Of a stretch of DNA of 64,000 nucleotides, positions 1-64,000 are shown piece by piece. The DNA is from Bacteroidota bacterium (GTDB taxonomy: Bacteria; Bacteroidota; Bacteroidia; NORP154), in contig JBDRNO010000094.1 of NCBI GenBank assembly GCA_043811005.1, positions 319 to 64,318 on the forward strand, in the 5' to 3' direction. The notes beneath the pieces are model-generated. The model was not told the origin of the DNA. It saw only the letters and a program-made list of their open reading frames with translations, and ran no database searches. Numbering within the stretch: the stretch's first letter is position 1; each line of letters starts with the position of its first letter. The position numbers were made by a program, and so were the translations under genes.

Positions 1-1169
1 GAACTATCAACATTCTTGGCTTGTATATATTTGTCCACTGCTGCCCAGTAAACTGCACTTTGCTCAAATTCATTTTCACCACATTCCTTTGCAGTTGATG
101 AATACATATCCCCGATCAGAATATAGGGTATGCCCCAACCAGAACGCAATGCGATTGCCTTTTGCGCATAAGTTCTCGCCTGGCTATACTGCTTTAAGTT
201 ACTGAAATATAAATTTGCAAGGGTTAAAAAATATTCGGCTTTGGTATTATTCTCTTCTTCTAATTCAATTGCCTGTTTTAAAAATATCGATGCTTTTGAA
301 TACTGATTTCTTCCTATTAGCATTTTCCCAATATTATATGCAGATAATGCAGAAGGGTCAAGACTGTGGAGGGTTTCCGACAATTTTACGAAAACAGGAT
401 CTTCAGTACATCCCTTATTATCCATCATTCGCGTTGCTCTTTTAAGCCAGTCGGCATTACCTGAATTTTCATCGAATCTTGTGGAATAGAGTTTTACCAG
501 GTCTTCACAACTTGCAATAGGAGCAAAAAGTATTTCGACATTTTCTTTTGCTGTTTGATAATATTTTTTCTTATTTTCATCGGTAATGGAAAAGAGATTA
601 TAATCAATGATCCCGCTTACCTTATCAAATATCCCGATAATATCTTCTTTTGTCAATTTTTCCTGTTCAAGTAAAATTGCACTTAATTGAAAATATGCTG
701 TCACGGTACCGGCTTGTGATTCTTTATCCTCCAATTCAACGGATCTTTTTAATACTTCAAAAGCTTCACCCGGCTTATCTTTTCGATACTGAAGCATATC
801 AACCCCTTTTTTTCCAAGGACAAATCCCTCCTGACCGAAATACTTGATCCTTTGGTCATATATCATCATTAACCTGTCTATCAACCTTTCTTTTCTATCA
901 GCATCTTTTTCTTTATTTATCATGTAATTCATCAATACTACTCCATTAGCGTACATCTTTTTGCTCGATTTCGGGCAATTGGCAATTAACCAATTCCATG
1001 GAGTAATTGCATCCTGGTAATTCTTCTGCTTATAGAATTCGATATACAATGAAAGATTTTGCACGCATTTAACACTGTCTTCAGGAGTAGCTCCATATTT
1101 CCCGTTTTGAGCCAAAACCACAGAATTTATAATTGAAGCAAGAGTTATTATTATGATTGCTTTTTCCAT
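1..1169 (-). CDS. TPR-like helical repeat protein with signal peptide; partial, C-terminal part lies beyond the window start
   Basis: Own minus-strand translation from the ATG at 1167-1169 (MEKAIIIITLASIINSVVLAQNGKYGATPEDSVKCVQNLSLYIEFYKQKNYQDAI...) stays open to base 1. It is missing from the ORF track only because no stop lies in the window. Confidence 0.7.
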   Translation of the reverse strand, partial: MEKAIIIITLASIINSVVLAQNGKYGATPEDSVKCVQNLSLYIEFYKQKNYQDAITPWNWLIANCPKSSKKMYANGVVLMNYMINKEKDADRKERLIDRLMMIYDQRIKYFGQEGFVLGKKGVDMLQYRKDKPGEAFEVLKRSVELEDKESQAGTVTAYFQLSAILLEQEKLTKEDIIGIFDKVSGIIDYNLFSITDENKKKYYQTAKENVEILFAPIASCEDLVKLYSTRFDENSGNADWLKRATRMMDNKGCTEDPVFVKLSETLHSLDPSALSAYNIGKMLIGRNQYSKASIFLKQAIELEEENNTKAEYFLTLANLYFSNLKQYSQARTYAQKAIALRSGWGIPYILIGDMYSSTAKECGENEFEQSAVYWAAVDKYIQAKNVDS

Positions 1170-1184
1170 TTTATTTATATTTTT

Positions 1185-2513
1185 TTAATCAAATTTCCGC
1201 CTTATAAACCATTTATCATTAAAAGCAAGACCAATACACACTTTTACAAACTCTTCCTTTATTAAATTCATATCAGTAGTTCCTCGTTGTCCAAGTTCAA
1301 CAGATATATTCATAGTTGTATTTGAACGTTTTAACGGTAATCCTACACCAAAACCTATGCCATACTCTTTCAAATGGATTCCATTTAATAATAAATAAGT
1401 TTCCTCATAATGCAAACCAACGCGATATTGAGCAATTTTCCAAAATTTATTTACTGAAGCCTGGTCGGGTATGTATTGAACACCAAGTGCAATTCGCATA
1501 TTCTTAGTTAAGGAATCATTTGCCCCGAAAAAGGAAAAATCCGACCAATCCTGTTGAAAATAATCAACCCCGAAGAGCCATCTTTCGCCTTTCTTTATTG
1601 CTATTCCAATGCCAAAGCTCCCCGGAAGTGTAACTTCTCCAGAGACAACAGAGGAATCTACTGTATCTTTTACAATACCATTATAGTATGTTTCAGAGAA
1701 AATATCTTTATCGGCATTTAATTTTGTCAAAAAGTCAAACCTCACGCCAGTTGTTATTGTTAACCTATCTTTTAATTCTTTATTAAACAAAGTATCTATG
1801 GTAAAACTGTACTGGATGCCGTAATTAAAATAAAAATCTCCGATTTTTGTTGATTCATCAATGAAAAAATCAAAAATATTTGATGTATCAAAAGTTGCAA
1901 TTCTCATGTTTTCTATCGGTCCAAAGAGATAAGATGCATTGAACCCAAATGAAAAATTTTTCAGCTTAAAAGCATTTCCAATATAGAACTGATTAAGCCC
2001 GCCCGAACCTTGATATAGATAATTAACCTTACCTGTCTCAACAGGTTTACCAATCTCATTAATGGCTTCATGTCCTGAATCTGACACTTTATAACCAATA
2101 GTACTGTATGGACGTAATCCAAAGCTACAACCCCACCACTTGGTAACGGGAAACCCAAAAGCCAAATATGCAAGTGATGTATTGTTTATATTCTGGGCAG
2201 TATCATTGGAACTTATTTTTACGATATTGCTTGATACTCCTGTTGCAAAAACAAAAGATTGTAATTCAAACGATGCATAAGATGCGGGATTTGACAAATT
2301 AATGTGATATGGGCTATTGAGTCCATAAGCAATCCCTCCCATAGCCATGTTTTGTGCAAATCCGCAGGACTGTAAATCGCCAATTCCATAGCGGGAGTAT
2401 GGGGAGTATGTATTAATTTGGGATATTACTATTAAAGGGAAGAATAAAATAAATTGGAAATTTAAAATTATAAATTTAAAATTAATAATTGATATTTTTC
2501 TGTTTTCTTTCAC
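1185..2513 (-). CDS. Outer-membrane beta-barrel protein (FadL/PorV-like class), family not resolved
   Basis: 442-aa ORF with a signal peptide. It has alternating aromatic/Gly-rich beta-strand composition and a C-terminal aromatic-rich strand (KWFIRRKFD). The N-terminal YSPYSRYGIGDL motif is common in Bacteroidota outer-membrane proteins. Confidence 0.55.
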   Translation of the reverse strand: MKENRKISIINFKFIILNFQFILFFPLIVISQINTYSPYSRYGIGDLQSCGFAQNMAMGGIAYGLNSPYHINLSNPASYASFELQSFVFATGVSSNIVKISSNDTAQNINNTSLAYLAFGFPVTKWWGCSFGLRPYSTIGYKVSDSGHEAINEIGKPVETGKVNYLYQGSGGLNQFYIGNAFKLKNFSFGFNASYLFGPIENMRIATFDTSNIFDFFIDESTKIGDFYFNYGIQYSFTIDTLFNKELKDRLTITTGVRFDFLTKLNADKDIFSETYYNGIVKDTVDSSVVSGEVTLPGSFGIGIAIKKGERWLFGVDYFQQDWSDFSFFGANDSLTKNMRIALGVQYIPDQASVNKFWKIAQYRVGLHYEETYLLLNGIHLKEYGIGFGVGLPLKRSNTTMNISVELGQRGTTDMNLIKEEFVKVCIGLAFNDKWFIRRKFD

Positions 2514-2579
2514 TAACTAAAATTATAATCTAGTATTACATTCAAACCCTTAAGAACCAAATAAGGGTCTGCAAAGATG

Positions 2580-3260
2580 TTATTTTTTTTTTGAATGAAT
2601 GAGGGCATCAAGTTCTTTTTCAAGGAAATCGAGGTCTCCACCGGTCATTATTATTCTCAAACCGGGAAAATCCTTTTTGTAAGAAGCAATAATCCCTTTC
2701 ACTTCGGCTAAAGCCCCATTCAATACTCCGGATAAGATAGAATCGGTAGTATTCTCACCCACAACCCTGCTATCCCTCAAAGGCTTATCAATATCCAATA
2801 ACGGAAGATTTGTTGTAAAATTATTCAGCGCTTTAAAACGCATATTGATACCGGGAGAAATGCTTCCTCCCAAATATTGATTTTTTGAATTAATGAAATC
2901 ATAAGTTATGCAAGTTCCGGCATCTATAACCAAAACATTTTTACCCCGAAATTGATGATTAGCGCCTGCAACAGCGGCAATGCGGTCATAACCGAGTGTT
3001 TCAGGAGTTTTATACAGATTCCCGATTGGTAAAGGAGTACCTGGTTTAAGCTCTATGAAATTAATAGATCCCGGAAGAATATCAGCAAAATTTACCGGAT
3101 CCTTTGCAACAGACGATAATATTACCGATTTGACATTAGAAAGGAATTTCTTAACCTTGTCAATATCAATTTCATCATAAACATCTACGTTGATAAGTCT
3201 GTCATTCTCAAAAACAGCGAGTTTTGACCTTGTATTGCCGATGTCAATTACTAAGTTCAT
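2580..3260 (-). CDS. coaX: Type III pantothenate kinase
   Basis: MNLVIDIGNTRSKLAVF... is the typical CoaX N-terminal acetate/sugar-kinase motif, and the length is about 226 aa. I prefer the ATG at 3258-3260 over the TTG at 3270-3272 used by the ORF track. Confidence 0.85.
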   Translation of the reverse strand: MNLVIDIGNTRSKLAVFENDRLINVDVYDEIDIDKVKKFLSNVKSVILSSVAKDPVNFADILPGSINFIELKPGTPLPIGNLYKTPETLGYDRIAAVAGANHQFRGKNVLVIDAGTCITYDFINSKNQYLGGSISPGINMRFKALNNFTTNLPLLDIDKPLRDSRVVGENTTDSILSGVLNGALAEVKGIIASYKKDFPGLRIIMTGGDLDFLEKELDALIHSKKK

Positions 3261-3312
3261 TCGTAATTTCAAAGTTAAGTCTTGACCAATTTTGGCAAAA
3301 TATTAAATTTGT

Positions 3313-3393
3313 TTTCTCGCAAAGCTCGCAAAGCACGCTATAATTAATAAAAACAAATCTTTGTCCTCCAGCTGGCGGAAGCTTTGCGGGAGA
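3313..3393. repeat. REP-like palindromic element containing the CCAGCTGGCGG core
   Basis: Inverted repeat tctcgcaaagct (3314-3325) / agctttgcgggaga (3380-3393) encloses cctCCAGCTGGCGGAag. The same 11-mer recurs at 26122 and 48950. Confidence 0.6.
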
Positions 3394-3547
3394 TATAATT
3401 AGTTTGAATATATTAATTCCTTTTTGGTTTTGCTTGCCCCGTTGCATAACGGGGGCTTGTCCAAGTTATGCAATTAAGCATTTTATTTTACAAAATTACA
3501 AAATAGTTGACTAATTTTGCACTCCGATTTTAAGTTTACATTTTATT

Positions 3548-3620
3548 GGTGCGGTAGCTCAGTCGGTAGAGCACAGGACTGAAAATCCTGGTGTCGGCAG
3601 TTCGATTCTGCCCCGCACCA
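3548..3620 (+). tRNA. tRNA-Phe (anticodon GAA)
   Basis: 73-nt cloverleaf folded by hand. Acceptor stem GGTGCGG/CCGCACC, D arm GCTC-AGTCGGTA-GAGC, anticodon arm CAGGA-CTGAAAA-TCCTG, T arm GGCAG-TTCGATT-CTGCC, discriminator A. No encoded CCA. Confidence 0.95.
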
Positions 3621-3715
3621 CAATATTCTTTAATAAATTAACAATATTTATACCTGGTAATCATTTTCCCCTGTAAAAATCACCGCCACCCTTAAACCGT
3701 GTGTATTAGGTCAGA

Positions 3716-3739
3716 AGCTCCGAATCGGGGCTTTTTTTA
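3716..3739 (+). terminator. Putative rho-independent terminator downstream of tRNA-Phe
   Basis: Stem agctccg / cggggct (one G-U pair) with a 3-nt loop, followed by a run of 7 T. Confidence 0.45.
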
Positions 3740-3779
3740 TTTCAACGGCTATAACAGATAAAAAATATATTTTTGTATT

Positions 3780-5408
3780 ATGAAACAAAATAAAAAAATT
3801 GTTCTGCTGATTATGGACGGATGGGGGTGCGGTGATAAGACCAGATCTGACGCTATAGCAAATGCCAATACCCCCTTTTTTGACAGCTTAATTAAAAAAT
3901 ATCCAAACACCCGGCTCTTTGCTCATGGTGAATATGTGGGCTTGCCACATGGACAAATGGGCAACTCGGAGGTAGGTCATTTAAACATCGGTGGGGGAAG
4001 AATAGTTTACCAGGATCTGGTAAAAATAAACAAAGCTATAGAAGATAAAAGCATTGATTCCAACCCGGTTTTGATAAAGGCATTCAATTATGCAAAAGAA
4101 AAAGGGAAGAATGTTCATTTCCTGGGGCTTGTGTCTGATGGCGGTGTGCATTCCTCGCAGGAGCATCTTCACAAACTTTGCACTATGTGTAAGGATAATG
4201 GATTAAGCAATGTATATATTCATGCCTTTATGGATGGCAGGGATACCGATCCTAAGAGCGGTTTGGGCTTCATCTCCAGATTAGAAGACCACCTCTCCCC
4301 CGGCCCCTCTCCGAACATCCCCCTTGCACCCTTCAAAGAAGGGGGACTGGAGAGGGGAGACCCGGCGCGCAGGCACTCCCTTCTACCAACTGGCAGAGAG
4401 GGCAAGGGAGGGATGATCGCTTCTATAATTGGCAGGTACTATGCTATGGATAGAGATAAAAGATGGGAAAGAATAAAAGTGGCTTACAACATGCTGGTTA
4501 AAGGTGTTGGAGAAAAAACCACAGATGTTTTAATTGCCATTAAAAAATCATACGATACGGGAATTACCGATGAGTTTATAAAACCAATAGTGAGAGTAGA
4601 CGAATATAATAATCCGGTTGGAAGAATTGAGGAAGGCGATGTGGTCATTTGCTTCAACTTTCGCAACGACAGGTGCAGGGAGATAACGCAAGTATTAACC
4701 CAAATGGATTTCCCAGAGAACAAAATGCAAAAAATGAACTTGCATTACAATACCATGACCAATTATGACATTACTTTTAAAGGTATTAACGTTGTTTTTG
4801 AGAAGGAAGATGTTAAGATGACCATAGGGGAAGTACTGTCTAAAGCCGGTAAAAAACAGATAAGAATTGCCGAAACCGAAAAGTATGCTCATGTTACTTT
4901 TTTCTTTTCAGGTGGCAGGGAAGAACCTTTTAAAGGAGAAAAGCGGATACTTATCCCATCACCAAAAGTCGCAACTTATGATCTGAAACCCGAAATGAGC
5001 GCTTATAAAGTAACTGATGCCATCACAAAAGAGCTGAAAGAAGCAGAAACCGATTTTATCTGCCTGAACTTTGCCAACACTGACATGGTTGGGCATACGG
5101 GCTTTTATGAAGCAGTTGTAAAAGCGGTTGAAACAGTTGATACCTGTATAAAAAAGGTAGTGGAAGAAGGCCTTCAGAATGGTTATTCATTTATTATTAT
5201 TGCCGATCACGGCAATGCAGATTATATGATCAATGATGACGGCTCTGAGAATACAGCGCATAGTAACAATCCCGTTCCATGTATCTTGATTGATGAAGAT
5301 TATAAAGATATTAAAGAGGGTATACTGGCTGATGTAGCTCCCACAATCCTGACATTGATGGGAATGGAGGTTCCCGGGGAGATGACTGGGGAGGTTTTGA
5401 TTAGTTAG
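3780..5408 (+). CDS. gpmI: 2,3-bisphosphoglycerate-independent phosphoglycerate mutase carrying an in-frame inserted element
   Basis: MDGWG..., [33 protein letters not shown] and ADHGNA are hallmark iPGM motifs. At 542 aa it is about 30-35 aa longer than usual because of the block at 4292-4408. Confidence 0.93.
4292..4408 (-). repeat. GC-rich nested palindromic element, in frame inside gpmI
   Basis: Inverted repeats cccctctcc/ggagagggg, ccccctt/aaggggg and ctccctt/aagggag. The reverse complement begins GGTCTCCCCTCTCC, like the copies at 18656 and 53586. Confidence 0.75.
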
Positions 5409-5442
5409 CTGTTCACTATTAAATATACAGTTACTAAAATAA

Positions 5443-6582
5443 TCATTCACTCAGGATGCGATAGAGGTCAATGTTCAGATAGTAATGATGACCGTTGATG
5501 GTCTTTTTTTCCAGCACACCTATCTCACATAGCCGGTTTAAATAGTTCCTTGCAGTATTTTCAGCATATATTTTGGCCTCAGTAAAATGCTTTACCCTGG
5601 TAAATGGCTGGGTAAATAAAAATCGGATCATCAATTCAGGTCTTTTAATATCAGTTTGCATCTCTATTGCTTTCTGAACATCCTCTTTTGCAGTTAATAT
5701 TTCATTTATCTTGTTAAACGTAATATTAGAAGTTATCTCAACAGCCCTTAGCATAAATAATATCCATGTTTTCCAATCACCCCTTTGTATTATTCCCTGA
5801 AGCCCGTAATAATAATCTTCTTTATTTTCAATAATATATTTGCTTAAAAAAAGAATTGGATAATCAAGTAAACCTTTATGGGTTAAGTAGTGAATGTTAA
5901 ATATCCTTCCAGTTCTACCGTTACCATCTCTAAATGGATGTATTGCCTCAAACTGAAAATGCCCGATAACCATTTTGAGCAATGTGTCTGTCTTGTATTT
6001 TTCATTATCATTCAAATAATCCAATAGATTGGTCAATTTATTTTCCAATATGCCCTCACCTCTTGGTGGGGTGTATATTGCTTTCCCTGATTCAAGACCA
6101 CTTCCTCCCCGTTTTATAAAAATCCTCGCATAAGGCGGTCTTATTCCATCACTGGTATGTTTTATTTCCTGACAAATGCTGATCAAATATTCAATGTCAA
6201 ATTCCTCTCTGTTTTTTAAATATTCATACCCTTTCCAAAGCGCTTCCCTGTAATATAAAACTTCTTTTGCCGGTCCTTGCTGTTCTTTAATATTTTTCTG
6301 ACTAAATGCCTGATATAATTCATCATCTGTTGTAAAAATATTTTCTACCTCACTTGATGCTTTAGCTTCCTGTAAACTAATTGTATTGATAAGCATTCCC
6401 TGGTTGGGAATGGCAACGCTTCTGCCATGTAATCTCGCCAGAGCAGCCTTTGCTTCTCCCAATTGCTCCGTTACTTCAACTGTTTTGTATAATGATTCAT
6501 CAATTGGCAGTGGAGGTAATTCATTCCAGGGAACAGCCCTGTTTGAATTTACAGGATATGGATTATGTATCTTACCAGACAT
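5443..6582 (-). CDS. Fic family protein (AMPylation-type Fido domain with C-terminal winged-helix region)
   Basis: HPFRDGNGRTGR matches the Fic motif HxFx(D/E)GNGRxxR. The 379-aa architecture is typical of Fic/DOC proteins. Confidence 0.85.
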   Translation of the reverse strand: MSGKIHNPYPVNSNRAVPWNELPPLPIDESLYKTVEVTEQLGEAKAALARLHGRSVAIPNQGMLINTISLQEAKASSEVENIFTTDDELYQAFSQKNIKEQQGPAKEVLYYREALWKGYEYLKNREEFDIEYLISICQEIKHTSDGIRPPYARIFIKRGGSGLESGKAIYTPPRGEGILENKLTNLLDYLNDNEKYKTDTLLKMVIGHFQFEAIHPFRDGNGRTGRIFNIHYLTHKGLLDYPILFLSKYIIENKEDYYYGLQGIIQRGDWKTWILFMLRAVEITSNITFNKINEILTAKEDVQKAIEMQTDIKRPELMIRFLFTQPFTRVKHFTEAKIYAENTARNYLNRLCEIGVLEKKTINGHHYYLNIDLYRILSE

Positions 6583-6668
6583 TAATTTTGTTTAACTTTT
6601 GATGTTTGCTGTCTTTTTGGCTTCAAAATTATTAAAAAAAACACAACAAACATTAAAAAAATAGATAA

Positions 6669-6736
6669 ATTAATGTCTGCTAAACATTTGACATTAATAT
6701 GTGTCATTTTTTGACAGATTTCTGTATTAATGTCAA
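6669..6736. promoter_or_regulatory. Operator-like nested inverted repeats upstream of the Fic gene
   Basis: TTGACATTAATA (6688-6699) and TATTAATGTCAA (6725-6736) form a perfect 12-bp inverted repeat. TGTCA/TGACA (6702-6706/6712-6716) is nested inside, and a third ATTAATGTC copy lies at 6669-6677. The site is 105-155 nt upstream of the Fic start. Confidence 0.45.
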
Positions 6737-6772
6737 AAATTCCTGTATTTTGATTGATGAAAATTATGATCG

Positions 6773-6805
6773 AGATTTCCTAAATCCTGGAGATTTAGGA
6801 AATCT
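6773..6805 (-). terminator. Perfect 14-bp hairpin just downstream of the 6816-9656 gene
   Basis: agatttcctaaatc (6773-6786) / gatttaggaaatct (6792-6805) with a 5-nt loop. No clean T-run follows, so terminator function is uncertain. Confidence 0.4.
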
Positions 6806-6815
6806 GAACTAATTA

Positions 6816-9656
6816 CTATCTAACTAAAGTTACCCTCCCAATAAAATTGTGGGGCTGGTCTAAATAGTCTTTTATCTTTATTATGTAAACGTACACTTCC
6901 TGTTGTGCAACATCTTTTCCTCCATTACCTTTGCCATCCCAACCCTGATGTTTGTCAGATGTTTCGAAGATCTCATCTCCCCAGCGGTTGTAAATAAACA
7001 TCTCATATTCTTTTATCCCTTTACCTACACCATTAAATATATCATTTAAACCATCCCCGTTAGGAGAAAACGCATTGGGAATCTCAAACAAGAATTCACA
7101 ATCGATCTCAACTATAACATCATCAGAAGCTCTGCGGGGACCACAAGTATCAGTAACAATCACTGTATAAACTGTTGTTTCAACAGGTTTTACAATAACA
7201 TCTCTGAGGGTAATACCATTACTTATCCATGAATATGATAAAGGGCCATATCCTCCTGTTGCTTCTGCCGTAAGAACTACATACTCATTGCAAACAGTTA
7301 CATCTTCCATAGCGGTAACCTCCAAAGGTTCTACATCAGTTATAACAGCAGAAACACTGCTGTCAGGGCACAACTCATAATCGCCACTCTGTTGAATAGT
7401 AATGATAACCGTCTCATCACCCTCAAGGATAGAATCAAATTCGGGAGAAATAACCAATTCTGCAGATGACTCTCCATCGGGAATAATTATACTATCGGAA
7501 ATTGTTAAATAATCAACTCCGTTAATAGCGGTCCCTCCAATTATATAATCAATAGTAAGATCACCTGTTACTTCAGCACGATAAAAAGTAAATACTGCAT
7601 CTTTACATTCCTCAACAGCTTTTGAATCTCCTGCCATGCCAATTCCATTAACAGTGATTGTTACGGAATCTGTAACAACATATCCGCATGTATCAGCAAC
7701 TGTTATAATGTAGGTTGTAGTAGAAAAAGGGGATATGTAAAGCGATTGTTGATTGCTTATAGTACCGTTTCCATCGTCCCACGTGTATGATAAAGTGCCT
7801 GAACCAGCAAGAGCAATTGCCGATAGCATTGCGCTGCCAATTATACAAATGGTAGTATCGTCATTAACTGTTAATGTTAATGGATCAACATTTATGATAA
7901 CGATAGTACCTGAATTAGGCAGAGTAGGACACACAACATCTGTCTCTAATGTAATGATAATAGTTTCATCAGTTTCAGGAATCCCGTCAAGAATGGGGGA
8001 AATAACCAGGTTTACCGAAGACTGGCCGGCTGGGATCACGACACTATCAGGTATGTTTGTGTAGTCACTGCCATTTGTTGCAGTTCCGCTAATTGTATAA
8101 TAAACAGTTAAGGGTAAAACTGTTGACCCTAAACGGGAAATAGTGAATACTGCATCACTGCAACCTTCTACTACCATATTATTTGAAAAAATCATAGATG
8201 GAGGCGGGTCTATAACTGTAACCGTTACCTGGTCGGTAACAATAGAGGTTTCACAGGCATCGGTTACAGTAACAGTATAAGTTGTAGTTGATGATGGACT
8301 AACTGAGACGATACTGCTGTTCCCGGCACCATTATCCCAGGTATAAGTTAAAGGAGCTACCCCTCCTGTAGCATTGGCGTATAATATAGCAGATTCTCCA
8401 GGGCAAAAAATCGTATCGGGATCTGTGCTCGCTGTAACAGATAGAGAATTTGTGTTAATGATCGTAACAGTAACCGAAGATTCAACGTCATCTATGCAGG
8501 TATTGTTTGTGAGGTTGGCAGGAATTGTAATGATAATGGTCTCAATTCCTTCCGGAATACCATCAAGAAATGCTGAAACCAGTAAGTCAACTGACGATTG
8601 ACCGATAGGAATGACAATACTGTCAACAACATAATCATAATCCACTCCATTGGTTGCCGTACCTGTAATAACAAAATAGATGGTCAATGGATCATCAGTA
8701 GAACCCGGTCTGGAAAAAGTGAAAATAAGTGGATCACACCCCTCGGTTACAGTTGCCGTTGGCGCTCCTATTTCTCCCACCTGTACCTGTATGCCCACTG
8801 CACCGAAGCTGGCTGCCTCCAGGAATACACCTGAGTCCCAAACGCCATCACTCACATCGGCAACAGCAAACTTTATATGATATGTTTCACACGGAGTTAA
8901 CGCTTTTTGAGCAGTAAGGACGGTTGTAAATCCATCATATTGAACCGACTGCCCATTCAATGTCTCATTATCTACAAAATAAGTGGAATTATTCAGCCCG
9001 GGATCCCCCTGTCCACCACATCCAAGAGAATCACCTTGTAAACCTATTGTCCCGTTATTAACAGTATTAATAGCAACATAGGTAGATGTGCTTGGAACAA
9101 GGGCAATATTCTCAACTCCGGTAATCCCGGGTCCGCTGATTAAAAAAGCAAATACGTCATTGTAGTCAGAACAAACGTATTCATTATATTCCTCTGATGC
9201 AAAAACATATCTGAAGCTGATTGCATCTGTAACCGTTTCAAAATCAAACTCCAATACTGCCGCATTAAAAGTTGAGTAGGGTGATACAATATTATATAAA
9301 TCCGGATCTCCGGGAGTGCCATTATCAAAACCATCATTACCTGAATCGTTTGGTCCCGGAGCGTCAAAAATACTTCCTGTACATAAAATAACACCGGCAT
9401 CAATACCGATATTAGAAGCTATACCATTAAAATAACCTATCATATTCGCATTTGAATCAATTGGAATTCCTGATGATCCGTTAAATATGACGTTACTTAC
9501 AGTTACACCCGCATCTAATAAAATATTCTCTACAAGAAAAACCGGATCATTATAAGGAGTTGAATTATTAACAACAAGCTGGGCATTGACACTGTTCATG
9601 ACAAGCATCAAGCCAATTAAAAAGGATATATATATTTGTCTTATTGGAAGAAACAT
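6816..9656 (-). CDS. T9SS type B (gliding-motility C-terminal domain) surface protein with Calx-beta-like and SprB-type repeats
   Basis: The C-terminus reads IPNAFSPNGDGLNDIF...YNRWGDEIFE...WDGKG...YVYIIK. Repeats of the form GTATNGVDY...IPIGQSS..L.V....DGIPEG.ETIIITI occur several times. The signal peptide starts at MFLPIRQIYISFLIGLMLVMNSVNAQ, so I place the start at 9654-9656, not 9803. Confidence 0.85.
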   Translation of the reverse strand: MFLPIRQIYISFLIGLMLVMNSVNAQLVVNNSTPYNDPVFLVENILLDAGVTVSNVIFNGSSGIPIDSNANMIGYFNGIASNIGIDAGVILCTGSIFDAPGPNDSGNDGFDNGTPGDPDLYNIVSPYSTFNAAVLEFDFETVTDAISFRYVFASEEYNEYVCSDYNDVFAFLISGPGITGVENIALVPSTSTYVAINTVNNGTIGLQGDSLGCGGQGDPGLNNSTYFVDNETLNGQSVQYDGFTTVLTAQKALTPCETYHIKFAVADVSDGVWDSGVFLEAASFGAVGIQVQVGEIGAPTATVTEGCDPLIFTFSRPGSTDDPLTIYFVITGTATNGVDYDYVVDSIVIPIGQSSVDLLVSAFLDGIPEGIETIIITIPANLTNNTCIDDVESSVTVTIINTNSLSVTASTDPDTIFCPGESAILYANATGGVAPLTYTWDNGAGNSSIVSVSPSSTTTYTVTVTDACETSIVTDQVTVTVIDPPPSMIFSNNMVVEGCSDAVFTISRLGSTVLPLTVYYTISGTATNGSDYTNIPDSVVIPAGQSSVNLVISPILDGIPETDETIIITLETDVVCPTLPNSGTIVIINVDPLTLTVNDDTTICIIGSAMLSAIALAGSGTLSYTWDDGNGTISNQQSLYISPFSTTTYIITVADTCGYVVTDSVTITVNGIGMAGDSKAVEECKDAVFTFYRAEVTGDLTIDYIIGGTAINGVDYLTISDSIIIPDGESSAELVISPEFDSILEGDETVIITIQQSGDYELCPDSSVSAVITDVEPLEVTAMEDVTVCNEYVVLTAEATGGYGPLSYSWISNGITLRDVIVKPVETTVYTVIVTDTCGPRRASDDVIVEIDCEFLFEIPNAFSPNGDGLNDIFNGVGKGIKEYEMFIYNRWGDEIFETSDKHQGWDGKGNGGKDVAQQEVYVYIIKIKDYLDQPHNFIGRVTLVR

Positions 9657-9669
9657 AACTTCAGCAAGC

Positions 9670-9709
9670 CTGCCTGCGCGAAGCCGGAGCTTCGCTTCGG
9701 CATAGGCAG
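9670..9709. repeat. GC-rich hairpin element in the 5' leader of the T9SS gene
   Basis: ctgcct...aggcag encloses a perfect gcgaagc-cgga-gcttcgc hairpin (9678-9695). A related gcttcg-ag-cgaagc core lies inside the element at 18656. Confidence 0.6.
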
Positions 9710-9925
9710 AACAGAACCAAAAAGAATAAAAAATGTTGCATATTACAAATTTACTTATACGAAAACATCTTGTTGAAAGTTTGCAAGATAGCGAATATTT
9801 CAAAAAGCATCAAAATACTATTCCAAAAACATAGCTATGCAAATAAATTAATGAAATACGAAGTATTCTCGAGGGATTTTTCGAGCGCATGACTGTGCAG
9901 TACGAGTAAATTCCGAGTCAATCAA

Positions 9926-11203
9926 TTATACACTAACACCTTGTTTTTCAATCGCAAATTCTTCCCTGATCTTTTCAACATAATCCAGCTTTTCCCATCC
10001 GAAAAGTTCAACCGTGATAATTTCCTTTTTACCGTTATAATATACTTCAACATCTTTAGTTGCGGGTGTTCTGCCCATATGACCGTAAGCGGCTGTTTCG
10101 AAAAAAATAGGGTTTTTTAATCCGAATCTTTGGATTATTGCAGCGGGTCGCATATCAAAAATACTTATTATTCTTCCGGCTATTTGGCTATCAGTTAGCT
10201 TTACCCTGGCTGTTCCATAAGTGTTAACGCACAAGCCAACCGGCTTTGCCACACCAATGGCATAAGCTACCTGTACCTGCACTTCATCGGCAACACCTGC
10301 TGCAACAAGGTTTTTTGCAATATGACGGGCAGCATAAGCGGCTGATCGGTCAACTTTTGAAGCATCTTTACCTGAAAAAGCGCCACCGCCATGAGCGCCT
10401 TTACCTCCGTAAGTATCAACAATGATCTTTCTTCCTGTTAATCCGGTATCCCCGTGAGGACCGCCTATTACGAACTTGCCGGTTGGATTTACATGATAAA
10501 TAATATCATCACCGAATAGTTTCTGTATATGGCCAGGTAATTGCTGTTTAACCCTGGGAATGAGGATCTCAATTACATCTGACTTGATTTTTGCCAGCAT
10601 TTTCTCATCTTCGTCAAATTCATCGTGCTGTGTGGAAACAACGATAGTGTGTACTTTCTCAGGTTGGTTGCTATCATTATATTCAATGGTTACCTGGGAT
10701 TTTGAATCAGGGCGGAGGTAGGTCATCTTGTCATTTTCCCTTCTTATTACTGCTAATTCCATTAACAGCAGATGGGCAAGCTCCAGGGCAAGAGGCATAT
10801 AATTGTCGGTTTCTTTGATTGCGTAACCAAACATCATGCCCTGGTCACCTGCTCCCTGTTCATGATGCAAGCCCTTGCCTTCTTCCACACCCTGGCTTAT
10901 ATTAGGCGATTGTCCATGTATAGAGGAGATCACGCCACACGAATCTGCATCAAACATGTATGCTGATTTCGTGTATCCGATCTTTCTGATCACTTCTCTG
11001 GCAACTGCCTGAACATCAATATATGCCTTGGTCTTAACTTCACCGCATAAAACAGCCAAGCCGGTTGTAACAAGTATTTCACATGCAACTTTTGAATTAG
11101 GGTCGTGTTTTAAAAATTCATCTAATAAAGCATCGGATATCTGGTCTGCTAACTTATCAGGGTGACCTTCAGAGACTGATTCGGAGGTAAATAAGTATGC
11201 CAT
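9926..11203 (-). CDS. metK: S-adenosylmethionine synthetase
   Basis: FTSESVSEGHPDK, GAGDQG, DxKxQVT and GGGAFSGKD are MetK motifs. Confidence 0.95.
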   Translation of the reverse strand: MAYLFTSESVSEGHPDKLADQISDALLDEFLKHDPNSKVACEILVTTGLAVLCGEVKTKAYIDVQAVAREVIRKIGYTKSAYMFDADSCGVISSIHGQSPNISQGVEEGKGLHHEQGAGDQGMMFGYAIKETDNYMPLALELAHLLLMELAVIRRENDKMTYLRPDSKSQVTIEYNDSNQPEKVHTIVVSTQHDEFDEDEKMLAKIKSDVIEILIPRVKQQLPGHIQKLFGDDIIYHVNPTGKFVIGGPHGDTGLTGRKIIVDTYGGKGAHGGGAFSGKDASKVDRSAAYAARHIAKNLVAAGVADEVQVQVAYAIGVAKPVGLCVNTYGTARVKLTDSQIAGRIISIFDMRPAAIIQRFGLKNPIFFETAAYGHMGRTPATKDVEVYYNGKKEIITVELFGWEKLDYVEKIREEFAIEKQGVSV

Positions 11204-11319
11204 GATTTTAAGTTTTTTTATGTTCTATATTATTTGATTTCCAAATGTAAATTTGTTCTGAAAACGAGGTGCTAAAATAATCAAATGTACCGGAAATAAA
11301 AAGGTGGTTAAAAAATATT

Positions 11320-12225
11320 TTATTTTGTCAATTTCCTAAAAACCTCCTCCAGCCGTTGTTCTTCTTTTTGCATTGTCAAGACCAGCAGGTTCCTGCTATT
11401 AGCCAACTGTGAAATTTCATAACGTATATCCTTATCAGGGTGCGCAGATATTTTCCATGTATTGCCATCAATATTTTTTACGTCTGTCACTTTATCAATA
11501 TTCATTAATTCCTCTCTTGTAATGCTACCGCTGAACTCAACTGTGATCACCTGTTTTTTCCCGGTCTGTTCCTGCAGGTGGCTGACTGTATCATCTGCAA
11601 CTATCCTTCCTTTATGTATAATGATCGCCCTGTCACAAACCGCTTCTACTTCCTGCATGATATGCGTTGAAAGCATTACGGTTCTCTCTTTCCCTATTTC
11701 TTTGATGAGATCCCTGATCTCTGATAACTGTATTGGGTCTAATCCGGACGTGGGCTCATCTAATATCAGTACCTTGGGCTCGTGGATAAGTGCCTGTGCC
11801 AAGCCAACCCTTTGCCTGTATCCTTTGGACAATGCACCTATTTTTTTCTTTTGCTCGATTTGCAATCCGGTAGTTTCAATCATACCGGCAACACGTGATT
11901 TTATCTTTTTTATTTTATACAAACCGGCAACGAACGCAAGGTATTCCTTGACGTACATATCATGGTAAAGTGGATTGTTCTCTGGAAGATAGCCAACATA
12001 TTTCTTTACTTCAAGGGATTGCTCAACCACATCAAACCCGCAAACCGACACTTCACCCATTGTTTGTGAAATAAAGCAGGTGATGATCTTCATCATGGTT
12101 GTTTTCCCTGCTCCATTCGGGCCTAAGAAACCTACTACCTCTCCCGGTGAAACCTCAAACGAAACATCATCTAATGCTTTTTGTTTTCCGTAAAGTTTAG
12201 TAACATTACTGACTTGTATTGACAT
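11320..12225 (-). CDS. gldA: ABC transporter ATP-binding protein, GldA-like (gliding-motility-associated)
   Basis: Walker A GPNGAGKTT, signature LSKGYRQRV, Walker B LILDEP. End-to-end resemblance to Flavobacterium GldA as I recall it (MSI.V...TK.YG.QKAL..., ...LE.VFR..TK). Confidence 0.7.
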   Translation of the reverse strand: MSIQVSNVTKLYGKQKALDDVSFEVSPGEVVGFLGPNGAGKTTMMKIITCFISQTMGEVSVCGFDVVEQSLEVKKYVGYLPENNPLYHDMYVKEYLAFVAGLYKIKKIKSRVAGMIETTGLQIEQKKKIGALSKGYRQRVGLAQALIHEPKVLILDEPTSGLDPIQLSEIRDLIKEIGKERTVMLSTHIMQEVEAVCDRAIIIHKGRIVADDTVSHLQEQTGKKQVITVEFSGSITREELMNIDKVTDVKNIDGNTWKISAHPDKDIRYEISQLANSRNLLVLTMQKEEQRLEEVFRKLTK

Positions 12226-12244
12226 ATTTTAACTTAATGTAGAT

Positions 12245-12694
12245 GTATCGGAATTTCAATATCGTCTAAAATCTTTTTCGCCACGAATTTCACTAATTTT
12301 TTGTATCTCTAATAATAAAAAAGATACTTTAACCAAATAAAAATAATGACAATGGAAGGACATAGCTACGCAAATTTATTAAAAAAGAATTAATCGGAAA
12401 TTTCAATGCTTATTTTAAAATTTACTTATCTAATATTTACCCGCTCTGTCCTTGTTATTGGTTATTGGTTATTTGTTGAAATAAATGTATCTATGTACCA
12501 TTTACATAAAAGGTACATAAAATGGAATATATAGCAGGAAAAATTACTTTCAGTTAGAATTAAAAATAACGGAATAATAAATGTAGGTAACAAATGTTTA
12601 AACTTTTAACTCTAAACTTTGAACTTTTACAAATTATTTGTCGTAATTAGTGAAAATTAGTGTAATTAGTGGCTAAACATTGAAATTCCGATAC
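12245..12694. mobile_element. MITE-like non-coding element, about 450 bp, bounded by a perfect 16-bp terminal inverted repeat
   Basis: GTATCGGAATTTCAAT (12245-12260) is the exact reverse complement of ATTGAAATTCCGATAC (12679-12694). Inner arms are also related (gccacgaatttcactaatt versus the reverse complement of aattagtgaaaattagtgtaattagtggc). No ORF inside. Confidence 0.55.
12356..12453. repeat. Conserved ~100-nt inverted-repeat element carrying back-to-back -7 promoter boxes (copy A)
   Basis: AAGGACATAGC (12356-12366) pairs with GCTCTGTCCTT (12443-12453). It aligns along its whole length with copy B at 24034-24130. A minus-strand box TAAATTTG (12371-12378) faces gldA. Confidence 0.6.
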
Positions 12695-12761
12695 GTCAAG
12701 TTAATACCAATTTAATGCAAAGTTTGTAATAAATTAGCACTATTTTAAGAACAGAACTTCG

Positions 12762-12769
12762 TAATTTTG
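12762..12769 (+). promoter_or_regulatory. Bacteroidota -7 promoter box (TAnnTTTG) for rsgA
   Basis: TAATTTTG lies inside the motif AAGAACAGAACTTCGTAATTTTG, about 50 nt upstream of the rsgA ATG. Confidence 0.5.
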
Positions 12770-12818
12770 ATAAAAAGTTGGAATTAATCAAAATATTGAA
12801 TTTCCGATACTGTTAATT

Positions 12819-13754
12819 ATGCAGGGAATTGTAACAAAATCAACAGGAAGCTGGTGTACAGTCAGGCAAGAGAATGATATTAAGACCAATTGTATAGTTA
12901 AGGGAATTTTGCGGATCAGTGGGATAAAATCAACCAATCCCGTTGCTGTTGGAGACAACGTTGTGTTTGATATTTTAAATGACGGAACAGGTCTTATCTC
13001 TGAAATTCTAGAGAGGAAAAACTACATTATCCGTAAAGCGACCAAGCTATCTAAAAGGTCACATATCATCGCTGCAAATATTGACCGGGCATTCTTAATG
13101 ATTACTTTGGTACAACCTCCTACCACAACATTATTTATTGACCGCTTCCTCGTAACCGCAGAAGCATATCATATTCCGGTTGATATTATTATTAATAAGA
13201 TTGAAATATATACCGGAGATATATTATCTGAAATGAAAAAATTAACAAGCATATACGAACAGATTGGATTTAAATGCCACAAAATTTCGGCTCTAAAAGA
13301 TCAAAATATCGGGGGTTTAAGGGATTTATTCAGAGATAAAATAAATTTATTGTCCGGCAACTCCGGTGTTGGTAAATCCACTTTGATAAACACCCTGGAC
13401 CCCAATCTGAATTTAAAGATCGGGAAAATCTCATCCTATCATAAAAAGGGAACCCATACTACAGCTTTTGCAGAAATGCTGGAATTGCATAGTGGCGGTT
13501 ATATTATTGATACACCTGGCATTAAAAGCTTTGGTGTAATTGATATTGAAAAAGAAGAATTATCACATTATTTTCCCGAGATGAGAAACCTGTTGCACTA
13601 CTGCCAGTACCATAATTGCTGTCACATTAATGAACCAAACTGCGCTGTTATCAAAGCATTGGAAAAAGGGGAAATAGCTAAATCAAGGTACAGGAATTAT
13701 ATTGATATTTATGACAGTGATGACGGTGAGGCGTATAGGCAGAAAGGGTATTAG
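12819..13754 (+). CDS. rsgA: Ribosome small-subunit-dependent GTPase A
   Basis: Circularly permuted GTPase motifs (NKIE, GNSGVGKSTLIN, DTPG) and a C-terminal zinc knuckle (CQYHNCCHINEPNCAV). Confidence 0.9.
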   Translation: MQGIVTKSTGSWCTVRQENDIKTNCIVKGILRISGIKSTNPVAVGDNVVFDILNDGTGLISEILERKNYIIRKATKLSKRSHIIAANIDRAFLMITLVQPPTTTLFIDRFLVTAEAYHIPVDIIINKIEIYTGDILSEMKKLTSIYEQIGFKCHKISALKDQNIGGLRDLFRDKINLLSGNSGVGKSTLINTLDPNLNLKIGKISSYHKKGTHTTAFAEMLELHSGGYIIDTPGIKSFGVIDIEKEELSHYFPEMRNLLHYCQYHNCCHINEPNCAVIKALEKGEIAKSRYRNYIDIYDSDDGEAYRQKGY

Positions 13755-13756
13755 TT

Positions 13757-13789
13757 ATGCGTGACACGGTTCCAAACCGTGGCTCGCAT
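13757..13789. repeat. Palindromic element copy 1 (rsgA-dtd junction)
   Basis: atgcgtgacacggtt-cca-aaccgtggctcgcat, with imperfect 15-bp arms. Confidence 0.65.
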
Positions 13790-13799
13790 AAGAAAAGCA

Positions 13800-14273
13800 A
13801 TGAAAACAGTAATACAACGAGTAAAACATGCTTCGGTTGAAATTTCAGATATGCGTGACACGGTTTTTAACCGTGCCACGCGCGAGATCAACCACGGCAT
13901 TCTGATCTTCCTCGGCATAGAAGATGCCGACACACAGGAAGATATCCAATGGCTTAGCGGAAAAATTTCCCGGCTCAGGATCTTTAACGATTCAAATGGA
14001 GTAATGAACCTCTCTGTCAAGGATGTTGACGGAGAAATATTGGTCATCAGCCAGTTCACCCTACATGCAAGCACCAAAAAAGGCAATCGCCCCTCATATA
14101 TTAAAGCCGCAAAACCAGATATAGCAATACCTCTCTATGAAGCATTCGTCAGGCAATTGGAAAATGATCTGGGCAAACCGGTACAAACCGGTGAGTTTGG
14201 CGCAATGATGGATATTTCATTAATTAATGACGGTCCTGTTACTATCATAATTGATACTAAAAATAAGGAGTAA
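13800..14273 (+). CDS. dtd: D-aminoacyl-tRNA deacylase with an in-frame hairpin insert
   Basis: MKTVIQRV..ASV, SQFTL and NDGPVT match Dtd. I start at the ATG at 13800, because the ORF-track start at 13761 only reads through repeat copy 1. Confidence 0.88.
   Translation: MKTVIQRVKHASVEISDMRDTVFNRATREINHGILIFLGIEDADTQEDIQWLSGKISRLRIFNDSNGVMNLSVKDVDGEILVISQFTLHASTKKGNRPSYIKAAKPDIAIPLYEAFVRQLENDLGKPVQTGEFGAMMDISLINDGPVTIIIDTKNKE
13851..13883. repeat. Palindromic element copy 2, in frame inside dtd
   Basis: atgcgtgacacggtt-ttt-aaccgtgccacgc forms a 13-bp stem with one mismatch. It encodes DMRDTVFNRATR. Confidence 0.7.
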
Positions 14274-14297
14274 TTTTATTTTATTATTTTTTATTTC

Positions 14298-14371
14298 TGT
14301 ATTGCAATACTAATAATTTTACTTATCTTTGTATTCCAATACTAATATTTCGGGAAATATTAGTATTGCAT
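14298..14371. promoter_or_regulatory. Triple repeat and perfect palindrome between a -7 box and the AAA ATPase gene
   Basis: TATTGCAATACTAATAAT (14300-14317) and TATTCCAATACTAATATT (14332-14349) are direct repeats. CAATACTAATATTTC-gg-GAAATATTAGTATTG (14337-14368) is a perfect 15-bp inverted repeat. The box TATCTTTG (14324-14331) fits TAnnTTTG. Confidence 0.5.
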
Positions 14372-14402
14372 TCCTATTATTTCTATCTTAAACCTATACG
14401 TT

Positions 14403-15638
14403 ATGTTGGATGACCTCTTTCTATTAAGTCAGAATTTTCTTGAAATTAATAACAGGAAATATGTGCGTTATTTTTTAAGATCCAATAGATTAAATAACCG
14501 TTTCTCAATAATTATAGGACAAAGAGGGATTGGAAAAACTACAATTATCATTCAATATATTCTTTCCAAATACAAACAGGACATATTTACAAACAAGGCA
14601 ATTTATGTTCAGGCAGATCATTTTATGGTCAGAAAATATTCACTATATGAGATTGCCGAAGTATTTAGCAATTATGGTGGTGAATTGATTTGCTTTGATG
14701 AAATACATAAATACCATGATTGGTCAATGGAACTTAAAAGTATTAATGACACATTCCCTGAATTAAAAATAATTGCTTCCGGCAGTTCTGCTATCGAAAT
14801 TAGTAAAGGAACCCATGATTTAAGCAGAAGGGCGATAGTATATAAATTAAATGGCGTTTCTTTCAGAGAGTTTGTTGAATTGTCGCAGAATCTGGAATTT
14901 ATGAATTATACTATTGAGGATATTGTTCAGTATCATCAGGATATATGTAATTCAATTATTCGAAAGCTCGATAAAAAAAACAAAAAGGTTTTACCATTAT
15001 TTAAAAAATATCTTCAATATGGGTATTATCCCTATTATTTGGAATATGGGGATAAAAAATTATTTTATCTCACACTTGAGCAAAATGTTCATACTGTGCT
15101 TGAAAGCGATCTTTTAACGATCTATCCTCATTTAACCGGCAATAGTGTAAAAAAAATAAAGAAATTACTCTCTGTAATTGCTTCATCTGTTCCTTTTACA
15201 CCTGATCTCCAACGCCTTAAAATAATGCTTGATATTGGAGATCAAAGAACCTTAAAGAATTATTTCAAATATCTGGAAGATGCAGGTATAATCGCTATAC
15301 TTAATAAGGGTGGAAAAGGATTAAAAGAACTTGAAAAACCCGATAAAATATACTTAAATAACACTAATTTAATGTATGCCCTACAAAACTTAAATAATGC
15401 TGAAACAGGTAATATAAGGGAAACTTTTTTTATTAATATGGCTGGTTCTAAACACAAAGTATCAACCCCTGAGAAAGGCGATTTTTTGGTTGATAATAAA
15501 TACATTTTTGAAGTTGGCGGCAGGAATAAAGATTTCAGGCAAATAAAGAATTTGAAAAATTCATATTTAGCGCTGGATGATATCGAGATTGGTATAGGAA
15601 ATAAAATACCATTGTGGCTATTTGGATTCTTATATTAA
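14403..15638 (+). CDS. AAA+ ATPase of the AAA_14/DUF4143 type
   Basis: Walker A GQRGIGKTT and Walker B-like LICFDEIH. The ~410-aa architecture is typical of DUF4143 ATP-binding proteins. Confidence 0.7.
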   Translation: MLDDLFLLSQNFLEINNRKYVRYFLRSNRLNNRFSIIIGQRGIGKTTIIIQYILSKYKQDIFTNKAIYVQADHFMVRKYSLYEIAEVFSNYGGELICFDEIHKYHDWSMELKSINDTFPELKIIASGSSAIEISKGTHDLSRRAIVYKLNGVSFREFVELSQNLEFMNYTIEDIVQYHQDICNSIIRKLDKKNKKVLPLFKKYLQYGYYPYYLEYGDKKLFYLTLEQNVHTVLESDLLTIYPHLTGNSVKKIKKLLSVIASSVPFTPDLQRLKIMLDIGDQRTLKNYFKYLEDAGIIAILNKGGKGLKELEKPDKIYLNNTNLMYALQNLNNAETGNIRETFFINMAGSKHKVSTPEKGDFLVDNKYIFEVGGRNKDFRQIKNLKNSYLALDDIEIGIGNKIPLWLFGFLY

Positions 15639-15697
15639 TTGCAGCAAGTATCTATCTTTATTTAGTAACAAGTTTTTAAGAGCCTATATAACAATCA

Positions 15698-17494
15698 ATG
15701 ATCCGATATTTTATAAAAAATTTTTTCCTTTTTACTGTTTTAGCATCCGCTTTATGTAACGGTGGAGGGTTTGCCACCGCCCAAACTGGCTTCATCAATG
15801 AACACCATCATCAAATCAATGACTCCGATACTTTAACGATCATGTTTTACAATCTCCTGAATTTCCCAAATGGCGGCACCACTCCTAACCGGGAAGATAC
15901 CCTGAAAAAGATTTTACATTATGTTAAACCTGATATCTTAATAGTATGTGAATTGCAAAATGAGCAAGGAGCGGATACAATATTGAATTATGCTCTTAAT
16001 CAAAACGGTATTGATCATTATGTCCGTGCCAATTTTGTATCTAATCAATCCTCGGGAAATCAACTTCAAAACATGATATTTTATAACTCCAATAAAGTTG
16101 TTTTATCCAGCCAGGCAGAAATAATAACCGACCTCAGGGACTGGAATGAGTATATTGTTTATGGAAACGACCCCAACCTCTCCAATCATAACGACACTGC
16201 TTTTATTGATTTTTACGTATCTCATCTCAAATCCAGCAGTTCAAGTTCTGATCAAAACAGAAGAGAATTGGAATGTGATTCACTCAGGACCTATGTTGAT
16301 ACCAAGCCGCCGGGAAGGAATATGATACTTGGCGCTGATCTGAATATTTATACTGATGCTGAAGCTGCATATCAAACATTAACAACAGGCGCTGGGTATA
16401 AATTCAATGATCCTATCAGCAGCCCGGGAAGCTGGAACGATAATCCCGCTTTTACATCTATTCACACACAATGTACAAGACTGGTACAGGTGGGTAGTGA
16501 CGGAGCTTCTGCCGGCATGGATGACCGGTTCGACCAGATCCTGGTTTCAGATAGTGTACTTACCGGTGGCAATAGGGTAAAATACCTAAGCGGGTCCTAT
16601 TATGCATTGGGCAATGATGGGAATCATCTGAATGTTGCGATCATTGACACTCCTGCTAATAACTCAGCCCCTGATAGTATCATTAATGCATTGTATTATT
16701 TTTCCGATCATTTACCTGTAATAATGAAAATGACTATCACATATCCACCTTCTTTGTGTTCTGCGATTATTTCAGAAACAACGATGGTTACCTGTTTTGG
16801 AGATTCTGCCGGTTCGGCTACTGTATCTGCAACCGGGGGCACTGCTCCATTTAGTTATTTATGGAACGATCCAAATTCTCAAACAGACTCGATTGCAACA
16901 GGACTGCTGGCGGGCACATATAATGTCTCCGTAACTGATAGTAATGGCTGTATTGTGAATAATCCTGTAACCATTACCGAACCGTTGGATATCTCTTTAG
17001 TTTTAAATTCAACTGATGAGAACTGCCCGGGGAAAGGAGATGGAGCTATAGACCTGACAGTAACCGGAGGAATATCACCTTATACTAATTATTGGTTACC
17101 GGGTGGAGAAATAACTGAAGATATTTCCGGCTTACAAGAGGGAGTTTATATAGTAATTATAACAGATGCAATAAATTGTTTGGCATCAGATACAGTATTG
17201 ATTTCAACATTACAGGCAGAATGCCCTGACAGTTTGAACATCCCGTCCTCATTTACACCAAATAATGATGGGACGAACGATACATGGATAATCAGAGGCA
17301 TTGAGCTTTATCCTGAAATAGTTGTTGAAATCTATAACCGCTGGGGTTCATTGATGTTCAGTTCAAAAGGATATGGTGAACCCTGGGACGGTATCTATTA
17401 TGGAGAACCCGTGCCATCGGCAACGTATTACTATATAATTATTCTTGATGAAGATCAGGAACCAATAACAGGTACGGTGACGGTTGTGAGGTAA
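15698..17494 (+). CDS. Secreted endonuclease/exonuclease/phosphatase (EEP) family protein with SprB-type repeats and a T9SS type B C-terminal domain
   Basis: The N-terminal EEP fold shows LTIMFYNLLNF...CELQ...SDHLPV. Repeats read CFGDSAGSATVSATGGTAPFSYLWND...TYNVSVTDSNGC. The C-terminus reads IPSSFTPNNDGTNDTW...YNRWG...WDG...YYYII. Confidence 0.8.
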   Translation: MIRYFIKNFFLFTVLASALCNGGGFATAQTGFINEHHHQINDSDTLTIMFYNLLNFPNGGTTPNREDTLKKILHYVKPDILIVCELQNEQGADTILNYALNQNGIDHYVRANFVSNQSSGNQLQNMIFYNSNKVVLSSQAEIITDLRDWNEYIVYGNDPNLSNHNDTAFIDFYVSHLKSSSSSSDQNRRELECDSLRTYVDTKPPGRNMILGADLNIYTDAEAAYQTLTTGAGYKFNDPISSPGSWNDNPAFTSIHTQCTRLVQVGSDGASAGMDDRFDQILVSDSVLTGGNRVKYLSGSYYALGNDGNHLNVAIIDTPANNSAPDSIINALYYFSDHLPVIMKMTITYPPSLCSAIISETTMVTCFGDSAGSATVSATGGTAPFSYLWNDPNSQTDSIATGLLAGTYNVSVTDSNGCIVNNPVTITEPLDISLVLNSTDENCPGKGDGAIDLTVTGGISPYTNYWLPGGEITEDISGLQEGVYIVIITDAINCLASDTVLISTLQAECPDSLNIPSSFTPNNDGTNDTWIIRGIELYPEIVVEIYNRWGSLMFSSKGYGEPWDGIYYGEPVPSATYYYIIILDEDQEPITGTVTVVR

Positions 17495-17519
17495 AAAACG
17501 AATAATAAACCATAATAAA

Positions 17520-18440
17520 ATGAAAAAAACAGCAACGTTAGCACTGGTAATTCTCTTTTCTGCTGTTAGTTACGCTCAGCAACTTCCTTATCACAGCCAG
17601 TACATGTTTAACGATTTCCTTATAAATCCTGCAGTTGCAGGAAGTAAGGATTATTTTCCAATAATGCTTACATACAGAAATCAATGGATTGGCTTTAAAG
17701 ACGCACCTGAGACAATGACATTAAGCATGCACGGACCAGTTACAAGCAAGCAGATAAAAATCGGTGGCATTCTCTTCACTGATAAGACAGGACCAACGAG
17801 CCGTTCCGGGGCTGCTTTATCTTATGTCCATCACCTTCAACTTGGAAAAGACAAGGTCTCTTTTGGATTGTCGGCTATATTATTCCAATATATCCTTGAT
17901 AAAAGCGAACTTACAACAGATGAACCCGGTGATAAAGCTATTGATGGGGGGACAGTTAAGAAAATAGTTCCTGAAGCAACATTCGGAGTATATTATTACG
18001 GCAAGAATTATTATGCAGGATTCTCTGTTCCACAATTGATCCAAATGAAAGTGAATATTGGCGGAAGCCAATTGTTAAATAAGATGGTAAGGCATTATTT
18101 TCTAACTGCCGGCTATAAATTCGATATCAATGATAATTTTTCCATTGAGCCGTCATTATTGTTAAAGGCAATAACGGCAGCACCTGTGCAGATTGATATA
18201 AACTCAAAGCTCTGCTATCAAATGCCAGGAGTAAAGTCACCTTCATTCTGGCTGGGATTTTCATATAGAACAGAGGAATCGGTAATAGCATTGTTGGGAG
18301 CGGAAAAAAGCAACTTTAGCTTCGGCTATTCTTATGATTTTACCCTCACGAACATCAAGAAATATTCAACCGGCTCCCACGAAATATTTGCCGGGTACAA
18401 TTTACCGGTCAAAAAAGGTGGAAGGGCTTTGGTGGATTAA
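17520..18440 (+). CDS. PorP/SprF family type IX secretion system membrane protein
   Basis: Signal peptide followed by QQLPYHSQYMFNDFLINPAVAGS and RNQWIGFKDAPET, the canonical PorP/SprF N-terminus. Beta-barrel-like composition, and it lies immediately downstream of a type B cargo gene. Confidence 0.88.
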   Translation: MKKTATLALVILFSAVSYAQQLPYHSQYMFNDFLINPAVAGSKDYFPIMLTYRNQWIGFKDAPETMTLSMHGPVTSKQIKIGGILFTDKTGPTSRSGAALSYVHHLQLGKDKVSFGLSAILFQYILDKSELTTDEPGDKAIDGGTVKKIVPEATFGVYYYGKNYYAGFSVPQLIQMKVNIGGSQLLNKMVRHYFLTAGYKFDINDNFSIEPSLLLKAITAAPVQIDINSKLCYQMPGVKSPSFWLGFSYRTEESVIALLGAEKSNFSFGYSYDFTLTNIKKYSTGSHEIFAGYNLPVKKGGRALVD

Positions 18441-18452
18441 ACCAAAAAAACA

Positions 18453-19796
18453 CTAATGAATTTTTTTGGTTGATAAACAATTTGCAACTTCCTTATAAAC
18501 CTCATCAACAGATATTTCTTGCATACAAACATTGTTAATACATGGGGAGAACCTGTGATTAAAAGCATTTACGCAGGGGCTGCAGGCGAGTTTTTTCCAG
18601 ATAACATGAATGTTAGCCGTTTCATGTGCGGATGTTTTAGTTAGCCTTTGCGGAAGGTCTCCCTCTCCTCTTCGCCTTCGCGTAGCTTCGAGCGAAGCAA
18701 GGTCGGGGAGGGTCGGGGTGGGGCTGGTGGCACGGCTTAATGGACCAAAAAGTTCAGGCGTCTCCGGACCAAACATCACTACTGTTTCAATATCTGTCAA
18801 TGAAGCAAAATGACCCGGACCGCTGTCGTTAGTCACCAAAACATCGGCAAGGGTATAGAGAACCATCACATCCCTTAAAGTTGTTTCACCTGCTACACTG
18901 ATAACATTAGAACTGCCGATTTTGGCGCATATTTCTTCCGCTGCATTTTTTTCAGAAGGCGCACCGGTAATTACCAATATTACGTCCTTATGTTCAGCTA
19001 AAATCTTTTTACCCAATTCTATAAATCTTTCCGCTGGCCATTTTCTCAGAGGCAGCATATCACTTGCATTTGGATTGAGCAACACAATGGGACGATCAAT
19101 TTCCAGTCCCAATTTTTTTGAAAGAAGCGCCTTAACCTTTGCTTTCCCCTCTTCCCCAGGGTGAAATTCAGGTATCTCTATTTTTATGTCTTTAACCGGA
19201 ACTTTTAACAAAGGCACTTCATTCCTGTCCATTGTAAGAGCTTCCACCAATAAGAGATACGCTTTGGAAGTATGTAAATATGGATTGTACTGAATTCGGT
19301 GGGTCATTAAATCTCCGCGATAAGGCAACTCGCTTGTAAACCTGTGTAATCCCACACGATTTGCAGCTCCACTTAAATAAGCTATAATTGCAGATGCACG
19401 GGAAAAGAACTCCATGTCAACGGTTGTATCAATTTTTTCTTTCCGGGCTTTAATAAAGAACATTAAAATATCTGAACAAAAAACAAGGAAATTGCTTTGG
19501 CGGATGGTGAGGATATTTTCAGGTGGAATGATATTTAATATATCCAATATCGGACGGTTATCTTCAAATACACAGAAATAGACATTTTCCCTGCCAACCA
19601 GTTGTATTGCGCGTTTGATAGCCGAATAAGCCAGGACTGTAGCGCACTGTTCGATCAATTTAATAAAAATTATTTTGCGTGGCTTGTCATTCCCGGGAAC
19701 GGAGAAAACCCTGATGATGGACCTGAATAAAGTAAACTTAAAGCATAATGGCTGACCGATCCATTTGTCTATTATTTTAATTGTTTTTGGAGTCAT
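18453..19796 (-). CDS. Glycosyltransferase family 9 (heptosyltransferase-like) with an in-frame GC-rich insert
   Basis: RKWPAERF, VITGAPSEK, LVTNDSGPGHFA and CSPC are GT9 motifs. The extra segment SRATSPTPTLPDLASLEATRRRRGEGDLPQRL is encoded by the repeat at 18656-18724. Confidence 0.8.
   Translation of the reverse strand: MTPKTIKIIDKWIGQPLCFKFTLFRSIIRVFSVPGNDKPRKIIFIKLIEQCATVLAYSAIKRAIQLVGRENVYFCVFEDNRPILDILNIIPPENILTIRQSNFLVFCSDILMFFIKARKEKIDTTVDMEFFSRASAIIAYLSGAANRVGLHRFTSELPYRGDLMTHRIQYNPYLHTSKAYLLLVEALTMDRNEVPLLKVPVKDIKIEIPEFHPGEEGKAKVKALLSKKLGLEIDRPIVLLNPNASDMLPLRKWPAERFIELGKKILAEHKDVILVITGAPSEKNAAEEICAKIGSSNVISVAGETTLRDVMVLYTLADVLVTNDSGPGHFASLTDIETVVMFGPETPELFGPLSRATSPTPTLPDLASLEATRRRRGEGDLPQRLTKTSAHETANIHVIWKKLACSPCVNAFNHRFSPCINNVCMQEISVDEVYKEVANCLSTKKIH
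18656..18724 (+). repeat. GC-rich palindromic element (GGTCTCCCTCTCC...GGGGAGGGTCGGGGTGGGGC family), in frame inside the GT9 gene
   Basis: Shares its head and tail with the 53586-53622 copy. It carries an extra internal gcttcg-ag-cgaagc hairpin. Confidence 0.75.
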
Positions 19797-19865
19797 ATTT
19801 TATTAAATAGAAATTTCTATTCATTCAATTAATTTATTTTAATATTTATCTTTTTGCTTTTAAAG

Positions 19866-19996
19866 ATCAGCTACTGGTTTCTGGTTTGATTGTTAATATT
19901 ATAAGGTAGTAATCTCTACAGCAACCAGCAACAGTTTTTTATTATCAATTATATATCTTACCAAATAAAAGGTAATAAGTAATAATTTGAGTTAAT
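19866..19996 (-). mobile_element. Partial copy of the TAATTAAC...TGGTAAGATATATAATTG MITE family
   Basis: The reverse complement aligns with 35472-35612 (AATAATTAACtCAA...TTTGGTAAGATATATAATTG...AACTGTTGCTGGT...AACCAGTAGCTG). The far-end terminal repeat is missing. The terminus overlaps the stop codon at 19992-19994 of the adjacent gene. Confidence 0.6.
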
Positions 19997-21869
19997 TATT
20001 TATAATCCCTGCCCTCTGAGAATAATATTTTGCTTTTTCTACATCGCCCATACTGTTATAAAGCTTGGCTAAATTATTATTAACATTTCTATTGTTTGGA
20101 TTGTATTGCAAAGCTTTTTCATAGTTTTCGATCGCCTGTTCATGTTTTCCTGTATTATGGTAAACAGCCCCGATATTTGCATAAGGGTCTCCATAATCAG
20201 GGTTTGATTGAACTGCTGCCAGAAAGTGTTTTAATGCTATGTCGTAATTTTTTCTATTGAAATAAATTACACCCATATTATTAAGTGCTTGTTGATAACC
20301 GGGATCTGCCTCAATAGCTTTTTGATAAGCAAACAGAGCTTTGTCTTCCTGTTGATTGGCATAATATGTTACTCCCATATTGTACCATGCAGCAGTAAAT
20401 TCAGGATAGATTTCAACGCTCTTTTTAAAGCCCTCAACAGCTTTTGTGAGCAGTGAATTCCTTTTTACAGCATTTCTCTCTCTTTCTCCATCTACCCTGT
20501 ATGCGGATGCCAAGGCAAAATGATTTCTTGCACTGTTTGGACAGGAATTTATGTCAGCCGAAAACAGCGAGAAGTTGTCCTTCCAGTCTTTATTGCGGTC
20601 AATGGTTTTAATAGAAAATAAAGCAGTTATAACAATTATAATTGTGATCAGTTTTGACCGGTTTTTAGAAAATTTTCCAAGAGGGTCGATCTTTAATATT
20701 TTGGCAAGAAGTATAACAATGACAATACAAAATCCAAGTGATGGGGTGAATAAAAAACGTTCACCCAGTGTTGCACCGATCAATATAAAGAGGTTGGATG
20801 TAACAGACAAAGTGATAAGAAAAAATAGTATACCAAAGGCGATGGCGTCTTTTCTTCTGATACCAATGATGCAATAAATCCCCAATGCAATGTAAATTAT
20901 GAGAGAGGCAATTGCCTTGATATCAGTAAAATTTACAATGGGAAACTGGTTGTAAGAATAATCCCAGCTAAGAGGATGGGGGATAAACAACAGGTAAAGG
21001 TATTCACCGAGGATCACAAAATTAGTAGCATATCTTTCTGCTACATTTCCTGCTCCTCTTAACGAGTTATTGATAATATCCAGATCTTCGCCAAATACCA
21101 GGGTATCAAGAACGTTGTTACGTATTATCAAATAGAGAAAAACAACACCAAGGTAAGGAATGGTTAACCTGAAGATGTTCATAAGGGATCTCTCAGTAAA
21201 GAAGTACAAGATCAGGGGGACAACAGCAATTAATGTTATTCCGTTTTCCTTCGATATCAGGCACAAAAAGTAAGACAATGAGCCATAAAGGAGAAATTTT
21301 GCTTTCTGCTTATTATGGTAATCCATTAAAAAATTTAGCGATAGCACACCGAATAAAAAACTTAGAATTTCAGTGCGGCTGGTAATGTTGGCTACAACTT
21401 CGGTATGGATCGGATGAGAGATGAACAATACAGAGATCAACAGTGGTATAAGAATTGTGTAGTTTTTAAATAATTTTGATAATAATAAAAACAATAACAC
21501 ATTTCCTATAGCATAGAACAGCACATTAAAAAAGTGATTTGCTTTAGGATTATTACCGAAGATCTCTTTTTCTATGGCAAAATTTATAAGAGTTAGTGGG
21601 CGGTAGGATTGGTTATTGCGATTGTTAAAGCCATACAGAAACCCATAAGAAACAATATCTCCGATCCCATCAATTCCCTGCTGTACGAAACGGTTTTTTC
21701 CATACACCACATCGTCATCTAACGCATAGCCATGATTTAATGTATTACCATAGAGAATGAAAGTGAACACAAAAAGTGAAAAAAATATAATACGATGCGT
21801 TTTTGTATTGCTCGTTGATGATAAACTTGATCTCTTGTCCTTCTTTCCCCGCTTTTTATTATAAGCCAC
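19992..21869 (-). CDS. Polytopic membrane protein with C-terminal TPR repeats (PMT/TMTC-like glycosyltransferase class)
   Basis: About 11 predicted hydrophobic segments follow YGNTLNHGYALDDD. The C-terminal region contains 4-5 TPR units (AWYNMGVTYY, ALNNMGVIYF, PYANIGAVYH...). Confidence 0.65.
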   Translation of the reverse strand: MAYNKKRGKKDKRSSLSSTSNTKTHRIIFFSLFVFTFILYGNTLNHGYALDDDVVYGKNRFVQQGIDGIGDIVSYGFLYGFNNRNNQSYRPLTLINFAIEKEIFGNNPKANHFFNVLFYAIGNVLLFLLLSKLFKNYTILIPLLISVLFISHPIHTEVVANITSRTEILSFLFGVLSLNFLMDYHNKQKAKFLLYGSLSYFLCLISKENGITLIAVVPLILYFFTERSLMNIFRLTIPYLGVVFLYLIIRNNVLDTLVFGEDLDIINNSLRGAGNVAERYATNFVILGEYLYLLFIPHPLSWDYSYNQFPIVNFTDIKAIASLIIYIALGIYCIIGIRRKDAIAFGILFFLITLSVTSNLFILIGATLGERFLFTPSLGFCIVIVILLAKILKIDPLGKFSKNRSKLITIIIVITALFSIKTIDRNKDWKDNFSLFSADINSCPNSARNHFALASAYRVDGERERNAVKRNSLLTKAVEGFKKSVEIYPEFTAAWYNMGVTYYANQQEDKALFAYQKAIEADPGYQQALNNMGVIYFNRKNYDIALKHFLAAVQSNPDYGDPYANIGAVYHNTGKHEQAIENYEKALQYNPNNRNVNNNLAKLYNSMGDVEKAKYYSQRAGIINN

Positions 21870-22173
21870 AATCTTAGATTTTAGTCAAAATTAAACATAA
21901 ATAAATTGCGAACAAAGCACAGAAGTAGAAGTTTAAGATAAGAAGTGAAGTATAAAGCGGTTGGAAAATTGATTAGAAATACTGCTTGTTTTGGAATTTG
22001 GGATTTGTCACACCTTTTTTGAAATATTATAGTCTCGTCTATTTTTTGCCACTAAAACACTAAAGCTCAAAATCCCACGAAACTATCTAACAAACCTCTT
22101 GATTCCTAAATCAATATCTAAAACATTTTTGTGGGATTTCATGTTTTGGTGCTTTTGTGGGATTTTTTTCCAA

Positions 22174-22192
22174 TTTACAAAGCTATGTCCTT
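22174..22192 (-). promoter_or_regulatory. AAGGACATAGCTTTGTAAAT promoter motif (minus strand) overlapping the atpC stop codon
   Basis: The reverse complement of 22174-22192 reads AAGGACATAGCTTTGTAAA, with the -7 box TAGCTTTG. This is the same motif as at 12356 and 24034. Confidence 0.45.
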
Positions 22193-22433
22193 ATTCCGCC
22201 AGAACAATGATCCTGTTGTTTAGTATTTCAACAACACCTCCTTTAATCTCAATAACCTTTTCGTTTTTATTTTCTTCTTCAACTATTATAATTTTTCCTT
22301 CTATTAAAGTAGAGATCATTGGAGCATGGTTTTTAAGCACGCCAAATAAGCCATCAGCAGCGGGGAATTTTGCAGAAACAATATCACCGGAATAGATGTG
22401 TTTTTCGGGGGTTACTATTTCTAAGCGCATCAA
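22191..22433 (-). CDS. atpC: F0F1 ATP synthase subunit epsilon
   Basis: 80 aa. MRLEIVTPEK.IYSG....V..PAADG.FGVL..HAPMIS.L matches the epsilon N-terminal beta-sandwich. It lies directly downstream of atpD. Confidence 0.85.
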   Translation of the reverse strand: MMRLEIVTPEKHIYSGDIVSAKFPAADGLFGVLKNHAPMISTLIEGKIIIVEEENKNEKVIEIKGGVVEILNNRIIVLAE

Positions 22434-22441
22434 TAAAATTT

Positions 22442-24004
<1,563 letters not shown>

Positions 24005-24033
24005 TTATTTCCAACTGCGAATTTACTATAATT

Positions 24034-24130
24034 AAGGACATAGCTTTGCAAACTTATTAAAAAATTTATTAGAAATTTAAAATTGCATTTTCATTTATAG
24101 ACTTATTAGCTATTTAACCGCTATGTTCTT
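24034..24130. repeat. Conserved ~100-nt inverted-repeat element with back-to-back -7 boxes (copy B)
   Basis: AAGGACATAGC (24034-24044) pairs with GCTATGTTCTT (24120-24130). Plus-strand box TAGCTTTG (24041-24048) and minus-strand box TAAGTTTG (24049-24056). The minus box lies 57 nt upstream of the atpD ATG. Confidence 0.6.
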
Positions 24131-24249
24131 GTTTTTGGTTACATGTTGAAAAAATATCAATTTTGAATCTTTAGAGTTTTCTCAACAATCAATTACTTTT
24201 TTCTAATTTTGACGGATTTTAATATCTATCAAACTATCAAATAAGAACA

Positions 24250-24257
24250 TAACTTTG
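24250..24257 (+). promoter_or_regulatory. -7 promoter box (TAACTTTG) for ribF
   Basis: It sits within AAGAACATAACTTTGTAAAT. Only 12 nt separate the box from the ribF ATG, so the transcript may be nearly leaderless. Confidence 0.45.
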
Positions 24258-24269
24258 TAAATTGATTAA

Positions 24270-25253
24270 ATGAAGATATATAAGGGATTAGAAGAATTTA
24301 GTAACATTGACAAACCGGTTGTTACAACAGGCACTTTTGACGGAGTTCATCAAGGGCATCAGAAAATTTTAAACCGGCTTAAGGAAGTTGCCGAAAAAGA
24401 AGGCGGAGAAACGGTTTTGCTTACCCTTTTCCCTCATCCACGAATGGTTTTGTATCCGGATAATAATGACCTAAAATTGCTGAATACACTGGATGAGAAA
24501 ATAACCCTCCTTAGGAAAGCAGGTATTGACCATCTTATCATTCACCCTTTTAGCGATGCTTTTTCCCGGCTTTCTTCGGTTGAGTTTGTCAGGGAAATAC
24601 TGGTTAATAGCATTGGTGTTAAAACACTTGTAATTGGCTACGATCATCATTTTGGAAGAAACAGGGAGGGAACCCTGAAACAATTAAAAGAATATGGTTC
24701 GGTATATGGATTTGAAATAGAGGAAATACCTGCCCAGGATATAGATAATGTTAATATTAGCTCAACAAAGATCAGAGATGCTTTGATCAACGGGGATATT
24801 AAAACAGCCAATACATATTTAGGTTATGATTATTTCTTAAGCGGCAATGTCATAATGGGCAGCAATGTTGGGCGGTCTTTGGGCTTCCCGACAGCAAATA
24901 TTAAGGTAGAAGAAAAACACAAATTAGTACCTGCTAATGGTGTATATGTTGTGAAAATAAAATTGAATGGGGAAATTTATCAAGGAATGTTGAATATTGG
25001 AGTGCGTCCTACATTGAGTACAGGAAGTGGCGGTAAACCCACTGGTGAAATAATACAGGGAACACAGGGACAGGAAGTAAGCAAAAGAAGTATAGAAACA
25101 CATATTTTTAATTTTGACAAGAATATATATGATCAACGTATAACACTGTATTTCATTGCAAGGATCCGCGATGAGAAGAGATTTGATGATCTTGAAGCAT
25201 TAAAGAGACAGTTGGTAATTGATAAGGAAAAGTCAATTAATTTGCTTTCCTAA
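24270..25253 (+). CDS. ribF: Bifunctional riboflavin kinase / FMN adenylyltransferase
   Basis: GTFDGVHQGH, the GYDHHFG-type core, FPTANI and IETHIFNF match RibF. There is an extra ~18 aa between RPT and IETH. Confidence 0.9.
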   Translation: MKIYKGLEEFSNIDKPVVTTGTFDGVHQGHQKILNRLKEVAEKEGGETVLLTLFPHPRMVLYPDNNDLKLLNTLDEKITLLRKAGIDHLIIHPFSDAFSRLSSVEFVREILVNSIGVKTLVIGYDHHFGRNREGTLKQLKEYGSVYGFEIEEIPAQDIDNVNISSTKIRDALINGDIKTANTYLGYDYFLSGNVIMGSNVGRSLGFPTANIKVEEKHKLVPANGVYVVKIKLNGEIYQGMLNIGVRPTLSTGSGGKPTGEIIQGTQGQEVSKRSIETHIFNFDKNIYDQRITLYFIARIRDEKRFDDLEALKRQLVIDKEKSINLLS

Positions 25254-25321
25254 TTAGTAATTGCCGTATAACAACACAAATTCCAATAATCAAAAACACG
25301 TTAACGATTGTAACTTTATAT

Positions 25322-25945
25322 ATGATTATTCCATTTTCTGAAACACGTCCAATGATTCTTCTATTCTTGTTTTTTGTAATAGAAACCTCATATGTAGAAG
25401 CGCAATTATTGGATTTAACAAACCTTGATACTGCAAAAATCTATACATCACTTGAAGAAGCATTGGAACAGCCGGAAAATGTTTACAGGTTATATCTTAA
25501 ACGCAAAAGGCTCTCGGAATTTCCTGAGGGTATATTTAAGATTTTATCACTACAGGAACTCAACCTCAGCAAGAATAAAATTACTGAAATTCCCGGTGAA
25601 ATAGCTAATCTAAGCAATCTGCAGGTTCTGAATGTTTCCAAAAATAAACTAAAAACAATTCCTGCCGGTATAGGTCAGCTTATGCAATTAAAACAATTAA
25701 TAATATATCAGAATGGTATTTATTCACTCCCACCTGAAATTGGCAATCTGGAAAATCTCGAATTTCTGGATATGTGGGGGAATGAAATAATAAAATTCCC
25801 TCATGAAATAAGCAAATTAAAGAAGCTGAGAGTGCTTGATCTGCGTGTTATTGAGATGAATAAAGACAGGAGTAATGCCATAAAAGAATTACTGCCAAAT
25901 ACTAAAATTTATTTCTCCAAAAGTTGCAATTGCGGAAGTGGGTAA
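25322..25945 (+). CDS. Leucine-rich repeat protein with signal peptide
   Basis: Six or seven 23-residue LxxLxLxxNxLxxIPxxI repeats (for example LQELNLSKNKITEIPGEIANLSNLQVLNVSKNKLKTIPAGIGQL). Confidence 0.8.
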   Translation: MIIPFSETRPMILLFLFFVIETSYVEAQLLDLTNLDTAKIYTSLEEALEQPENVYRLYLKRKRLSEFPEGIFKILSLQELNLSKNKITEIPGEIANLSNLQVLNVSKNKLKTIPAGIGQLMQLKQLIIYQNGIYSLPPEIGNLENLEFLDMWGNEIIKFPHEISKLKKLRVLDLRVIEMNKDRSNAIKELLPNTKIYFSKSCNCGSG

Positions 25946-26091
25946 TAAAAAAGTGGGCAGTTGCCAGGTGCATGTCAAATATCCTTTTTTTGAATAAAGT
26001 ATATCTACGGAAACAGGTTTGCGAAAAAAAACAATGTGGAAAATAATACGGTTTTGTTAATAAAAATTTGTTGAAAATTAATAATCTTTTG

Positions 26092-26099
26092 TAATTTTG
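26092..26099 (+). promoter_or_regulatory. -7 promoter box (TAATTTTG) of the thiamine operon
   Basis: Fits TAnnTTTG and lies 8 nt upstream of the riboswitch P1 stem. A TTG lies about 23 nt further upstream. Confidence 0.5.
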
Positions 26100-26106
26100 C
26101 TAACAA

Positions 26107-26190
26107 CATTGGGGGTGTCCACCAGCTGGCGGACTGAGATCATACCCTTTGAACCTGATGCAGGTAATGCTGCCGTAGGAAAAAGCAATG
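26107..26190 (+). promoter_or_regulatory. TPP (THI-box) riboswitch aptamer
   Basis: The sequence cattgGGGGTGtccaccagctggcggaCTGAGAtcatACCCTTTGAACCTGATgcaGGtAATGCtgcCGTAGGAAaaagcaatg contains the conserved CUGAGA, ACCCUUUGAACCUGAU and AAUGC...CGUAGG(G)AA blocks. P1 pairs cattg/caatg. It lies upstream of thiS-thiC. Confidence 0.9.
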
Positions 26191-26281
26191 ACCCATCTCA
26201 ATTTCCCCCCAAATATTTTTATAGTTTACTCATGAAATAATTTCTTTTCAAAGGTATTACTCACTCTCATATTAGTTTATA

Positions 26282-26485
26282 ATGGTCATCGTTATTAATA
26301 ATGAGCCCAAAATAGCTGCTACCAATTCAAAACTGGGCAAATTACTTAAAGAGTTGAACCTGCTTGACCAGAAGGGCTTTGCTGTTGCCGTCAATGACAA
26401 AGTGATTACCAGGAATGACTGGGATGAATTTCAGCTAAAGGAAAATGATAGGATAACTATTATTAAAGCAACGCAAGGAGGTTGA
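26282..26485 (+). CDS. thiS: Sulfur carrier protein ThiS
   Basis: 67 aa, ubiquitin-like, ends in GG (..KATQGG). It is the first gene after the TPP riboswitch. Confidence 0.85.
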   Translation: MVIVINNEPKIAATNSKLGKLLKELNLLDQKGFAVAVNDKVITRNDWDEFQLKENDRITIIKATQGG

Positions 26486-26522
26486 TCAACATCAACAAAA
26501 TCATAATTAAAAAGTTAACGAT

Positions 26523-27011
26523 ATGACTTTTACAAGAAACTATATACTTATTTGTATCCTATCAATCTTTTCATTGAGTTCTTGTGGTATTTTTAAGAAA
26601 ACGAATGGAACTGAGCGATCAGACAAGAAAAAAAACAAACAAGTAACAAAAATAATTAGTTGCCCAGACAGTTCGATCTTTTATGTAACCGAAGTCAAAC
26701 CTGAATTTCCTGGTGGCAAATCAGAATTATTAAAGTACTTTAAGGATAATATTGAAATTCCTGTGGAATATGAAAAAATGGAAAGAAATTTCCGTTTCGA
26801 CTTTACCCTGGATTGTAATGGAAAAGCAATAGATCCAATGTTCCATTCCCTGAGAGATAAAGAAATTAATCAACAATTAGAATCATTGATACAAAAGATG
26901 CCAACCTGGAAGCCAGCACGGCAAGGAAAGGAAAATGTATTCATTAAAATGTGTTTTGTCTTAAAAATTGTTAATGAAAATCTAGTAGTGATGAATATTA
27001 ATTGCACCTAA
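26523..27011 (+). CDS. Lipoprotein with a TonB C-terminal-like domain
   Basis: Lipobox LSSC. VKPEFPGGKSELLKYFKDNIEIP and MPTWKPARQGKENV resemble the Bacteroidota TonB-C (energy transducer) domain pattern. Confidence 0.5.
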   Translation: MTFTRNYILICILSIFSLSSCGIFKKTNGTERSDKKKNKQVTKIISCPDSSIFYVTEVKPEFPGGKSELLKYFKDNIEIPVEYEKMERNFRFDFTLDCNGKAIDPMFHSLRDKEINQQLESLIQKMPTWKPARQGKENVFIKMCFVLKIVNENLVVMNINCT

Positions 27012-27071
27012 TACGCATAGAAAAGCAAAATAAAACGGATTAAATTGCCGGAGAAATTATTTACCAAATGA

Positions 27072-28961
<1,890 letters not shown>

Positions 28962-28994
28962 TTTTTTTATAATAAGCTGGTAAAAATATGATAT

Positions 28995-29082
28995 AGTTAC
29001 TGGTTCCTGGTTGCTGGTAGTGATTACTAAACTATATTATTATGGAAAAAAAACAGAAGCCAGAAACCAGTAGCCAGTAGCT
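28995..29082. repeat. Hairpin element between thiC and the thiE-like gene (CTGGTTGCTGG / CCAGAAACCAGTAGC core)
   Basis: agttactggttcctggttgctggtag (28995-29020) versus the reverse complement of cagaagccagaaaccagtagccagtagct (29054-29082). The core is shared with the elements at 19866 and 35580. Confidence 0.55.
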
Positions 29083-29188
29083 GATTATTAAATGCCACAC
29101 CTAACGGGTGGGCACCAGTTAAGGTGGCAAAAAGATAAATGATAAAATAAAATTTATTATAAACATCCAAATTCCGCTATTATAAAAT

Positions 29189-29830
29189 ATGAAAATAATT
29201 GTATTATCCAGCCCCAGGGGATCATCTTCTGAACCCAATGTGATTACACAGCTTTTCAGGAATGGTTTGGAAATATTTCATTTGAGAAAACCAACGTTTT
29301 CACAAAAAGAGATGGAAGAATATTTAGACCTGATACCAAAAAAATATTTGGACAGGATCATGATCCACTCACATCACAAACTTGCTGTCAAGTATAATTT
29401 AAACGGCATTCACCTGACTAGAAAATATAGGAAAAGTAAATACAGGACGCGCATGAGGTTAAAACTTTTAAGATTAAAGAAACCGGATATTAAGATAACC
29501 ACATCCTTTCATTCGCTTAATAGCTTATTTGATGACGAAAGAGACTACGACTATGTGTTTTTAAGCCCTGTTTTCGATAGTATTTCCAAAGGTGACTACA
29601 CGTCTAAATTTAGCGGGCATAATCTCGAAGTGGTGTTAAGCAAAACGAAACATAATGTCATTGCATTGGGTGGCGTGGATGTAGACAAAGTGGATAAGAT
29701 CAAAAAAATGAACTTTTTCGGAATGGCATTACACGGTGCTGTTTGGGGAAATGACAAACCCCTGGAGGTTTTTCTTAATATTAAAGAAGCTTGTCAACAA
29801 TTAGAATCTGTATCTAAAGCAATAAATTGA
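29189..29830 (+). CDS. Thiamine-phosphate synthase-like (ThiE/TenI family) protein, paralog 1
   Basis: TIM-barrel ThiE/TenI pattern (FHLRKP..., GIHL, SFHS, DYVFLSPVF.S, ALGGV) in a thi operon context. Confidence 0.65.
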   Translation: MKIIVLSSPRGSSSEPNVITQLFRNGLEIFHLRKPTFSQKEMEEYLDLIPKKYLDRIMIHSHHKLAVKYNLNGIHLTRKYRKSKYRTRMRLKLLRLKKPDIKITTSFHSLNSLFDDERDYDYVFLSPVFDSISKGDYTSKFSGHNLEVVLSKTKHNVIALGGVDVDKVDKIKKMNFFGMALHGAVWGNDKPLEVFLNIKEACQQLESVSKAIN

Positions 29831-29847
29831 GGATTTATTGCAATACA

Positions 29848-29905
29848 TTAATTAACGTAAGTTGCCACTTATTACTTTTTGTCTGGTAAGATATATAGTT
29901 GTTAT
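29848..29905 (+). repeat. 5' fragment of the TAATTAAC...TGGTAAGATATATA MITE family
   Basis: TTAATTAACGTAAGTTGCCACTTATTACTTTTTGTCTGGTAAGATATATAGTTG aligns with 35472-35524. Confidence 0.6.
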
Positions 29906-29976
29906 TCGTTAAAGGCAGGACACATTGAAGCAATAATAACAATCGCTTTAATAACTCTTTCTAATTTGATAAAATT

Positions 29977-30747
29977 TTGACAGACTCAAAATTTTCACAT
30001 AACCATTTACTAAGCATAGCGGGATTAGACCCGTCTGCAGGGGCGGGAATTCTTGCTGATGTCAAAACCTTTGAAACACACCGTCTTTATGGATTTGTGG
30101 TATGCACCGGCTTAACCTTTCAAAATGATGTTGATTTTTACGATATTAAATGGATAGATGTTAAGGATATTATCAGGCAAACAGATGTTCTTTATGAAAG
30201 GTTTACGATTGATTGGATAAAGATCGGATTGATCGAGAACTTAGAGGTTCTGGAAGAAATCATCAATTATTTAAAATCCCGTAACCCTAAAGTGAAAATA
30301 ATCTGGGACCCAATATTAAAAGCAAGTGCCGGCTTTATTTTTCATGATCAACCGGACAGGAAGAAACTATTGAACATTTGTAAAAAGTTGTACTTGATCA
30401 CACCCAATTCCCGGGAAATAAAAACCATGTTTCCAGAAATGGAAGAACAAAAGGCGGGAGAATATTTAAGCCGGTTCTGCAGCGTCTTTTTAAAAAGCTG
30501 GAAAACCGAAAACCGTGAAGTCATAGATATATTATATAATGGTAAAGAAAAGGTTCATTTATTTGGCAAAATGATTAATACAGATAAGCACGGAACCGGA
30601 TGCATTTTCTCCTCCGCTGTTCTCGCTAACCTGGCACAAGGGAAGTCACTTTTGAAATCATGCCAAAATGCAAAATCATACGTGAGCAAATTCCGGGCAA
30701 GCGATAAGGGGAAATTAGGATTTCACTATTATGACCATGTTACATAA
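29977..30747 (+). CDS. thiD: Hydroxymethylpyrimidine/phosphomethylpyrimidine kinase
   Basis: LSIAGLDPSAGAGILADVKTF, ITPN and KHGTGC are ribokinase-family ThiD motifs. It uses a TTG start. Confidence 0.85.
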   Translation: MTDSKFSHNHLLSIAGLDPSAGAGILADVKTFETHRLYGFVVCTGLTFQNDVDFYDIKWIDVKDIIRQTDVLYERFTIDWIKIGLIENLEVLEEIINYLKSRNPKVKIIWDPILKASAGFIFHDQPDRKKLLNICKKLYLITPNSREIKTMFPEMEEQKAGEYLSRFCSVFLKSWKTENREVIDILYNGKEKVHLFGKMINTDKHGTGCIFSSAVLANLAQGKSLLKSCQNAKSYVSKFRASDKGKLGFHYYDHVT

Positions 30748-31435
30748 TAACTACTTGAACGTGAATGTGAGTGTGAAATGTAGAAAAAATATAGTGAGTA
30801 AATTCCGAAACAATAACATATCAAAATTCCACTATATTACACAAGATGTTACAGGATTAACCCATGCTGAATTAGCAGAGCTGGCATGCAGGGGAGGTGC
30901 GGACTGGGTGCAGTTAAGGGTTAAGGATAAAAATTATGATGATTGGAAAAAAATTACAATTGAAACCCGGAAAATATGTAAATCTTATAATGCCACATTT
31001 ATTATTAATGATAATGTTGAATTAGCCGGAGAAATTCAAGCAGATGGTGTTCATCTGGGAAAAGAGGATATGCATCCGGCAAAAGCAAGGGAGATTTTAG
31101 GAGATAGTTATATTATTGGCGCAACAGCCAACACTTTTGAGGATATTCAAAATCTTACGGTTTTAAAAATTGATTACATTGGATTAGGACCTTTCAGACA
31201 TACAGTAACCAAAAAAAATATAAACAAAATCATTGGTATTGAGGGATTCAGACAAATATTGAACAATTGCCGGGCGTCAGGTATTACGATACCTGTTATC
31301 GCGATTGGGGGGATTAATACTGAAGATATCACTGATTTATTAAAAACCGGGATTTACGGTGTTGCTGTTTCTTCAGCAATTAACTTAGCTGAAGATAAAA
31401 CAAAAGTAACAGAATTGTTATTAAAACGATTGTAA
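30731..31435 (+). CDS. thiE: Thiamine-phosphate synthase
   Basis: VQLRVKD, IINDNVELA...ADGVHLGKEDM, GLGPFR.T.TK and AIGGI are ThiE motifs. The exact start is uncertain, and it overlaps thiD by 17 nt. Confidence 0.85.
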   Translation: MTMLHNNYLNVNVSVKCRKNIVSKFRNNNISKFHYITQDVTGLTHAELAELACRGGADWVQLRVKDKNYDDWKKITIETRKICKSYNATFIINDNVELAGEIQADGVHLGKEDMHPAKAREILGDSYIIGATANTFEDIQNLTVLKIDYIGLGPFRHTVTKKNINKIIGIEGFRQILNNCRASGITIPVIAIGGINTEDITDLLKTGIYGVAVSSAINLAEDKTKVTELLLKRL

Positions 31436-31622
31436 CTAATCAGTTTATTGAGAGATGGTTGTATGGATCGTTATACTACAAAATTGTTATGTTGCTAAAC
31501 TGTTCGATTGTTCGACTGTTGAATGGTTTGTTTTAACAATCGAGCCATTGAGCAATTGAACAATGAATAAATAAGTGTCTGACTGAATAATTACTAATTT
31601 CAATGAGACGCTGATTAGTAAC
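31432..31622. repeat. Palindromic ~190-bp element between thiE and thiG
   Basis: Outer inverted repeat gtaactaatcag (31432-31443) / ctgattagtaac (31611-31622), 11/12 match. Inner inverted repeat gttcgactgttgaatgg / ccattgagcaattgaac. The left arm overlaps the thiE stop codon (31433-31435). Confidence 0.55.
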
Positions 31623-31661
31623 AAACGATTAACTATTAATGTTTAACAATTAACTTTTTTT

Positions 31662-32468
31662 ATGGAACAATTAATAATAGCAGACAAAACATTCAACTCC
31701 CGTTTATTAACCGGAACAGGAAAATTCAGTTCCAACGAATTGATGGAAGAAGCATTGCTTGCATCCGGAACAGAGTTGGTAACCGTTGCTTTAAAACGTG
31801 TAAATCTTAACCTTCCTAAATTAAACCCTCAGGGCTTCAAAAACCCTGAGGGTTTGCATGATGATATTTTACAGCATTTAGACCATCCCCGGTTTAATTT
31901 GCTTCCTAATACTTCTGGTGTTAGAACCGCCAAAGAAGCTGTTTTTGCCGCTCAAATGGCTCGTGAGGCATTGGAAACCAATTGGTTGAAACTGGAAATT
32001 CATCCAGACCCGAAATATTTACTGCCCGACCCTATTGAAACATTAAAAGCGGCAGAAGAATTGGTAAAGCTGGGCTTCGTTGTTCTACCATACACTCATG
32101 CCGATCCTGTTCTATGTAAACGGCTGGAAGAAGCTGGTACGGCTGCGGTTATGCCATTAGGGTCTCCGATTGGCAGCAATAAAGGATTACAGATGAAAGA
32201 TATGCTGGAAATAATAATTGAGCAAAGTAATGTACCGGTAATAGTGGATGCAGGCATAGGCAGTCCTTCGGATGCGGCAAAGGCAATGGAAATGGGGGCG
32301 GATGCCGTTCTTGTTAATACAGCTATCGCTGTTTCTTCCAACCCGGCGAAAATGGCTATAGCATTTAAAATGGCTGTTGAAGCCGGTAGAATGGCTTATG
32401 AAGCGAAATTGGGGAGAACCTCTGTTAAAGCAGTAGCAACAAGCCCGTTGACTGCATTTTTGGATTAA
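31662..32468 (+). CDS. thiG: Thiazole synthase with an in-frame hairpin insert
   Basis: Collinear with E. coli ThiG as I recall it ([79 protein letters not shown]), except for about 13 extra residues. Confidence 0.95.
31823..31855. repeat. Perfect 12-bp-stem hairpin, in frame inside thiG
   Basis: AAACCCTCAGGG (31823-31834), loop cttcaaaaa, CCCTGAGGGTTT (31844-31855). It encodes [13 protein letters not shown]. Confidence 0.85.
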
Positions 32469-32651
32469 TAAAAAAATAATTGTATGTGACCTTAGTTAGA
32501 AAGATTATTATATGCAACACAGAGATTCTCAAAGAAGGATATACATTAAAAAACAGTGGATTAAACACAATTTGCCTGTTAATAAATATTGTTTCATTTC
32601 AAACCAAAAACCAGATTTTTCATATCTAAATCAATTACACTTTGTTGAATA

Positions 32652-33782
32652 ATGACATTCAAAAAATTATATGATACTTATTCCTGGGATGAAGTTGGGC
32701 AAAGCATCTATTCCAAAACTTCTTCTGATGTTGAGATTGCTTTATGCAGGGCAAAAGCGGGATCTCGTAAACCTGCTTTTTGCCTCGAAGACTTTAAGGC
32801 ATTGATATCCCCTGCAGCAGCTCCTTTTCTTGAAGAAATGGCAGAATTAAGCCTGCAAATGACACAAAAACGATTTGGCAAGACAGTGCAAATGTACATT
32901 CCCCTGTACCTATCCAATGAATGTCAAAATATATGCACCTACTGCGGTTATAGTTTCAACAACAATATTAAACGGATAACACTTACTGATGAACAAATTT
33001 TAGAAGAAGTGCAAGCCATTAAATCGCATGGCTTTGACCACATCTTGCTGGTTACAGGAGAAGCATATAAAATCGTTGGAATTGAGTATTTTAAAAATGT
33101 CCTGAAACTTGTAAGACACTATTTTTCTCATCTATCCATGGAAATTCAACCATTGGACAAGGAAGATTATGAACAGTTGATATCTCTTGGATTAAATACT
33201 GTATATATTTACCAGGAAACATATAATAAATCCGGGTATAAAACCTATCATCTCAAAGGCAGAAAATCAAATTTTTATTCCCGTCTGGAAACACCTGACC
33301 GGTTGGGCAGTGCAGGTATATATAAGATCGGTTTGGGTTGCCTGATAGGATTGGAAGATTGGAGAACAGACGCATTTTTCACTACGTTACACCTCAATTA
33401 TCTCGAAAAGAAATACTGGAAGACAAAGTATTCTATCTCTTTTCCAAGATTAAGACCGGCAGAAGGCGCGATGCAACCAAGGATTGTAATTAGTGATAAA
33501 GAGCTTGTCCAGTTAATTTGTGCTTACCGGATCCTTAATGAAGAAGTCGAGCTGACATTGTCAACACGTGAATCGGTGAATTTCAGAGACAATGTTATCA
33601 AGTTAGGTATTACATCCGTCAGTGCCGGCTCAAAGACATACCCGGGTGGTTATACAAAAGGACGGCAAACGTTGGAGCAATTTGAAATTTCTGATCAAAG
33701 AACTCCACACGAAATTGTTGAGATGATCAAATCACGTGGATATGAAGCTGTATGGAAAGATTGGGATGCGGTGATGGGATGA
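32652..33782 (+). CDS. thiH: 2-iminoacetate synthase (radical SAM tyrosine lyase)
   Basis: Radical SAM CxxxCxxC (CQNICTYCGY) and collinearity with ThiH (SPAA..., FG, ...). thi operon context. Confidence 0.9.
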   Translation: MTFKKLYDTYSWDEVGQSIYSKTSSDVEIALCRAKAGSRKPAFCLEDFKALISPAAAPFLEEMAELSLQMTQKRFGKTVQMYIPLYLSNECQNICTYCGYSFNNNIKRITLTDEQILEEVQAIKSHGFDHILLVTGEAYKIVGIEYFKNVLKLVRHYFSHLSMEIQPLDKEDYEQLISLGLNTVYIYQETYNKSGYKTYHLKGRKSNFYSRLETPDRLGSAGIYKIGLGCLIGLEDWRTDAFFTTLHLNYLEKKYWKTKYSISFPRLRPAEGAMQPRIVISDKELVQLICAYRILNEEVELTLSTRESVNFRDNVIKLGITSVSAGSKTYPGGYTKGRQTLEQFEISDQRTPHEIVEMIKSRGYEAVWKDWDAVMG

Positions 33783-33847
33783 AAGATTCATCACATTACA
33801 TTAATGAGTAAGGTTAATAATAATGAAAACCTAACCTGCATAAAGCA

Positions 33848-34047
33848 GTTTTTAGTTTTTGGTTTGTTAGTTATAGTTGAATGGTTTTTAGTTTTGGTTT
33901 GAAAGTTATTTCGTTTCCCGCACATTTAAGCAACCTCGCGAGAATGTTTTACTAAAACAAGTAATCAGGCAATGGAACAAAACCAATAACTAAAAAACTA
34001 AAACAAGTAACAAGATAACCATAACTCTAAACCAATAAACTAAAAAC
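33848..34047. mobile_element. MITE-like 200-bp element between thiH and thiF
   Basis: 31-bp terminal arms gtttttagtttttggtttgttagttatagtt (33848-33878) and aaccataactctaaaccaataaactaaaaac (34017-34047). 24/31 match ungapped as an inverted repeat. Confidence 0.55.
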
Positions 34048-34056
34048 ATTGGTAAC

Positions 34057-34081
34057 AGAGACGCCCAATTTGGGCGTCTCT
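34057..34081. repeat. Perfect GC-rich hairpin agagacgccc-aattt-gggcgtctct
   Basis: 10-12 bp perfect stem within the thiH-thiF spacer. No T-run follows. Confidence 0.6.
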
Positions 34082-34161
34082 ACTTTACGAAAGGTCAGGA
34101 TGTCTGAAATTATTGATCCCAACAAATTTGTTGGAAATAAGTTCATTTTAAAGATTATAAC

Positions 34162-35292
34162 ATGCTTTCCAAAGAAGAATTAAAACGATATTCCCGCCAC
34201 ATCATTATCCCTGAGATCGGATTGAAAGGCCAGGAGAAATTGAAACAGGCAAAGGTACTGGTGATAGGTGCAGGTGGGTTGGGTTGTCCTGTGTTACAAT
34301 ACCTGACAGCTGCGGGGGTCGGAAATATTGGAATTGTTGATTTTGATGTTGTTGATGAAAGTAACCTGCACAGGCAGATATTATTTGATACAAATGATAT
34401 AGGAAAATCCAAAGTTGAAGTAGCAAAACAAAAGCTAATAGCTCAAAACCCCTATATGAAATTTGATGTCATTAATTCAAAGCTGACCAAAAACAATGCC
34501 CTTGACATCATTAAGGATTATCATATTGTTGTTGACGGCTCTGATAATTTCCCAACCAGGTATTTGATAAATGATGCCTGTATGATATTGGGTAAGCCGC
34601 TTGTTTTTGGCTCTATCTATAAATTTGAGGGACAGGTGTCGGTATTTAATTACAAAGGAGGCCCTACCTACCGCTGCCTGTTTCCACAACCACCAAAATC
34701 ACAGGATGCTCCAAGTTGCTCGGAGATAGGTGTTTTAGGCGTTTTGCCCGGTATAACCGGCTGTTTTCAGGCAAACGAGGTTATCAAGATCATCACAGGT
34801 ATTGGCAAACCTCTTTCCGGGAAATTGCTGGTTATTGATGCCTTATCCCTTAATACAAACATTATAGAATTTTCACGTATTGAGGGAAATTGTAATATTA
34901 AAGAATTAATTGACTATGAATATTTTTGTGGGGTTGACGATATATCTCATTCTGATGAGAAGGAAAAGAGAGGGGTAAAAGGGATCACCGTTTCGGAACT
35001 AAAAAAAAGATTAGATAACAATGAGGATTTACAGATCATTGATGTAAGGAAAGAATTTGAATATAATATATGCAACCTTGGAGGCGAACTAATACCCCTT
35101 GGCAATATTTTGAATGATTTTGACAGGATATTAAAAGATAAGCCCGTGATAGTTGTATGTCATCACGGAAACAGAAGCGCTAAAGCCATTAAGATATTAA
35201 CTGAAAAAACCGGTTTTGACAACCTGTTGAATTTGACAGGAGGTGTTCATGCATGGGCTGAGGAGATTGATCAAAGTATGGCTAAATATTAA
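34162..35292 (+). CDS. thiF: ThiF/MoeB-type adenylyltransferase with C-terminal rhodanese domain
   Basis: RYSRHI, nucleotide loop GAGGLG, the CxxC pair region, and a rhodanese active-site loop CHHGNRS. Confidence 0.88.
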   Translation: MLSKEELKRYSRHIIIPEIGLKGQEKLKQAKVLVIGAGGLGCPVLQYLTAAGVGNIGIVDFDVVDESNLHRQILFDTNDIGKSKVEVAKQKLIAQNPYMKFDVINSKLTKNNALDIIKDYHIVVDGSDNFPTRYLINDACMILGKPLVFGSIYKFEGQVSVFNYKGGPTYRCLFPQPPKSQDAPSCSEIGVLGVLPGITGCFQANEVIKIITGIGKPLSGKLLVIDALSLNTNIIEFSRIEGNCNIKELIDYEYFCGVDDISHSDEKEKRGVKGITVSELKKRLDNNEDLQIIDVRKEFEYNICNLGGELIPLGNILNDFDRILKDKPVIVVCHHGNRSAKAIKILTEKTGFDNLLNLTGGVHAWAEEIDQSMAKY

Positions 35293-35471
35293 TGCCGATA
35301 ATTCATAAGCTGGCGTAGCCAAAACCAAAAAGGGTCCTCTTAAATTGGGAAGGGGGATAAATGAAAAACGACCCTCACCCCACGTCCCTTATTTAATTTT
35401 AAAGTATCAGATAAATTTCTTTCCCAAACATAACCAAAATTCAACTGAATGGCCTTGCACCTGTCGAATAA

Positions 35472-35676
35472 TAATTAACGCAAGTTGCTACCTATCACTT
35501 TTCATTTGGTAAGATATATAATTGCAAATAAGAAACTGTTGCTGGTAAAATCCTTATAAAACAAGGGTTGTCGACATAAACCAGCAGCCAGTTACCAGCA
35601 GCCAGTAGCTGTATATAATTTTAATAAGGAGATGACTTCCACATCAGTTTTTATAGGTAGCAACTTAAGTTAATTA
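35472..35676. mobile_element. Complete 205-bp MITE with 24-bp terminal inverted repeats
   Basis: TAATTAACGCAAGTTGCTACCTAT (35472-35495) versus the reverse complement of ATAGGTAGCAACTTAAGTTAATTA (35653-35676), 22/24 match. No ORF. Related copies lie at 19866 and 29848. Confidence 0.7.
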
Positions 35677-36078
35677 TTCAATTATCGTACATTTCTCAGA
35701 TAGTGAAGCTTGTAAATCTTTTCTGCCGTCAAGCCCTTTTATGAGTGCGTGTGAAAATAATGGGTCATCAGGATCGTTACTAAGTGGGTTATGTTCGGTT
35801 GTAAGTCCTAAATTCGTACACTGCTTTGAAGTTACAAAGATGGCCAGATGTGTAACAGCATTAAACAAAAAATTCAAAGATTTTACTAATTCCATTATAT
35901 TTACAGAAAGACCATCTTTATCTTTAACAGGATGGGGTCTGAATGCAAAACGTGCTACTACTTTTTTCCCGTTTGGTAGTGTTTTTATAAATTCCATTGC
36001 ATCATCAGCATAGGGAGGTAGTTTTACTCTCCTAAGTAATTTGTCGTAAGGAAGAATCTTATAGGCAGTAGAATGCAT
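35674..36078 (-). CDS. Hypothetical 134-aa protein, third gene of the HEPN-like operon
   Basis: Its ATG (36076-36078) abuts the stop of the upstream ORF. It has a FAFRPHPVKDKDGLSVN motif and I recognise no family. Confidence 0.6.
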   Translation of the reverse strand: MHSTAYKILPYDKLLRRVKLPPYADDAMEFIKTLPNGKKVVARFAFRPHPVKDKDGLSVNIMELVKSLNFLFNAVTHLAIFVTSKQCTNLGLTTEHNPLSNDPDDPLFSHALIKGLDGRKDLQASLSEKCTIIE

Positions 36079-36570
36079 TTAGGAAAGCAAATCGTTTTTT
36101 AATTCTTGGATATTATTCTTGTCGTAATTATATTCTGAAGCTTTATTTTCTTTACCGCTATATTTTGTCAAAAAAACAGAACCAACAGCTGAAGCCTCAA
36201 TATCTGCTTTAATTATTTCACCATCTATTTCAAACTGTATTCCGCCTTTAAAAGCAGGAAATATGTGAATAGCAATATTTTTTTCAATCAAATTCATTTC
36301 TTCAAATACATTTATTAAAATACGCCCGGTATCAATCGATTTTTGCGAAGTTGCCATTGCATTTTCATTGTCCCAATTTGCAGTGAGTTTGCCAATTTTA
36401 CTTAATTTATAGTACAGCGTAGTGTATTTGTTTATTCCTATCGCATTTAAACTGTAGGGTAAAATAGTAATCACTTTTTTATCAATTGGCATTCTATTAT
36501 TAATAGCTCTTAAAGCTTTCTTATTATCTCCATAGGCAACACTAGGTTCATTTACTGTCCAACTACTCAT
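36079..36570 (-). CDS. Hypothetical 163-aa protein, second gene of the HEPN-like operon
   Basis: Its start overlaps the upstream stop by 4 nt (ATGA at 36567-36570). I recognise no family. Confidence 0.6.
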   Translation of the reverse strand: MSSWTVNEPSVAYGDNKKALRAINNRMPIDKKVITILPYSLNAIGINKYTTLYYKLSKIGKLTANWDNENAMATSQKSIDTGRILINVFEEMNLIEKNIAIHIFPAFKGGIQFEIDGEIIKADIEASAVGSVFLTKYSGKENKASEYNYDKNNIQELKNDLLS

Positions 36571-38477
36571 AGTTCTTTAGATTTAAATTTATACGATGAT
36601 ATTTTAAGAATGATTGAAAGTAAAATTATAACATTGTCAATGCCGTATTCATTTGCATCCATCAAACCATGAGCAACTCTGTGTCGTATATTTCTTCCTG
36701 CTTTGTGTGTTAAAACAAATTTAATAAATTTTCGATGCTCTTCAGAAAAGCCGGTAAAATTTCCTTCTCTGTGTTCTAAATCCCTTAGCAGTTCATCAAT
36801 GTTTTTTTCCTGTTTAATTTGATGAGAAACTTTTGTGCCGTCTGAAAGTATATTTATTTTCTTCCTGTCTTTAAATGTTGGAATTTCAATCACAGAACAC
36901 ATAAATCTGAGTAGGTGTTCTATCTTGGTTGTTAAGGAATCAGTCGCACATATGAAGTTTGGATTCTTTTCTTGTTTCCATTCTCCTAATTCATCAAAGA
37001 ATGATTTTATGCCTGGTGTAATCACTTCTAAAGGACAGATTTCAAAAGGATGTCCATTATACAAAATGGTGTATGTTTTTGCTAACCAACTTTCTTTTAA
37101 AAAATTTATTATTTCTTCATAACTAATTTTTCCAGTTTTAAAAGCCTCGATAAAAAAATAAACAAGATTTTGTGTTCCTATTTGAAAGTTAAATCCATAC
37201 GCCTGCCAAAAATTAAACTGTTTTTTTTCTTCATCTTCAGTAAATACATCAACCGTATTTCCATATTTATCAATGATACTAGTCGGGAATAAACGAGCAA
37301 TTGCACTCGCTTTATAAAATTCCTCAGCCATTTTATTTATATGCTCCAAAGATGAAAACATTGGTGCTAAACAAAGTATTTCAACGAGTTCCCTGCTATT
37401 TTTTTCTTCAATTTCTTTTTTAATTAATGCTGTAATTCTATTATTTTCTTCATCAGGTAGATTTTGTCTTATCTCACCCAACCTAAACATCCTCCTGACC
37501 TCATCATATTTTTTGGAGAGTTTTTCAACTTTTGCTTTATTCTTTAATTTCTTATAAATCTCTAATGCACTTTCAACGAAAGTGACTGCTGCTAGATTAC
37601 CTGTTTCAATGGCGGGTATTACCATTGCTTCAAATTGTTTTGCTTTGAAGTCAAGCCAATTATACTTTTTATCTCCTATTGCATCTGCTAATCTTTTTGA
37701 TGTGTCACAAATGTAGATAGCACCCCAATTATATGACTTGGAAATTTCTTTTGCAGCACGATAATTTTGGTCCAGATATTTTTTTAATGGAGTTTTGTAT
37801 TTAAGAAAAGTGCTTTTATATTTAATTGCAAAATCTGTAAGGTCAATGATTGAACGCAAAGTACTTTTATGTGAAATATCCCAATTGTTGTGTACATCAG
37901 ATGTAAAGAGAATTAACTCTTGAAATAAATTCTGTATTTCTTTATCCCTCTTTCTATTATTGGCAATATGAAAAGCATTTGTTAATACTGAGTTGAAATA
38001 AAGAATATAATGCTCTTTATCATTTTTTGGCACTGATTTTTTATAATATCTATGCGATAAATCCAAAAGATCTTTAAGAAGCTTTGCGACATCTTTGTTA
38101 TTTTTTAGGTTATTGGAATAATAGAGCACCAATCCATATTCTGTTCTTGCAAATAAATTCTTGCAAATGTCAAAGCGTTTTCGGATATGTTTGAAATCGC
38201 CATTTTCCCATTCTTCAATATTTGGCCATTCAAAGGGGATTTCCGAACCATCCTCCAATTCTTTTGTTCCTGCAATTTTATGCGAAAGCCCTTTTTCAGG
38301 AGATTTGCTAAAAGCAAATACCTGTCGTTCCATTTCGGAGTTTCGTAATAATCCTTTTTCCCGTGCTGTTTCCAACTTGCCATTGACTTCCTGAAATGCT
38401 TTATTAATCAGATCATTCTGTTTAATGTCCCAGTTGCTTTCATCAATCCGTTTATGTAGTTGTTCTAAAAAATTCAC
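36567..38477 (-). CDS. Large helical protein with a C-terminal HEPN-like (DUF4209/Abi_2-type) R-x4-H motif
   Basis: 636 aa with a GTG start. The C-terminal ...KAGRNIRHRVAHGLMD... has R598-HRVA-H603, encoded at 36669-36686. No P-loop or other catalytic motif was seen. Confidence 0.6.
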   Translation of the reverse strand: MNFLEQLHKRIDESNWDIKQNDLINKAFQEVNGKLETAREKGLLRNSEMERQVFAFSKSPEKGLSHKIAGTKELEDGSEIPFEWPNIEEWENGDFKHIRKRFDICKNLFARTEYGLVLYYSNNLKNNKDVAKLLKDLLDLSHRYYKKSVPKNDKEHYILYFNSVLTNAFHIANNRKRDKEIQNLFQELILFTSDVHNNWDISHKSTLRSIIDLTDFAIKYKSTFLKYKTPLKKYLDQNYRAAKEISKSYNWGAIYICDTSKRLADAIGDKKYNWLDFKAKQFEAMVIPAIETGNLAAVTFVESALEIYKKLKNKAKVEKLSKKYDEVRRMFRLGEIRQNLPDEENNRITALIKKEIEEKNSRELVEILCLAPMFSSLEHINKMAEEFYKASAIARLFPTSIIDKYGNTVDVFTEDEEKKQFNFWQAYGFNFQIGTQNLVYFFIEAFKTGKISYEEIINFLKESWLAKTYTILYNGHPFEICPLEVITPGIKSFFDELGEWKQEKNPNFICATDSLTTKIEHLLRFMCSVIEIPTFKDRKKINILSDGTKVSHQIKQEKNIDELLRDLEHREGNFTGFSEEHRKFIKFVLTHKAGRNIRHRVAHGLMDANEYGIDNVIILLSIILKISSYKFKSKEL

Positions 38478-38523
38478 CTTTTTTAGTTATATTTTGGACC
38501 AGATTCAATTTATAACCTTGTTA

Positions 38524-38531
38524 CAAATATA
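38524..38531 (-). promoter_or_regulatory. -7 promoter box (TATATTTG on the minus strand) for the three-gene operon
   Basis: The plus strand reads caaatata, which fits TAnnTTTG on the minus strand. It lies about 47 nt upstream of the GTG at 38477. Confidence 0.4.
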
Positions 38532-38605
38532 TAAGTTTTTATCCGAATCTCATTTGAAAAAAATTTTGCTGGAAAAACAAAATTTTGCTTGGTAATAGTA
38601 TAAAA

Positions 38606-39397
38606 TTAAACCGACTGAATTGCTTCAGCAATACTTTTGATCAGTGAAGTATCATTCTCAATTGCATTTCCAACAACTATTACATCCGCCCCTGCTTTGC
38701 AGCTTTTAATTGCTTCCTCTGGCGTTTTTATGCCCCCTCCGATGATTAAAGGAATAGAAATGTTTTGACTCACTTTCTTGATCATTGACTCACTGATTGG
38801 ATGAGATGCCCCGCTGCCACCATCCATATATATCAATTTAAGACCAAGAAGTTCACCTGCTATTGCAGTACAAAGGGCAATATCGCTTTTGTCGCCCGGA
38901 ATAGGAGTAGTATTGCTCATATAAGACACAGCGGTTGAATTTCCGCAATCTATCAACATATAGCCAGTTGGTAATATCTCTAATGAACTTGATCTTAATA
39001 TTGGGGCTGCTATAACATGCTTGCCTATTAACAACTCTGGATTTCTTCCGGAAATAAGCGATAAAAGCAGGATTGCATCCGCTGAATTGTCTATTTGCAA
39101 TGTGCTGCCGGGAAACAGTATGGTGGGAATGGAGCATTTTTCTTTTATCGTTTTAATACAGTTTTCGATATTCCCGTTTGTCAATATGCTTCCGCCAATA
39201 AAAAAGTAATCTACTCCTGCAGCTTGAGCTGCCTCTGCAATTTCGGCTATTTCAGGCGATCTGTCCGGATATTCCCTACTCGGGTGGTGTCCCACCGGGA
39301 GTGGTGGCATAACAGTGTCGGGGTCAATTAAAATAGCAAACTGCTTCTTGTTTCCATTTTTATTCTTAGTAATTATAGAATATATATTTCCCACCAT
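38606..39397 (-). CDS. pcrB: Geranylgeranylglyceryl/heptaprenylglyceryl phosphate synthase (PcrB family)
   Basis: LIDPD, FIGGS, LFPG, ADAILLLSLISGRNP, GY.LI, YMDGGSGA and IGGGI match the GGGPS/PcrB TIM-barrel pattern. Confidence 0.85.
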   Translation of the reverse strand: MVGNIYSIITKNKNGNKKQFAILIDPDTVMPPLPVGHHPSREYPDRSPEIAEIAEAAQAAGVDYFFIGGSILTNGNIENCIKTIKEKCSIPTILFPGSTLQIDNSADAILLLSLISGRNPELLIGKHVIAAPILRSSSLEILPTGYMLIDCGNSTAVSYMSNTTPIPGDKSDIALCTAIAGELLGLKLIYMDGGSGASHPISESMIKKVSQNISIPLIIGGGIKTPEEAIKSCKAGADVIVVGNAIENDTSLIKSIAEAIQSV

Positions 39398-39529
39398 ATT
39401 AGATTAAAAATTCATGATTAAAATATCCGGGAACAAAGATATAACATTTAGACATTTAAAAATTCATCCGCTAACTGGCGGATCGATAATTATTATTTTC
39501 CTTTATCTTTGACCAAAAATTACTCAAAC

Positions 39530-40807
39530 ATGAACTTCATTGAAGAACTAAAATGGAGAGGTATGATCCATGACATCATGCCTGACACTGAAGAACAACT
39601 TAAAAAAAGGATGACATCCGGTTACATTGGGTTCGACCCTACAGCGCCTTCACTAACCGTAGGTAATTTGGTACCTGTTATGCTGCTTGTTCATTTTCAG
39701 CATGCGGGACATAAACCTATTGCTCTTGTTGGAGGAGCTACCGGCTTGATTGGTGATCCGTCAGGAAAATCGGAAGAGAGAAAATTATTGCCAGAGGAAA
39801 AATTGCTTCATTATCAGGAACGGATAGAAAAACAGTTGAACAAGTTCCTTGATTTTGACTGTGGTGAAAATTCTGCAATCATTATCAATAACAAGCAGTT
39901 CTATAAGCAAATCGATCTGTTTGAATTTTTCAGAGATATTGGCAAGCATTTAACCGTGAATTATATGACTGCTAAAGATTCGGTTAAGAACCGGCTGGAA
40001 GACGGGATGTCATTTGCTGAATTTTCTTATCAACTTTTCCAGGCATACGATTTTCTTTGGTTATTTAATAACAAGAACTGCATTTTCCAGATGGGTGGTT
40101 CGGACCAATGGGGTAATATTACTTCGGGTGCAGAACTAATAAGAAAAAAAGAAGGGGGAAAAGCTATTGCACTTACATGTCCATTACTAACCAAGGCAGA
40201 CGGCACTAAATTTGGAAAGACCGAAGAAGGCAATATCTGGTTAGATCCTCAGTTAACATCTCCCTATAAATTCTACCAGTTCTGGCTGAATTGTTCTGAT
40301 GAAGATGCTGCAAAATTCATTCGCATTTTTACCACACTCCCAAAAAAAGAGATAGCGTCTTTAGAAAAAGAACATGAAGAAAACCCTCACCTGCGACCTT
40401 TGCAAAAAGCATTGGCAAAAGATATTACCATCAGGGTGCACTCAGAAGAGGAGTACGCTTTTGCCGTTGATGCCTCAGATATCTTGTTTGGAAAGGGAAC
40501 CGAAGAAGCTTTAAGAAATCTCCCTGAAAAGAACCTTCTATCAATCTTTGAAGGTGTACCTCAATCCCAAATCTCATTAAAAGATTTGGATAATGGTATT
40601 GGCATTATTGACTTTTTAGCTGAAAAGACCACTGTTTTACCATCCAAAAACGAAGCCCACCGAATGATAAAAGGTGGAGGAATAAGCATTAATAAAACGA
40701 AGGTCAACGATGAAAGCAGGATGATAACAACATCCGACCTGCTGAATAATAGATATATTTTAGTGCAAAAGGGGAAGAAGAATTACTGTTTGGTTACTGT
40801 GGTGTGA
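39530..40807 (+). CDS. tyrS: Tyrosyl-tRNA synthetase
   Basis: It has an HIGH-type motif region (GFDPTAPSLTVGNL), KFGKT (KMSKS-type) and a C-terminal S4-like domain. I prefer the ATG at 39530 (MNFIEELKWRGMIHD) over the TTG at 39509. Confidence 0.93.
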   Translation: MNFIEELKWRGMIHDIMPDTEEQLKKRMTSGYIGFDPTAPSLTVGNLVPVMLLVHFQHAGHKPIALVGGATGLIGDPSGKSEERKLLPEEKLLHYQERIEKQLNKFLDFDCGENSAIIINNKQFYKQIDLFEFFRDIGKHLTVNYMTAKDSVKNRLEDGMSFAEFSYQLFQAYDFLWLFNNKNCIFQMGGSDQWGNITSGAELIRKKEGGKAIALTCPLLTKADGTKFGKTEEGNIWLDPQLTSPYKFYQFWLNCSDEDAAKFIRIFTTLPKKEIASLEKEHEENPHLRPLQKALAKDITIRVHSEEEYAFAVDASDILFGKGTEEALRNLPEKNLLSIFEGVPQSQISLKDLDNGIGIIDFLAEKTTVLPSKNEAHRMIKGGGISINKTKVNDESRMITTSDLLNNRYILVQKGKKNYCLVTVV

Positions 40808-40848
40808 CTTTGCGGGAATGGGTGGAACACATATTCTTCATTATCTCT

Positions 40849-40873
40849 TTAAGGTCACAAAATGTGACCTTAA
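40849..40873. terminator. Bidirectional hairpin between convergent tyrS and the 1427-aa gene
   Basis: ttaaggtcaca-aaa-tgtgaccttaa is a perfect 11-bp stem with A/T-rich flanks on both sides. Confidence 0.55.
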
Positions 40874-40931
40874 AAATTCGTATTCAGTTCATCGTAGTCT
40901 GCGACTAATCAAACTATTTTGAAAAATAATT

Positions 40932-43900
40932 CTATTGACAAATCACTTTCCTGGTAATCACAGCGCTATCAGTTACAACTTGCACGTAGTACATGCCCTT
41001 GTGGTATTTGCCCAGGTCAATCTGCTTATGGAGCATACTTGTATGTTCGGAGCAAATTAGCTGTCCCTGCATGTTGAATATCCTGATCGTTATATCTTGT
41101 CCCGAACCTGCCGGGGACAAAGCAGGGGTGAGATTGAGGATCAAATTAAACAACCCCCTGTTGGGATTGGGGTAAACTATTACTTGATCCCCTTCTGTGA
41201 TGTGGAGTTGATCAATGCCTGTAATAGAAGTATTGAAACATAATATGTAGTCATCAAGTGAAATACTGTTGATTATGGTTGCGGTATTATAGCCCGCTCC
41301 TCCTGAACCCAGGGTACCTCCGTTGGTAACATTCCAAGTGGGATTACTTACAATTGTGTCGCCTGCTGAATGGTTGCATCCGCTTATCCCGTTGTCATCG
41401 GTTCTGATCAAATACATCTCCATATCCCCTTCTTCAACCCCTCCTCCAAAACTGCTGGAAAATCCTGCGACAATGAATCCACCATCAGATGTTTGCTGAA
41501 CCGAATAACCGCTTTCGGAAAATTCTCCGCCAAAGGTTTTAGTCCATAACAGATCTCCATTGGCATCGGCACGGATCAAATAAACATCCTCTCCATTGGC
41601 TGCGGTACTGCTTGTTACCCCTGTGAAGATATATCCACTATCTGAAGTTTGCTGAACTGAATAACCGTAATCACCACCGCTTTCCCCATAAGTTTTTGAC
41701 CAGGAAATGTCACCGGCAGCATTGGTTCGGATCAAATAAACATCATAGCTGCCTGCGCCAAAGCTGTTAGTATATCCGGCTATAATATATCCTCCATCAG
41801 TAGTCTGCCGGACCGACCATCCTTCATCTTCATCTGTCCCACCAATGGTTTTAGTCCACTCCGTATCTCCATTTACATCGGTCTTGATCAAATAAACATC
41901 AGCATCTCCCGCACCAAAGCTGTATGTATAACCTGTTATGATATATCCTTCGTCAGATGTTTGCTGAATCGAATAACCGCAATCGAAACCTGTTCCACCG
42001 ATGGTTTTCGTCCACAACAAGCCACCGTTATCATCTGTATGTACCCAATAAAAATCACTCAATCCTGCTCCAAAGCTGTTGGTTCCACCTGTGAAAGTGT
42101 ACCCGCCATCATTGGATTGCAAAACGGAAAACCCTCTATCGTCTCCGGTTCCACCATAGGTTTTTGTCCACAATATATCTCCATCGGCATCCGTGAGGAT
42201 CAAATATATATCATAATCCCCGGCTCCAAAGCTATTGGTGTAGCCAGCAATTATATAACCGCCATCGTTAGTTTGCTGAACGGAATATCCACGATCGTCA
42301 CCGGAGCCGCCATAAACCTTTGCCCATAAGATATTAGCATTGTCATCAGTACGTATCAAACAAACATCAGCATCTCCTGCACCAAAACTTTTGGTATATC
42401 CTGCAATAATATAACCGCCATCTGTGGTTTGCTGAAGAGACCTGCTAAAACCATCATTTGTTCCCCCAAAGGTTTTTTGGAAAACCCAGACATTATTATC
42501 ACTAACTGCAACACCGGCATTATTAACACACCCGTTATTATCAGTTACTACTATGTTATAAACTCCCGCAGCTAAGCCGGTTGCCAAATCGGTTGTCTGT
42601 AAAGCAGGGTCATCCCATTGATATGAATATGGCTGATTGCCTCCGTATGCAGTTACCCCGGCAGAACCACTGTTCCCTGAAATATCAGGAGAAGCAATTG
42701 TTGCTAAGATCAAAGTTAAGGGTTCATTAATAATTAATGTACTTCCGGTTTGAACGCATAATTTAGCATCCCTTACCTTTACAGTATAGCTGCTTGCGCT
42801 CAAGCCGGTAAAGATGCCGGTAGTATTGGGGTAAGTAATTCCGTTATTAATCGAGTAGCTTTTAGTCCCGGTACCTCCGCTTGCGGTTAATGTAATTTTT
42901 CCGTCAGTCAGTCCATTGCAAGTGATATCTGTTGATGCTTCCGAATTAATAGTTACTTGTGTTGGTTCGGTAATATTTATACTTTGGGATTTTGAACAGC
43001 CGTTTGCATCGGTAACAATTACTCCATATACTCCAGCTGCAAGACTGTATATTGATGATGATGGTACACCAGATACTGTTACCCCGGTTGACCAGTAAAA
43101 AGTATAAGGAGTAGCTCCACCATTTACAGCTGCTGTAATATATCCATCATTACCACCATTGCAATCCGCGTTTTTACTTGTAATAGTTATATTCATAGGT
43201 GGTGGTTCAATAATGGTTACATTATCCATTCCTTCACATCCGTTACCATCAGTAACGTTCACCGTATATACTCCTTCACAAAGAGTATTTGCGGTTGAAT
43301 TGGTTTGAGTAAACGAGTCGTTCCACGAATAAGTGTAAGGAGGAGTACCTTGAATGGAGGTTGCAGTGGCGCTTCCATCACATATCCCACCACAGACGGG
43401 ATTTGTACTACTTGTGATGTTGGTATAAAATGATATAGAGATAATAGCCGAATCAAAACATCCGTTAGCATCATTAACAATAACCTGAACAGTACCGGAA
43501 TGAAGGTTGACAGCAGTTGAATCGGTCTGTGAATCCGGGTCATTCCATAGATATGAATAGGGAGGTGTTCCACCAGCAGGGGTAACAGTTGCAAAAGCGG
43601 AAGAGTCTGCATTGCACAAGACGGGTACGGAATCGGTGGTGCTTAAAGATAAAACGGGTGGTTGTGTTAAAGTTACAGTTGCGGAATTAAAACATCCAAT
43701 AGCATCATAAACAATAACCTGATAAGTACCCGGAGGTAAGCCGGTAGCAATTGACCCGGTTTGTAAAGAGGAATCGTCCCATGAATATGTAAAAGGAGAA
43801 GTTCCGCCAGAGGGGGTGACCGTAGCTGTACCGGAAGAACCTCCATAACACAGCACGTTGGTTGAATCCGTGATACTGACGGAAAAATTAAGCTTATCAA

Positions 43901-45215
43901 CGTCTGTGGCTGTATTATTAACAATAGTTGTTGTATTCATAACTGTAGCTCCTGATCCTATATTTGTTCCTGTTGAATTAACCAGGGTAAGGGGAAGAAT
44001 TCCAATAGTGCCGGCAGCGGTTTGATAACATCCTCCGTCATATCCAACAGAATCGGTTTTGATAACAAAGATATCATAGCCCCAGGAACCATAACTCTGT
44101 GTTTCACCTAAAATAATAAAGCCACCGTCAGCAGTTTGCTGTAAAGAATAACCAATATCGTCATCCGGTCCGCCAAAGGTTCTTGTCCATACAGTATCGG
44201 CATAAGCATCGGTTTTGATCAAATAAACATCAATACCCCCTGCTCCAAAACTACTTGTATTCCCTGCGAAAATACATCCGCCATCAGCAACATGCTGGAC
44301 TGAGAATCCATAATCTATACTATCTCCACCAAATACTTTTGAACAAAGAAGATTTCCAATGGAATCGGTTTTGATTAGATAGATATCATCAATCCCTGAT
44401 CCAAAGCTATTTGTGGAACCACTAATAATAAACTCCCCATTATCAGGTTGCCTGACTGAATAGCCGAGATCATCACCTGTTCCTCCAAAGGTTTTTGCCC
44501 ATAGAGTATCACCAATAGAATCGGTTCTGATCAAATATACATCAACCGCACCGGCTCCAAAACTGTTTGTCTGACCTGCGATAATATACCCCCCATCAGC
44601 AGTTTGCTGAATGGAGCTGCCAATATCACTGTTTATTCCACCAAAGGTTTTTGTCCATAAAGTATCACCAACAGAATCGGTTTTGATTAAATAAACATCA
44701 TCGCTTCCGGCTCCGAAACTGTTGGTATATCCAATGATAATATACCCGCCATCAAAGGTTTGATGAACTGCATTGCTATAATCTAGACTATCTCCACCAC
44801 AGGTTTTTGTCCATAGAGTATCACCAATAGAATCGGTTTTGATCAAATAAATATCATAGTTTCCGGCTCCGAAACTGTTCGTATATCCGCTGACAATGAA
44901 TCCATTATCAGAGGTTAGCCCGACTGACTTACCAAAATCGTCACCAGACCCTCCATAAGCTTTTGTCCATACAGTATCACCGTTAGCATCGGTCTTGATC
45001 AAAAAAACATCATTGCCACCTGCTCCAAAGCTGTTCGTATATCCTGTAAAAATATAACCGCCATCAGCAGTTTGCTGGATTGATCTGCCGTGATCGTCAG
45101 ATGTTCCGCCAATGGTTTCTTGAAAATCCTGTCCTGCACATGAGGAAATCATTTGCGTGATGGGATTTAATGTAATTAAGCAAGCGACTGAAATTGTAAT
45201 TAATGAGGATTTCAT
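40932..45215 (-). CDS. Giant T9SS type A cargo protein with two arrays of ~50-aa propeller-like repeats flanking SprB/HYR-type Ig repeats
   Basis: There are more than 14 repeats of the form GG.G.D.G.SV.QT.DGGYII.GYTNSFGAG..D.YLIKTD..GD..W.KT. The central repeats read C.G...G.ATV...GGT.PY.Y.W.D. The C-terminal Por secretion tail reads VIVYPNPNRGLF...IFNMQGQL...GMYYVQV. Confidence 0.85.
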   Translation of the reverse strand: MKSSLITISVACLITLNPITQMISSCAGQDFQETIGGTSDDHGRSIQQTADGGYIFTGYTNSFGAGGNDVFLIKTDANGDTVWTKAYGGSGDDFGKSVGLTSDNGFIVSGYTNSFGAGNYDIYLIKTDSIGDTLWTKTCGGDSLDYSNAVHQTFDGGYIIIGYTNSFGAGSDDVYLIKTDSVGDTLWTKTFGGINSDIGSSIQQTADGGYIIAGQTNSFGAGAVDVYLIRTDSIGDTLWAKTFGGTGDDLGYSVRQPDNGEFIISGSTNSFGSGIDDIYLIKTDSIGNLLCSKVFGGDSIDYGFSVQHVADGGCIFAGNTSSFGAGGIDVYLIKTDAYADTVWTRTFGGPDDDIGYSLQQTADGGFIILGETQSYGSWGYDIFVIKTDSVGYDGGCYQTAAGTIGILPLTLVNSTGTNIGSGATVMNTTTIVNNTATDVDKLNFSVSITDSTNVLCYGGSSGTATVTPSGGTSPFTYSWDDSSLQTGSIATGLPPGTYQVIVYDAIGCFNSATVTLTQPPVLSLSTTDSVPVLCNADSSAFATVTPAGGTPPYSYLWNDPDSQTDSTAVNLHSGTVQVIVNDANGCFDSAIISISFYTNITSSTNPVCGGICDGSATATSIQGTPPYTYSWNDSFTQTNSTANTLCEGVYTVNVTDGNGCEGMDNVTIIEPPPMNITITSKNADCNGGNDGYITAAVNGGATPYTFYWSTGVTVSGVPSSSIYSLAAGVYGVIVTDANGCSKSQSINITEPTQVTINSEASTDITCNGLTDGKITLTASGGTGTKSYSINNGITYPNTTGIFTGLSASSYTVKVRDAKLCVQTGSTLIINEPLTLILATIASPDISGNSGSAGVTAYGGNQPYSYQWDDPALQTTDLATGLAAGVYNIVVTDNNGCVNNAGVAVSDNNVWVFQKTFGGTNDGFSRSLQQTTDGGYIIAGYTKSFGAGDADVCLIRTDDNANILWAKVYGGSGDDRGYSVQQTNDGGYIIAGYTNSFGAGDYDIYLILTDADGDILWTKTYGGTGDDRGFSVLQSNDGGYTFTGGTNSFGAGLSDFYWVHTDDNGGLLWTKTIGGTGFDCGYSIQQTSDEGYIITGYTYSFGAGDADVYLIKTDVNGDTEWTKTIGGTDEDEGWSVRQTTDGGYIIAGYTNSFGAGSYDVYLIRTNAAGDISWSKTYGESGGDYGYSVQQTSDSGYIFTGVTSSTAANGEDVYLIRADANGDLLWTKTFGGEFSESGYSVQQTSDGGFIVAGFSSSFGGGVEEGDMEMYLIRTDDNGISGCNHSAGDTIVSNPTWNVTNGGTLGSGGAGYNTATIINSISLDDYILCFNTSITGIDQLHITEGDQVIVYPNPNRGLFNLILNLTPALSPAGSGQDITIRIFNMQGQLICSEHTSMLHKQIDLGKYHKGMYYVQVVTDSAVITRKVICQ

Positions 45216-45397
45216 GAGTTATGAATTTTCCCCATCCATATAAGGATAGGTTGATGGTTAAAATAATTACGCAAATATATGATAATTTTAGTTTAAAGAA
45301 TTATGTAAACAGTTAAGTTTACTGAATAATTATATTAAATTTTTCATGTGATTGCCTTGGTTAAATTTAAACTAACAATGAGACAAAATATATTTTT

Positions 45398-45586
45398 CTA
45401 ATCTTTCTTATCAAGGTTTTCGCTGTCGGAATCCGGTTCCCCGGACCTGGCTTTTTTAAATTCCTTTATTCCTTTTCCAATTCCTTTCATTAGTCCGGGT
45501 ATCTTCCTGCCCCCAAAAAGCAAGATAATAACTACCAGGATGATGATAATTTCCGGAATGCCAGGCACCCATAATAGAATATGCAT
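45398..45586 (-). CDS. tatA: Twin-arginine translocase subunit TatA/E
   Basis: 62 aa. An N-terminal transmembrane helix is followed by LFGGRKIPGLMKGIGKGIKEFKKA, an amphipathic helix. Confidence 0.85.
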   Translation of the reverse strand: MHILLWVPGIPEIIIILVVIILLFGGRKIPGLMKGIGKGIKEFKKARSGEPDSDSENLDKKD

Positions 45587-45787
45587 AATTAATTAAGTTT
45601 TGTTAATTTTTTTATTGGGTAAAAATACTAATTTAACTTTAATTATTGTCGTTCGATTAATAATGAACATTGCTAAGTTAATAAATTTCCTCAGAAAACA
45701 TCTAATCTTTATAATTTTTTTGCAATATTTGTTATTTTGATAACTATAAATTGAAACAAATTATCTAATTCTAACGTATATATATAT

Positions 45788-47470
45788 ATGCTATTACTTC
45801 ATAAATATACATTATTAAAGCTTTTTAAAAAGCCCAAATTTACTGTTATCCTTATTTACGCCTTATTTATAATCCCAATCTTGTTGCAGCAAGGTATACA
45901 GGCACAGCAGGTAAACGGTCAATCCGGTTCAACAAAGACGGGAAGTGATACTTCCTTAAATTACACATTACCTGATTCCATTGAATTGCGTGTTTCAGCA
46001 GACTCTCTAAATCTGCTACTTGTAATTCAACTAGTTGAGGATGATCCTTTTGTTGCAAAATTAGAGAGTCTTTTAACCCTGAAATATTTTGAAAACTCCT
46101 GTTTTATAACAGACACCTCCGTTCTCAATGTTTATAATTTTGCTCCTGATTCGGTTCCTGTTTACGACAGTTCTGTTTATGAAAGCCGGCTGGCATATTT
46201 GAACGAGCAAACACCTTTTTCTCTTATTTACAATGAAGTGATCAAGCGCTTTATCGAGCTTTATGCCGTAAAAAGACGTGAACAGGTCTCAAGGATGATG
46301 GGGCTGGCTGAATTGTATTTCCCAATTTTCGAGGAGGCATTAGACCTGTATGGTCTGCCATTAGAGTTGAAATATTTAGCTGTTATTGAGTCGGCTTTAA
46401 ATGCCAATGCCCGGTCACGCGCCGGGGCAATGGGCTTATGGCAATTTATGTACAAGACAGGTAAATTATACGATTTAAAAATAACATCCTATGTTGATGA
46501 AAGACTCGACCCGTACAAGTCAACTTATGCTGCATGTGAATATCTCCGTTTCCTTTACAGTATCTATGATGATTGGAACCTGGCTTTAGCTGCATACAAT
46601 AGCGGTCCAGGAAGGGTGAACAGGGCTATAAGGCGTTCAGGAGGAAAAACAAACTACTGGGAATTGTGGCCTTATCTTCCCCGTGAAACAAGAGGTTATC
46701 TGCCTGCTTTTATTGCTGTCAACTACATCATGGAATATGCTACAGAACATAATCTTTATCCAATTGCCCCGAAATACCTGCATTATGAAACAGATACGGT
46801 AAAGGTGAACCGGCAGGTTTCATTTAAGCAAATTTCAGCAGTGTTAGACATTCCGATTGATGATGTTGAATTTTTGAATCCGGTTTATAAAAAAGGTATT
46901 ATCCCTGGTATCTCCGGCGAATTATATACCTTATATCTGCCTGCTTATAAAATAGGCGATTTTATTAATAATGAACAGGCAATATATAATTACAAATCCC
47001 CGGAAGAGAAAAGGGACAGTGCAGAGGCAGAATCAAGCCGGATTGCCATCCAACAGGAAAAGATAATAAAAGAAAACATGATAACACATGCTGTTAAAGA
47101 AGGAGAAGTGCTGGGATTGATTGCAGAGCGTTATAAATGCAGCATAAAAGATATAAAGGACTGGAATTATATCAGTGGAACGAATATCTATGCAGGGAAA
47201 AAGCTGGTGATTTATACAAATGCAGATCCCTCAGCGTTTAAAAAAGAGCAAAAAACTTTGACAGCAAACAAAGTTCCGGATAAAGAAACCGTAAATTCCG
47301 GCAGCTCAACAAAATATATCCATCACATAGTTCAACCCGGTGATACACTTTGGGATATTGCCCAGCTTTATGAAGGAGTGACCGTAAGACACCTGAAAAA
47401 AATAAATAATATCTCCAATGTTAAAAAGTTAAAGCCGGGGATGAAGATTAAGATTGCTGTTGCGAGCTGA
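45788..47470 (+). CDS. Lytic murein transglycosylase (MltD-like) with two C-terminal LysM domains
   Basis: The SLT catalytic region reads VIESALNANARSRAGAMGLWQFM...AYNSGPGRV. LysM domains read HAVKEGEVLGLIAERY and HIVQPGDTLWDIAQLY. Confidence 0.88.
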   Translation: MLLLHKYTLLKLFKKPKFTVILIYALFIIPILLQQGIQAQQVNGQSGSTKTGSDTSLNYTLPDSIELRVSADSLNLLLVIQLVEDDPFVAKLESLLTLKYFENSCFITDTSVLNVYNFAPDSVPVYDSSVYESRLAYLNEQTPFSLIYNEVIKRFIELYAVKRREQVSRMMGLAELYFPIFEEALDLYGLPLELKYLAVIESALNANARSRAGAMGLWQFMYKTGKLYDLKITSYVDERLDPYKSTYAACEYLRFLYSIYDDWNLALAAYNSGPGRVNRAIRRSGGKTNYWELWPYLPRETRGYLPAFIAVNYIMEYATEHNLYPIAPKYLHYETDTVKVNRQVSFKQISAVLDIPIDDVEFLNPVYKKGIIPGISGELYTLYLPAYKIGDFINNEQAIYNYKSPEEKRDSAEAESSRIAIQQEKIIKENMITHAVKEGEVLGLIAERYKCSIKDIKDWNYISGTNIYAGKKLVIYTNADPSAFKKEQKTLTANKVPDKETVNSGSSTKYIHHIVQPGDTLWDIAQLYEGVTVRHLKKINNISNVKKLKPGMKIKIAVAS

Positions 47471-47501
47471 TGTGGTTGTTGCACAACTCCAAAATAGTGA
47501 A

Positions 47502-47649
47502 TTTGACTAACCCCGACCTTCAGGTCGGGGTAAAGAATACAATTAAACACACTGGGGTTTTAACCCCCAATTTCCTTGTTTGTTATGGGCTAAAGCCCAA
47601 TTGGGTATCAGGATTTTAATCCCCGACTTAAAAGTCGGGGTTAGTCAAA
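47502..47649. repeat. 148-bp composite palindromic element containing four GC hairpins
   Basis: The outer perfect 16-bp inverted repeat is tttgactaaccccgac (47502-47517) / gtcggggttagtcaaa (47634-47649). The internal hairpins are ccccgacc-ttca-ggtcgggg, ggggtt-tt-aacccc, gggct-aa-agccc and ccccgac-ttaaaa-gtcgggg. Confidence 0.7.
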
Positions 47650-47683
47650 AAATGAAATAATTTTATTTTTACAATACAAAATA

Positions 47684-48694
47684 TTGAGACCCCGTTACAA
47701 TAAATTATACTTTTTACCCCGTCATTTGTTAGGGCTTATTTTTTTTGCTTTTTTCTTTACTTCCTGCAGCACCAATAACAACCCCGTATTGCCTGCCATT
47801 ACCGGTAAGGCGGGAGAGATAATTGTAGTTATTGAAAAAAAAAATTGGGACTCTAACGTTGGCAAACAAATAAAAGCTTGCCTGGCTCAACAACACATAG
47901 CTTTACCCCAGCCCGAACCGGTTTTTACCTTAGTTAATATTCCAAACAAGTCCTTTACAGGGCTTTTAAAATCCCACCGTAACATATTGATAATTAATAT
48001 TTCCCGGAACGAAAAGCCATCTGTTATTGTTAAAAAAGATGTATGGTCAACCCCGCAATTGGTAGTTAAAATAACTGCTTCAAATAAAGATGAGCTTGTT
48101 GATTTGATAAATAAAAACAAAGGATCATTAGTCAATTATTACATTAATATTGAAAAAAAGCGGTTAATGTCGAAATACGCTAAAATTGAAGAAAAGAGCA
48201 TTACAAAAAAACTCATAAAAGATCATCAGTTATCGCTGACAGTGCCAAAGACTTATGAAATTGCCAAAGAGCATGAAAAATTTATCTGGATAAGAAGAGA
48301 AACAAATGAGACGAGCCATGGAATTTTGATATATTATTATGACTATGTAGACTCTAATACTTTTACAAGGGCATATATTCTGTCTGCCAGGGATTCAATC
48401 ACGAAGCGATATATACCAGGACCTACAACAGGTTCTTATATGTCTACAATGCGTGATTATCCTGCAGCCATAAAAAAGATGGATTTTAAAGGCATGTATG
48501 CTATTGAGACGAGAGGATTGTGGAACGTACATGGCGATTTTATGGGAGGGCCTTTTTTAAACTACACCATACTTGACGAGCAGAGAAACAGGGTAGTAAC
48601 AGTTGAAGGATATGTTTATGCCCCGAAATTCGATAAGAGAAATTACCTGCGGCAGGTGGAAGCGATATTATGTTCGTTGAAGATTCATTCTTAA
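47684..48694 (+). CDS. DUF4837 family lipoprotein
   Basis: Lipobox FFTSCS. Collinear with the DUF4837 pattern I recall (..W....G..I.......LPQ.EP.F.......F.......RN......, KF.WIRR, IPGP..GSYM, GLW.V...FMGGPF.NY...D...NR.V.VEG.V.AP...KR.Y....EAI). It uses a TTG start. Confidence 0.75.
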   Translation: MRPRYNKLYFLPRHLLGLIFFAFFFTSCSTNNNPVLPAITGKAGEIIVVIEKKNWDSNVGKQIKACLAQQHIALPQPEPVFTLVNIPNKSFTGLLKSHRNILIINISRNEKPSVIVKKDVWSTPQLVVKITASNKDELVDLINKNKGSLVNYYINIEKKRLMSKYAKIEEKSITKKLIKDHQLSLTVPKTYEIAKEHEKFIWIRRETNETSHGILIYYYDYVDSNTFTRAYILSARDSITKRYIPGPTTGSYMSTMRDYPAAIKKMDFKGMYAIETRGLWNVHGDFMGGPFLNYTILDEQRNRVVTVEGYVYAPKFDKRNYLRQVEAILCSLKIHS

Positions 48695-48774
48695 TAAACG
48701 ATTTTAAAGGTTGGCGATATATACCTGTATTCATCATCTGTTCTTTAGGAAAATTCGCTTAATTCAAAAGGCAA

Positions 48775-48975
48775 ATTCCTCATTTCGTTCCGCTGCGCTC
48801 CACTAAATTCGGAATGACAGCGTTTTTGAGAGAAACGTGGAGGGAGAGCGGTTGCGGGAACATAGAGCCGCTGCATACAACGTCTATACATTCCTGTTCC
48901 CGCACCCGCTCTCCCTCTTTACAAAAAAAATCACTGTCATTCCGATCCGCCAGCTGGCGGAGGAGTGAGGAATCT
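48775..48975. repeat. 200-bp nested palindrome built from two REP-like units around a 23-bp-stem hairpin
   Basis: attcctca (48775-48782) / tgaggaat (48966-48973). cggaatgacag (48810-48820) / ctgtcattccg (48934-48944). gagggagagcggttgcgggaaca / tgttcccgcacccgctctccctc has one mismatch in 23. The right unit contains CCGCCAGCTGGCGG. Confidence 0.75.
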
Positions 48976-49210
48976 ACCGGTAATGAAATACAATTTTTTA
49001 TATTAATCTGGCGAAAAGAACACCACTAAGAAAACATTACCCCGAAATAGTGCTATTTAGTTCAGTTTTGGAGTAAAACTCGCCGGGAACACTTGCCAAT
49101 AAAGGGGTTTAATTTAGCGAATATATCTCTTTAAGAGGCGATGATCTACCAAATATTTTTCTTCTTTAAATCAAAATTCACAATATTATTTACTAAAGCA
49201 TACATTACTA

Positions 49211-50611
49211 AGCCAACTATATTTTTCGCACCTGTCTTTCTCAACAAATTGGAAAAATAAAGCAAATCATTACATTACGAGTAGTATAATTTATGGTGAT
49301 GGAACAAACATTGGTATTGGCACAAATGATCCTTATGCAAAATTAGATATTGAAAGTTCCGGAACCGATGGAATTGATATAAATATCTCAGAAGGAGAAG
49401 GAGGAGACCCGAGAATAAAATTTCAACTTTCAGGAAATACAAAATTTACAATGGGTGTAGATGATTCAGATGATGATAAATTTAAAATAGGGACTTCTGC
49501 AATTTCAACGACTCCCCGGATGACTATTGATGGTTCCGGGTATGTTGGGATTGGAACAGAAGATCCCGGGACACAATTAGAAGTTAATTCTGGCGGTGCT
49601 GATGTTGCCCCAATTTTTGCAATTTCTACACCCAGTGCTGCTGATTTTGTTTCAATTTTTGGTGGAAGAAACTCTAATCAACTTCCATTTATAGCGTGGA
49701 GAAGAGGATCGTTTAGGTTTGCAACTGCTACGACTTTTGGAGGTGGCACATTTTCTGAAAAGATGAGAATAACTGAAAGCGGTGATGTTGGGATTGGGAC
49801 GGCTAGCCCTTCCTATCAGTTGCAATTAAGCCAGAATAGTGCAGCAAAACCTGGTTCAGATTTGTGGACAATAGCATCAGATATAACTTTAAAACAAGAC
49901 ACATCCTTGTTTACTGATGGGTTGAGCTTATTAAAGCAATTTCGCCCAATACGATTCAGATATAATGGACTTGGATACTTACCTACTGACTAATATTTTG
50001 TAGGTGTGATTGCTCAAGAAGTCCGAAATTACGCCCCATATATGATCGATACTACAACTATAGTGACAGATACTGCCAACAATCAAACAGTGGACATTCT
50101 TAGCTATAATGCTCATGCTTTAAAGTACATCATAATTAATGCAATTAAAGAATTAGATTGTAAATTTGATAGTGTTACCATTGCCAATGATTCATTATTA
50201 TTAGTTGTGTCTAGTTTTGAAAGCAGAATAACGGATATCGAAACCGCTTTACCGGCATGTTGTGATTCGTCATATTTCAAATCGAATAATCGGTTATCTA
50301 ATAATGAAGAAGAAGGAAATTATAGGAATGCTATTATAAATAGTAAGAAAAATGCTGTCTTGCATCAAACCCAACCCAATCCTTTCGATCAAAACACAAC
50401 TATCAGGTATTTCATACCGAAAGAGGCAACAACTGCTTCTGTTATTATTTACGACTTGCAGGGCAGGCAAATAAAGCAGTTCAGCTCTCTGGAAAGGGGA
50501 GAGGGAAGCGTAACGGTAAATGGTGGAGAGCTATACCCGGGCATATTCATATACGCCATGATAGTTGATGGTGAGGAAATTACTACAAAAAGAATGATCC
50601 TTACAAAATAA
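49211..50611 (+). pseudogene. Tail-fibre-like protein with a peptidase S74-type chaperone domain and a T9SS type A tail; lacks a start codon and carries an in-frame TAA
   Basis: The frame is open from 49211 with no ATG before 49451. Repeats read GDGTNIGIGTNDPYAKLDI / GYVGIGTEDPGTQLEV / GDVGIGTASPSYQLQL. An in-frame TAA lies at 49991-49993 within ...RFRYNGLGYLPTD*YFVGVIAQEV.... The C-terminus reads NPFDQNTTIRYFIP...IIYDLQGRQI. Confidence 0.6.
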
Positions 50612-50647
50612 AAATCAGATAAAATATGAATACGCATTTTCAACGCA

Positions 50648-50673
50648 AAAGCCCCGAATTTCCGGGGCTTTTT
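50648..50673 (+). terminator. Rho-independent terminator
   Basis: aaagccccg-aattt-ccggggcttt followed by ttttg, 37 nt after the stop at 50611. Confidence 0.7.
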
Positions 50674-50758
50674 GTATATATTTGACACAGTTTACCGGTA
50701 ATTCCTAACTTTCAAAGTCAATTTACGTATAAATCTTTGAAGCTCAACAGATCATAAA

Positions 50759-52732
50759 ATGCTAAGATATTTAGTCCTATTGCTACTTTTATTTGGCATG
50801 AACATCTTTGTGCCAATAAGTTATGCCCAAAAACAAGGTAATATCTGGTATTTCGGAGATGGTGCAGGATTGGATTTTAACAGCGGGGTTCCTGTTGCAT
50901 TAACTGATGGACAAACCTACTTTGCAGATTTCCATAATGAAGGTACTGCCGTAATATCAGACAGTTCCGGCTCCCTGTTGTTTTACAGCAACGGGGAAAA
51001 AGTGTGGAACCGGTATCACCAGGTTATGCCAAATGGAAACGGTTTGTTGGGACATCTTTCTTCAACACACGCTGCCTTTATTGTACCGAAACCCGGGAGT
51101 GAGATATTGTTCTATCTTTTTACTTCAGATTCTTATTATCAAAATGATTTAAAGAACGGTTTTAGATATTCGATAATCAATATGTGTTTGGATAATGGGC
51201 AGGGTGACATTGTTCCTGGAACCAAAAATATACTCTTATTGGATACTGTTGCAGAAAAAATTTCAGCTATAAAACATGCTAACAATATTGATTATTGGGT
51301 TATTACTCATAAATATTTTTCTGATGCCTTTTATGCTTTTTTATTGACAAGCAATGGGATTGAAGATACAGTTATTACGTATATTGGGTCTGTACATGAG
51401 GAAAATTGTATTCCTCCTAGTCCTAACTTAACAAGAGCTGCAATAGGACAAATTAAAGCTTCTCCTGATGGAACGAAACTGGCATTAGTCAATACCAATA
51501 CTTGCACGAATATTTCAGAATTGTTTGATTTTGACAAATCAACAGGAATTGTTTCCAACATTATTGATTTAAATACAAATGATGAAGGATGGTATGGTCT
51601 TACTTTTTCACCTGATAACACGAAGCTATATAAAACACACCTTTCTGAGACCAGAATCATTTATCAGTATGATCTTTCCGCAGGAGGAGGACATCCTGAT
51701 TCAATAATAAATTCTGAGAACTTAATTTCATTTATGTCTACAGGTGGTGTAGGTGCTGCGCATAGCCTGCAAATCGGTCCCGATGGAAAAATATATGTTG
51801 CTCGAGGGGATAAGAATTTTATAGCAGTAATCAATAATCCCAATTTTTATGGTGCAGCATGCAATTTTGAGGACAGTGCGGTTTATTTAAACGGCAAAAT
51901 ATGTTCGTATGGCTTGCCCAATTTTATTGACAATTATGATTATTCTAGCACAGGGGTTACTTTACCCCCCATAGCAAACATTACAGGACCTGCATCGATC
52001 TGTTCAGGAGACAGTGTGGAACTGATATCCGGTATCGCTGCCTCTTATGTATGGCTATTTAATGGCTTGCCCATAATACCTGGAACAACACAGACTATTA
52101 TTGCATCATCAGCCGGGGATTACCAGGTAGCAGCAATAAACGATTGCGGAGCGGATACATCGGCTATAAAAACGATAACCGTAGATCCTTTGCCTGATGC
52201 AGATGCCGGTAATGACACTGCTATTATTTCAGGAAGCAGTGTTCAATTGTCCGGCTCTGGGGGCATAGTATATTCATGGAGCCCATCAGCAGGTTTGAGC
52301 GATCCCAATATTTCCAACCCTTTAGCATCCCCAACAGAAACAACTATTTACTACCTTACTGTTACAGATACAAATGAATGTTCAGATACGGATTCGGTAA
52401 TTATCACGGTCATGGATTCCGTAATTATCCCGGTTCCTGATGAATTGGATATATTCATACCTGATATTTTTTCACCCAACGGGGATGGAGAAAATGATGT
52501 TTTATATGTTTATGGTAAAGCGATAGAAAACATATTATTTGTTGTGTATGACAGGTGGGGAGAGAAAGTTTATGAGGCAAAGGAAGTTACAAACGGACAG
52601 GATGGTGAGGTCATCGCGGGATGGAACGGCACTTTCGATAACAAACCACTGGACCCTGCTGTTTTTGTATATTATCTTGAGGTAAATGATGGGGCGATAA
52701 TTAAAAAGGGGAATATTACCCTGATACGCTGA
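50759..52732 (+). CDS. T9SS type B (gliding-motility CTD) surface protein with an N-terminal propeller-like domain
   Basis: Signal peptide, then GNIWYFGDGAGLDFNSG. The C-terminus reads IPDIFSPNGDGENDVLYVYG...YDRWGEKVYE...GWNGTF....LDPAVFVYYLEV...GNITLIR. Confidence 0.85.
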   Translation: MLRYLVLLLLLFGMNIFVPISYAQKQGNIWYFGDGAGLDFNSGVPVALTDGQTYFADFHNEGTAVISDSSGSLLFYSNGEKVWNRYHQVMPNGNGLLGHLSSTHAAFIVPKPGSEILFYLFTSDSYYQNDLKNGFRYSIINMCLDNGQGDIVPGTKNILLLDTVAEKISAIKHANNIDYWVITHKYFSDAFYAFLLTSNGIEDTVITYIGSVHEENCIPPSPNLTRAAIGQIKASPDGTKLALVNTNTCTNISELFDFDKSTGIVSNIIDLNTNDEGWYGLTFSPDNTKLYKTHLSETRIIYQYDLSAGGGHPDSIINSENLISFMSTGGVGAAHSLQIGPDGKIYVARGDKNFIAVINNPNFYGAACNFEDSAVYLNGKICSYGLPNFIDNYDYSSTGVTLPPIANITGPASICSGDSVELISGIAASYVWLFNGLPIIPGTTQTIIASSAGDYQVAAINDCGADTSAIKTITVDPLPDADAGNDTAIISGSSVQLSGSGGIVYSWSPSAGLSDPNISNPLASPTETTIYYLTVTDTNECSDTDSVIITVMDSVIIPVPDELDIFIPDIFSPNGDGENDVLYVYGKAIENILFVVYDRWGEKVYEAKEVTNGQDGEVIAGWNGTFDNKPLDPAVFVYYLEVNDGAIIKKGNITLIR

Positions 52733-52819
52733 AGCTACTCCCAGTACTCGTGGTGGAATCTCCACTACTGCTGAGTGCAGCTCATCGGAATTTGTGCGGG
52801 GGCATCCCAGCGGGGTAAC

Positions 52820-53137
52820 TTATGCCACTGTAGATTCTTCCTGAATAGATTTTAGCATTTCATGCTTAATAAATCCTCGTAAGCTCAAATCTTCATCAAG
52901 CTTAGACCAATGAATACCTGTTCTGCTAATTTCATAGTTATTTAATAATTCTTCAGAGGTATTATTCAACCGTTTGAACTCTGACAGGTTCCTTTTTATT
53001 ACCTTTTTATTATTAAGCAAAATGATCATCAAATCCATATCCTTATAAAAATATGCTGCTTTAATCCTCAAACCATCCTCCAGAATCATTTTATCGATTT
53101 CATCCAGGTTCCACCTATTATTTTTCAAAGTACTCAT
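52820..53137 (-). CDS. DUF2442 domain protein
   Basis: 105 aa. ...NYEISRTGIHWSKLDEDLSLRGF matches the DUF2442 C-terminal signature (G.GIHWP.LDEDIS..GL). It overlaps the upstream DUF4160 gene by 20 nt. Confidence 0.7.
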   Translation of the reverse strand: MSTLKNNRWNLDEIDKMILEDGLRIKAAYFYKDMDLMIILLNNKKVIKRNLSEFKRLNNTSEELLNNYEISRTGIHWSKLDEDLSLRGFIKHEMLKSIQEESTVA

Positions 53138-53357
53138 TCCATTTAGATATTAAAAATTCATGGTTTTCTTTTATTATTTTCATTATTTGTGCTTCCTCTT
53201 GTGATTTAAAGTCGAAGTAATACTCTGGTTTGGGTTCTGGCAGCAACCAAATTTTTGCATCACCTTTTCCTTTTTTTACGTGAACATGAGGCGGTTCGTT
53301 TCTATCAGATGAAAAAAAGAAAAATCTAAATCCTTTTATAGATAGCACTGTTGGCAT
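53118..53357 (-). CDS. DUF4160 domain protein
   Basis: 79 aa. MPTVLSIKGFRFFFFSSDRNEPPHVHVKKG matches the DUF4160 N-terminal signature (MP.I....G......Y..DH.PPH.H). Confidence 0.7.
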   Translation of the reverse strand: MPTVLSIKGFRFFFFSSDRNEPPHVHVKKGKGDAKIWLLPEPKPEYYFDFKSQEEAQIMKIIKENHEFLISKWNEYFEK

Positions 53358-53585
53358 AGAACTGCAAATTTAACGAATTTTTGTTTCTTAAGGTTTCATT
53401 ATTTCTCTTAATGCTGAAAAAATTAATTTTTGTTCATTCATGCTTCCAGTGCTATTAGTGAAGTAATGTCTTGGGGCATAATATTTATCTAAAATTGGAC
53501 CGTAAATATACGAAAAGATGTTATAATACCTACCCTTCAAAGAACCATTTTCCAGCGGAAACCACAGATGATGTGTTGCGTGCTG

Positions 53586-53622
53586 GGTCTCCCTCTCCCT
53601 TCGGGGAGGATCGGGGTGGGGC
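53586..53622 (+). repeat. Short copy of the GGTCTCCCTCTCC...GGGGAGGATCGGGGTGGGGC element
   Basis: GGTCTCCCTCTCCcttcGGGGAGGATCGGGGTGGGGC has the same head and tail as 18656-18724. It sits exactly at the breakpoint of the orphan gene fragment. Confidence 0.7.
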
Positions 53623-53629
53623 GGCTCTT

Positions 53630-53727
53630 CCTTCCACAAACCCCTGGACCCTGCTGTGTTTGTATATTATCTTGAGGTAAATGATGGGGATAGAATGAAA
53701 AAGGGGAATATTACACTGGTACGCTGA
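53630..53727 (+). pseudogene. Orphan 3' fragment duplicating the C-terminal end of the 50759-52732 T9SS gene
   Basis: About 97 nt parallel 52631-52732. A 46-nt core (ctggaccctgctgt.tttgtatattatcttgaggtaaatgatgggg) has one mismatch. It translates to ..FHKPLDPAVFVYYLEVNDGDRMKKGNITLVR*. There is no start, and an upstream in-frame stop lies at 53569-53571. Confidence 0.75.
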
Positions 53728-53806
53728 CCGCGTTCGCATAAAGCTTTAGCGGTTGCGAAAGCTGCAGGGTAAACTTTGGTAAGATAAACTTCCAATTTAA
53801 ACAACT

Positions 53807-56800
53807 CTACAACCGCCCACCAAGCACACAAGTCTCCTTGTATTTCTCAATATTTCCATCCAAATCAAAAACCTCGAAGAAGATAATATATATCCCCATC
53901 CTGGCTTTTTCGTTATTTTCATTTATCCCATCCCACGAGAAAGTTCCCTCATCAGTGCCTAATAATTCATTTTGCACAAGATATTTTGCAGGCCTTCCCT
54001 TTGAATCATATATGGTAATATTTGCTACAAATCCCGGGGAATCAAATTTATAGCTGATATTAACAACATCATTGAAGCCATCATTATCGGGTGAGAAGAT
54101 CTCAGGGTCAATGGTTATTGGTTCATCTGTAACCCCGGAAGTGTTAAACTGGGAATTTTTGTAACCGGGAGTTGCAAAACCAATAACTTCAGCCGCTGAA
54201 TGCCAGTTGGTAGCATCATTGGTGAGTCTGTTAAAACCCAGTCTCTCTAAGGAGACACCACCTTTATCGTTTAATAATGCAAAATGCATATCCTCATCAT
54301 AAGTAAAACTGTCGGAAACTTCAAGTAAATTATTTAATAATATCACGGTTCCGTCACCATCATTGTAGCTTGGCAAGGCGTCAATTTCAACAAAGGTTTC
54401 TTCATTGCCCAAAGGGTATTCATCTTTAATATTTGCTCCGTCTTGTGTGAGTACGGCATATTCTTCCGGAAAGAGAACATAGGGAGTTTGGATAATCGGT
54501 TTAATGTTGGCAATAGTGTTGGCTTCAATATTTGCTAATTTCCAGTTACTAATGTCAATGTATCTGCCTGAATTATTGTAAACCTCAACAAAGTCAGAGC
54601 CGCCTGTTCTGGGATTAAATAATACTTCATTTATAATAATATCCTGTGGCAGCCCTTGTTCGGGCAAAGCAAAATCGGCAGAATTACCGGTTCCAATCAG
54701 GTTGCCAACGCAATCATTAATGCCGGTAACTGTAACCGTATAAACGATGCCTTCTACAATGGGAGTGGAAAGGAGCAGCAGAACAGTTTTGTTATCCTGG
54801 CAAATAATGGAATCAATGCCAATTCCTTTTGTAATCGTAAAGGATGCTGATAAAACGCTTGAACTGTCAATAATTTCGTCAAAAGTAAGTATGACCTGAA
54901 CAGGATCGGCTGCATCTGCCCTTAGAAGAACGGGATTTAGATTATCAGGGTTGGGGGCATCAACAGAATTTTGCTGCCCGGGTGTTCCTCCCTTTGCATC
55001 AACTGATGCCCGCCAGTTGCTTCCTTCCCCGCATGGATTGCCGGGGTCTATCATTTCCAGTGACCAGCCCCCATCTTCTTTGTTGTTATCTCCATACCAG
55101 CTAATAGAATAATTAACCGAATGTATCACATTTCCCTGGTTGTCATATATGCTTAGCAGCTCTCCATCATTGGTTAAAGAGGGGAAAGAAGCCAGCGGCA
55201 GGACCGCTCCAAACTGTTCAAATTCAGAGGCGGCATCCTCATCGCATAAAATAATATAATCACCGGACAGTAAAATGTGTGGATCCAATGAATTTGGAGA
55301 GCCCTCATCGGCAAATTGCCATTCCCTAAGGTCAAATGCTTTGTTACTGTTATTGTATAATTCCACAAATTCATATTCCGGCAAACCTACAACAGGCGAA
55401 GGGTCAGGAAATATCTCGCTGATCACCACATCATATTTATCTGCCGGTAATGAAATTACAAACCGGGCTGTATTATTCGAACTTACCAGGTTACCTGCAC
55501 AATCAGTGATGCTGTCTGCCGTAATAGTGTAAACTGTCCCGGCATCAATTGTGGGGCTCAATACCAGGATGCATGAAGTAAAATCGCTTGGATCAACGAT
55601 AACCGAAACAACGTTTAATCCGTTATTCACAAAGTAAGAACCTGTTATCAATCCTGAACTGTCCATAAGTTCGGAGAAGTTAAGGATCACTTGCGATGAG
55701 TCAATGGCATAGGCGCTCAAGAGATCTGGAGATTGTGTATCAGGTGTAGTGTCATGAACCGAATTTTTAAATCCGGGAGTTCCGCCACCCGGATTGATCG
55801 AAGCCGTCCAGTTGTTTGAACCGCTACAGATCGCTAAAGGATTAATTAATTCAAGAGACCATCCGCCTTCATCCTTGTCCGGGTCATTATACCATTGATC
55901 CGTGTAATTGACGCGATCCACCATGGTAGCCACATCATTTTTTAAAGACATATTATCACCTGAATTATTAAGTGTCGGCCATGTTGAAAGTCCGATAACA
56001 GCCCCATAAGGACTAAAGCTTGCAGTATCTGCAACCGGACAAAGGATTACATAATCACCGGAGAGTAAAAAGAAGGTTGATAAAATGCCTGTGGAACTAC
56101 CATCTGAAAATTCCCAGCCATTTAAATCAAATGCCTTATTGCCTGTGTTAAAAAGCTCAATATACTCAATCTCTGGCAGCCCGACCTGAGGGCTTGGATC
56201 GGCAAAGATCTCATTGATCACCACATCTTTATACAAGGCGGTATCGGGCACAAAATACATAAACTGAACATTTGTAGGTGATATAATGGAATCCCCGGAA
56301 AGATTTTCAACATTTGAAATGGATAAGGTATTTGTAACACCACTTTGAAATGCTATCGAAAAAGTTAAATGAACGAAACTGGAATCCGTACCATCCCTGA
56401 CTGCATTCGAAGAATTGCCAATACCATTGTCTACAGAGTAATTGGTGGTGGTTTCTGCTGTTGTTTGTTCTACCACTTCAGAAAATTGGATATCTATTGT
56501 TGTATCAGAAAGTACTGATATAGATAAAATTGTGGGAGGTACAATATAAAAGGTAAAATCTTCAGTTGCTGTGATAATGGTATTCCCGCTACGGTCTTCC
56601 ACATTATTGACAGTTAGGGTGTTTTGAAGTCCATCCGTGAAACTGATCGTAAAAGTTAAGTGAACTAAGCTGGAGTCCGTACCATCTCTCACGGCAGAAT
56701 AAGGATTCCCAATGCCATTATTAACTGAATAGTTGGTAAGCGTTTCTGCTGTTGTTTTTTTCACTACCTCAGAAAACTGCACATCAAGTGTTGTGTCGGA

Positions 56801-57487
56801 TAATACCAGGACAGTATCAATTGAAGGAGGAATTGTGTCGGGAATGATAGTGCCTACATAAAAATCATCAAAATAAAACTTGTCTGACCGGGTTGAAGTA
56901 TAGTCACAAAAGACACCGGAAAAATTTGATAGTGTATGGGTGTTGTCAAACACCGTGCCTTCGGAAAAATAATTTGTTCCTCCCAGTATATCGGAAAAAA
57001 GCTGCCAGTTACCGGCAGTATCACGGATAACTTTTACCCTAACGGTAACAGGAGAATAATCTACCCTGTCATCAACGCCATCAATAATTTCAGTTTCTGT
57101 CGCTCCAGTTTTTTCATAAAGAGATATCTCATCGGTAGTATTTCCGATCTTTACAAAATATCCATTCAGAGGACCATTCAGATTTGCCGTATCAGAAACC
57201 AAAAATATATTGGCATAATTAGCGCTTGAAGGGTTGAAATCCAACATTACATAAAAGGCCCATTCAGTACTGTCTATCGAAGTACTTGGTGTGCTCAAAT
57301 ACGCCACATCATCAACAGCCGGAGCATTAAGATGTAACTGGTATGACAGGTCAACCTCAAATTTAGAGTTATCCCCGCTCCAGGCAGGATTATTGGTAAA
57401 ATCCCCATCAGAAAAATCATCGGTGAGTTGTGCTGAAACACAAATGGGAAAGAGATAAATAAAAAATATTATTAATAATTTTTTCAT
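53807..57487 (-). CDS. Large secreted protein with three lamin-tail (LTD) domains and Ig-like repeats
   Basis: Signal peptide. There are three LTD-like modules (VINEIFADPSPQVGLPEIEYIELFNTGNKAFDLNGW, VISEIFPDPSPVVGLPEYEFVELYNNSNKAFDLREW, IINEVLFNPRTGGSDFVEVYNNSGRYIDISNW). The C-terminus reads EIFSPDNDGFNDV... Confidence 0.75.
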   Translation of the reverse strand: MKKLLIIFFIYLFPICVSAQLTDDFSDGDFTNNPAWSGDNSKFEVDLSYQLHLNAPAVDDVAYLSTPSTSIDSTEWAFYVMLDFNPSSANYANIFLVSDTANLNGPLNGYFVKIGNTTDEISLYEKTGATETEIIDGVDDRVDYSPVTVRVKVIRDTAGNWQLFSDILGGTNYFSEGTVFDNTHTLSNFSGVFCDYTSTRSDKFYFDDFYVGTIIPDTIPPSIDTVLVLSDTTLDVQFSEVVKKTTAETLTNYSVNNGIGNPYSAVRDGTDSSLVHLTFTISFTDGLQNTLTVNNVEDRSGNTIITATEDFTFYIVPPTILSISVLSDTTIDIQFSEVVEQTTAETTTNYSVDNGIGNSSNAVRDGTDSSFVHLTFSIAFQSGVTNTLSISNVENLSGDSIISPTNVQFMYFVPDTALYKDVVINEIFADPSPQVGLPEIEYIELFNTGNKAFDLNGWEFSDGSSTGILSTFFLLSGDYVILCPVADTASFSPYGAVIGLSTWPTLNNSGDNMSLKNDVATMVDRVNYTDQWYNDPDKDEGGWSLELINPLAICSGSNNWTASINPGGGTPGFKNSVHDTTPDTQSPDLLSAYAIDSSQVILNFSELMDSSGLITGSYFVNNGLNVVSVIVDPSDFTSCILVLSPTIDAGTVYTITADSITDCAGNLVSSNNTARFVISLPADKYDVVISEIFPDPSPVVGLPEYEFVELYNNSNKAFDLREWQFADEGSPNSLDPHILLSGDYIILCDEDAASEFEQFGAVLPLASFPSLTNDGELLSIYDNQGNVIHSVNYSISWYGDNNKEDGGWSLEMIDPGNPCGEGSNWRASVDAKGGTPGQQNSVDAPNPDNLNPVLLRADAADPVQVILTFDEIIDSSSVLSASFTITKGIGIDSIICQDNKTVLLLLSTPIVEGIVYTVTVTGINDCVGNLIGTGNSADFALPEQGLPQDIIINEVLFNPRTGGSDFVEVYNNSGRYIDISNWKLANIEANTIANIKPIIQTPYVLFPEEYAVLTQDGANIKDEYPLGNEETFVEIDALPSYNDGDGTVILLNNLLEVSDSFTYDEDMHFALLNDKGGVSLERLGFNRLTNDATNWHSAAEVIGFATPGYKNSQFNTSGVTDEPITIDPEIFSPDNDGFNDVVNISYKFDSPGFVANITIYDSKGRPAKYLVQNELLGTDEGTFSWDGINENNEKARMGIYIIFFEVFDLDGNIEKYKETCVLGGRL

Positions 57488-57640
57488 GTCAAGTAGGAAT
57501 TAAATCACAAATTTAGGTGTAATATATTTCATTTATAAATTAAAACTGCAAATTTTTATACCTTTATGACGTTAATTTTACTCGACTTTATGGACAAACA
57601 TTAATTAGGGTTTGTCTATAAAGCAGCAAAAAATCAAATC

Positions 57641-58642
57641 ATGAAAATAGCAATAATAGGCGCAACAGGTCTTGTAGGCAGGACTATGATAAAGGTTTTA
57701 GATGAAAGGGATTTTCCTGTACATGAGTTGGTTCCTGTAGCTTCAGGGAGATCTGAAGGGAAGGAAATAAGGTATAGGGGTATAGGGTATAAGGTTATTG
57801 GCTTGGAAGAAGCAGTTGCACAATGCCCTGATATTGCTTTATTCTCAGCAGGCAGTGCTGTTTCATTAGAATGGGCACCGAAATTTGCAGAAGCAGGAAC
57901 AACTGTTATTGATAATTCATCTGCATGGAGGATGGATCCCGGTATTAAGCTGATCGTTCCCGAAATTAATGCAACCCTCCTTTCCTCCAAAGATAAGATC
58001 ATTGCAAATCCTAATTGTTCAACCATCCAGATGGTTATGGTGATGGCGCCACTTCATGAAAAATATAAGATAAGAAGGATTGTTGTTTCCACTTATCAAT
58101 CGGTTACAGGAACGGGGATGAAAGCCGTTAAGCAGTTAGAGAATGAACGAAAAGGAAATCTCGAAATCCGCAATCCGGAAATGGCTTATCCTTACCCAAT
58201 TGACAAAAACTGCCTGCCACACTGCGATGGCTTTACAGAAAGCGGATACACAAAAGAAGAGATCAAACTGATAAATGAAACCCAAAAAATACTAAATGAT
58301 CATTCAATTGGCATAACAGCCACGGCAGTAAGGGTTCCGGTTATTAGGGGACATTCGGAAGCGGTGAACGTTGAGTTTGGGAATGATTACAACATTAAAG
58401 AAGCAAGAAGCATTTTATCAGCAACAAAAGGTGTGGTTGTTCAGGATGATATTTTAAATAATCAATACCCAATGCCAATATTTGCAGAAGGAAAAGATGA
58501 GGTGTTCGTGGGTCGCCTGAGGCGGGATGAATCAAAACCCAATACCTTGAATTTATGGATCGTTGCCGATAATCTCAGAAAAGGAGCCGCAACCAATGCG
58601 GTACAGATTGCGGAGTATTTGGTAGAGAATAAGCTTGTTTGA
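57641..58642 (+). CDS. asd: Aspartate-semialdehyde dehydrogenase
   Basis: N-terminal Rossmann motif MKIAIIGATGLVG, active-site NPNCSTI and downstream VRVPV..GHS. Confidence 0.93.
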   Translation: MKIAIIGATGLVGRTMIKVLDERDFPVHELVPVASGRSEGKEIRYRGIGYKVIGLEEAVAQCPDIALFSAGSAVSLEWAPKFAEAGTTVIDNSSAWRMDPGIKLIVPEINATLLSSKDKIIANPNCSTIQMVMVMAPLHEKYKIRRIVVSTYQSVTGTGMKAVKQLENERKGNLEIRNPEMAYPYPIDKNCLPHCDGFTESGYTKEEIKLINETQKILNDHSIGITATAVRVPVIRGHSEAVNVEFGNDYNIKEARSILSATKGVVVQDDILNNQYPMPIFAEGKDEVFVGRLRRDESKPNTLNLWIVADNLRKGAATNAVQIAEYLVENKLV

Positions 58643-58644
58643 AT

Positions 58645-59286
58645 TTATGTAACTATATTTTCCCCTCTCTTCTCTGTTTCTTTTACCCCAAAAAACCTCT
58701 TTTGAAAAATAATTATTGTAATTACCCCGACAGTAATCGCAGAATCGGCAATGTTAAATACCGGTCTAAAAAAAATAAATTGCTCGGTTGCCCAAAACGG
58801 GAACCATGGGGGGAAGTGTCCTTCAATTACCGGGAAGTAAAACATATCCACTACTTTTCCATGCAGTAAGCCGGCATAACCGCCTTCTTCAGGCAGGAAT
58901 TCGGCTAACCGGCAGCTGCTTTCACTGAATATCATGCCATAAAATGTACTGTCTATAATATTTCCAAGCGCTCCTACAAATACCAACGACACACATATTA
59001 CAAGTCCACCATCGGCTTTCTTTTTTATAAGATCATATAAATACCATGCAATAACAAAAATTGCTATAATCCGGAAAATACTCAAAAATAATTTTCCTAA
59101 CTTTCCGCCAAACTCCAGCCCGAAAGCCATTCCTGAATTTTCGGTGAAATGAATAATGAACCAATCCCCTAAAATATTGTATTCCTGTCCCAGGTACATG
59201 TGGGTTTTTACCCAGAACTTCAACGCCTGATCAATAGCGAGAATTATAAAAATTATGATTACTATTTTTTTCAAAATAAACTCCAT
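58645..59286 (-). CDS. lspA: Lipoprotein signal peptidase (signal peptidase II)
   Basis: Four transmembrane segments with NSGMAFG, GNIIDS, VVDMF and FNIADS, the LspA conserved boxes including the catalytic Asp residues. Confidence 0.88.
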   Translation of the reverse strand: MEFILKKIVIIIFIILAIDQALKFWVKTHMYLGQEYNILGDWFIIHFTENSGMAFGLEFGGKLGKLFLSIFRIIAIFVIAWYLYDLIKKKADGGLVICVSLVFVGALGNIIDSTFYGMIFSESSCRLAEFLPEEGGYAGLLHGKVVDMFYFPVIEGHFPPWFPFWATEQFIFFRPVFNIADSAITVGVITIIIFQKRFFGVKETEKRGENIVT

Positions 59287-59335
59287 TTACCCTTATGGGT
59301 ATGGTTAGACACTATATTGTTTTCAATGCGAAACT

Positions 59336-59364
59336 ATAAAAAAACCCCCGGATTCCCGGGGGAA
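59336..59364 (-). terminator. Rho-independent terminator after the dksA/traR-like gene
   Basis: The minus strand reads cccccgg-gaat-ccggggg followed by TTTTTTT. Confidence 0.7.
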
Positions 59365-59410
59365 TACTTAAATCTTGAAAAAATATTTCAAATTGGAAAA
59401 TAGTGATTTA

Positions 59411-59809
59411 TTATTGTTGCATTTTTGCTTCAATGCTCAATGTTGCATGTGGGACGGCTATTAATCTTTCTTTAGATATCAGATTGCCGGTCACTCTGCA
59501 TATTCCATAGGTGCCGTTATTAATCCTGATCAAAGCATTCTCCAAATGCCCGATAAACTTTTTCTGCCTTGATGCAAGCTGTGCATTTTCCTCTTTTGAC
59601 AATACTGAAGAGCCTTCTTCCAACACCTTGAATGTTGGGGATGTATCATCTGTACCGTGGTCATCTTTATAAGAAATATTCCTTTTGAATAGTTCATATT
59701 CCTTCTTTGCCTTCTCTAATTTTTTGAGGATAATTTGCCTGAATTCTTCCAGCTCGGCAGAAGAATATTTACTTTTTGTTGTTTTTGATGTCGTATTTTC
59801 TTTTACCAT
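59411..59809 (-). CDS. DksA/TraR family protein (Bacteroidota type with a degenerate zinc finger)
   Basis: A coiled-coil N-terminal half is followed by ..RINNGTYGICRVTGNLISKERLIAVPHATLSIEAK, which matches the DksA/TraR C-terminal pattern. It lies downstream of ileS, as in many Bacteroidota. Confidence 0.7.
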   Translation of the reverse strand: MVKENTTSKTTKSKYSSAELEEFRQIILKKLEKAKKEYELFKRNISYKDDHGTDDTSPTFKVLEEGSSVLSKEENAQLASRQKKFIGHLENALIRINNGTYGICRVTGNLISKERLIAVPHATLSIEAKMQQ

Positions 59810-59823
59810 TTTATATGAATTTT

Positions 59824-62800
59824 TTATTGTCTCGAAATTTTAGTATTTTCAATAGAATTTATTTTGCGATGCTCTATTTTTATAACTAATATATATGTTT
59901 TTATTTCATCACCTAACTCAATTAATGATCCTTCTTTTGCATCAATATTCTCAATTATATCCAAAGAAGATGCTAAAGTTTCAGAGCAAATATAATGCAA
60001 ATTATTATTAATTGCCGAATTTATTGCTTTATTACTTTGAATTTTTAATAAAATTTTATCCGTTACCTCAAATTCTTTTTCTTTTCTCAGGTTTTGGATC
60101 TTGTTAACCAATTCGCGTGCAACTCCTTCTTCTTTTAATTTATCAGTGATAGTAATATCCAGGGCAATTGTCAGTGTTCCCATGCTTGAGACAAGCCATC
60201 CCGGAATGTCCTCTGATGTGATCTCAACATCATCAAGGGTTATTGCAATAGTTTCTCCATTAATTATTAATTCATACGAATTTCCTCTCTCAATTGTTTC
60301 AATTTCCTGTTTTTTTAATTGTTTTATTGCAGTTGTAATAGCTCCCATCTTCTTTCCATGCTTCGGTCCCAACACCTTAAAGTTAGGTTTGACCTTTTTT
60401 ATAAGGATTTCGGAATCATCGGCAAGATACTCTATTCCCTTAACATTTACTTCAGAAAGGATCAGGTCTTTAACAGATTCAAGTTGCTCTTTAAAATGCG
60501 TATCTAATACCGGCACCATTATTTTGTTCAATGGCTGGCGTACTTTTATCCTTTCTTTTTTTCGCAAGGAAAGGACCATTGAGGAAATATTTTGGGCAAT
60601 TTGCATGCGTTCTTCCAATTCTTTGTCTATTACAGATTTATCGAATTCAGTAAAGTCGGTTAAATGAACAGAGTTTACATCAAACCTGTTGGTTGGAATG
60701 TTTAGGTCGTAGAACAACCTGTCCATAAAAAAAGGAGCAATGGGGGCTGATAGTTGAGCAATGGTTATCAAACAATTGTATAATGTTTGATATGCAGCAA
60801 TTTTATCCTGTGAGTAATCACCTTTCCAGAATCTTCTTCTGCACAGGCGTACATACCAATTGCTTAAATGATCAACAACAAACTGCTGGATCGCCCTTCC
60901 CGCCTTTGTGGGTTCATAATCGTCATAATATGCTTCAACATTTTTAACAAGCGAGTTCAGCAGAGATATTATCCACCTGTCAATTTCAGGGCGGTCTTTC
61001 AAAGGAATTTCTTCTTCCTCATAAGCGAATCCGTCAATATTGGCATATAATGCATAGAATGCATAAGTATTATAAAATGTTCCGAAAAATTTTTTTCTGA
61101 CTTCATTAATTCCTTCCTCGTCAAATTTCAGGTTATCCCATGGCTGTGCATTGGTGATCATATACCAGCGGGTGGCGTCTGCTCCGTATTTTTCAATGAT
61201 TTCAAAAGGGTCTGCTGCATTACCCAGTCGCTTCGACATTTTATTGCCTTCCTTATCCAGCACCAGTCCGTGAGCTACAACATTTTTAAAAGCCACTGAA
61301 TCAAATAGCATTCCTGCTATCACATGTAATGTAAAGAACCATCCCCTTGTCTGGTCAACGCCTTCAGAAATAAAATCAGCCGGGAAATTTTCCCTGAACA
61401 CTTCCTTGTTCTCAAAAGGGTAATGCCATTGGGCATAAGGCATAGCGCCTGAATCAAACCATACATCAATCAGATCGGGTTCACGGAACATTTTCTTCCC
61501 CGAGGATGACACTAAGACAATTTCATCCACAAAGGGACGGTGCAGTTCAAAATTTTCCGGTAGCGGCTCTTTCATGACGCCAGCTTCTATTGCTTTGCTA
61601 ACTTCCTGTTTCAATTCCTCAACCGATCCGATACATTTCACCTCATTGCCATCCTCGCTAATCCACACTGGCAGGGGCGTTCCCCAAAAACGCGATCGTG
61701 AAAGATTCCAATCCTGTAAGTTTTCCAGCCAGTTGCCGAATCGCCCGGTTCCGGTGGATGCAGGTTTCCAGTTGATCGTGTTATTTAATTTTATTAATTT
61801 TTCTTTTACAGCAGTGGTCTTGATAAACCATGAGTCAAGCGGGTAGTACAGTATCGGTTTATCAGTTCGCCAGCAGTGAGGATAACTGTGTTTTTGCTTT
61901 CCTATCTTAAATGCTTTATTCTCTTCTGCAAGTTTAATGGCTACCAATACATCTGTTGATTTGTAACCAGGGTCTTTCAGAGTTTCCGGATCTTCAAACT
62001 CCTGCCTCACATATTTACCGGCAAAATCTGTAACTTCTTTTACAAAACGCCCCTGCTTGTCAACCAGGGGCATATCATTACCCTCATTATCTTTCACTAA
62101 AATTGAAGGTATTCCTTCCTGCTGGCATACCCTGAAGTCGTCAGCTCCAAAAACAGAAGCCGTATGTACGATCCCGGTTCCCTCTTCTGTAGATACAAAA
62201 TCGCCGGTTATAACCCTAAAAGCATCTCCGTCCGGCTGAACGTAAGGCATAAGCTGTTCATAGTATATTCCCTCCAATTCACTGCCTTTATGCTCAGTTG
62301 TAATCTGGTAAGGAATAGCTTTATCATCAGGATTATAGTCTTTTAATTTAAGGGTTTTTGCTTCTTCCGAAAAAAATTGATTTAAAAGGTCTTTTGCCAG
62401 GATCACGCTTATTGGTTGATGTGTGTATTGATTGAATGTCTTAACCTTTGCGTAGGTAATGTTTTTACCAACAGCCAATGCGCAGTTGGAGGGTAGTGTC
62501 CACGGTGTTGTAGTCCAGGCGAGGAAATAAACATTCTCCTCATTGCTGTCAAATAATCTTTCCGACTTTTCATCCCTAAGAACTTTAAACTGTGCCGTTA
62601 TGGAAACATCTGTAATATCACGATAGCAGCCCGGTAAATTTAGTTCGTGAGTACTTAAACCCGTTCCTGCAGCAGGAGAATAGGGCTGAATGGCGTAACC
62701 CTTGTATAGTAATCCTTTGTCATATAGTTGCTTTAGAAGATACCAAACGGATTCAATGTAATCATTTTCGTAAGTGATATACGGGTCATCAAGGTTAAGC

Positions 62801-63225
62801 CAGAAACCGATCTTTTTGGTCAGGTCATCCCAAACATCTTTATATCTCATCACTGCCTTGCGGCATTCGTCATTGTAATCTTTTATAGATATTTTTTTGC
62901 CTATATCTTCTTTCGTGATCCCTAAAGTTTTCTCAACATTCAATTCTACCGGTAAGCCGTGTGTATCCCATCCGGCTTTTCGTTTAACCTGAAATCCTTT
63001 TAATGTTTTATAGCGGCAAAAAATATCCTTTAATGTTCTTGAGGTTACATGGTGAATGCCAGGTAAGCCATTGGCAGAAGGTGGACCTTCATGGAAAATA
63101 TATGCAGGTTTGCCTTCACGGTTTGAGATACTTTTATCAAATATCTTATTCTCCTCCCAGTATTTTAAAACATCCTTCCCTATTTGAGACAGGTCGAGAG
63201 ACTTATATTCAGTGTATTTTTTCAT
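59824..63225 (-). CDS. ileS: Isoleucyl-tRNA synthetase (type 2)
   Basis: HEGPPSANGLPGIHH (HIGH), KMSKRLGN (KMSKS) and the CP1 editing domain. 1133 aa. Confidence 0.96.
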   Translation of the reverse strand: MKKYTEYKSLDLSQIGKDVLKYWEENKIFDKSISNREGKPAYIFHEGPPSANGLPGIHHVTSRTLKDIFCRYKTLKGFQVKRKAGWDTHGLPVELNVEKTLGITKEDIGKKISIKDYNDECRKAVMRYKDVWDDLTKKIGFWLNLDDPYITYENDYIESVWYLLKQLYDKGLLYKGYAIQPYSPAAGTGLSTHELNLPGCYRDITDVSITAQFKVLRDEKSERLFDSNEENVYFLAWTTTPWTLPSNCALAVGKNITYAKVKTFNQYTHQPISVILAKDLLNQFFSEEAKTLKLKDYNPDDKAIPYQITTEHKGSELEGIYYEQLMPYVQPDGDAFRVITGDFVSTEEGTGIVHTASVFGADDFRVCQQEGIPSILVKDNEGNDMPLVDKQGRFVKEVTDFAGKYVRQEFEDPETLKDPGYKSTDVLVAIKLAEENKAFKIGKQKHSYPHCWRTDKPILYYPLDSWFIKTTAVKEKLIKLNNTINWKPASTGTGRFGNWLENLQDWNLSRSRFWGTPLPVWISEDGNEVKCIGSVEELKQEVSKAIEAGVMKEPLPENFELHRPFVDEIVLVSSSGKKMFREPDLIDVWFDSGAMPYAQWHYPFENKEVFRENFPADFISEGVDQTRGWFFTLHVIAGMLFDSVAFKNVVAHGLVLDKEGNKMSKRLGNAADPFEIIEKYGADATRWYMITNAQPWDNLKFDEEGINEVRKKFFGTFYNTYAFYALYANIDGFAYEEEEIPLKDRPEIDRWIISLLNSLVKNVEAYYDDYEPTKAGRAIQQFVVDHLSNWYVRLCRRRFWKGDYSQDKIAAYQTLYNCLITIAQLSAPIAPFFMDRLFYDLNIPTNRFDVNSVHLTDFTEFDKSVIDKELEERMQIAQNISSMVLSLRKKERIKVRQPLNKIMVPVLDTHFKEQLESVKDLILSEVNVKGIEYLADDSEILIKKVKPNFKVLGPKHGKKMGAITTAIKQLKKQEIETIERGNSYELIINGETIAITLDDVEITSEDIPGWLVSSMGTLTIALDITITDKLKEEGVARELVNKIQNLRKEKEFEVTDKILLKIQSNKAINSAINNNLHYICSETLASSLDIIENIDAKEGSLIELGDEIKTYILVIKIEHRKINSIENTKISRQ

Positions 63226-63329
63226 TTCTTCCTCACTATTATCTATTTTTAAAAGGTTGCAAATTTAATAATATCGCGGAATTTTATTAAAATTAAGAAC
63301 ATAACTTCGTAAGTTTATTGAAAAATATT

Positions 63330-63397
63330 GCCACTAAAGCTCAAAAGCACAAAATCTCACTAAATTTTTCTTTTGTGAAATTTAGTGTTTTTGCGGC
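63330..63397. mobile_element. 68-bp hairpin element (GCCAC...GCGGC) flanked by an 8-bp direct repeat
   Basis: AAAATATT (63322-63329) and AAAATATT (63398-63405) flank gccactaaagctcaaaagcacaaaatctCACTAAATTTttcttttgtgAAATTTAGTGtttttgcggc. Family members lie at 22046-22170 and 12275-12300. Confidence 0.6.
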
Positions 63398-63529
63398 AAA
63401 ATATTGAAGTTCCGATACGATTAAATAATGTATCTTAGCAAAAAAATATTATTTGAACTTTTGTTCTATTATTAAAAGAACATAGCTTTACAAGCTAATT
63501 AATCCGATACATTAAAAAAACAAACAACT

Positions 63530-64000
63530 ATGAGCACAGAAGTAAAAACCCTTGAACCCAAAGCATTATGGAATAATTTTGCTGACCTTAATGCTATTCC
63601 GAGACCATCAAAAAAAGAAGAAAAAGTAATCCTGTTCATCAAAGATTTCGGTGAAAAGCTGGGACTTGAAACCATGCAAGACGAAACCGGAAATGTGATC
63701 ATCAAAAAACCTGCGAGTTCAGGTATGGAAAACAGAACAACAGTTGTGTTACAAGGTCACTTAGACATGGTTCATCAGAAAAACACAAACACTGAATTTG
63801 ATTTTGACAAACAGGGTATTCAAATGATCGTTGACGGAGACTGGGTAAGAGCGGATGGAACTACCCTTGGTGCCGACAACGGAATTGGTATAGCTTCTGC
63901 CATGACCATCCTCGCCTCTGTTGATATTGAGCATCCGCCTATTGAAGCCCTTTTCACCATTGATGAAGAGACGGGCATGACCGGAGCTATGGGATTGAAA
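63530..64000 (+). CDS. pepD: Aminoacyl-histidine dipeptidase (PepD, M20 family); partial, continues past the window end
   Basis: My own translation MSTEVKTLEPKALWNNFADLNAIPRPSKKEE...GNVIIKKPASSGMENRTTVVLQGHLDMVHQKN...GTTLGADNGIGIASAMTIL...FTIDEETGMTGAMGL is collinear with E. coli PepD as I recall it. Confidence 0.88.
   Translation, partial: MSTEVKTLEPKALWNNFADLNAIPRPSKKEEKVILFIKDFGEKLGLETMQDETGNVIIKKPASSGMENRTTVVLQGHLDMVHQKNTNTEFDFDKQGIQMIVDGDWVRADGTTLGADNGIGIASAMTILASVDIEHPPIEALFTIDEETGMTGAMGLK

Follow-up and report, generated by a model that had tools for sequence, protein, structure and literature searches.

A candidate conflict locus of Bacteroidota: a TPR-HEPN gene followed by an exchangeable two-gene cassette

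HEPN proteins are defined by an R-x4-6-H motif with a polar residue (N, D or H) after the arginine and by E-x3-[KR] in helix 2. Their core is a four-helix up-down arrangement in which an insert separates helices 2 and 3, and the R-x4-6-H motif ends helix 3 (PMC3710099). Within the HEPN superfamily, DUF4209 corresponds to the C6orf70/ERMARD family, which has been noted as "fused to TPR" and occurs in R-M operons or near R-M genes (PMC3710099). The RNase role of this family is known only as a computational prediction. The toxin-antitoxin-chaperone (TAC) systems HigBAC and CmdTAC combine an exchangeable TA "warhead" with a third protein that binds a short antitoxin segment and senses the phage (10.1101/2024.02.24.581848; PMC11618068). 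PADLOC also lists two defence candidates with related proteins: PDC-S39, defined as a single gene, and PDC-M32, defined as two genes (M32A of ~375 aa and M32B of ~123 aa). We found no experimental test of PDC-S39 in the literature, where it appears only in PADLOC output lists. Here we describe a three-gene block in a 64-kb stretch of Bacteroidota DNA (the window, meaning that whole stretch) and compare it with these systems. In the literature we found mentioning DUF4209, there is no description of its downstream two-gene cassette or of cassette swapping.

Layout and composition of the block

The block consists of three minus-strand genes, here called A, B and C, with the following features.

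36567-38477, minus strand: gene A, 636 aa, GTG start, ABII90_04545, NCBI "hypothetical protein".
37308-38204, minus strand: helical-repeat (TPR/alpha-solenoid-like) scaffold of A, residues ~92-390, stacked helices in the AlphaFold2 model.
36597-37034, minus strand: HEPN-type domain at the C-terminus of A, residues ~482-627, with the Pfam DUF4209 match at 554-625.
36906-36920, minus strand: E520-x3-R524, located in predicted helix 2 (509-529); the E-x3-[KR] motif, second of the HEPN active-site motifs.
36669-36686, minus strand: R598-H-R-V-A-H603, R-x4-H HEPN catalytic motif (R598 at 36684-36686, H603 at 36669-36671).
36079-36570, minus strand: gene B, 163 aa, ABII90_04540; proposed antitoxin/adaptor, modular second-gene product.
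36532-36561, minus strand: N-terminal segment of B (W4-T-V-N-E-P-S-V-A-Y13), common to otherwise unrelated PIN-associated second-gene proteins (B').
36094-36408, minus strand: B-core domain, residues ~55-159, with PADLOC PDC-M32A (C-terminal domain) and phrog_30544 as relatives.
35674-36078, minus strand: gene C, 134 aa, ABII90_04535; proposed toxin/effector, basic, small new family.
38524-38531, minus strand: TAnnTTTG box (TAtaTTTG; Bacteroidota -7-type, promoter-like), 46 nt upstream of the gene A GTG.
35470-35678, strand not given: MITE-like element of 209 bp, bounded by 26-nt terminal inverted repeats and lying directly 3' of gene C.

A sequence-only reading of this DNA had described three packed minus-strand ORFs, and all of them are present at the coordinates that it gave. 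The two junctions that it reported can be read directly from the DNA, an ATGA overlap of 4 nt between A and B and an abutment of the B stop codon TAA and the C start codon ATG with 0 nt between them. Translation of the three genes is coupled at both junctions, and the trio may be made in a fixed stoichiometry, as that reading supposed. The GTG start of gene A is supported by its N-terminus, which aligns with M1/N2/L4 of the homologs.

The impression that the block is AT-rich is borne out by its GC content of 0.316 versus 0.374 for the window, which places it in the lowest 1.3% of all 2.8-kb windows of the 64 kb, and the GC minimum lies inside the block. The promoter-like box was likewise confirmed as TAtaTTTG at 38531-38524 on the minus strand; with 91 occurrences of this pattern in the window, the box is weak evidence alone and only its position is suggestive. 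The MITE-like cap is also present: its 26-nt terminal inverted repeats are 92% complementary, its right arm overlaps the gene C stop codon, and partial copies lie at 19924-20000 and 29849-29901 within the window. Motif inspection of the translations agrees with the housekeeping neighbourhood described before and gives the flanks as ThiH-like radical SAM, ThiF/MoeB-like, PcrB-like and TyrS. No Rfam families or tRNA genes were found in or near the block.

A TPR-like scaffold with a DUF4209-type HEPN domain

The C-terminus of gene A carries GRNIRHRVAHG as previously noted, and the suggested DUF4209 membership is supported by a match of the window protein to Pfam PF13910 (24.9 bits against a gathering cut-off of 22.3, E 2.1e-5). 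All 66 gene A homologs match this family as well, with a best E of 3.5e-15. R598 and H603, whose loss in homologs would have counted against the HEPN assignment, are invariant in alignments of 28, 66 and 37 sequences. E520 and R524 likewise do not vary among the 66 homologs or across the C-terminal alignment of 37 sequences, which includes members with 19-24% identity. H599 is the polar residue right after the conserved R598; this pair is R[NH] across the family, and the whole family motif is R[NH][RKQ][VI]AHGL[ML]D. Gene A contains a complete and invariant RNase motif set (R-x4-H and E-x3-R), and by these motifs its product is a predicted RNase; as a HEPN enzyme it would act without a metal. 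The kinship with Abi_2 proteins that had been suggested did not hold up: A matched only DUF4209 and a sub-threshold "Goodbye" at E <= 1, and no Abi families are among the top 25 of the 49 families listed for the 66 homologs.

The AlphaFold2 model of gene A has a pLDDT of 90.4, and its C-terminal helices (482-501, 509-529, 579-589, 597-602 and 613-627), with a beta-hairpin insert at 535-557, fit the HEPN description. The Foldseek top matches are TPR/solenoid proteins (LGN, BamD, alpha-SNAP and VPS35; prob <=1.0, E >= 4e-3). No HEPN structures are among the Foldseek matches of the full-length model, which are only TPR/solenoid proteins; because the TPR matches dominate, Foldseek gave no support for the HEPN fold. 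A profile search with the C-terminal region found no PDB relatives. The earlier picture of an all-helical protein with a HEPN tail needs revision, as the model has a TPR-like solenoid in the middle and several beta hairpins. Gene A encodes a TPR-like helical scaffold with a C-terminal DUF4209/ERMARD-type HEPN domain.

Repeated exchange of the downstream two-gene cassette

The trio is co-conserved in many genomes, and the A-B-C order is found in about 60 loci across Bacteroidota. Among the genome loci with enough flank, ~24 contain A, B and C, ~19 contain A followed by a small protein and a PIN-domain protein, and 11 contain A alone. In a metagenome scan seeded with B, A is upstream in 28 of 34 loci and C is downstream in 32 of 35. 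The gene spacing is tight in all loci and comparable to that in the window.

In the sister loci, the position of B and C is taken by an unrelated small protein (B') and a PIN-domain protein (PF01850/PF13470). These PIN-type loci include the closest relatives of the window's A, and the tree of A is mosaic, with the window's A nested among the PIN-type sisters L004, L005 and L006. No homology of B' or the PIN proteins to B or C was found by hhalign. The downstream two-gene cassette has been repeatedly exchanged for an unrelated small protein and a PIN (VapC-like) protein. The sequence-only reading had considered B and C as two partners of a HEPN effector; a cassette of antitoxin-toxin type that is separable and swappable is the better reading, because PIN pairs replace them in sister loci and because they occasionally occur without A (L105, L116 and L084/86, a few cases). 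Conversely, A occurs alone in the 11 loci mentioned above and PDC-S39 is a single gene, so A does not need B or C. C without B was never found, and in the decayed loci L148, L084/86 and L062 B persists, with C frameshifted, truncated or absent.

B' is a protein of ~90 aa that is unrelated to B, with a conserved C-terminal tail that goes with PIN; therefore, the specificity of gene 2 tracks gene 3 rather than A. At the other end, the hhalign match between B and B' covers columns 8-23 only and is weak (P 0.018, with the window's own B). In L062, gene 2 is a chimera with a B' N-terminus on a B body, in which 14 of 17 residues are identical to B' N-termini, and in L102/L103 gene 2 has a B core with a B'-type tail and is followed by PIN. 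Gene-2 proteins are chimeric, with an N-terminal segment that tracks the A clade and a C-terminal part that tracks the type of gene 3. We note that physical linkage by itself, with recombination breakpoints inside gene 2, could explain why the gene-2 N-terminus goes with the A clade. The one apparent A-B fusion, in L080, is an artefact of a homopolymer frameshift.

B and C each represent a new family, with no relatives in Pfam or the PDB. The conserved residues of the B core in 55 sequences are W66-D67, A71, P105, G109-G110, Q112 and E125, and this core has viral homologs. No DNA-binding domain was recognised in B or B', neither of which has a Pfam domain. The median pI is 4.7 for the B family and 8.5 for the C family, the window's B being at 7.8 and thus not acidic. 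Gene C contains the FAFRPHPVKDKDGLSVN motif that had been pointed out, and its family is small, with 13 cluster representatives among 1.84 billion. Its invariant residues are R16-R17, F46, S58 within D-G-L-S-V, and H110-A111. Searches for Pfam and PDB relatives of gene C found none, and its model has a pLDDT of 72, with best Foldseek E values of 0.77 (PDB) and 0.048 (viral). The PDB matches with TM ~0.4 are of the ART fold only (AvrPphF 1s21 and Tpt1 6e3a, with cholera toxin lower; E > 0.7), and Tpt1 recurs in BFVD, again at E > 0.7. R16-R17 is on a strand and S58 is in D-G-L-S-V, but H110 is located where the ART triad (R-S-E or H-Y-E) expects glutamate. The model thus gives a weak hint that gene C may be ADP-ribosyltransferase-like.

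The trio moves as a unit. Its nucleotide identity to another contig (L001) is 84.7% and ends at the 3' boundary of the trio, and the chromosomal contexts differ between trio loci. Hymenobacter plasmids carry the trio beside BREX, MmeI, WYL/DUF262 and HipBA, although this adjacency to defence genes rests on five plasmids only and the chromosomal trio is usually among housekeeping genes rather than in defence islands. A alone is also found on one plasmid, and pseudogenised copies of the trio exist. The horizontal acquisition proposed before agrees with these observations, with known defence or TA genes as occasional neighbours.

Possible function and comparison with known systems

We propose, with a probability of about 0.5, that the three genes form a conflict module that moves horizontally (anti-phage defence and/or addiction) and is composed of a large sensor/RNase, a modular antitoxin-like adaptor and a small toxin. 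C would be a growth-arresting toxin of a new family, with its catalytic-looking R-R / S / H constellation, and would serve the same function as the PIN RNase found in its place. B would neutralise C, as in type II toxin-antitoxin pairs, and the helical-repeat scaffold of A may be a docking site for B's N-terminal segment, a phage-derived ligand or both. Upon infection or loss of the element, B would be titrated or degraded, C would be released and the HEPN RNase of A possibly activated, and the cell would shut down (abortive infection). That C is toxic, that B neutralises it and that A contacts B are all inferences. Such a module would mirror the TAC logic with proteins unrelated to those of TAC systems.

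A more specific version, which we offer tentatively and consider unlikely to hold in full, is a tripartite immune architecture. A TPR-HEPN protein, as invader sensor and back-up RNase, would hold a chimeric antitoxin via a short N-terminal docking segment, and the C-terminal part of the antitoxin would neutralise an exchangeable toxin, either PIN or C, the latter an enzyme whose fold is new or highly derived and possibly ART-like. If true, this architecture would be previously undescribed in Bacteroidota, and the B-core proteins that stand alone in phage contigs would mimic the antitoxin as counter-defence decoys.

It is also possible, though in our view somewhat improbable, that two independent systems share one transcript, with a self-contained PDC-S39-like A and an unrelated B+C or B'+PIN module that inserted behind it; the two would have only promoter and mobility in common and no physical or regulatory interplay. 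Solo A is found in 11 genome loci and on a plasmid, yet 28 of the 34 B-bearing loci have A. B and C do occur without A and the cassette is exchangeable, yet unrelated TA-like pairs are repeatedly found at the same exact position, with stop and start codons overlapping or abutting, at A identities down to ~30%. PADLOC puts A-like and B/C-like proteins in separate candidates, PDC-S39 and PDC-M32, whereas the N-terminal segment of gene 2 tracks the A clade across unrelated gene-2 families. Single-protein defence by a sensor fused to HEPN has been validated for DS-11 (PMC13092281) and HEC-08 (10.1101/2024.01.29.577857), in favour of a self-contained A; against an autonomous downstream pair, B' is without the DNA-binding domain normally needed by a type II antitoxin.

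We strongly doubt an arrangement like that of HEPN-MNT or RnlA-RnlB, in which the toxin would be A, its dedicated antitoxin B, and C an accessory factor or regulator. HEPN RNases are often toxins with a small adjacent antitoxin (PMC3710099), and B directly follows A and overlaps its stop codon, but A is viable alone in many genomes and neither B nor C has an MNT or RnlB-like signal. The survival of B in decayed loci would suit an antitoxin of A, whereas the occurrence of B and C without A, and of an unrelated ~90-aa gene-2 protein with a PIN-linked tail in place of B, would not. A non-conflict housekeeping operon, for example an RNA-processing/quality-control factor like eukaryotic ERMARD with two cofactors, is very improbable: the trio has metabolic or housekeeping neighbours in the window and in several chromosomes, and eukaryotic family members are conserved cellular proteins (PMC3710099), but its distribution is patchy, its genomic context is different in every genome, its GC is anomalous, plasmid copies are beside BREX, R-M and HipBA, its cofactor genes are replaced by PIN toxin pairs, and pseudogenised copies exist.

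The block resembles several known systems in part. The C-terminal domain of gene A matches the model of C6orf70/ERMARD (PF13910, DUF4209; "EMARD_N" in newer tables), and has in common with it R-x4-H with its polar residue, E-x3-R in helix 2, a predicted insert that separates helices 2 and 3, and the TPR-like fusion. The claim that the trio is not a named system has to be withdrawn in part, since PADLOC candidates match A (PDC-S39) and B (PDC-M32A) and the parts are not wholly nameless. Both PDC-S39 profiles (595-615 positions, a length like that of A) match A with E values of 7.1e-15 and 3.3e-10; only parts of A align (291-413 and 577-612), and PDC-S39 is a single gene, whereas A here has two coupled partners (solo A is found elsewhere). 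The small partners had been called nameless, which stands for Pfam, NCBIfam and PDB, where they have no match, but not for PADLOC, where PDC-M32A matches B and M32B weakly matches C. The C-terminal ~100 positions of PDC-M32A align with the B core in six of six B proteins tested (window's B, E 1.8e-7), and its ~260-residue N-terminal part is absent from B. The PDC-M32B profile has about the length of C and matches one of five C-family proteins (E 0.014), with no match for the window's C. Viral proteins with a C-terminal B core match phrog_30544 (372 aa).

Like VapBC, B and C are small adjacent or overlapping genes with the presumed antitoxin first, and by family pI B is acidic and C basic. As in type II TA, the pair is able to stand alone, with stop and start codons abutting and B+C found without A; the DNA-binding domain of a type II antitoxin is absent from B and B'. 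In sequence, B and C are unrelated to VapB and VapC, and the pair differs from VapBC in being subordinate to a large upstream gene. HEPN-MNT shares with this block a HEPN protein with complete catalytic motifs, small partner genes and mobile contexts. No nucleotidyltransferase family match was found for B, C or 39 family members, and A differs in being large, TPR-fused and viable alone. Finally, the likeness to TAC systems is in logic only. A is a TPR-HEPN protein without a SecB signal and is first in the gene order, and the short segment of gene 2 is N-terminal instead of a C-terminal ChAD; in the TAC manner, this segment tracks A and the rest of gene 2 tracks the toxin.

A compact operon and its predicted HEPN-domain protein

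Translation of the window, part of a Bacteroidota MAG at NCBI, confirms three minus-strand genes, here A, B and C (together the trio), where the sequence-only reading had placed them, followed by a repeat element.

36567-38477, minus strand: gene A, 636 aa, GTG start, 'hypothetical protein' at NCBI
36079-36570, minus strand: gene B, 163 aa, 'hypothetical protein' at NCBI
35674-36078, minus strand: gene C, 134 aa, 'hypothetical protein' at NCBI
35470-35678: 209-bp MITE-like element directly 3' of C, with 26-nt terminal inverted repeats

The stop codon of A and the start codon of B share an ATGA, and the ATG of C abuts the TAA of B, both read directly. Support for the GTG start comes from the N-terminus of A, which aligns with the nearly invariant M1, N2 and L4 of homologs. 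The impression of an AT-rich block is borne out by its GC content of 0.316, versus 0.374 for the window, a value that only 1.3% of the 2.8-kb windows reach; the GC minimum of the whole window is located inside the trio. The promoter-like box TAtaTTTG lies 46 nt before the start of A, although the window contains 91 matches to its pattern. The right arm of the 209-bp element overlaps the stop codon of C, and the element contains an internal direct repeat, ACCAGCAGCCAGT, in two copies. Partial copies at 19924-20000 (77 bp, 86%) and 29849-29901 (53 bp, 85%) indicate a small repeat family, and together with the inverted repeats they make 'MITE-like' a fair description; position 29050-29083 is also listed with this family. 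Scans for Rfam families and tRNA genes in or near the trio were empty. Elsewhere in the window, a 1427-aa ORF (40932-45215, minus strand) contains many repeated 'GYTNSFGAG...D.YLIKTD' units and a probable signal peptide, and is likely a large secreted repeat protein unrelated to the trio.

Residues 554-625 of A are assigned to the Pfam family DUF4209 above the gathering score, and all 66 aligned A homologs match this family. DUF4209 is the C6orf70 (ERMARD) family of the HEPN superfamily, for which TPR fusions and presence in operons related to restriction-modification (R-M) have been recorded (Anantharaman et al. 2013, PMC3710099). The hmmscan library lists the entry, PF13910, as DUF4209 and precomputed tables call it 'EMARD_N', the newer name referring to the eukaryotic ERMARD (C6orf70). 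The suggested HEPN signature holds: R598 and H603 of R598-H599-x3-H603 do not vary across three alignments (28, 66 and 37 sequences), and the 37-sequence alignment takes in proteins of 19-24% identity from Longimicrobium and Roseateles MAGs; E520-x3-R524 is likewise invariant in all three. The AlphaFold2 model of A, of high confidence (pLDDT 90.4), contains predicted helices at residues 482-501, 509-529, 579-589, 597-602 and 613-627 and a beta-hairpin insert at 535-557. Active HEPN domains are described as having R-x4-6-H, a polar residue after the arginine, E-x3-[KR] in helix 2 and an insert that separates helix 2 from helix 3 (PMC3710099), and at the level of sequence and predicted topology all four are present in A.

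The model also shows a predicted helical-repeat scaffold at residues ~92-390. Foldseek with the whole model matched only TPR and alpha-solenoid proteins (LGN, BamD, alpha-SNAP, VPS35); HEPN structures in the PDB were not returned for this full-length query, as the TPR/solenoid matches swamped the search, and sequence-profile searches with full-length A or its C-terminal domain gave no useful PDB relatives. PDC-S39, a single-gene phage-defence candidate in PADLOC, matches A in part (E 7e-15).

Conservation, mobility and decay

A word-indexed protein search had made B and C appear very rare, and this was overturned by HMM searches of the ORFs around A homologs. Where genome loci extend far enough downstream, A is followed directly by B and C in ~24, is followed by an unrelated protein of ~90-100 aa (B') and a PIN-domain protein (PF01850 or PF13470) in ~19, and stands alone in 11. 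A metagenome scan seeded with B found 38 loci with full-length B; where the flank was sufficient, A lies upstream in 28 of 34 and C downstream in 32 of 35, and a PIN protein is present in two. The trio is thus co-conserved elsewhere. Intergenic spacing is tight in all loci (-19 to +14 nt), and the hosts are nearly all Bacteroidota, including Hymenobacter, Flavisolibacter, Lentimicrobium, Chitinophagaceae, Flavobacterium and Bacteroidales.

One homologous locus on another contig (L001) aligns with window positions 35672-38470 at 84.7% nucleotide identity, and the match ends within 2 nt of the C stop; the gene that follows in L001 has no counterpart in the window. On chromosomes, the neighbourhood of the trio changes from each genome to the next and consists largely of metabolic genes. 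Other loci lie on plasmids or are in decay.

Loci on Hymenobacter plasmids and decayed loci
L146, Hymenobacter plasmid: trio adjoining HipBA
L147, Hymenobacter plasmid: trio adjoining an MmeI R-M enzyme and a ParA/Rep region
L149, Hymenobacter plasmid: trio between BREX and WYL/DUF262 genes
L150, Hymenobacter plasmid: solo A flanked by an ATPase/RNase H pair on one side and by BREX on the other
L148:6995-9903, Hymenobacter volaticus plasmid unnamed5: A and C split by frameshifts, B intact
L062:6034-6925, decaying copy: A reduced to its C-terminal 128 aa, B intact, C absent

On one JGI metagenome contig (L083), the A+B stretch is repeated with 100% identity at 2917-5396 and 8016-10495, a period of 5,099 bp, which could be a tandem trio duplication or the concatenated assembly of a small circular element.

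B and C also occur without A. They follow an LRR protein in L105, and in L116:1-1591 they sit immediately behind a metallopeptidase of the ImmA/IrrE type (PF06114) and a DUF4411 protein, a pair that forms a two-gene module typical of mobile elements. In L084 and L086, a T4 Rnl2-type RNA ligase (PF09414 and PF18043) takes the place of A upstream. Only 820 bp of these two contigs (4976-5795, covering B and ~85% of C) are 100% identical to the A-containing L083, and the flanks are unrelated. The arrangement reflects either recent capture of B-C by another element, perhaps a phage, or a chimeric assembly; the two are indistinguishable here, and we therefore use these loci only cautiously as evidence. 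If real, they would be notable for placing an RNA-repair enzyme beside a putative RNA-targeting toxin module. No case of C without B was found among the loci examined, and decayed loci keep B while C is frameshifted (L148), truncated (L084/L086) or absent (L062).

The small partners and the chimeric second gene

As the sequence-only reading had noted, the small partners lack recognizable relatives: neither singly nor as families do B and C have relatives in Pfam, NCBIfam or the PDB, and no match rose above noise when both proteins and their families were searched against PHROGs, Pfam and NCBIfam. The B family has a median pI of 4.7 and the C family one of 8.5, with 7.8 for the window's own B. 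The B family (55 sequences) has a variable N-terminal segment of ~55 residues, followed by a core with conserved W66-D67, A71, P105, G109-G110, Q112 and E125. This core, in the window's B and in five of five diverse B proteins, matches the C-terminal ~100 positions of PDC-M32A, one half of a two-gene PADLOC candidate; the profile of the other half, PDC-M32B, is C-sized and is weakly matched by one C protein. The B core thereby defines a new small family, a domain common to phage proteins and PDC-M32A. Short proteins made up of the B core alone are encoded on 20 metagenome contigs and on 16 viral ones, where A and C are absent. The IMG/VR contigs (L130-L145) encode B-core-only proteins of 77-110 aa or larger proteins with a C-terminal core (e.g. 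L131:5010-5309, L133:4167-5390), in arrays of small same-strand genes, and the large proteins match phrog_30544. No C-like genes adjoining viral B-core proteins were found. These viral proteins, small and large, may be antitoxin mimics encoded by phages.

The C family is tiny, with 13 cluster representatives in 1.84 billion, and nearly all members are stand-alone proteins of 100-150 aa. Among 49 distinct sequences, R16-R17 and F46 are invariant, S58 within D-G-L-S-V is kept in 48 and H110-A111 in 47; conservation of H96 is not robust. The C-family profile found no relatives on viral contigs, and a tblastn search of 50,697 phage records matched neither B nor C of the window. The model of C is of moderate quality (pLDDT 72, pTM 0.68) and has no significant fold match in PDB and viral structure libraries. 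The only matches at TM ~0.4 are the ADP-ribosyltransferase-fold proteins AvrPphF and Tpt1, Tpt1 recurring in the viral library, all with E > 0.7; the lowest E, 0.048, belongs to an unnamed phage protein, and every other value exceeds 0.7. An ADP-ribosyltransferase-like fold is a lead only. We regard C as a rare putative toxin with an R-R/S/H constellation, representing a new small family.

A comparison by hhalign found no homology of B' and its PIN partner to B and C except for an N-terminal match of 16 columns. Partner type is mosaic on the A-protein tree: B+C is widespread, PIN-type pairs appear in several separate clades, and the window's A falls, together with L001, within a group of PIN-type sisters (L004, L005, L006). 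An N-terminal 'VNEPxxxY' segment is common to the window's B, L001, P0123, L062 and most B' proteins, and its distribution follows the clade of A, not the family of gene 2. Two kinds of chimera are found: the second gene of L062 joins a B' N-terminus (14/17 residues identical) to the body of a B protein, and that of L102/L103 has a B core with a tail matching the conserved B' tail (E 6.5e-4), followed by a PIN gene. The chimeras and the segment distribution indicate that the N-terminal part of gene 2 goes with A and its C-terminal part with the third protein. An apparent A-B fusion (L080:448-2820, a 790-aa ORF) resembled Rosetta-stone evidence of interaction; its junction lies on an A8 homopolymer, where moving the frame by 1 nt brings back the usual '...KND*' stop, and it is probably a sequencing artefact.

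Proposed mechanism and comparison with known systems

We are fairly confident that the trio is a mobile conflict module with a predicted catalytically competent HEPN protein. For its mechanism we favor, with a probability of about 0.5, a tripartite arrangement. C in the window, and the PIN protein in sister loci, would be the toxin, and B would neutralize C as its antitoxin. A would be a TPR-HEPN sensor, possibly also a second RNase, that engages the N-terminal segment of B.

The main rival, which we consider possible and less probable, treats A and the pair behind it as two unconnected systems that happen to share a transcript. It draws on the solo A loci, on B+C without A, on the separate listing of PDC-S39 and PDC-M32 in PADLOC, and on validated single-protein defences that combine a sensor with HEPN, namely DS-11 (PMC13092281) and HEC-08 (10.1101/2024.01.29.577857). 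The chimera pattern of gene 2 is as would be expected of an adaptor, but simple physical linkage with recombination breakpoints inside gene 2 would give the same pattern. Less likely are a pairing of A as toxin with B as its antitoxin, in a family where B also occurs with C and no A, and a housekeeping role for an operon also carried on plasmids.

The components are of known kinds: a HEPN RNase, a toxin-antitoxin (TA)-like pair and PADLOC candidates. No description of the trio, the cassette exchange or the B and C families was found in the literature searched, where the names PDC-S39 and PDC-M32 were met only in PADLOC output lists. The tripartite mechanism, if true, would join these candidates into one testable system, for which the natural chimeras L062 and L102 indicate suitable domain swaps. 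It would also give a first functional handle on bacterial DUF4209/ERMARD-type HEPN proteins, a family that reaches a conserved human protein and has so far been characterized by sequence analysis alone.

In toxin-antitoxin-chaperone (TAC) systems, a third protein, which can be combined with different TA warheads, recognizes a short element of the antitoxin and acts as a sensor of phage proteins (10.1101/2024.02.24.581848; PMC11618068). The proposed logic of the trio is alike, whereas the proteins are different. If the mechanism is true, the trio would be a second, unrelated case of an exchangeable TA warhead with a third-protein sensor, so far known from SecB-type TAC, and would suggest that bacterial immunity uses this design as a general solution.

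Follow-up and report, generated by a model that had tools for sequence, protein, structure and literature searches.

A CHU_C gene end in two copies around an intact DhiTA-type toxin-antitoxin pair in a Bacteroidota genome: a candidate insertion with long target duplication

The window, a 64,000-nucleotide stretch of contig JBDRNO010000094.1 in the Bacteroidota assembly GCA_043811005.1, contains a gene for a secreted protein whose last 28 codons are present twice, and the DNA between the two copies is a mosaic in which both genes of a DUF4160/DUF2442 toxin-antitoxin (TA) operon are intact. The same layout recurs around related TA cassettes elsewhere in the Bacteroidota. [quoted passage not shown] Taken alone, the window gives a modest result, a scar in a decaying lineage-specific island that has left the secreted-protein gene intact, and the orphan gene end itself is without function. 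The features of the locus are collected in Table 1.

Table 1. Features in and around the duplicated gene end (positions in the window)
Feature	Position	Strand	Remarks
Lineage-specific island, 5.1 kb	48695-53806		Between conserved DUF4837 gene (47684-48694) and lamin-tail-domain (LTD) gene
T9SS cargo gene, intact, 657 aa, type B (CHU_C) C-terminal sorting domain	50759-52732	+	PF13585 3.8e-14; TIGR04131 1.3e-11
Repeat copy 1	52641-52738	+	Continuous with gene: microhomology ACAAACCACT, last 28 codons, stop, AGCTAC; from alignments
Spacer, 81 nt	52739-52819		Contig C16 has a short repeat similar to 52780-52820
DUF2442 gene, DhiA-like putative antitoxin, 105 aa, intact	52820-53137	-	PF10387 2.2e-10
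DUF4160 gene, DhiT-like putative toxin, 79 aa, first in operon	53118-53357	-	PF13711 4.7e-17, residues 9-74
ORF6N-domain gene remnant	53365-53555	-	Promoter region and first 13 codons (53435-53555) joined to last ~17 codons (53365-53438)
Dispersed GC-rich repeat copy	53524-53645	+	Core 53592-53622 BoxC/triplex-motif-like; >30 genomic hits
Junction microhomology, 10 nt	53636-53645	+	ACAAACCCCT in repeat end versus ACAAACCACT in gene at 52641-52650
Repeat copy 2	53644-53727	+	Orphan last 28 codons and stop, without upstream reading frame
Mini-repeat, 32 nt	53728-53759	+	Between stop codon and AGCTGC
Family-typical 3' flank AGCTGCAGGGTAAAC...	53760-53806	+	Reaches LTD gene stop codon

That the end of the T9SS gene is repeated up to position 53727, as an earlier note on this DNA had claimed, is borne out by a repeat search, which returns a direct repeat of 116 nt with 85% identity (52617-52732 and 53612-53727), and by BLAST against the whole genome, in which this pair has E = 6e-31. 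The clearly gene-derived stretch (52649-52732 and 53644-53727) comprises 84 nt with seven mismatches (91.7% identity), corresponds to the last 28 codons of the type-B (CHU_C) gene and translates as ..LDPAVFVYYLEVNDGDRMKKGNITLVR*. An apparent GW.G match had made 53612-53643 a candidate for further gene-derived sequence, which was rejected as this segment belongs to the GC-rich repeat family's own tail. Homology between the copies ends at the stop codon, with six more homologous nucleotides (AGCTAC and AGCTGC) once the 32-nt mini-repeat is set aside; the latter has three copies in the genome, one of them at the equivalent position after the C182 CHU_C gene. The copies are 84-98 nt long and spaced 995 nt apart, and have an exact block of 31 nt in common. 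They share a near-perfect core of 46 nt, beyond which they diverge as far as the stop codon, six of the seven mismatches being clustered in the last 38 nt (p = 0.03).

Among the ~70 CHU_C gene ends of the genome the two copies are the closest pair, with other members of the subfamily 77-85% identical to them and true tandem CHU_C neighbours only 29-71% identical over the same 84 nt. CHU_C 3' ends form a conserved multigene family, and part of the similarity between the copies is family constraint. No CHU_C fragment of this genome other than copy 2 is an orphan. The insert and the duplicated segment have their boundaries in common. A 3' flank of the native type, the motif AGCTGCAGGGTAAAC that follows eight CHU_C genes, runs on after copy 2 only, and the family-typical flank of copy 1 is cut off after AGCTAC. 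The earlier placing of the insertion inside the coding sequence is corrected in that the insert starts 6 nt past the stop codon.

In most homologs, a type A sorting domain takes the place of the type B one behind the N-terminal 400 aa of the cargo protein. A PorP/SprF-like gene is absent directly downstream of the cargo gene and present in the case of the C182 paralog (PF11751, 6e-43); such a cognate gene is common for the type B cargo class and not obligatory. In four loci of three family relatives (G001, G003 twice and G006), the counterparts of the two genes that border the island, those for DUF4837 and LTD proteins, point towards each other with only 0-173 nt between them. A T9SS gene neighbouring the insert carries an in-frame stop, and many of the ~70 CHU_C genes stand in tandem clusters.

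The 905 nt between the copies consist of the intact DUF4160/DUF2442 pair, an internally deleted ORF6N gene and one copy of the GC-rich repeat. The 905 nt as a single mobile unit was rejected, because the closest relatives share only the two genes (52833-53381) with the insert; of the single cassette that the earlier note had placed between the copies, the gene pair stands and the unity does not. The remnant of the ORF6N gene is 91% identical to C298:2572-2692 and 77% identical to C298:3074-3148, with an internal deletion of ~400 nt relative to the intact C298 gene (PF10543 ORF6N, 8e-28). ORF6N domains are typical of the regulators of phages and conjugative elements. The open reading frame list and Pfam reveal no mobility genes in the insert, in agreement with the absence of an integrase remarked on earlier, and no Rfam RNA families were found in 52600-53900.

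The overlapping DUF4160 and DUF2442 genes on the opposite strand, first recognised from the letters alone, are confirmed by Pfam and overlap by 20 nt. The closest relatives of the DUF2442 protein are 74-78% identical and of equal length, and judging from dN/dS values of 0.09-0.12 for DUF2442 and 0.08-0.10 for DUF4160 both TA genes are under purifying selection. The DUF4160 protein scores 26.1 bits against NCBIfam toxin_DhiT (NF048015), under the 100-bit equivalog cut-off, which on this profile makes it a member of the DhiT family and not an ortholog. The description of such pairs as uncharacterised is outdated, as the family is that of DhiTA, a validated type II toxin-antitoxin of Dickeya dadantii 3937 (PMC8198452), and DUF4160/DUF2442 also constitutes a persistence-enhancing module on Thermus thermophilus plasmids (PMC12724237). 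A second DUF4160/DUF2442 pair in the genome (C175) lies between putative thioesterase and putative glycosyltransferase genes, both named by sequence only, and no gene-end duplication is visible around it. A search of this genome for the same cassette at other gene 3' ends, as had been suggested, found no other end that carries it. The notion of a cassette that targets CHU_C ends was likewise discarded, given one orphan among ~70 genes and a C175 pair that lies elsewhere without visible gene-end duplication.

The GC-rich family yields >30 BLAST matches on ~25 contigs, and the GGTCTCCCTCTCC... element is present as a single copy within the window. The right end of the family consensus reads ..CTTCCTTCCACAAC(C)CC and falls at ~53645, where it directly abuts the gene-end fragment, so that the position of the element at the breakpoint holds. 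Shuffled sequence folds as well as the element does (z = 0.25). The repeat is probably only the site of the microhomology join and not, as had been proposed, the mediator of an exchange between paralogs.

The layout of the locus is not confined to this genome. Locus-specific proximal direct repeats flank 15 of 71 related DUF2442 loci (~21%), the other 79% being without a flanking repeat, compared with 7/400, 2/212 and 3/368 (0.8-1.8%) in three control sets (p of 1e-8 or lower). The repeats of the 15 loci are 37-198 nt long, share 78-96% identity and are spaced 640-1060 nt apart, and chromosome-level assemblies of other Bacteroidota show the repeat-cassette-repeat layout as well. Each locus has repeats of its own, many of which are ends of the neighbouring gene, including those of gcvP, a MacB/FtsX permease and a PreA-like dehydrogenase as well as the 5' end of a GT4 glycosyltransferase gene. 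When nine repeats were checked against their own genomes, copies were confined to that locus for seven. Integron attC sites and an element-borne repeat were considered for these flanks and dismissed, as the flanks are pieces of neighbouring genes and different at each locus. Empty sites exist in relatives for the gcvP cassette L124 (in G060) and for the GT4 cassette L137 (in G085 and G075), and G079 represents an intermediate with a VapBC cassette alone. In these comparisons the duplications are not clean, the junctions being offset by 12-45 nt, and the comparison for L135 gave no clean empty site because the left neighbour is a different one. L137 and L185 are cassette arrays separated by copies of one gene end, and in L089 the closest TA relative directly follows a tyrosine recombinase gene.

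The earlier suggestion that a small cassette had inserted at the end of a gene, with the end duplicated or carried, gains support by analogy, and not proof at the locus itself, from the 15 of 71 loci and the two empty sites among them and from the two copies being the closest pair. Neither the CHU_C protein nor the toxin had a match in exact look-ups, a metagenome scan returned N-terminal homologs at <=58% identity and no close relative, and a search of 5.8-billion proteins reached 65% at most. The 40 nearest genomes all belong to other genera (best match 52%), and neither an empty site nor same-species sequence for this locus was found in the collections searched.

[quoted passage not shown] The incoming DNA may have paired with the 3' end of the gene and undergone a homologous crossover there, while its far end would have been joined illegitimately at the microhomology ACAAACC(A/C)CT, some 90 nt upstream of the end of the homology. 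A crossover combined with an illegitimate join upstream would let the gene keep a complete end and displace the native end and its flank downstream as an orphan. The concentration of mismatches in the last part of the repeat would be expected with a crossover at about position 46 and a donor origin for the tail of copy 1. Recombination between the copies would normally delete the insertion, but a cell that lost the cassette would also lose the labile antitoxin and be poisoned, so that the structure may have persisted while the copies diverged to 92%. Later the ORF6N gene would have decayed while the TA genes remained intact.

The main rival, regarded as unlikely, starts from a recent tandem duplication of the CHU_C gene, with the TA block between the two genes; a deletion from the GC-rich repeat to codon ~629 of the downstream gene, at ACAAACC, would then have left only the last 28 codons of that gene. 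The tandem clusters of CHU_C genes make such a duplicate plausible, the internal deletion in ORF6N and the in-frame stop in the neighbouring T9SS gene mark the island as decaying, and BoxC/triplex-type repeats are associated with local deletions and sequence variability (PMC4666352). The microhomology would suit a deletion junction equally well. However, three events would be needed, a gene duplication, an insertion exactly 6 nt past the first stop codon and the deletion; real tandem neighbours in this genome fall far below the 91.7% identity of the two copies, and the duplicated ends of single-copy housekeeping genes around related TA cassettes would be left unexplained.

Less probable still is that the insert is what remains of an integrative element with a specific attachment site, either of the e14-in-icd type or a cis-mobilisable element (CIME). 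Such an element would have carried a replacement gene end and then lost its integrase and most of its cargo by deletion, leaving the addictive TA pair between attL and attR. The near-perfect core and the divergence between it and the stop codon are what carried gene ends look like, ORF6N domains point to phages and conjugative elements, the tyrosine recombinase gene precedes the closest TA relative in L089, and the arrays L137 and L185 look like elements accreted at a single attachment site. Against this, the insert is without an integrase and tblastn finds no homolog of the L089 enzyme in this genome; flanking repeats that differ per locus in sequence and in length (37-198 nt) fit poorly with one recombinase acting at one site, and most repeat-flanked units measure 0.64-1.06 kb, a size on which independently decaying elements would be unlikely to converge. 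Least probable, and very improbable overall, is an assembly artefact in which a metagenome assembler joined strain variants or paralog ends via the shared 31-nt exact block. The source assembly is in 310 contigs and 83% complete, but the two copies, with seven differences between them, follow each other in the same orientation within a single 66-kb contig, the exact block is just 31 nt long, and an equal architecture is seen in the chromosome-level assemblies.

How chromosomal TA pairs without a transposase or integrase move between genomes is poorly understood. Recurrent locus-specific long target duplications around one TA family offer a concrete and testable model, based on ~21% of loci against ~1% in controls and on what relatives show, namely empty sites and arrays of two cassettes. 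On this model the cassette would be inserted by ordinary recombination and the unstable product kept by addiction, after which the duplicated piece would aid its spread by homologous recombination. It can tentatively be proposed, although this wider claim is doubtful, that small Bacteroidota TA cassettes (DhiTA, and also VapBC and RelE-like ones) are a class of "duplication-locked" mobile units without enzymes of their own, which would enter by a homologous crossover and an illegitimate join that duplicates 40-200 nt, with addiction blocking their removal and the orphan copy acting as a second homology arm. If so, an ordinary double crossover could transfer the repeat-cassette-repeat unit to relatives that do not yet have it, and units could accumulate as arrays at a single gene end. 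Kobayashi's "long target duplication" would then extend from restriction-modification (RM) to TA systems, with addiction and not DNA cutting indicated as the shared cause.

With regard to known systems, the gene order of the TA pair is that of dhiTA, DUF4160 first and DUF2442 second in small overlapping genes, but the putative toxin scores 26 bits where the cut-off is 100, so that the pair is only distantly related to DhiTA. The GC-rich family is reminiscent of the BoxC, PIT or TM_ECO repeats, which are intrastrand triplex motifs (Holder et al. 2015, PMC4666352). TM_ECO comprises a 9-nt C-rich block, a loop of 3-6 nt and two 9-nt G-rich blocks (GGGNGAGGG) 3 nt apart (PMC4666352, Table 1). The core found here, CCCTCTCCC-TTC-GGGGAGGAT-CG-GGGTGGGG, is laid out along the same lines, and the family is dispersed in variable DNA. 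The C-rich block and loop fit the motif whereas the first G-rich block (GGGGAGGAT, degenerate) and the spacer deviate, and the copies add a conserved leader (..CCAGCGGATG..GATGATGTGTTG..) and a tail that are absent in the E. coli motif.

Insertion with long target duplication has been described for RM addiction modules (PMC2853133; PMC3874152; 2000, Gene 259:99), and breakage of DNA by the restriction enzyme was suggested as the shared property behind the mechanism (Furuta, Abe and Kobayashi 2010, PMC2853133). By analogy, the layout around TA cassettes matches what is already known for RM genes. In both, an addiction module without a mobility gene lies between direct repeats whose length, some tens to some hundreds of bp, differs by locus, and genomes that lack the insert have the target sequence once; for TA this is seen at related cassettes only and not in this window. 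In the terms of Furuta et al. 2010, repeats of >30 bp flank addiction genes at this locus and the insert is small and without a mobility gene. The module here is a protein TA pair and not RM, and the same layout around a pair without known DNA-cutting activity bears on the idea of restriction-enzyme breakage and would point to addiction instead.

The proposed entry resembles homology-facilitated illegitimate recombination, reportedly described in 2002 by de Vries and Wackernagel and by Prudhomme and colleagues, in that a homologous anchor and a short GC-rich microhomology join bring in non-homologous foreign DNA. It differs in that the described events usually delete recipient DNA and do not duplicate it, and for this organism the route is assumed by analogy. 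The prophage e14 and phage 21 integrate into icd, and CIMEs are found at the 3' end of fda in Streptococcus thermophilus. As at this locus, the 3' end of a gene is present twice there, once in the intact gene and once as an orphan beyond the insert. Those elements depend, or once depended, on a dedicated tyrosine recombinase that acts at a fixed attachment site, whereas the insert described here is without an integrase and the target differs from one related locus to the next.

The terminal part of the CHU_C gene recurs about 1 kb downstream of itself. A direct-repeat search of the window found a 116-nt repeat of 85% identity (52617-52732 and 53612-53727) and whole-genome BLAST paired the two copies with E = 6e-31, which confirms the duplicated gene end reported in the earlier note; its gene calls, a flanking T9SS gene and overlapping DUF4160 and DUF2442 genes, are also correct. 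The unambiguously gene-derived duplication spans 84 nt with 7 mismatches (52649-52732 and 53644-53727), six of which fall within its last 38 nt (p = 0.03). No reading frame is present upstream of the second copy. The similarity stops at the stop codon, and when a 32-nt mini-repeat (53728-53759) is disregarded it extends by a further 6 nt (AGCTAC versus AGCTGC). The family-typical 3' flank is interrupted 6 nt past the intact gene and resumes only behind the fragment.

Features at and around the duplicated gene end (window coordinates)
Feature	Position	Strand	Basis
DUF4837 gene	47684-48694		
Flanking gene with CHU_C domain (T9SS type B sorting domain)	50759-52732	+	domain search
DUF2442 gene	52820-53137	-	domain search
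DUF4160 gene	53118-53357	-	domain search
ORF6N-domain gene, about 400 internal bases lost	53365-53555	-	comparison with intact C298 copy
One copy of dispersed GC-rich repeat	53524-53645		>30 matches on ~25 contigs
Lamin-tail-domain gene	53807-57487		

Eight CHU_C genes end in ..ACCCTGATACGCT(A/G)A followed by AGCTACAGGGTAAAC... (window 52712-52738 and 53707-53774; contig sites C278:6153, C205:20121, C285:1169, C169:16781, C172:16192, C49:4283 and C17:6145), a motif that fits either a hairpin (TTACCCTG/CAGGGTAA) spanning the stop codon or a worn tandem duplicate of the gene's final ~25 nt. The 32-nt mini-repeat, CCGCGTTCGCATAAAGCTTTAGCGGTTGCGAA, is present in three copies, the other two at C182:1966-1997 and C137:25368-25399, all flanked by ACGCTGA and AGCT, and looks like two further worn copies of the ~16-nt end motif.

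The DUF4160/DUF2442 pairing had been called uncharacterised, a description that is outdated. DhiTA of Dickeya dadantii 3937 is a validated type II toxin-antitoxin (TA) system with the toxin gene first (PMC8198452), and a Thermus plasmid module with the same two domains raises plasmid persistence, its first gene not being introducible into Thermus without the second (PMC12724237). The window toxin is a distant DhiT member (26 bits versus the 100-bit equivalog cut-off). Neither of the two genes, which overlap by 20 nt, is truncated, and both evolve under purifying selection (dN/dS 0.08-0.12 versus their closest relatives); these relatives share 78-79% DNA identity and match only 52833-53381, the two genes, with all flanks different. 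The closest relative of the pair lies on a short metagenome contig (L089:2-412), where a tyrosine recombinase gene (Phage_integrase, 2e-09) precedes it by 43 nt. A second pair in the genome (C175:19868-20428), 52% and 38% identical to that of the window, sits between putative acyl-CoA thioesterase and putative glycosyltransferase genes, both named from sequence only.

The sequence between the two copies is a mosaic. Compared with the intact gene on contig C298, the ORF6N remnant is 91% identical over the promoter and first 13 codons and 77% identical over the last codons, and a ParE-type TA pair, unlike that of the window, lies downstream of the intact gene on C298. There (L002, C298:1072-4192) both lie between direct repeats (L002:986-1103 and L002:2724-2986), flanking copies of 72 + 35 nt and 89-94% identity that belong to another repeat, apparently dispersed since similar sequence is found again at C298:~4800-4940; the ORF6N gene is preceded by a BoxC-like pair and by five 24-mers in tandem. 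A ~42-nt sequence, GCTCATCGGAATTTGTGCGGGGGCATCCCAGCGGGGTAAC, has two genomic occurrences (window 52780-52820 and C16:1279-1320, 86% identity). The dispersed GC-rich repeat, copies of which are frequently located at contig ends, has a core with the layout of the BoxC / triplex motifs described in E. coli, where these are located in unusually variable DNA (PMC4666352). Its consensus tail ..TTCCACAACCCC.. passes into the gene fragment via a 10-nt microhomology (repeat ACAAACCCCT, gene ACAAACCACT). The composite family to which it belongs is found at ~30 other places (e.g. C75:26018, C215:5269, C301:47612, C299:3153-3339) in the order leader ..TTCAAAGAACCATTTTCCAGC, optional tandem 24-mers (ACTTCGGTAAAACTCAGTACAAGC), GGATG..GATGATGTGTTG, BoxC-like core and tail CTTCC..TTCCA.AAC. 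Taken on its own, the leader motif gives 67 matches on 47 contigs.

In family-level relatives the DUF4837 and lamin-tail-domain genes are convergent and 0-173 nt apart, and therefore 48695-53806 is wholly lineage-specific. The left edge of this island (48741-49131) is crowded with multi-copy palindromic repeats, with 78-93% identical copies on >10 contigs. Further features of the island are a T9SS gene interrupted by an in-frame stop, the CHU_C gene and the duplication-flanked TA structure. The CHU_C gene is a domain chimera: in most database homologs (60-65% identical) its N-terminal 400 residues are attached to a sorting domain of type A (PF18962), and its C-terminal 260 residues (Ig-like region and type B domain) share 70% identity with two further genes of the same genome. 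No PorP/SprF gene directly follows it.

The same kind of flanking recurs around related cassettes. Of 79 loci with antitoxin relatives from species-representative genomes, 71 were usable, and comparison of 600 nt either side of each module revealed direct repeats at 15 (37-198 nt, 78-96% identity, <=350 nt from the module, spaced 640-1060 nt). Controls gave 7/400 random positions in the window's repeat-rich genome, 2/212 positions at unrelated Bacteroidota loci and 3/368 gene-sized units (all p <= 1e-8); L109 is an additional example, with a repeat of 84 nt and 88% identity. The flanking repeat sequence varies between loci, and seven of the nine repeats compared with their own genome have copies at that locus only. 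Several are neighbouring gene ends, namely the 3' ends of gcvP, a MacB/FtsX permease and a PreA-like dehydrogenase and the 5' end of a GT4 glycosyltransferase. Taken alone, the window structure is a scar and of modest interest; the pattern that recurs around the DhiTA family is more interesting and calls for a proper survey.

Empty sites were found for two related cassettes, gcvP and GT4, with imperfect junctions offset by 12-45 nt. In genome G060 the left neighbour lies ~170-180 nt from the gcvP end, and at that position locus L124 has an additional 204-nt gcvP end and a TA pair; its orphan end is native-like (..IEEYAQP*) and the intact gcvP now terminates ..MESYS*. The GT4 site is empty in G085 and G075, holds only a VapBC cassette in G079, and in G043 holds DhiTA and VapBC cassettes, with the gene's 5' end present in three copies that separate them. 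In G043 the native flank on the gene-contiguous copy is longer by ~25 nt than that on the copy behind the cassette, which suggests that cassette and one copy came in together by homologous recombination, the duplicated piece presumably serving as homology arm. Arrays of different TA cassettes with copies of one neighbouring gene end between them are seen at L137:1901-3836 (G043, DhiTA with VapBC) and L185:781-3016 (G044, RelE-like with DhiTA), and relatives include both the empty and the one-cassette state.

On a modest balance of probability, the window structure is best explained by insertion with long target duplication, probably through a single homologous crossover combined with a single microhomology join, and stabilised by the toxin. 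The cassette insertion at a gene 3' end proposed in the earlier note is largely right in kind and not proven at this locus itself; cassettes at other gene ends of this genome were not borne out, the fragment being the sole orphan among ~70 CHU_C genes and no gene-end duplication being visible around the C175 pair. The fragment might instead be left over from a deleted tandem paralog, and true tandem CHU_C neighbours do occur in this genome. These share just 29-71% across the same 84 nt, whereas the two copies are the most similar CHU_C end pair genome-wide: the fragment differs from the adjacent gene end at 7 positions and from three other subfamily members at 13-19, and the two have derived bases in common as against those three. 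A paralog remnant also requires three separate events, whereas an insertion duplicating its target would be a single one; loss of a paralog is considered rather unlikely. A decayed site-specific element is improbable, and an assembly artefact is very unlikely.

Insertion with long target duplication is known for restriction-modification (RM) systems (Furuta et al. 2010, PMC2853133), and a subsequent review that covers both RM and TA systems names it for the former only (PMC3874152); a limited literature search found no description of it around TA pairs. The authors of the RM study suspected DNA breakage by the enzyme to be the common cause (PMC2853133). Since the TA pair has the same layout as the RM insertions, the comparison points to addiction rather than DNA breakage, and addiction would keep an insertion that recombination between the flanking repeats otherwise deletes.
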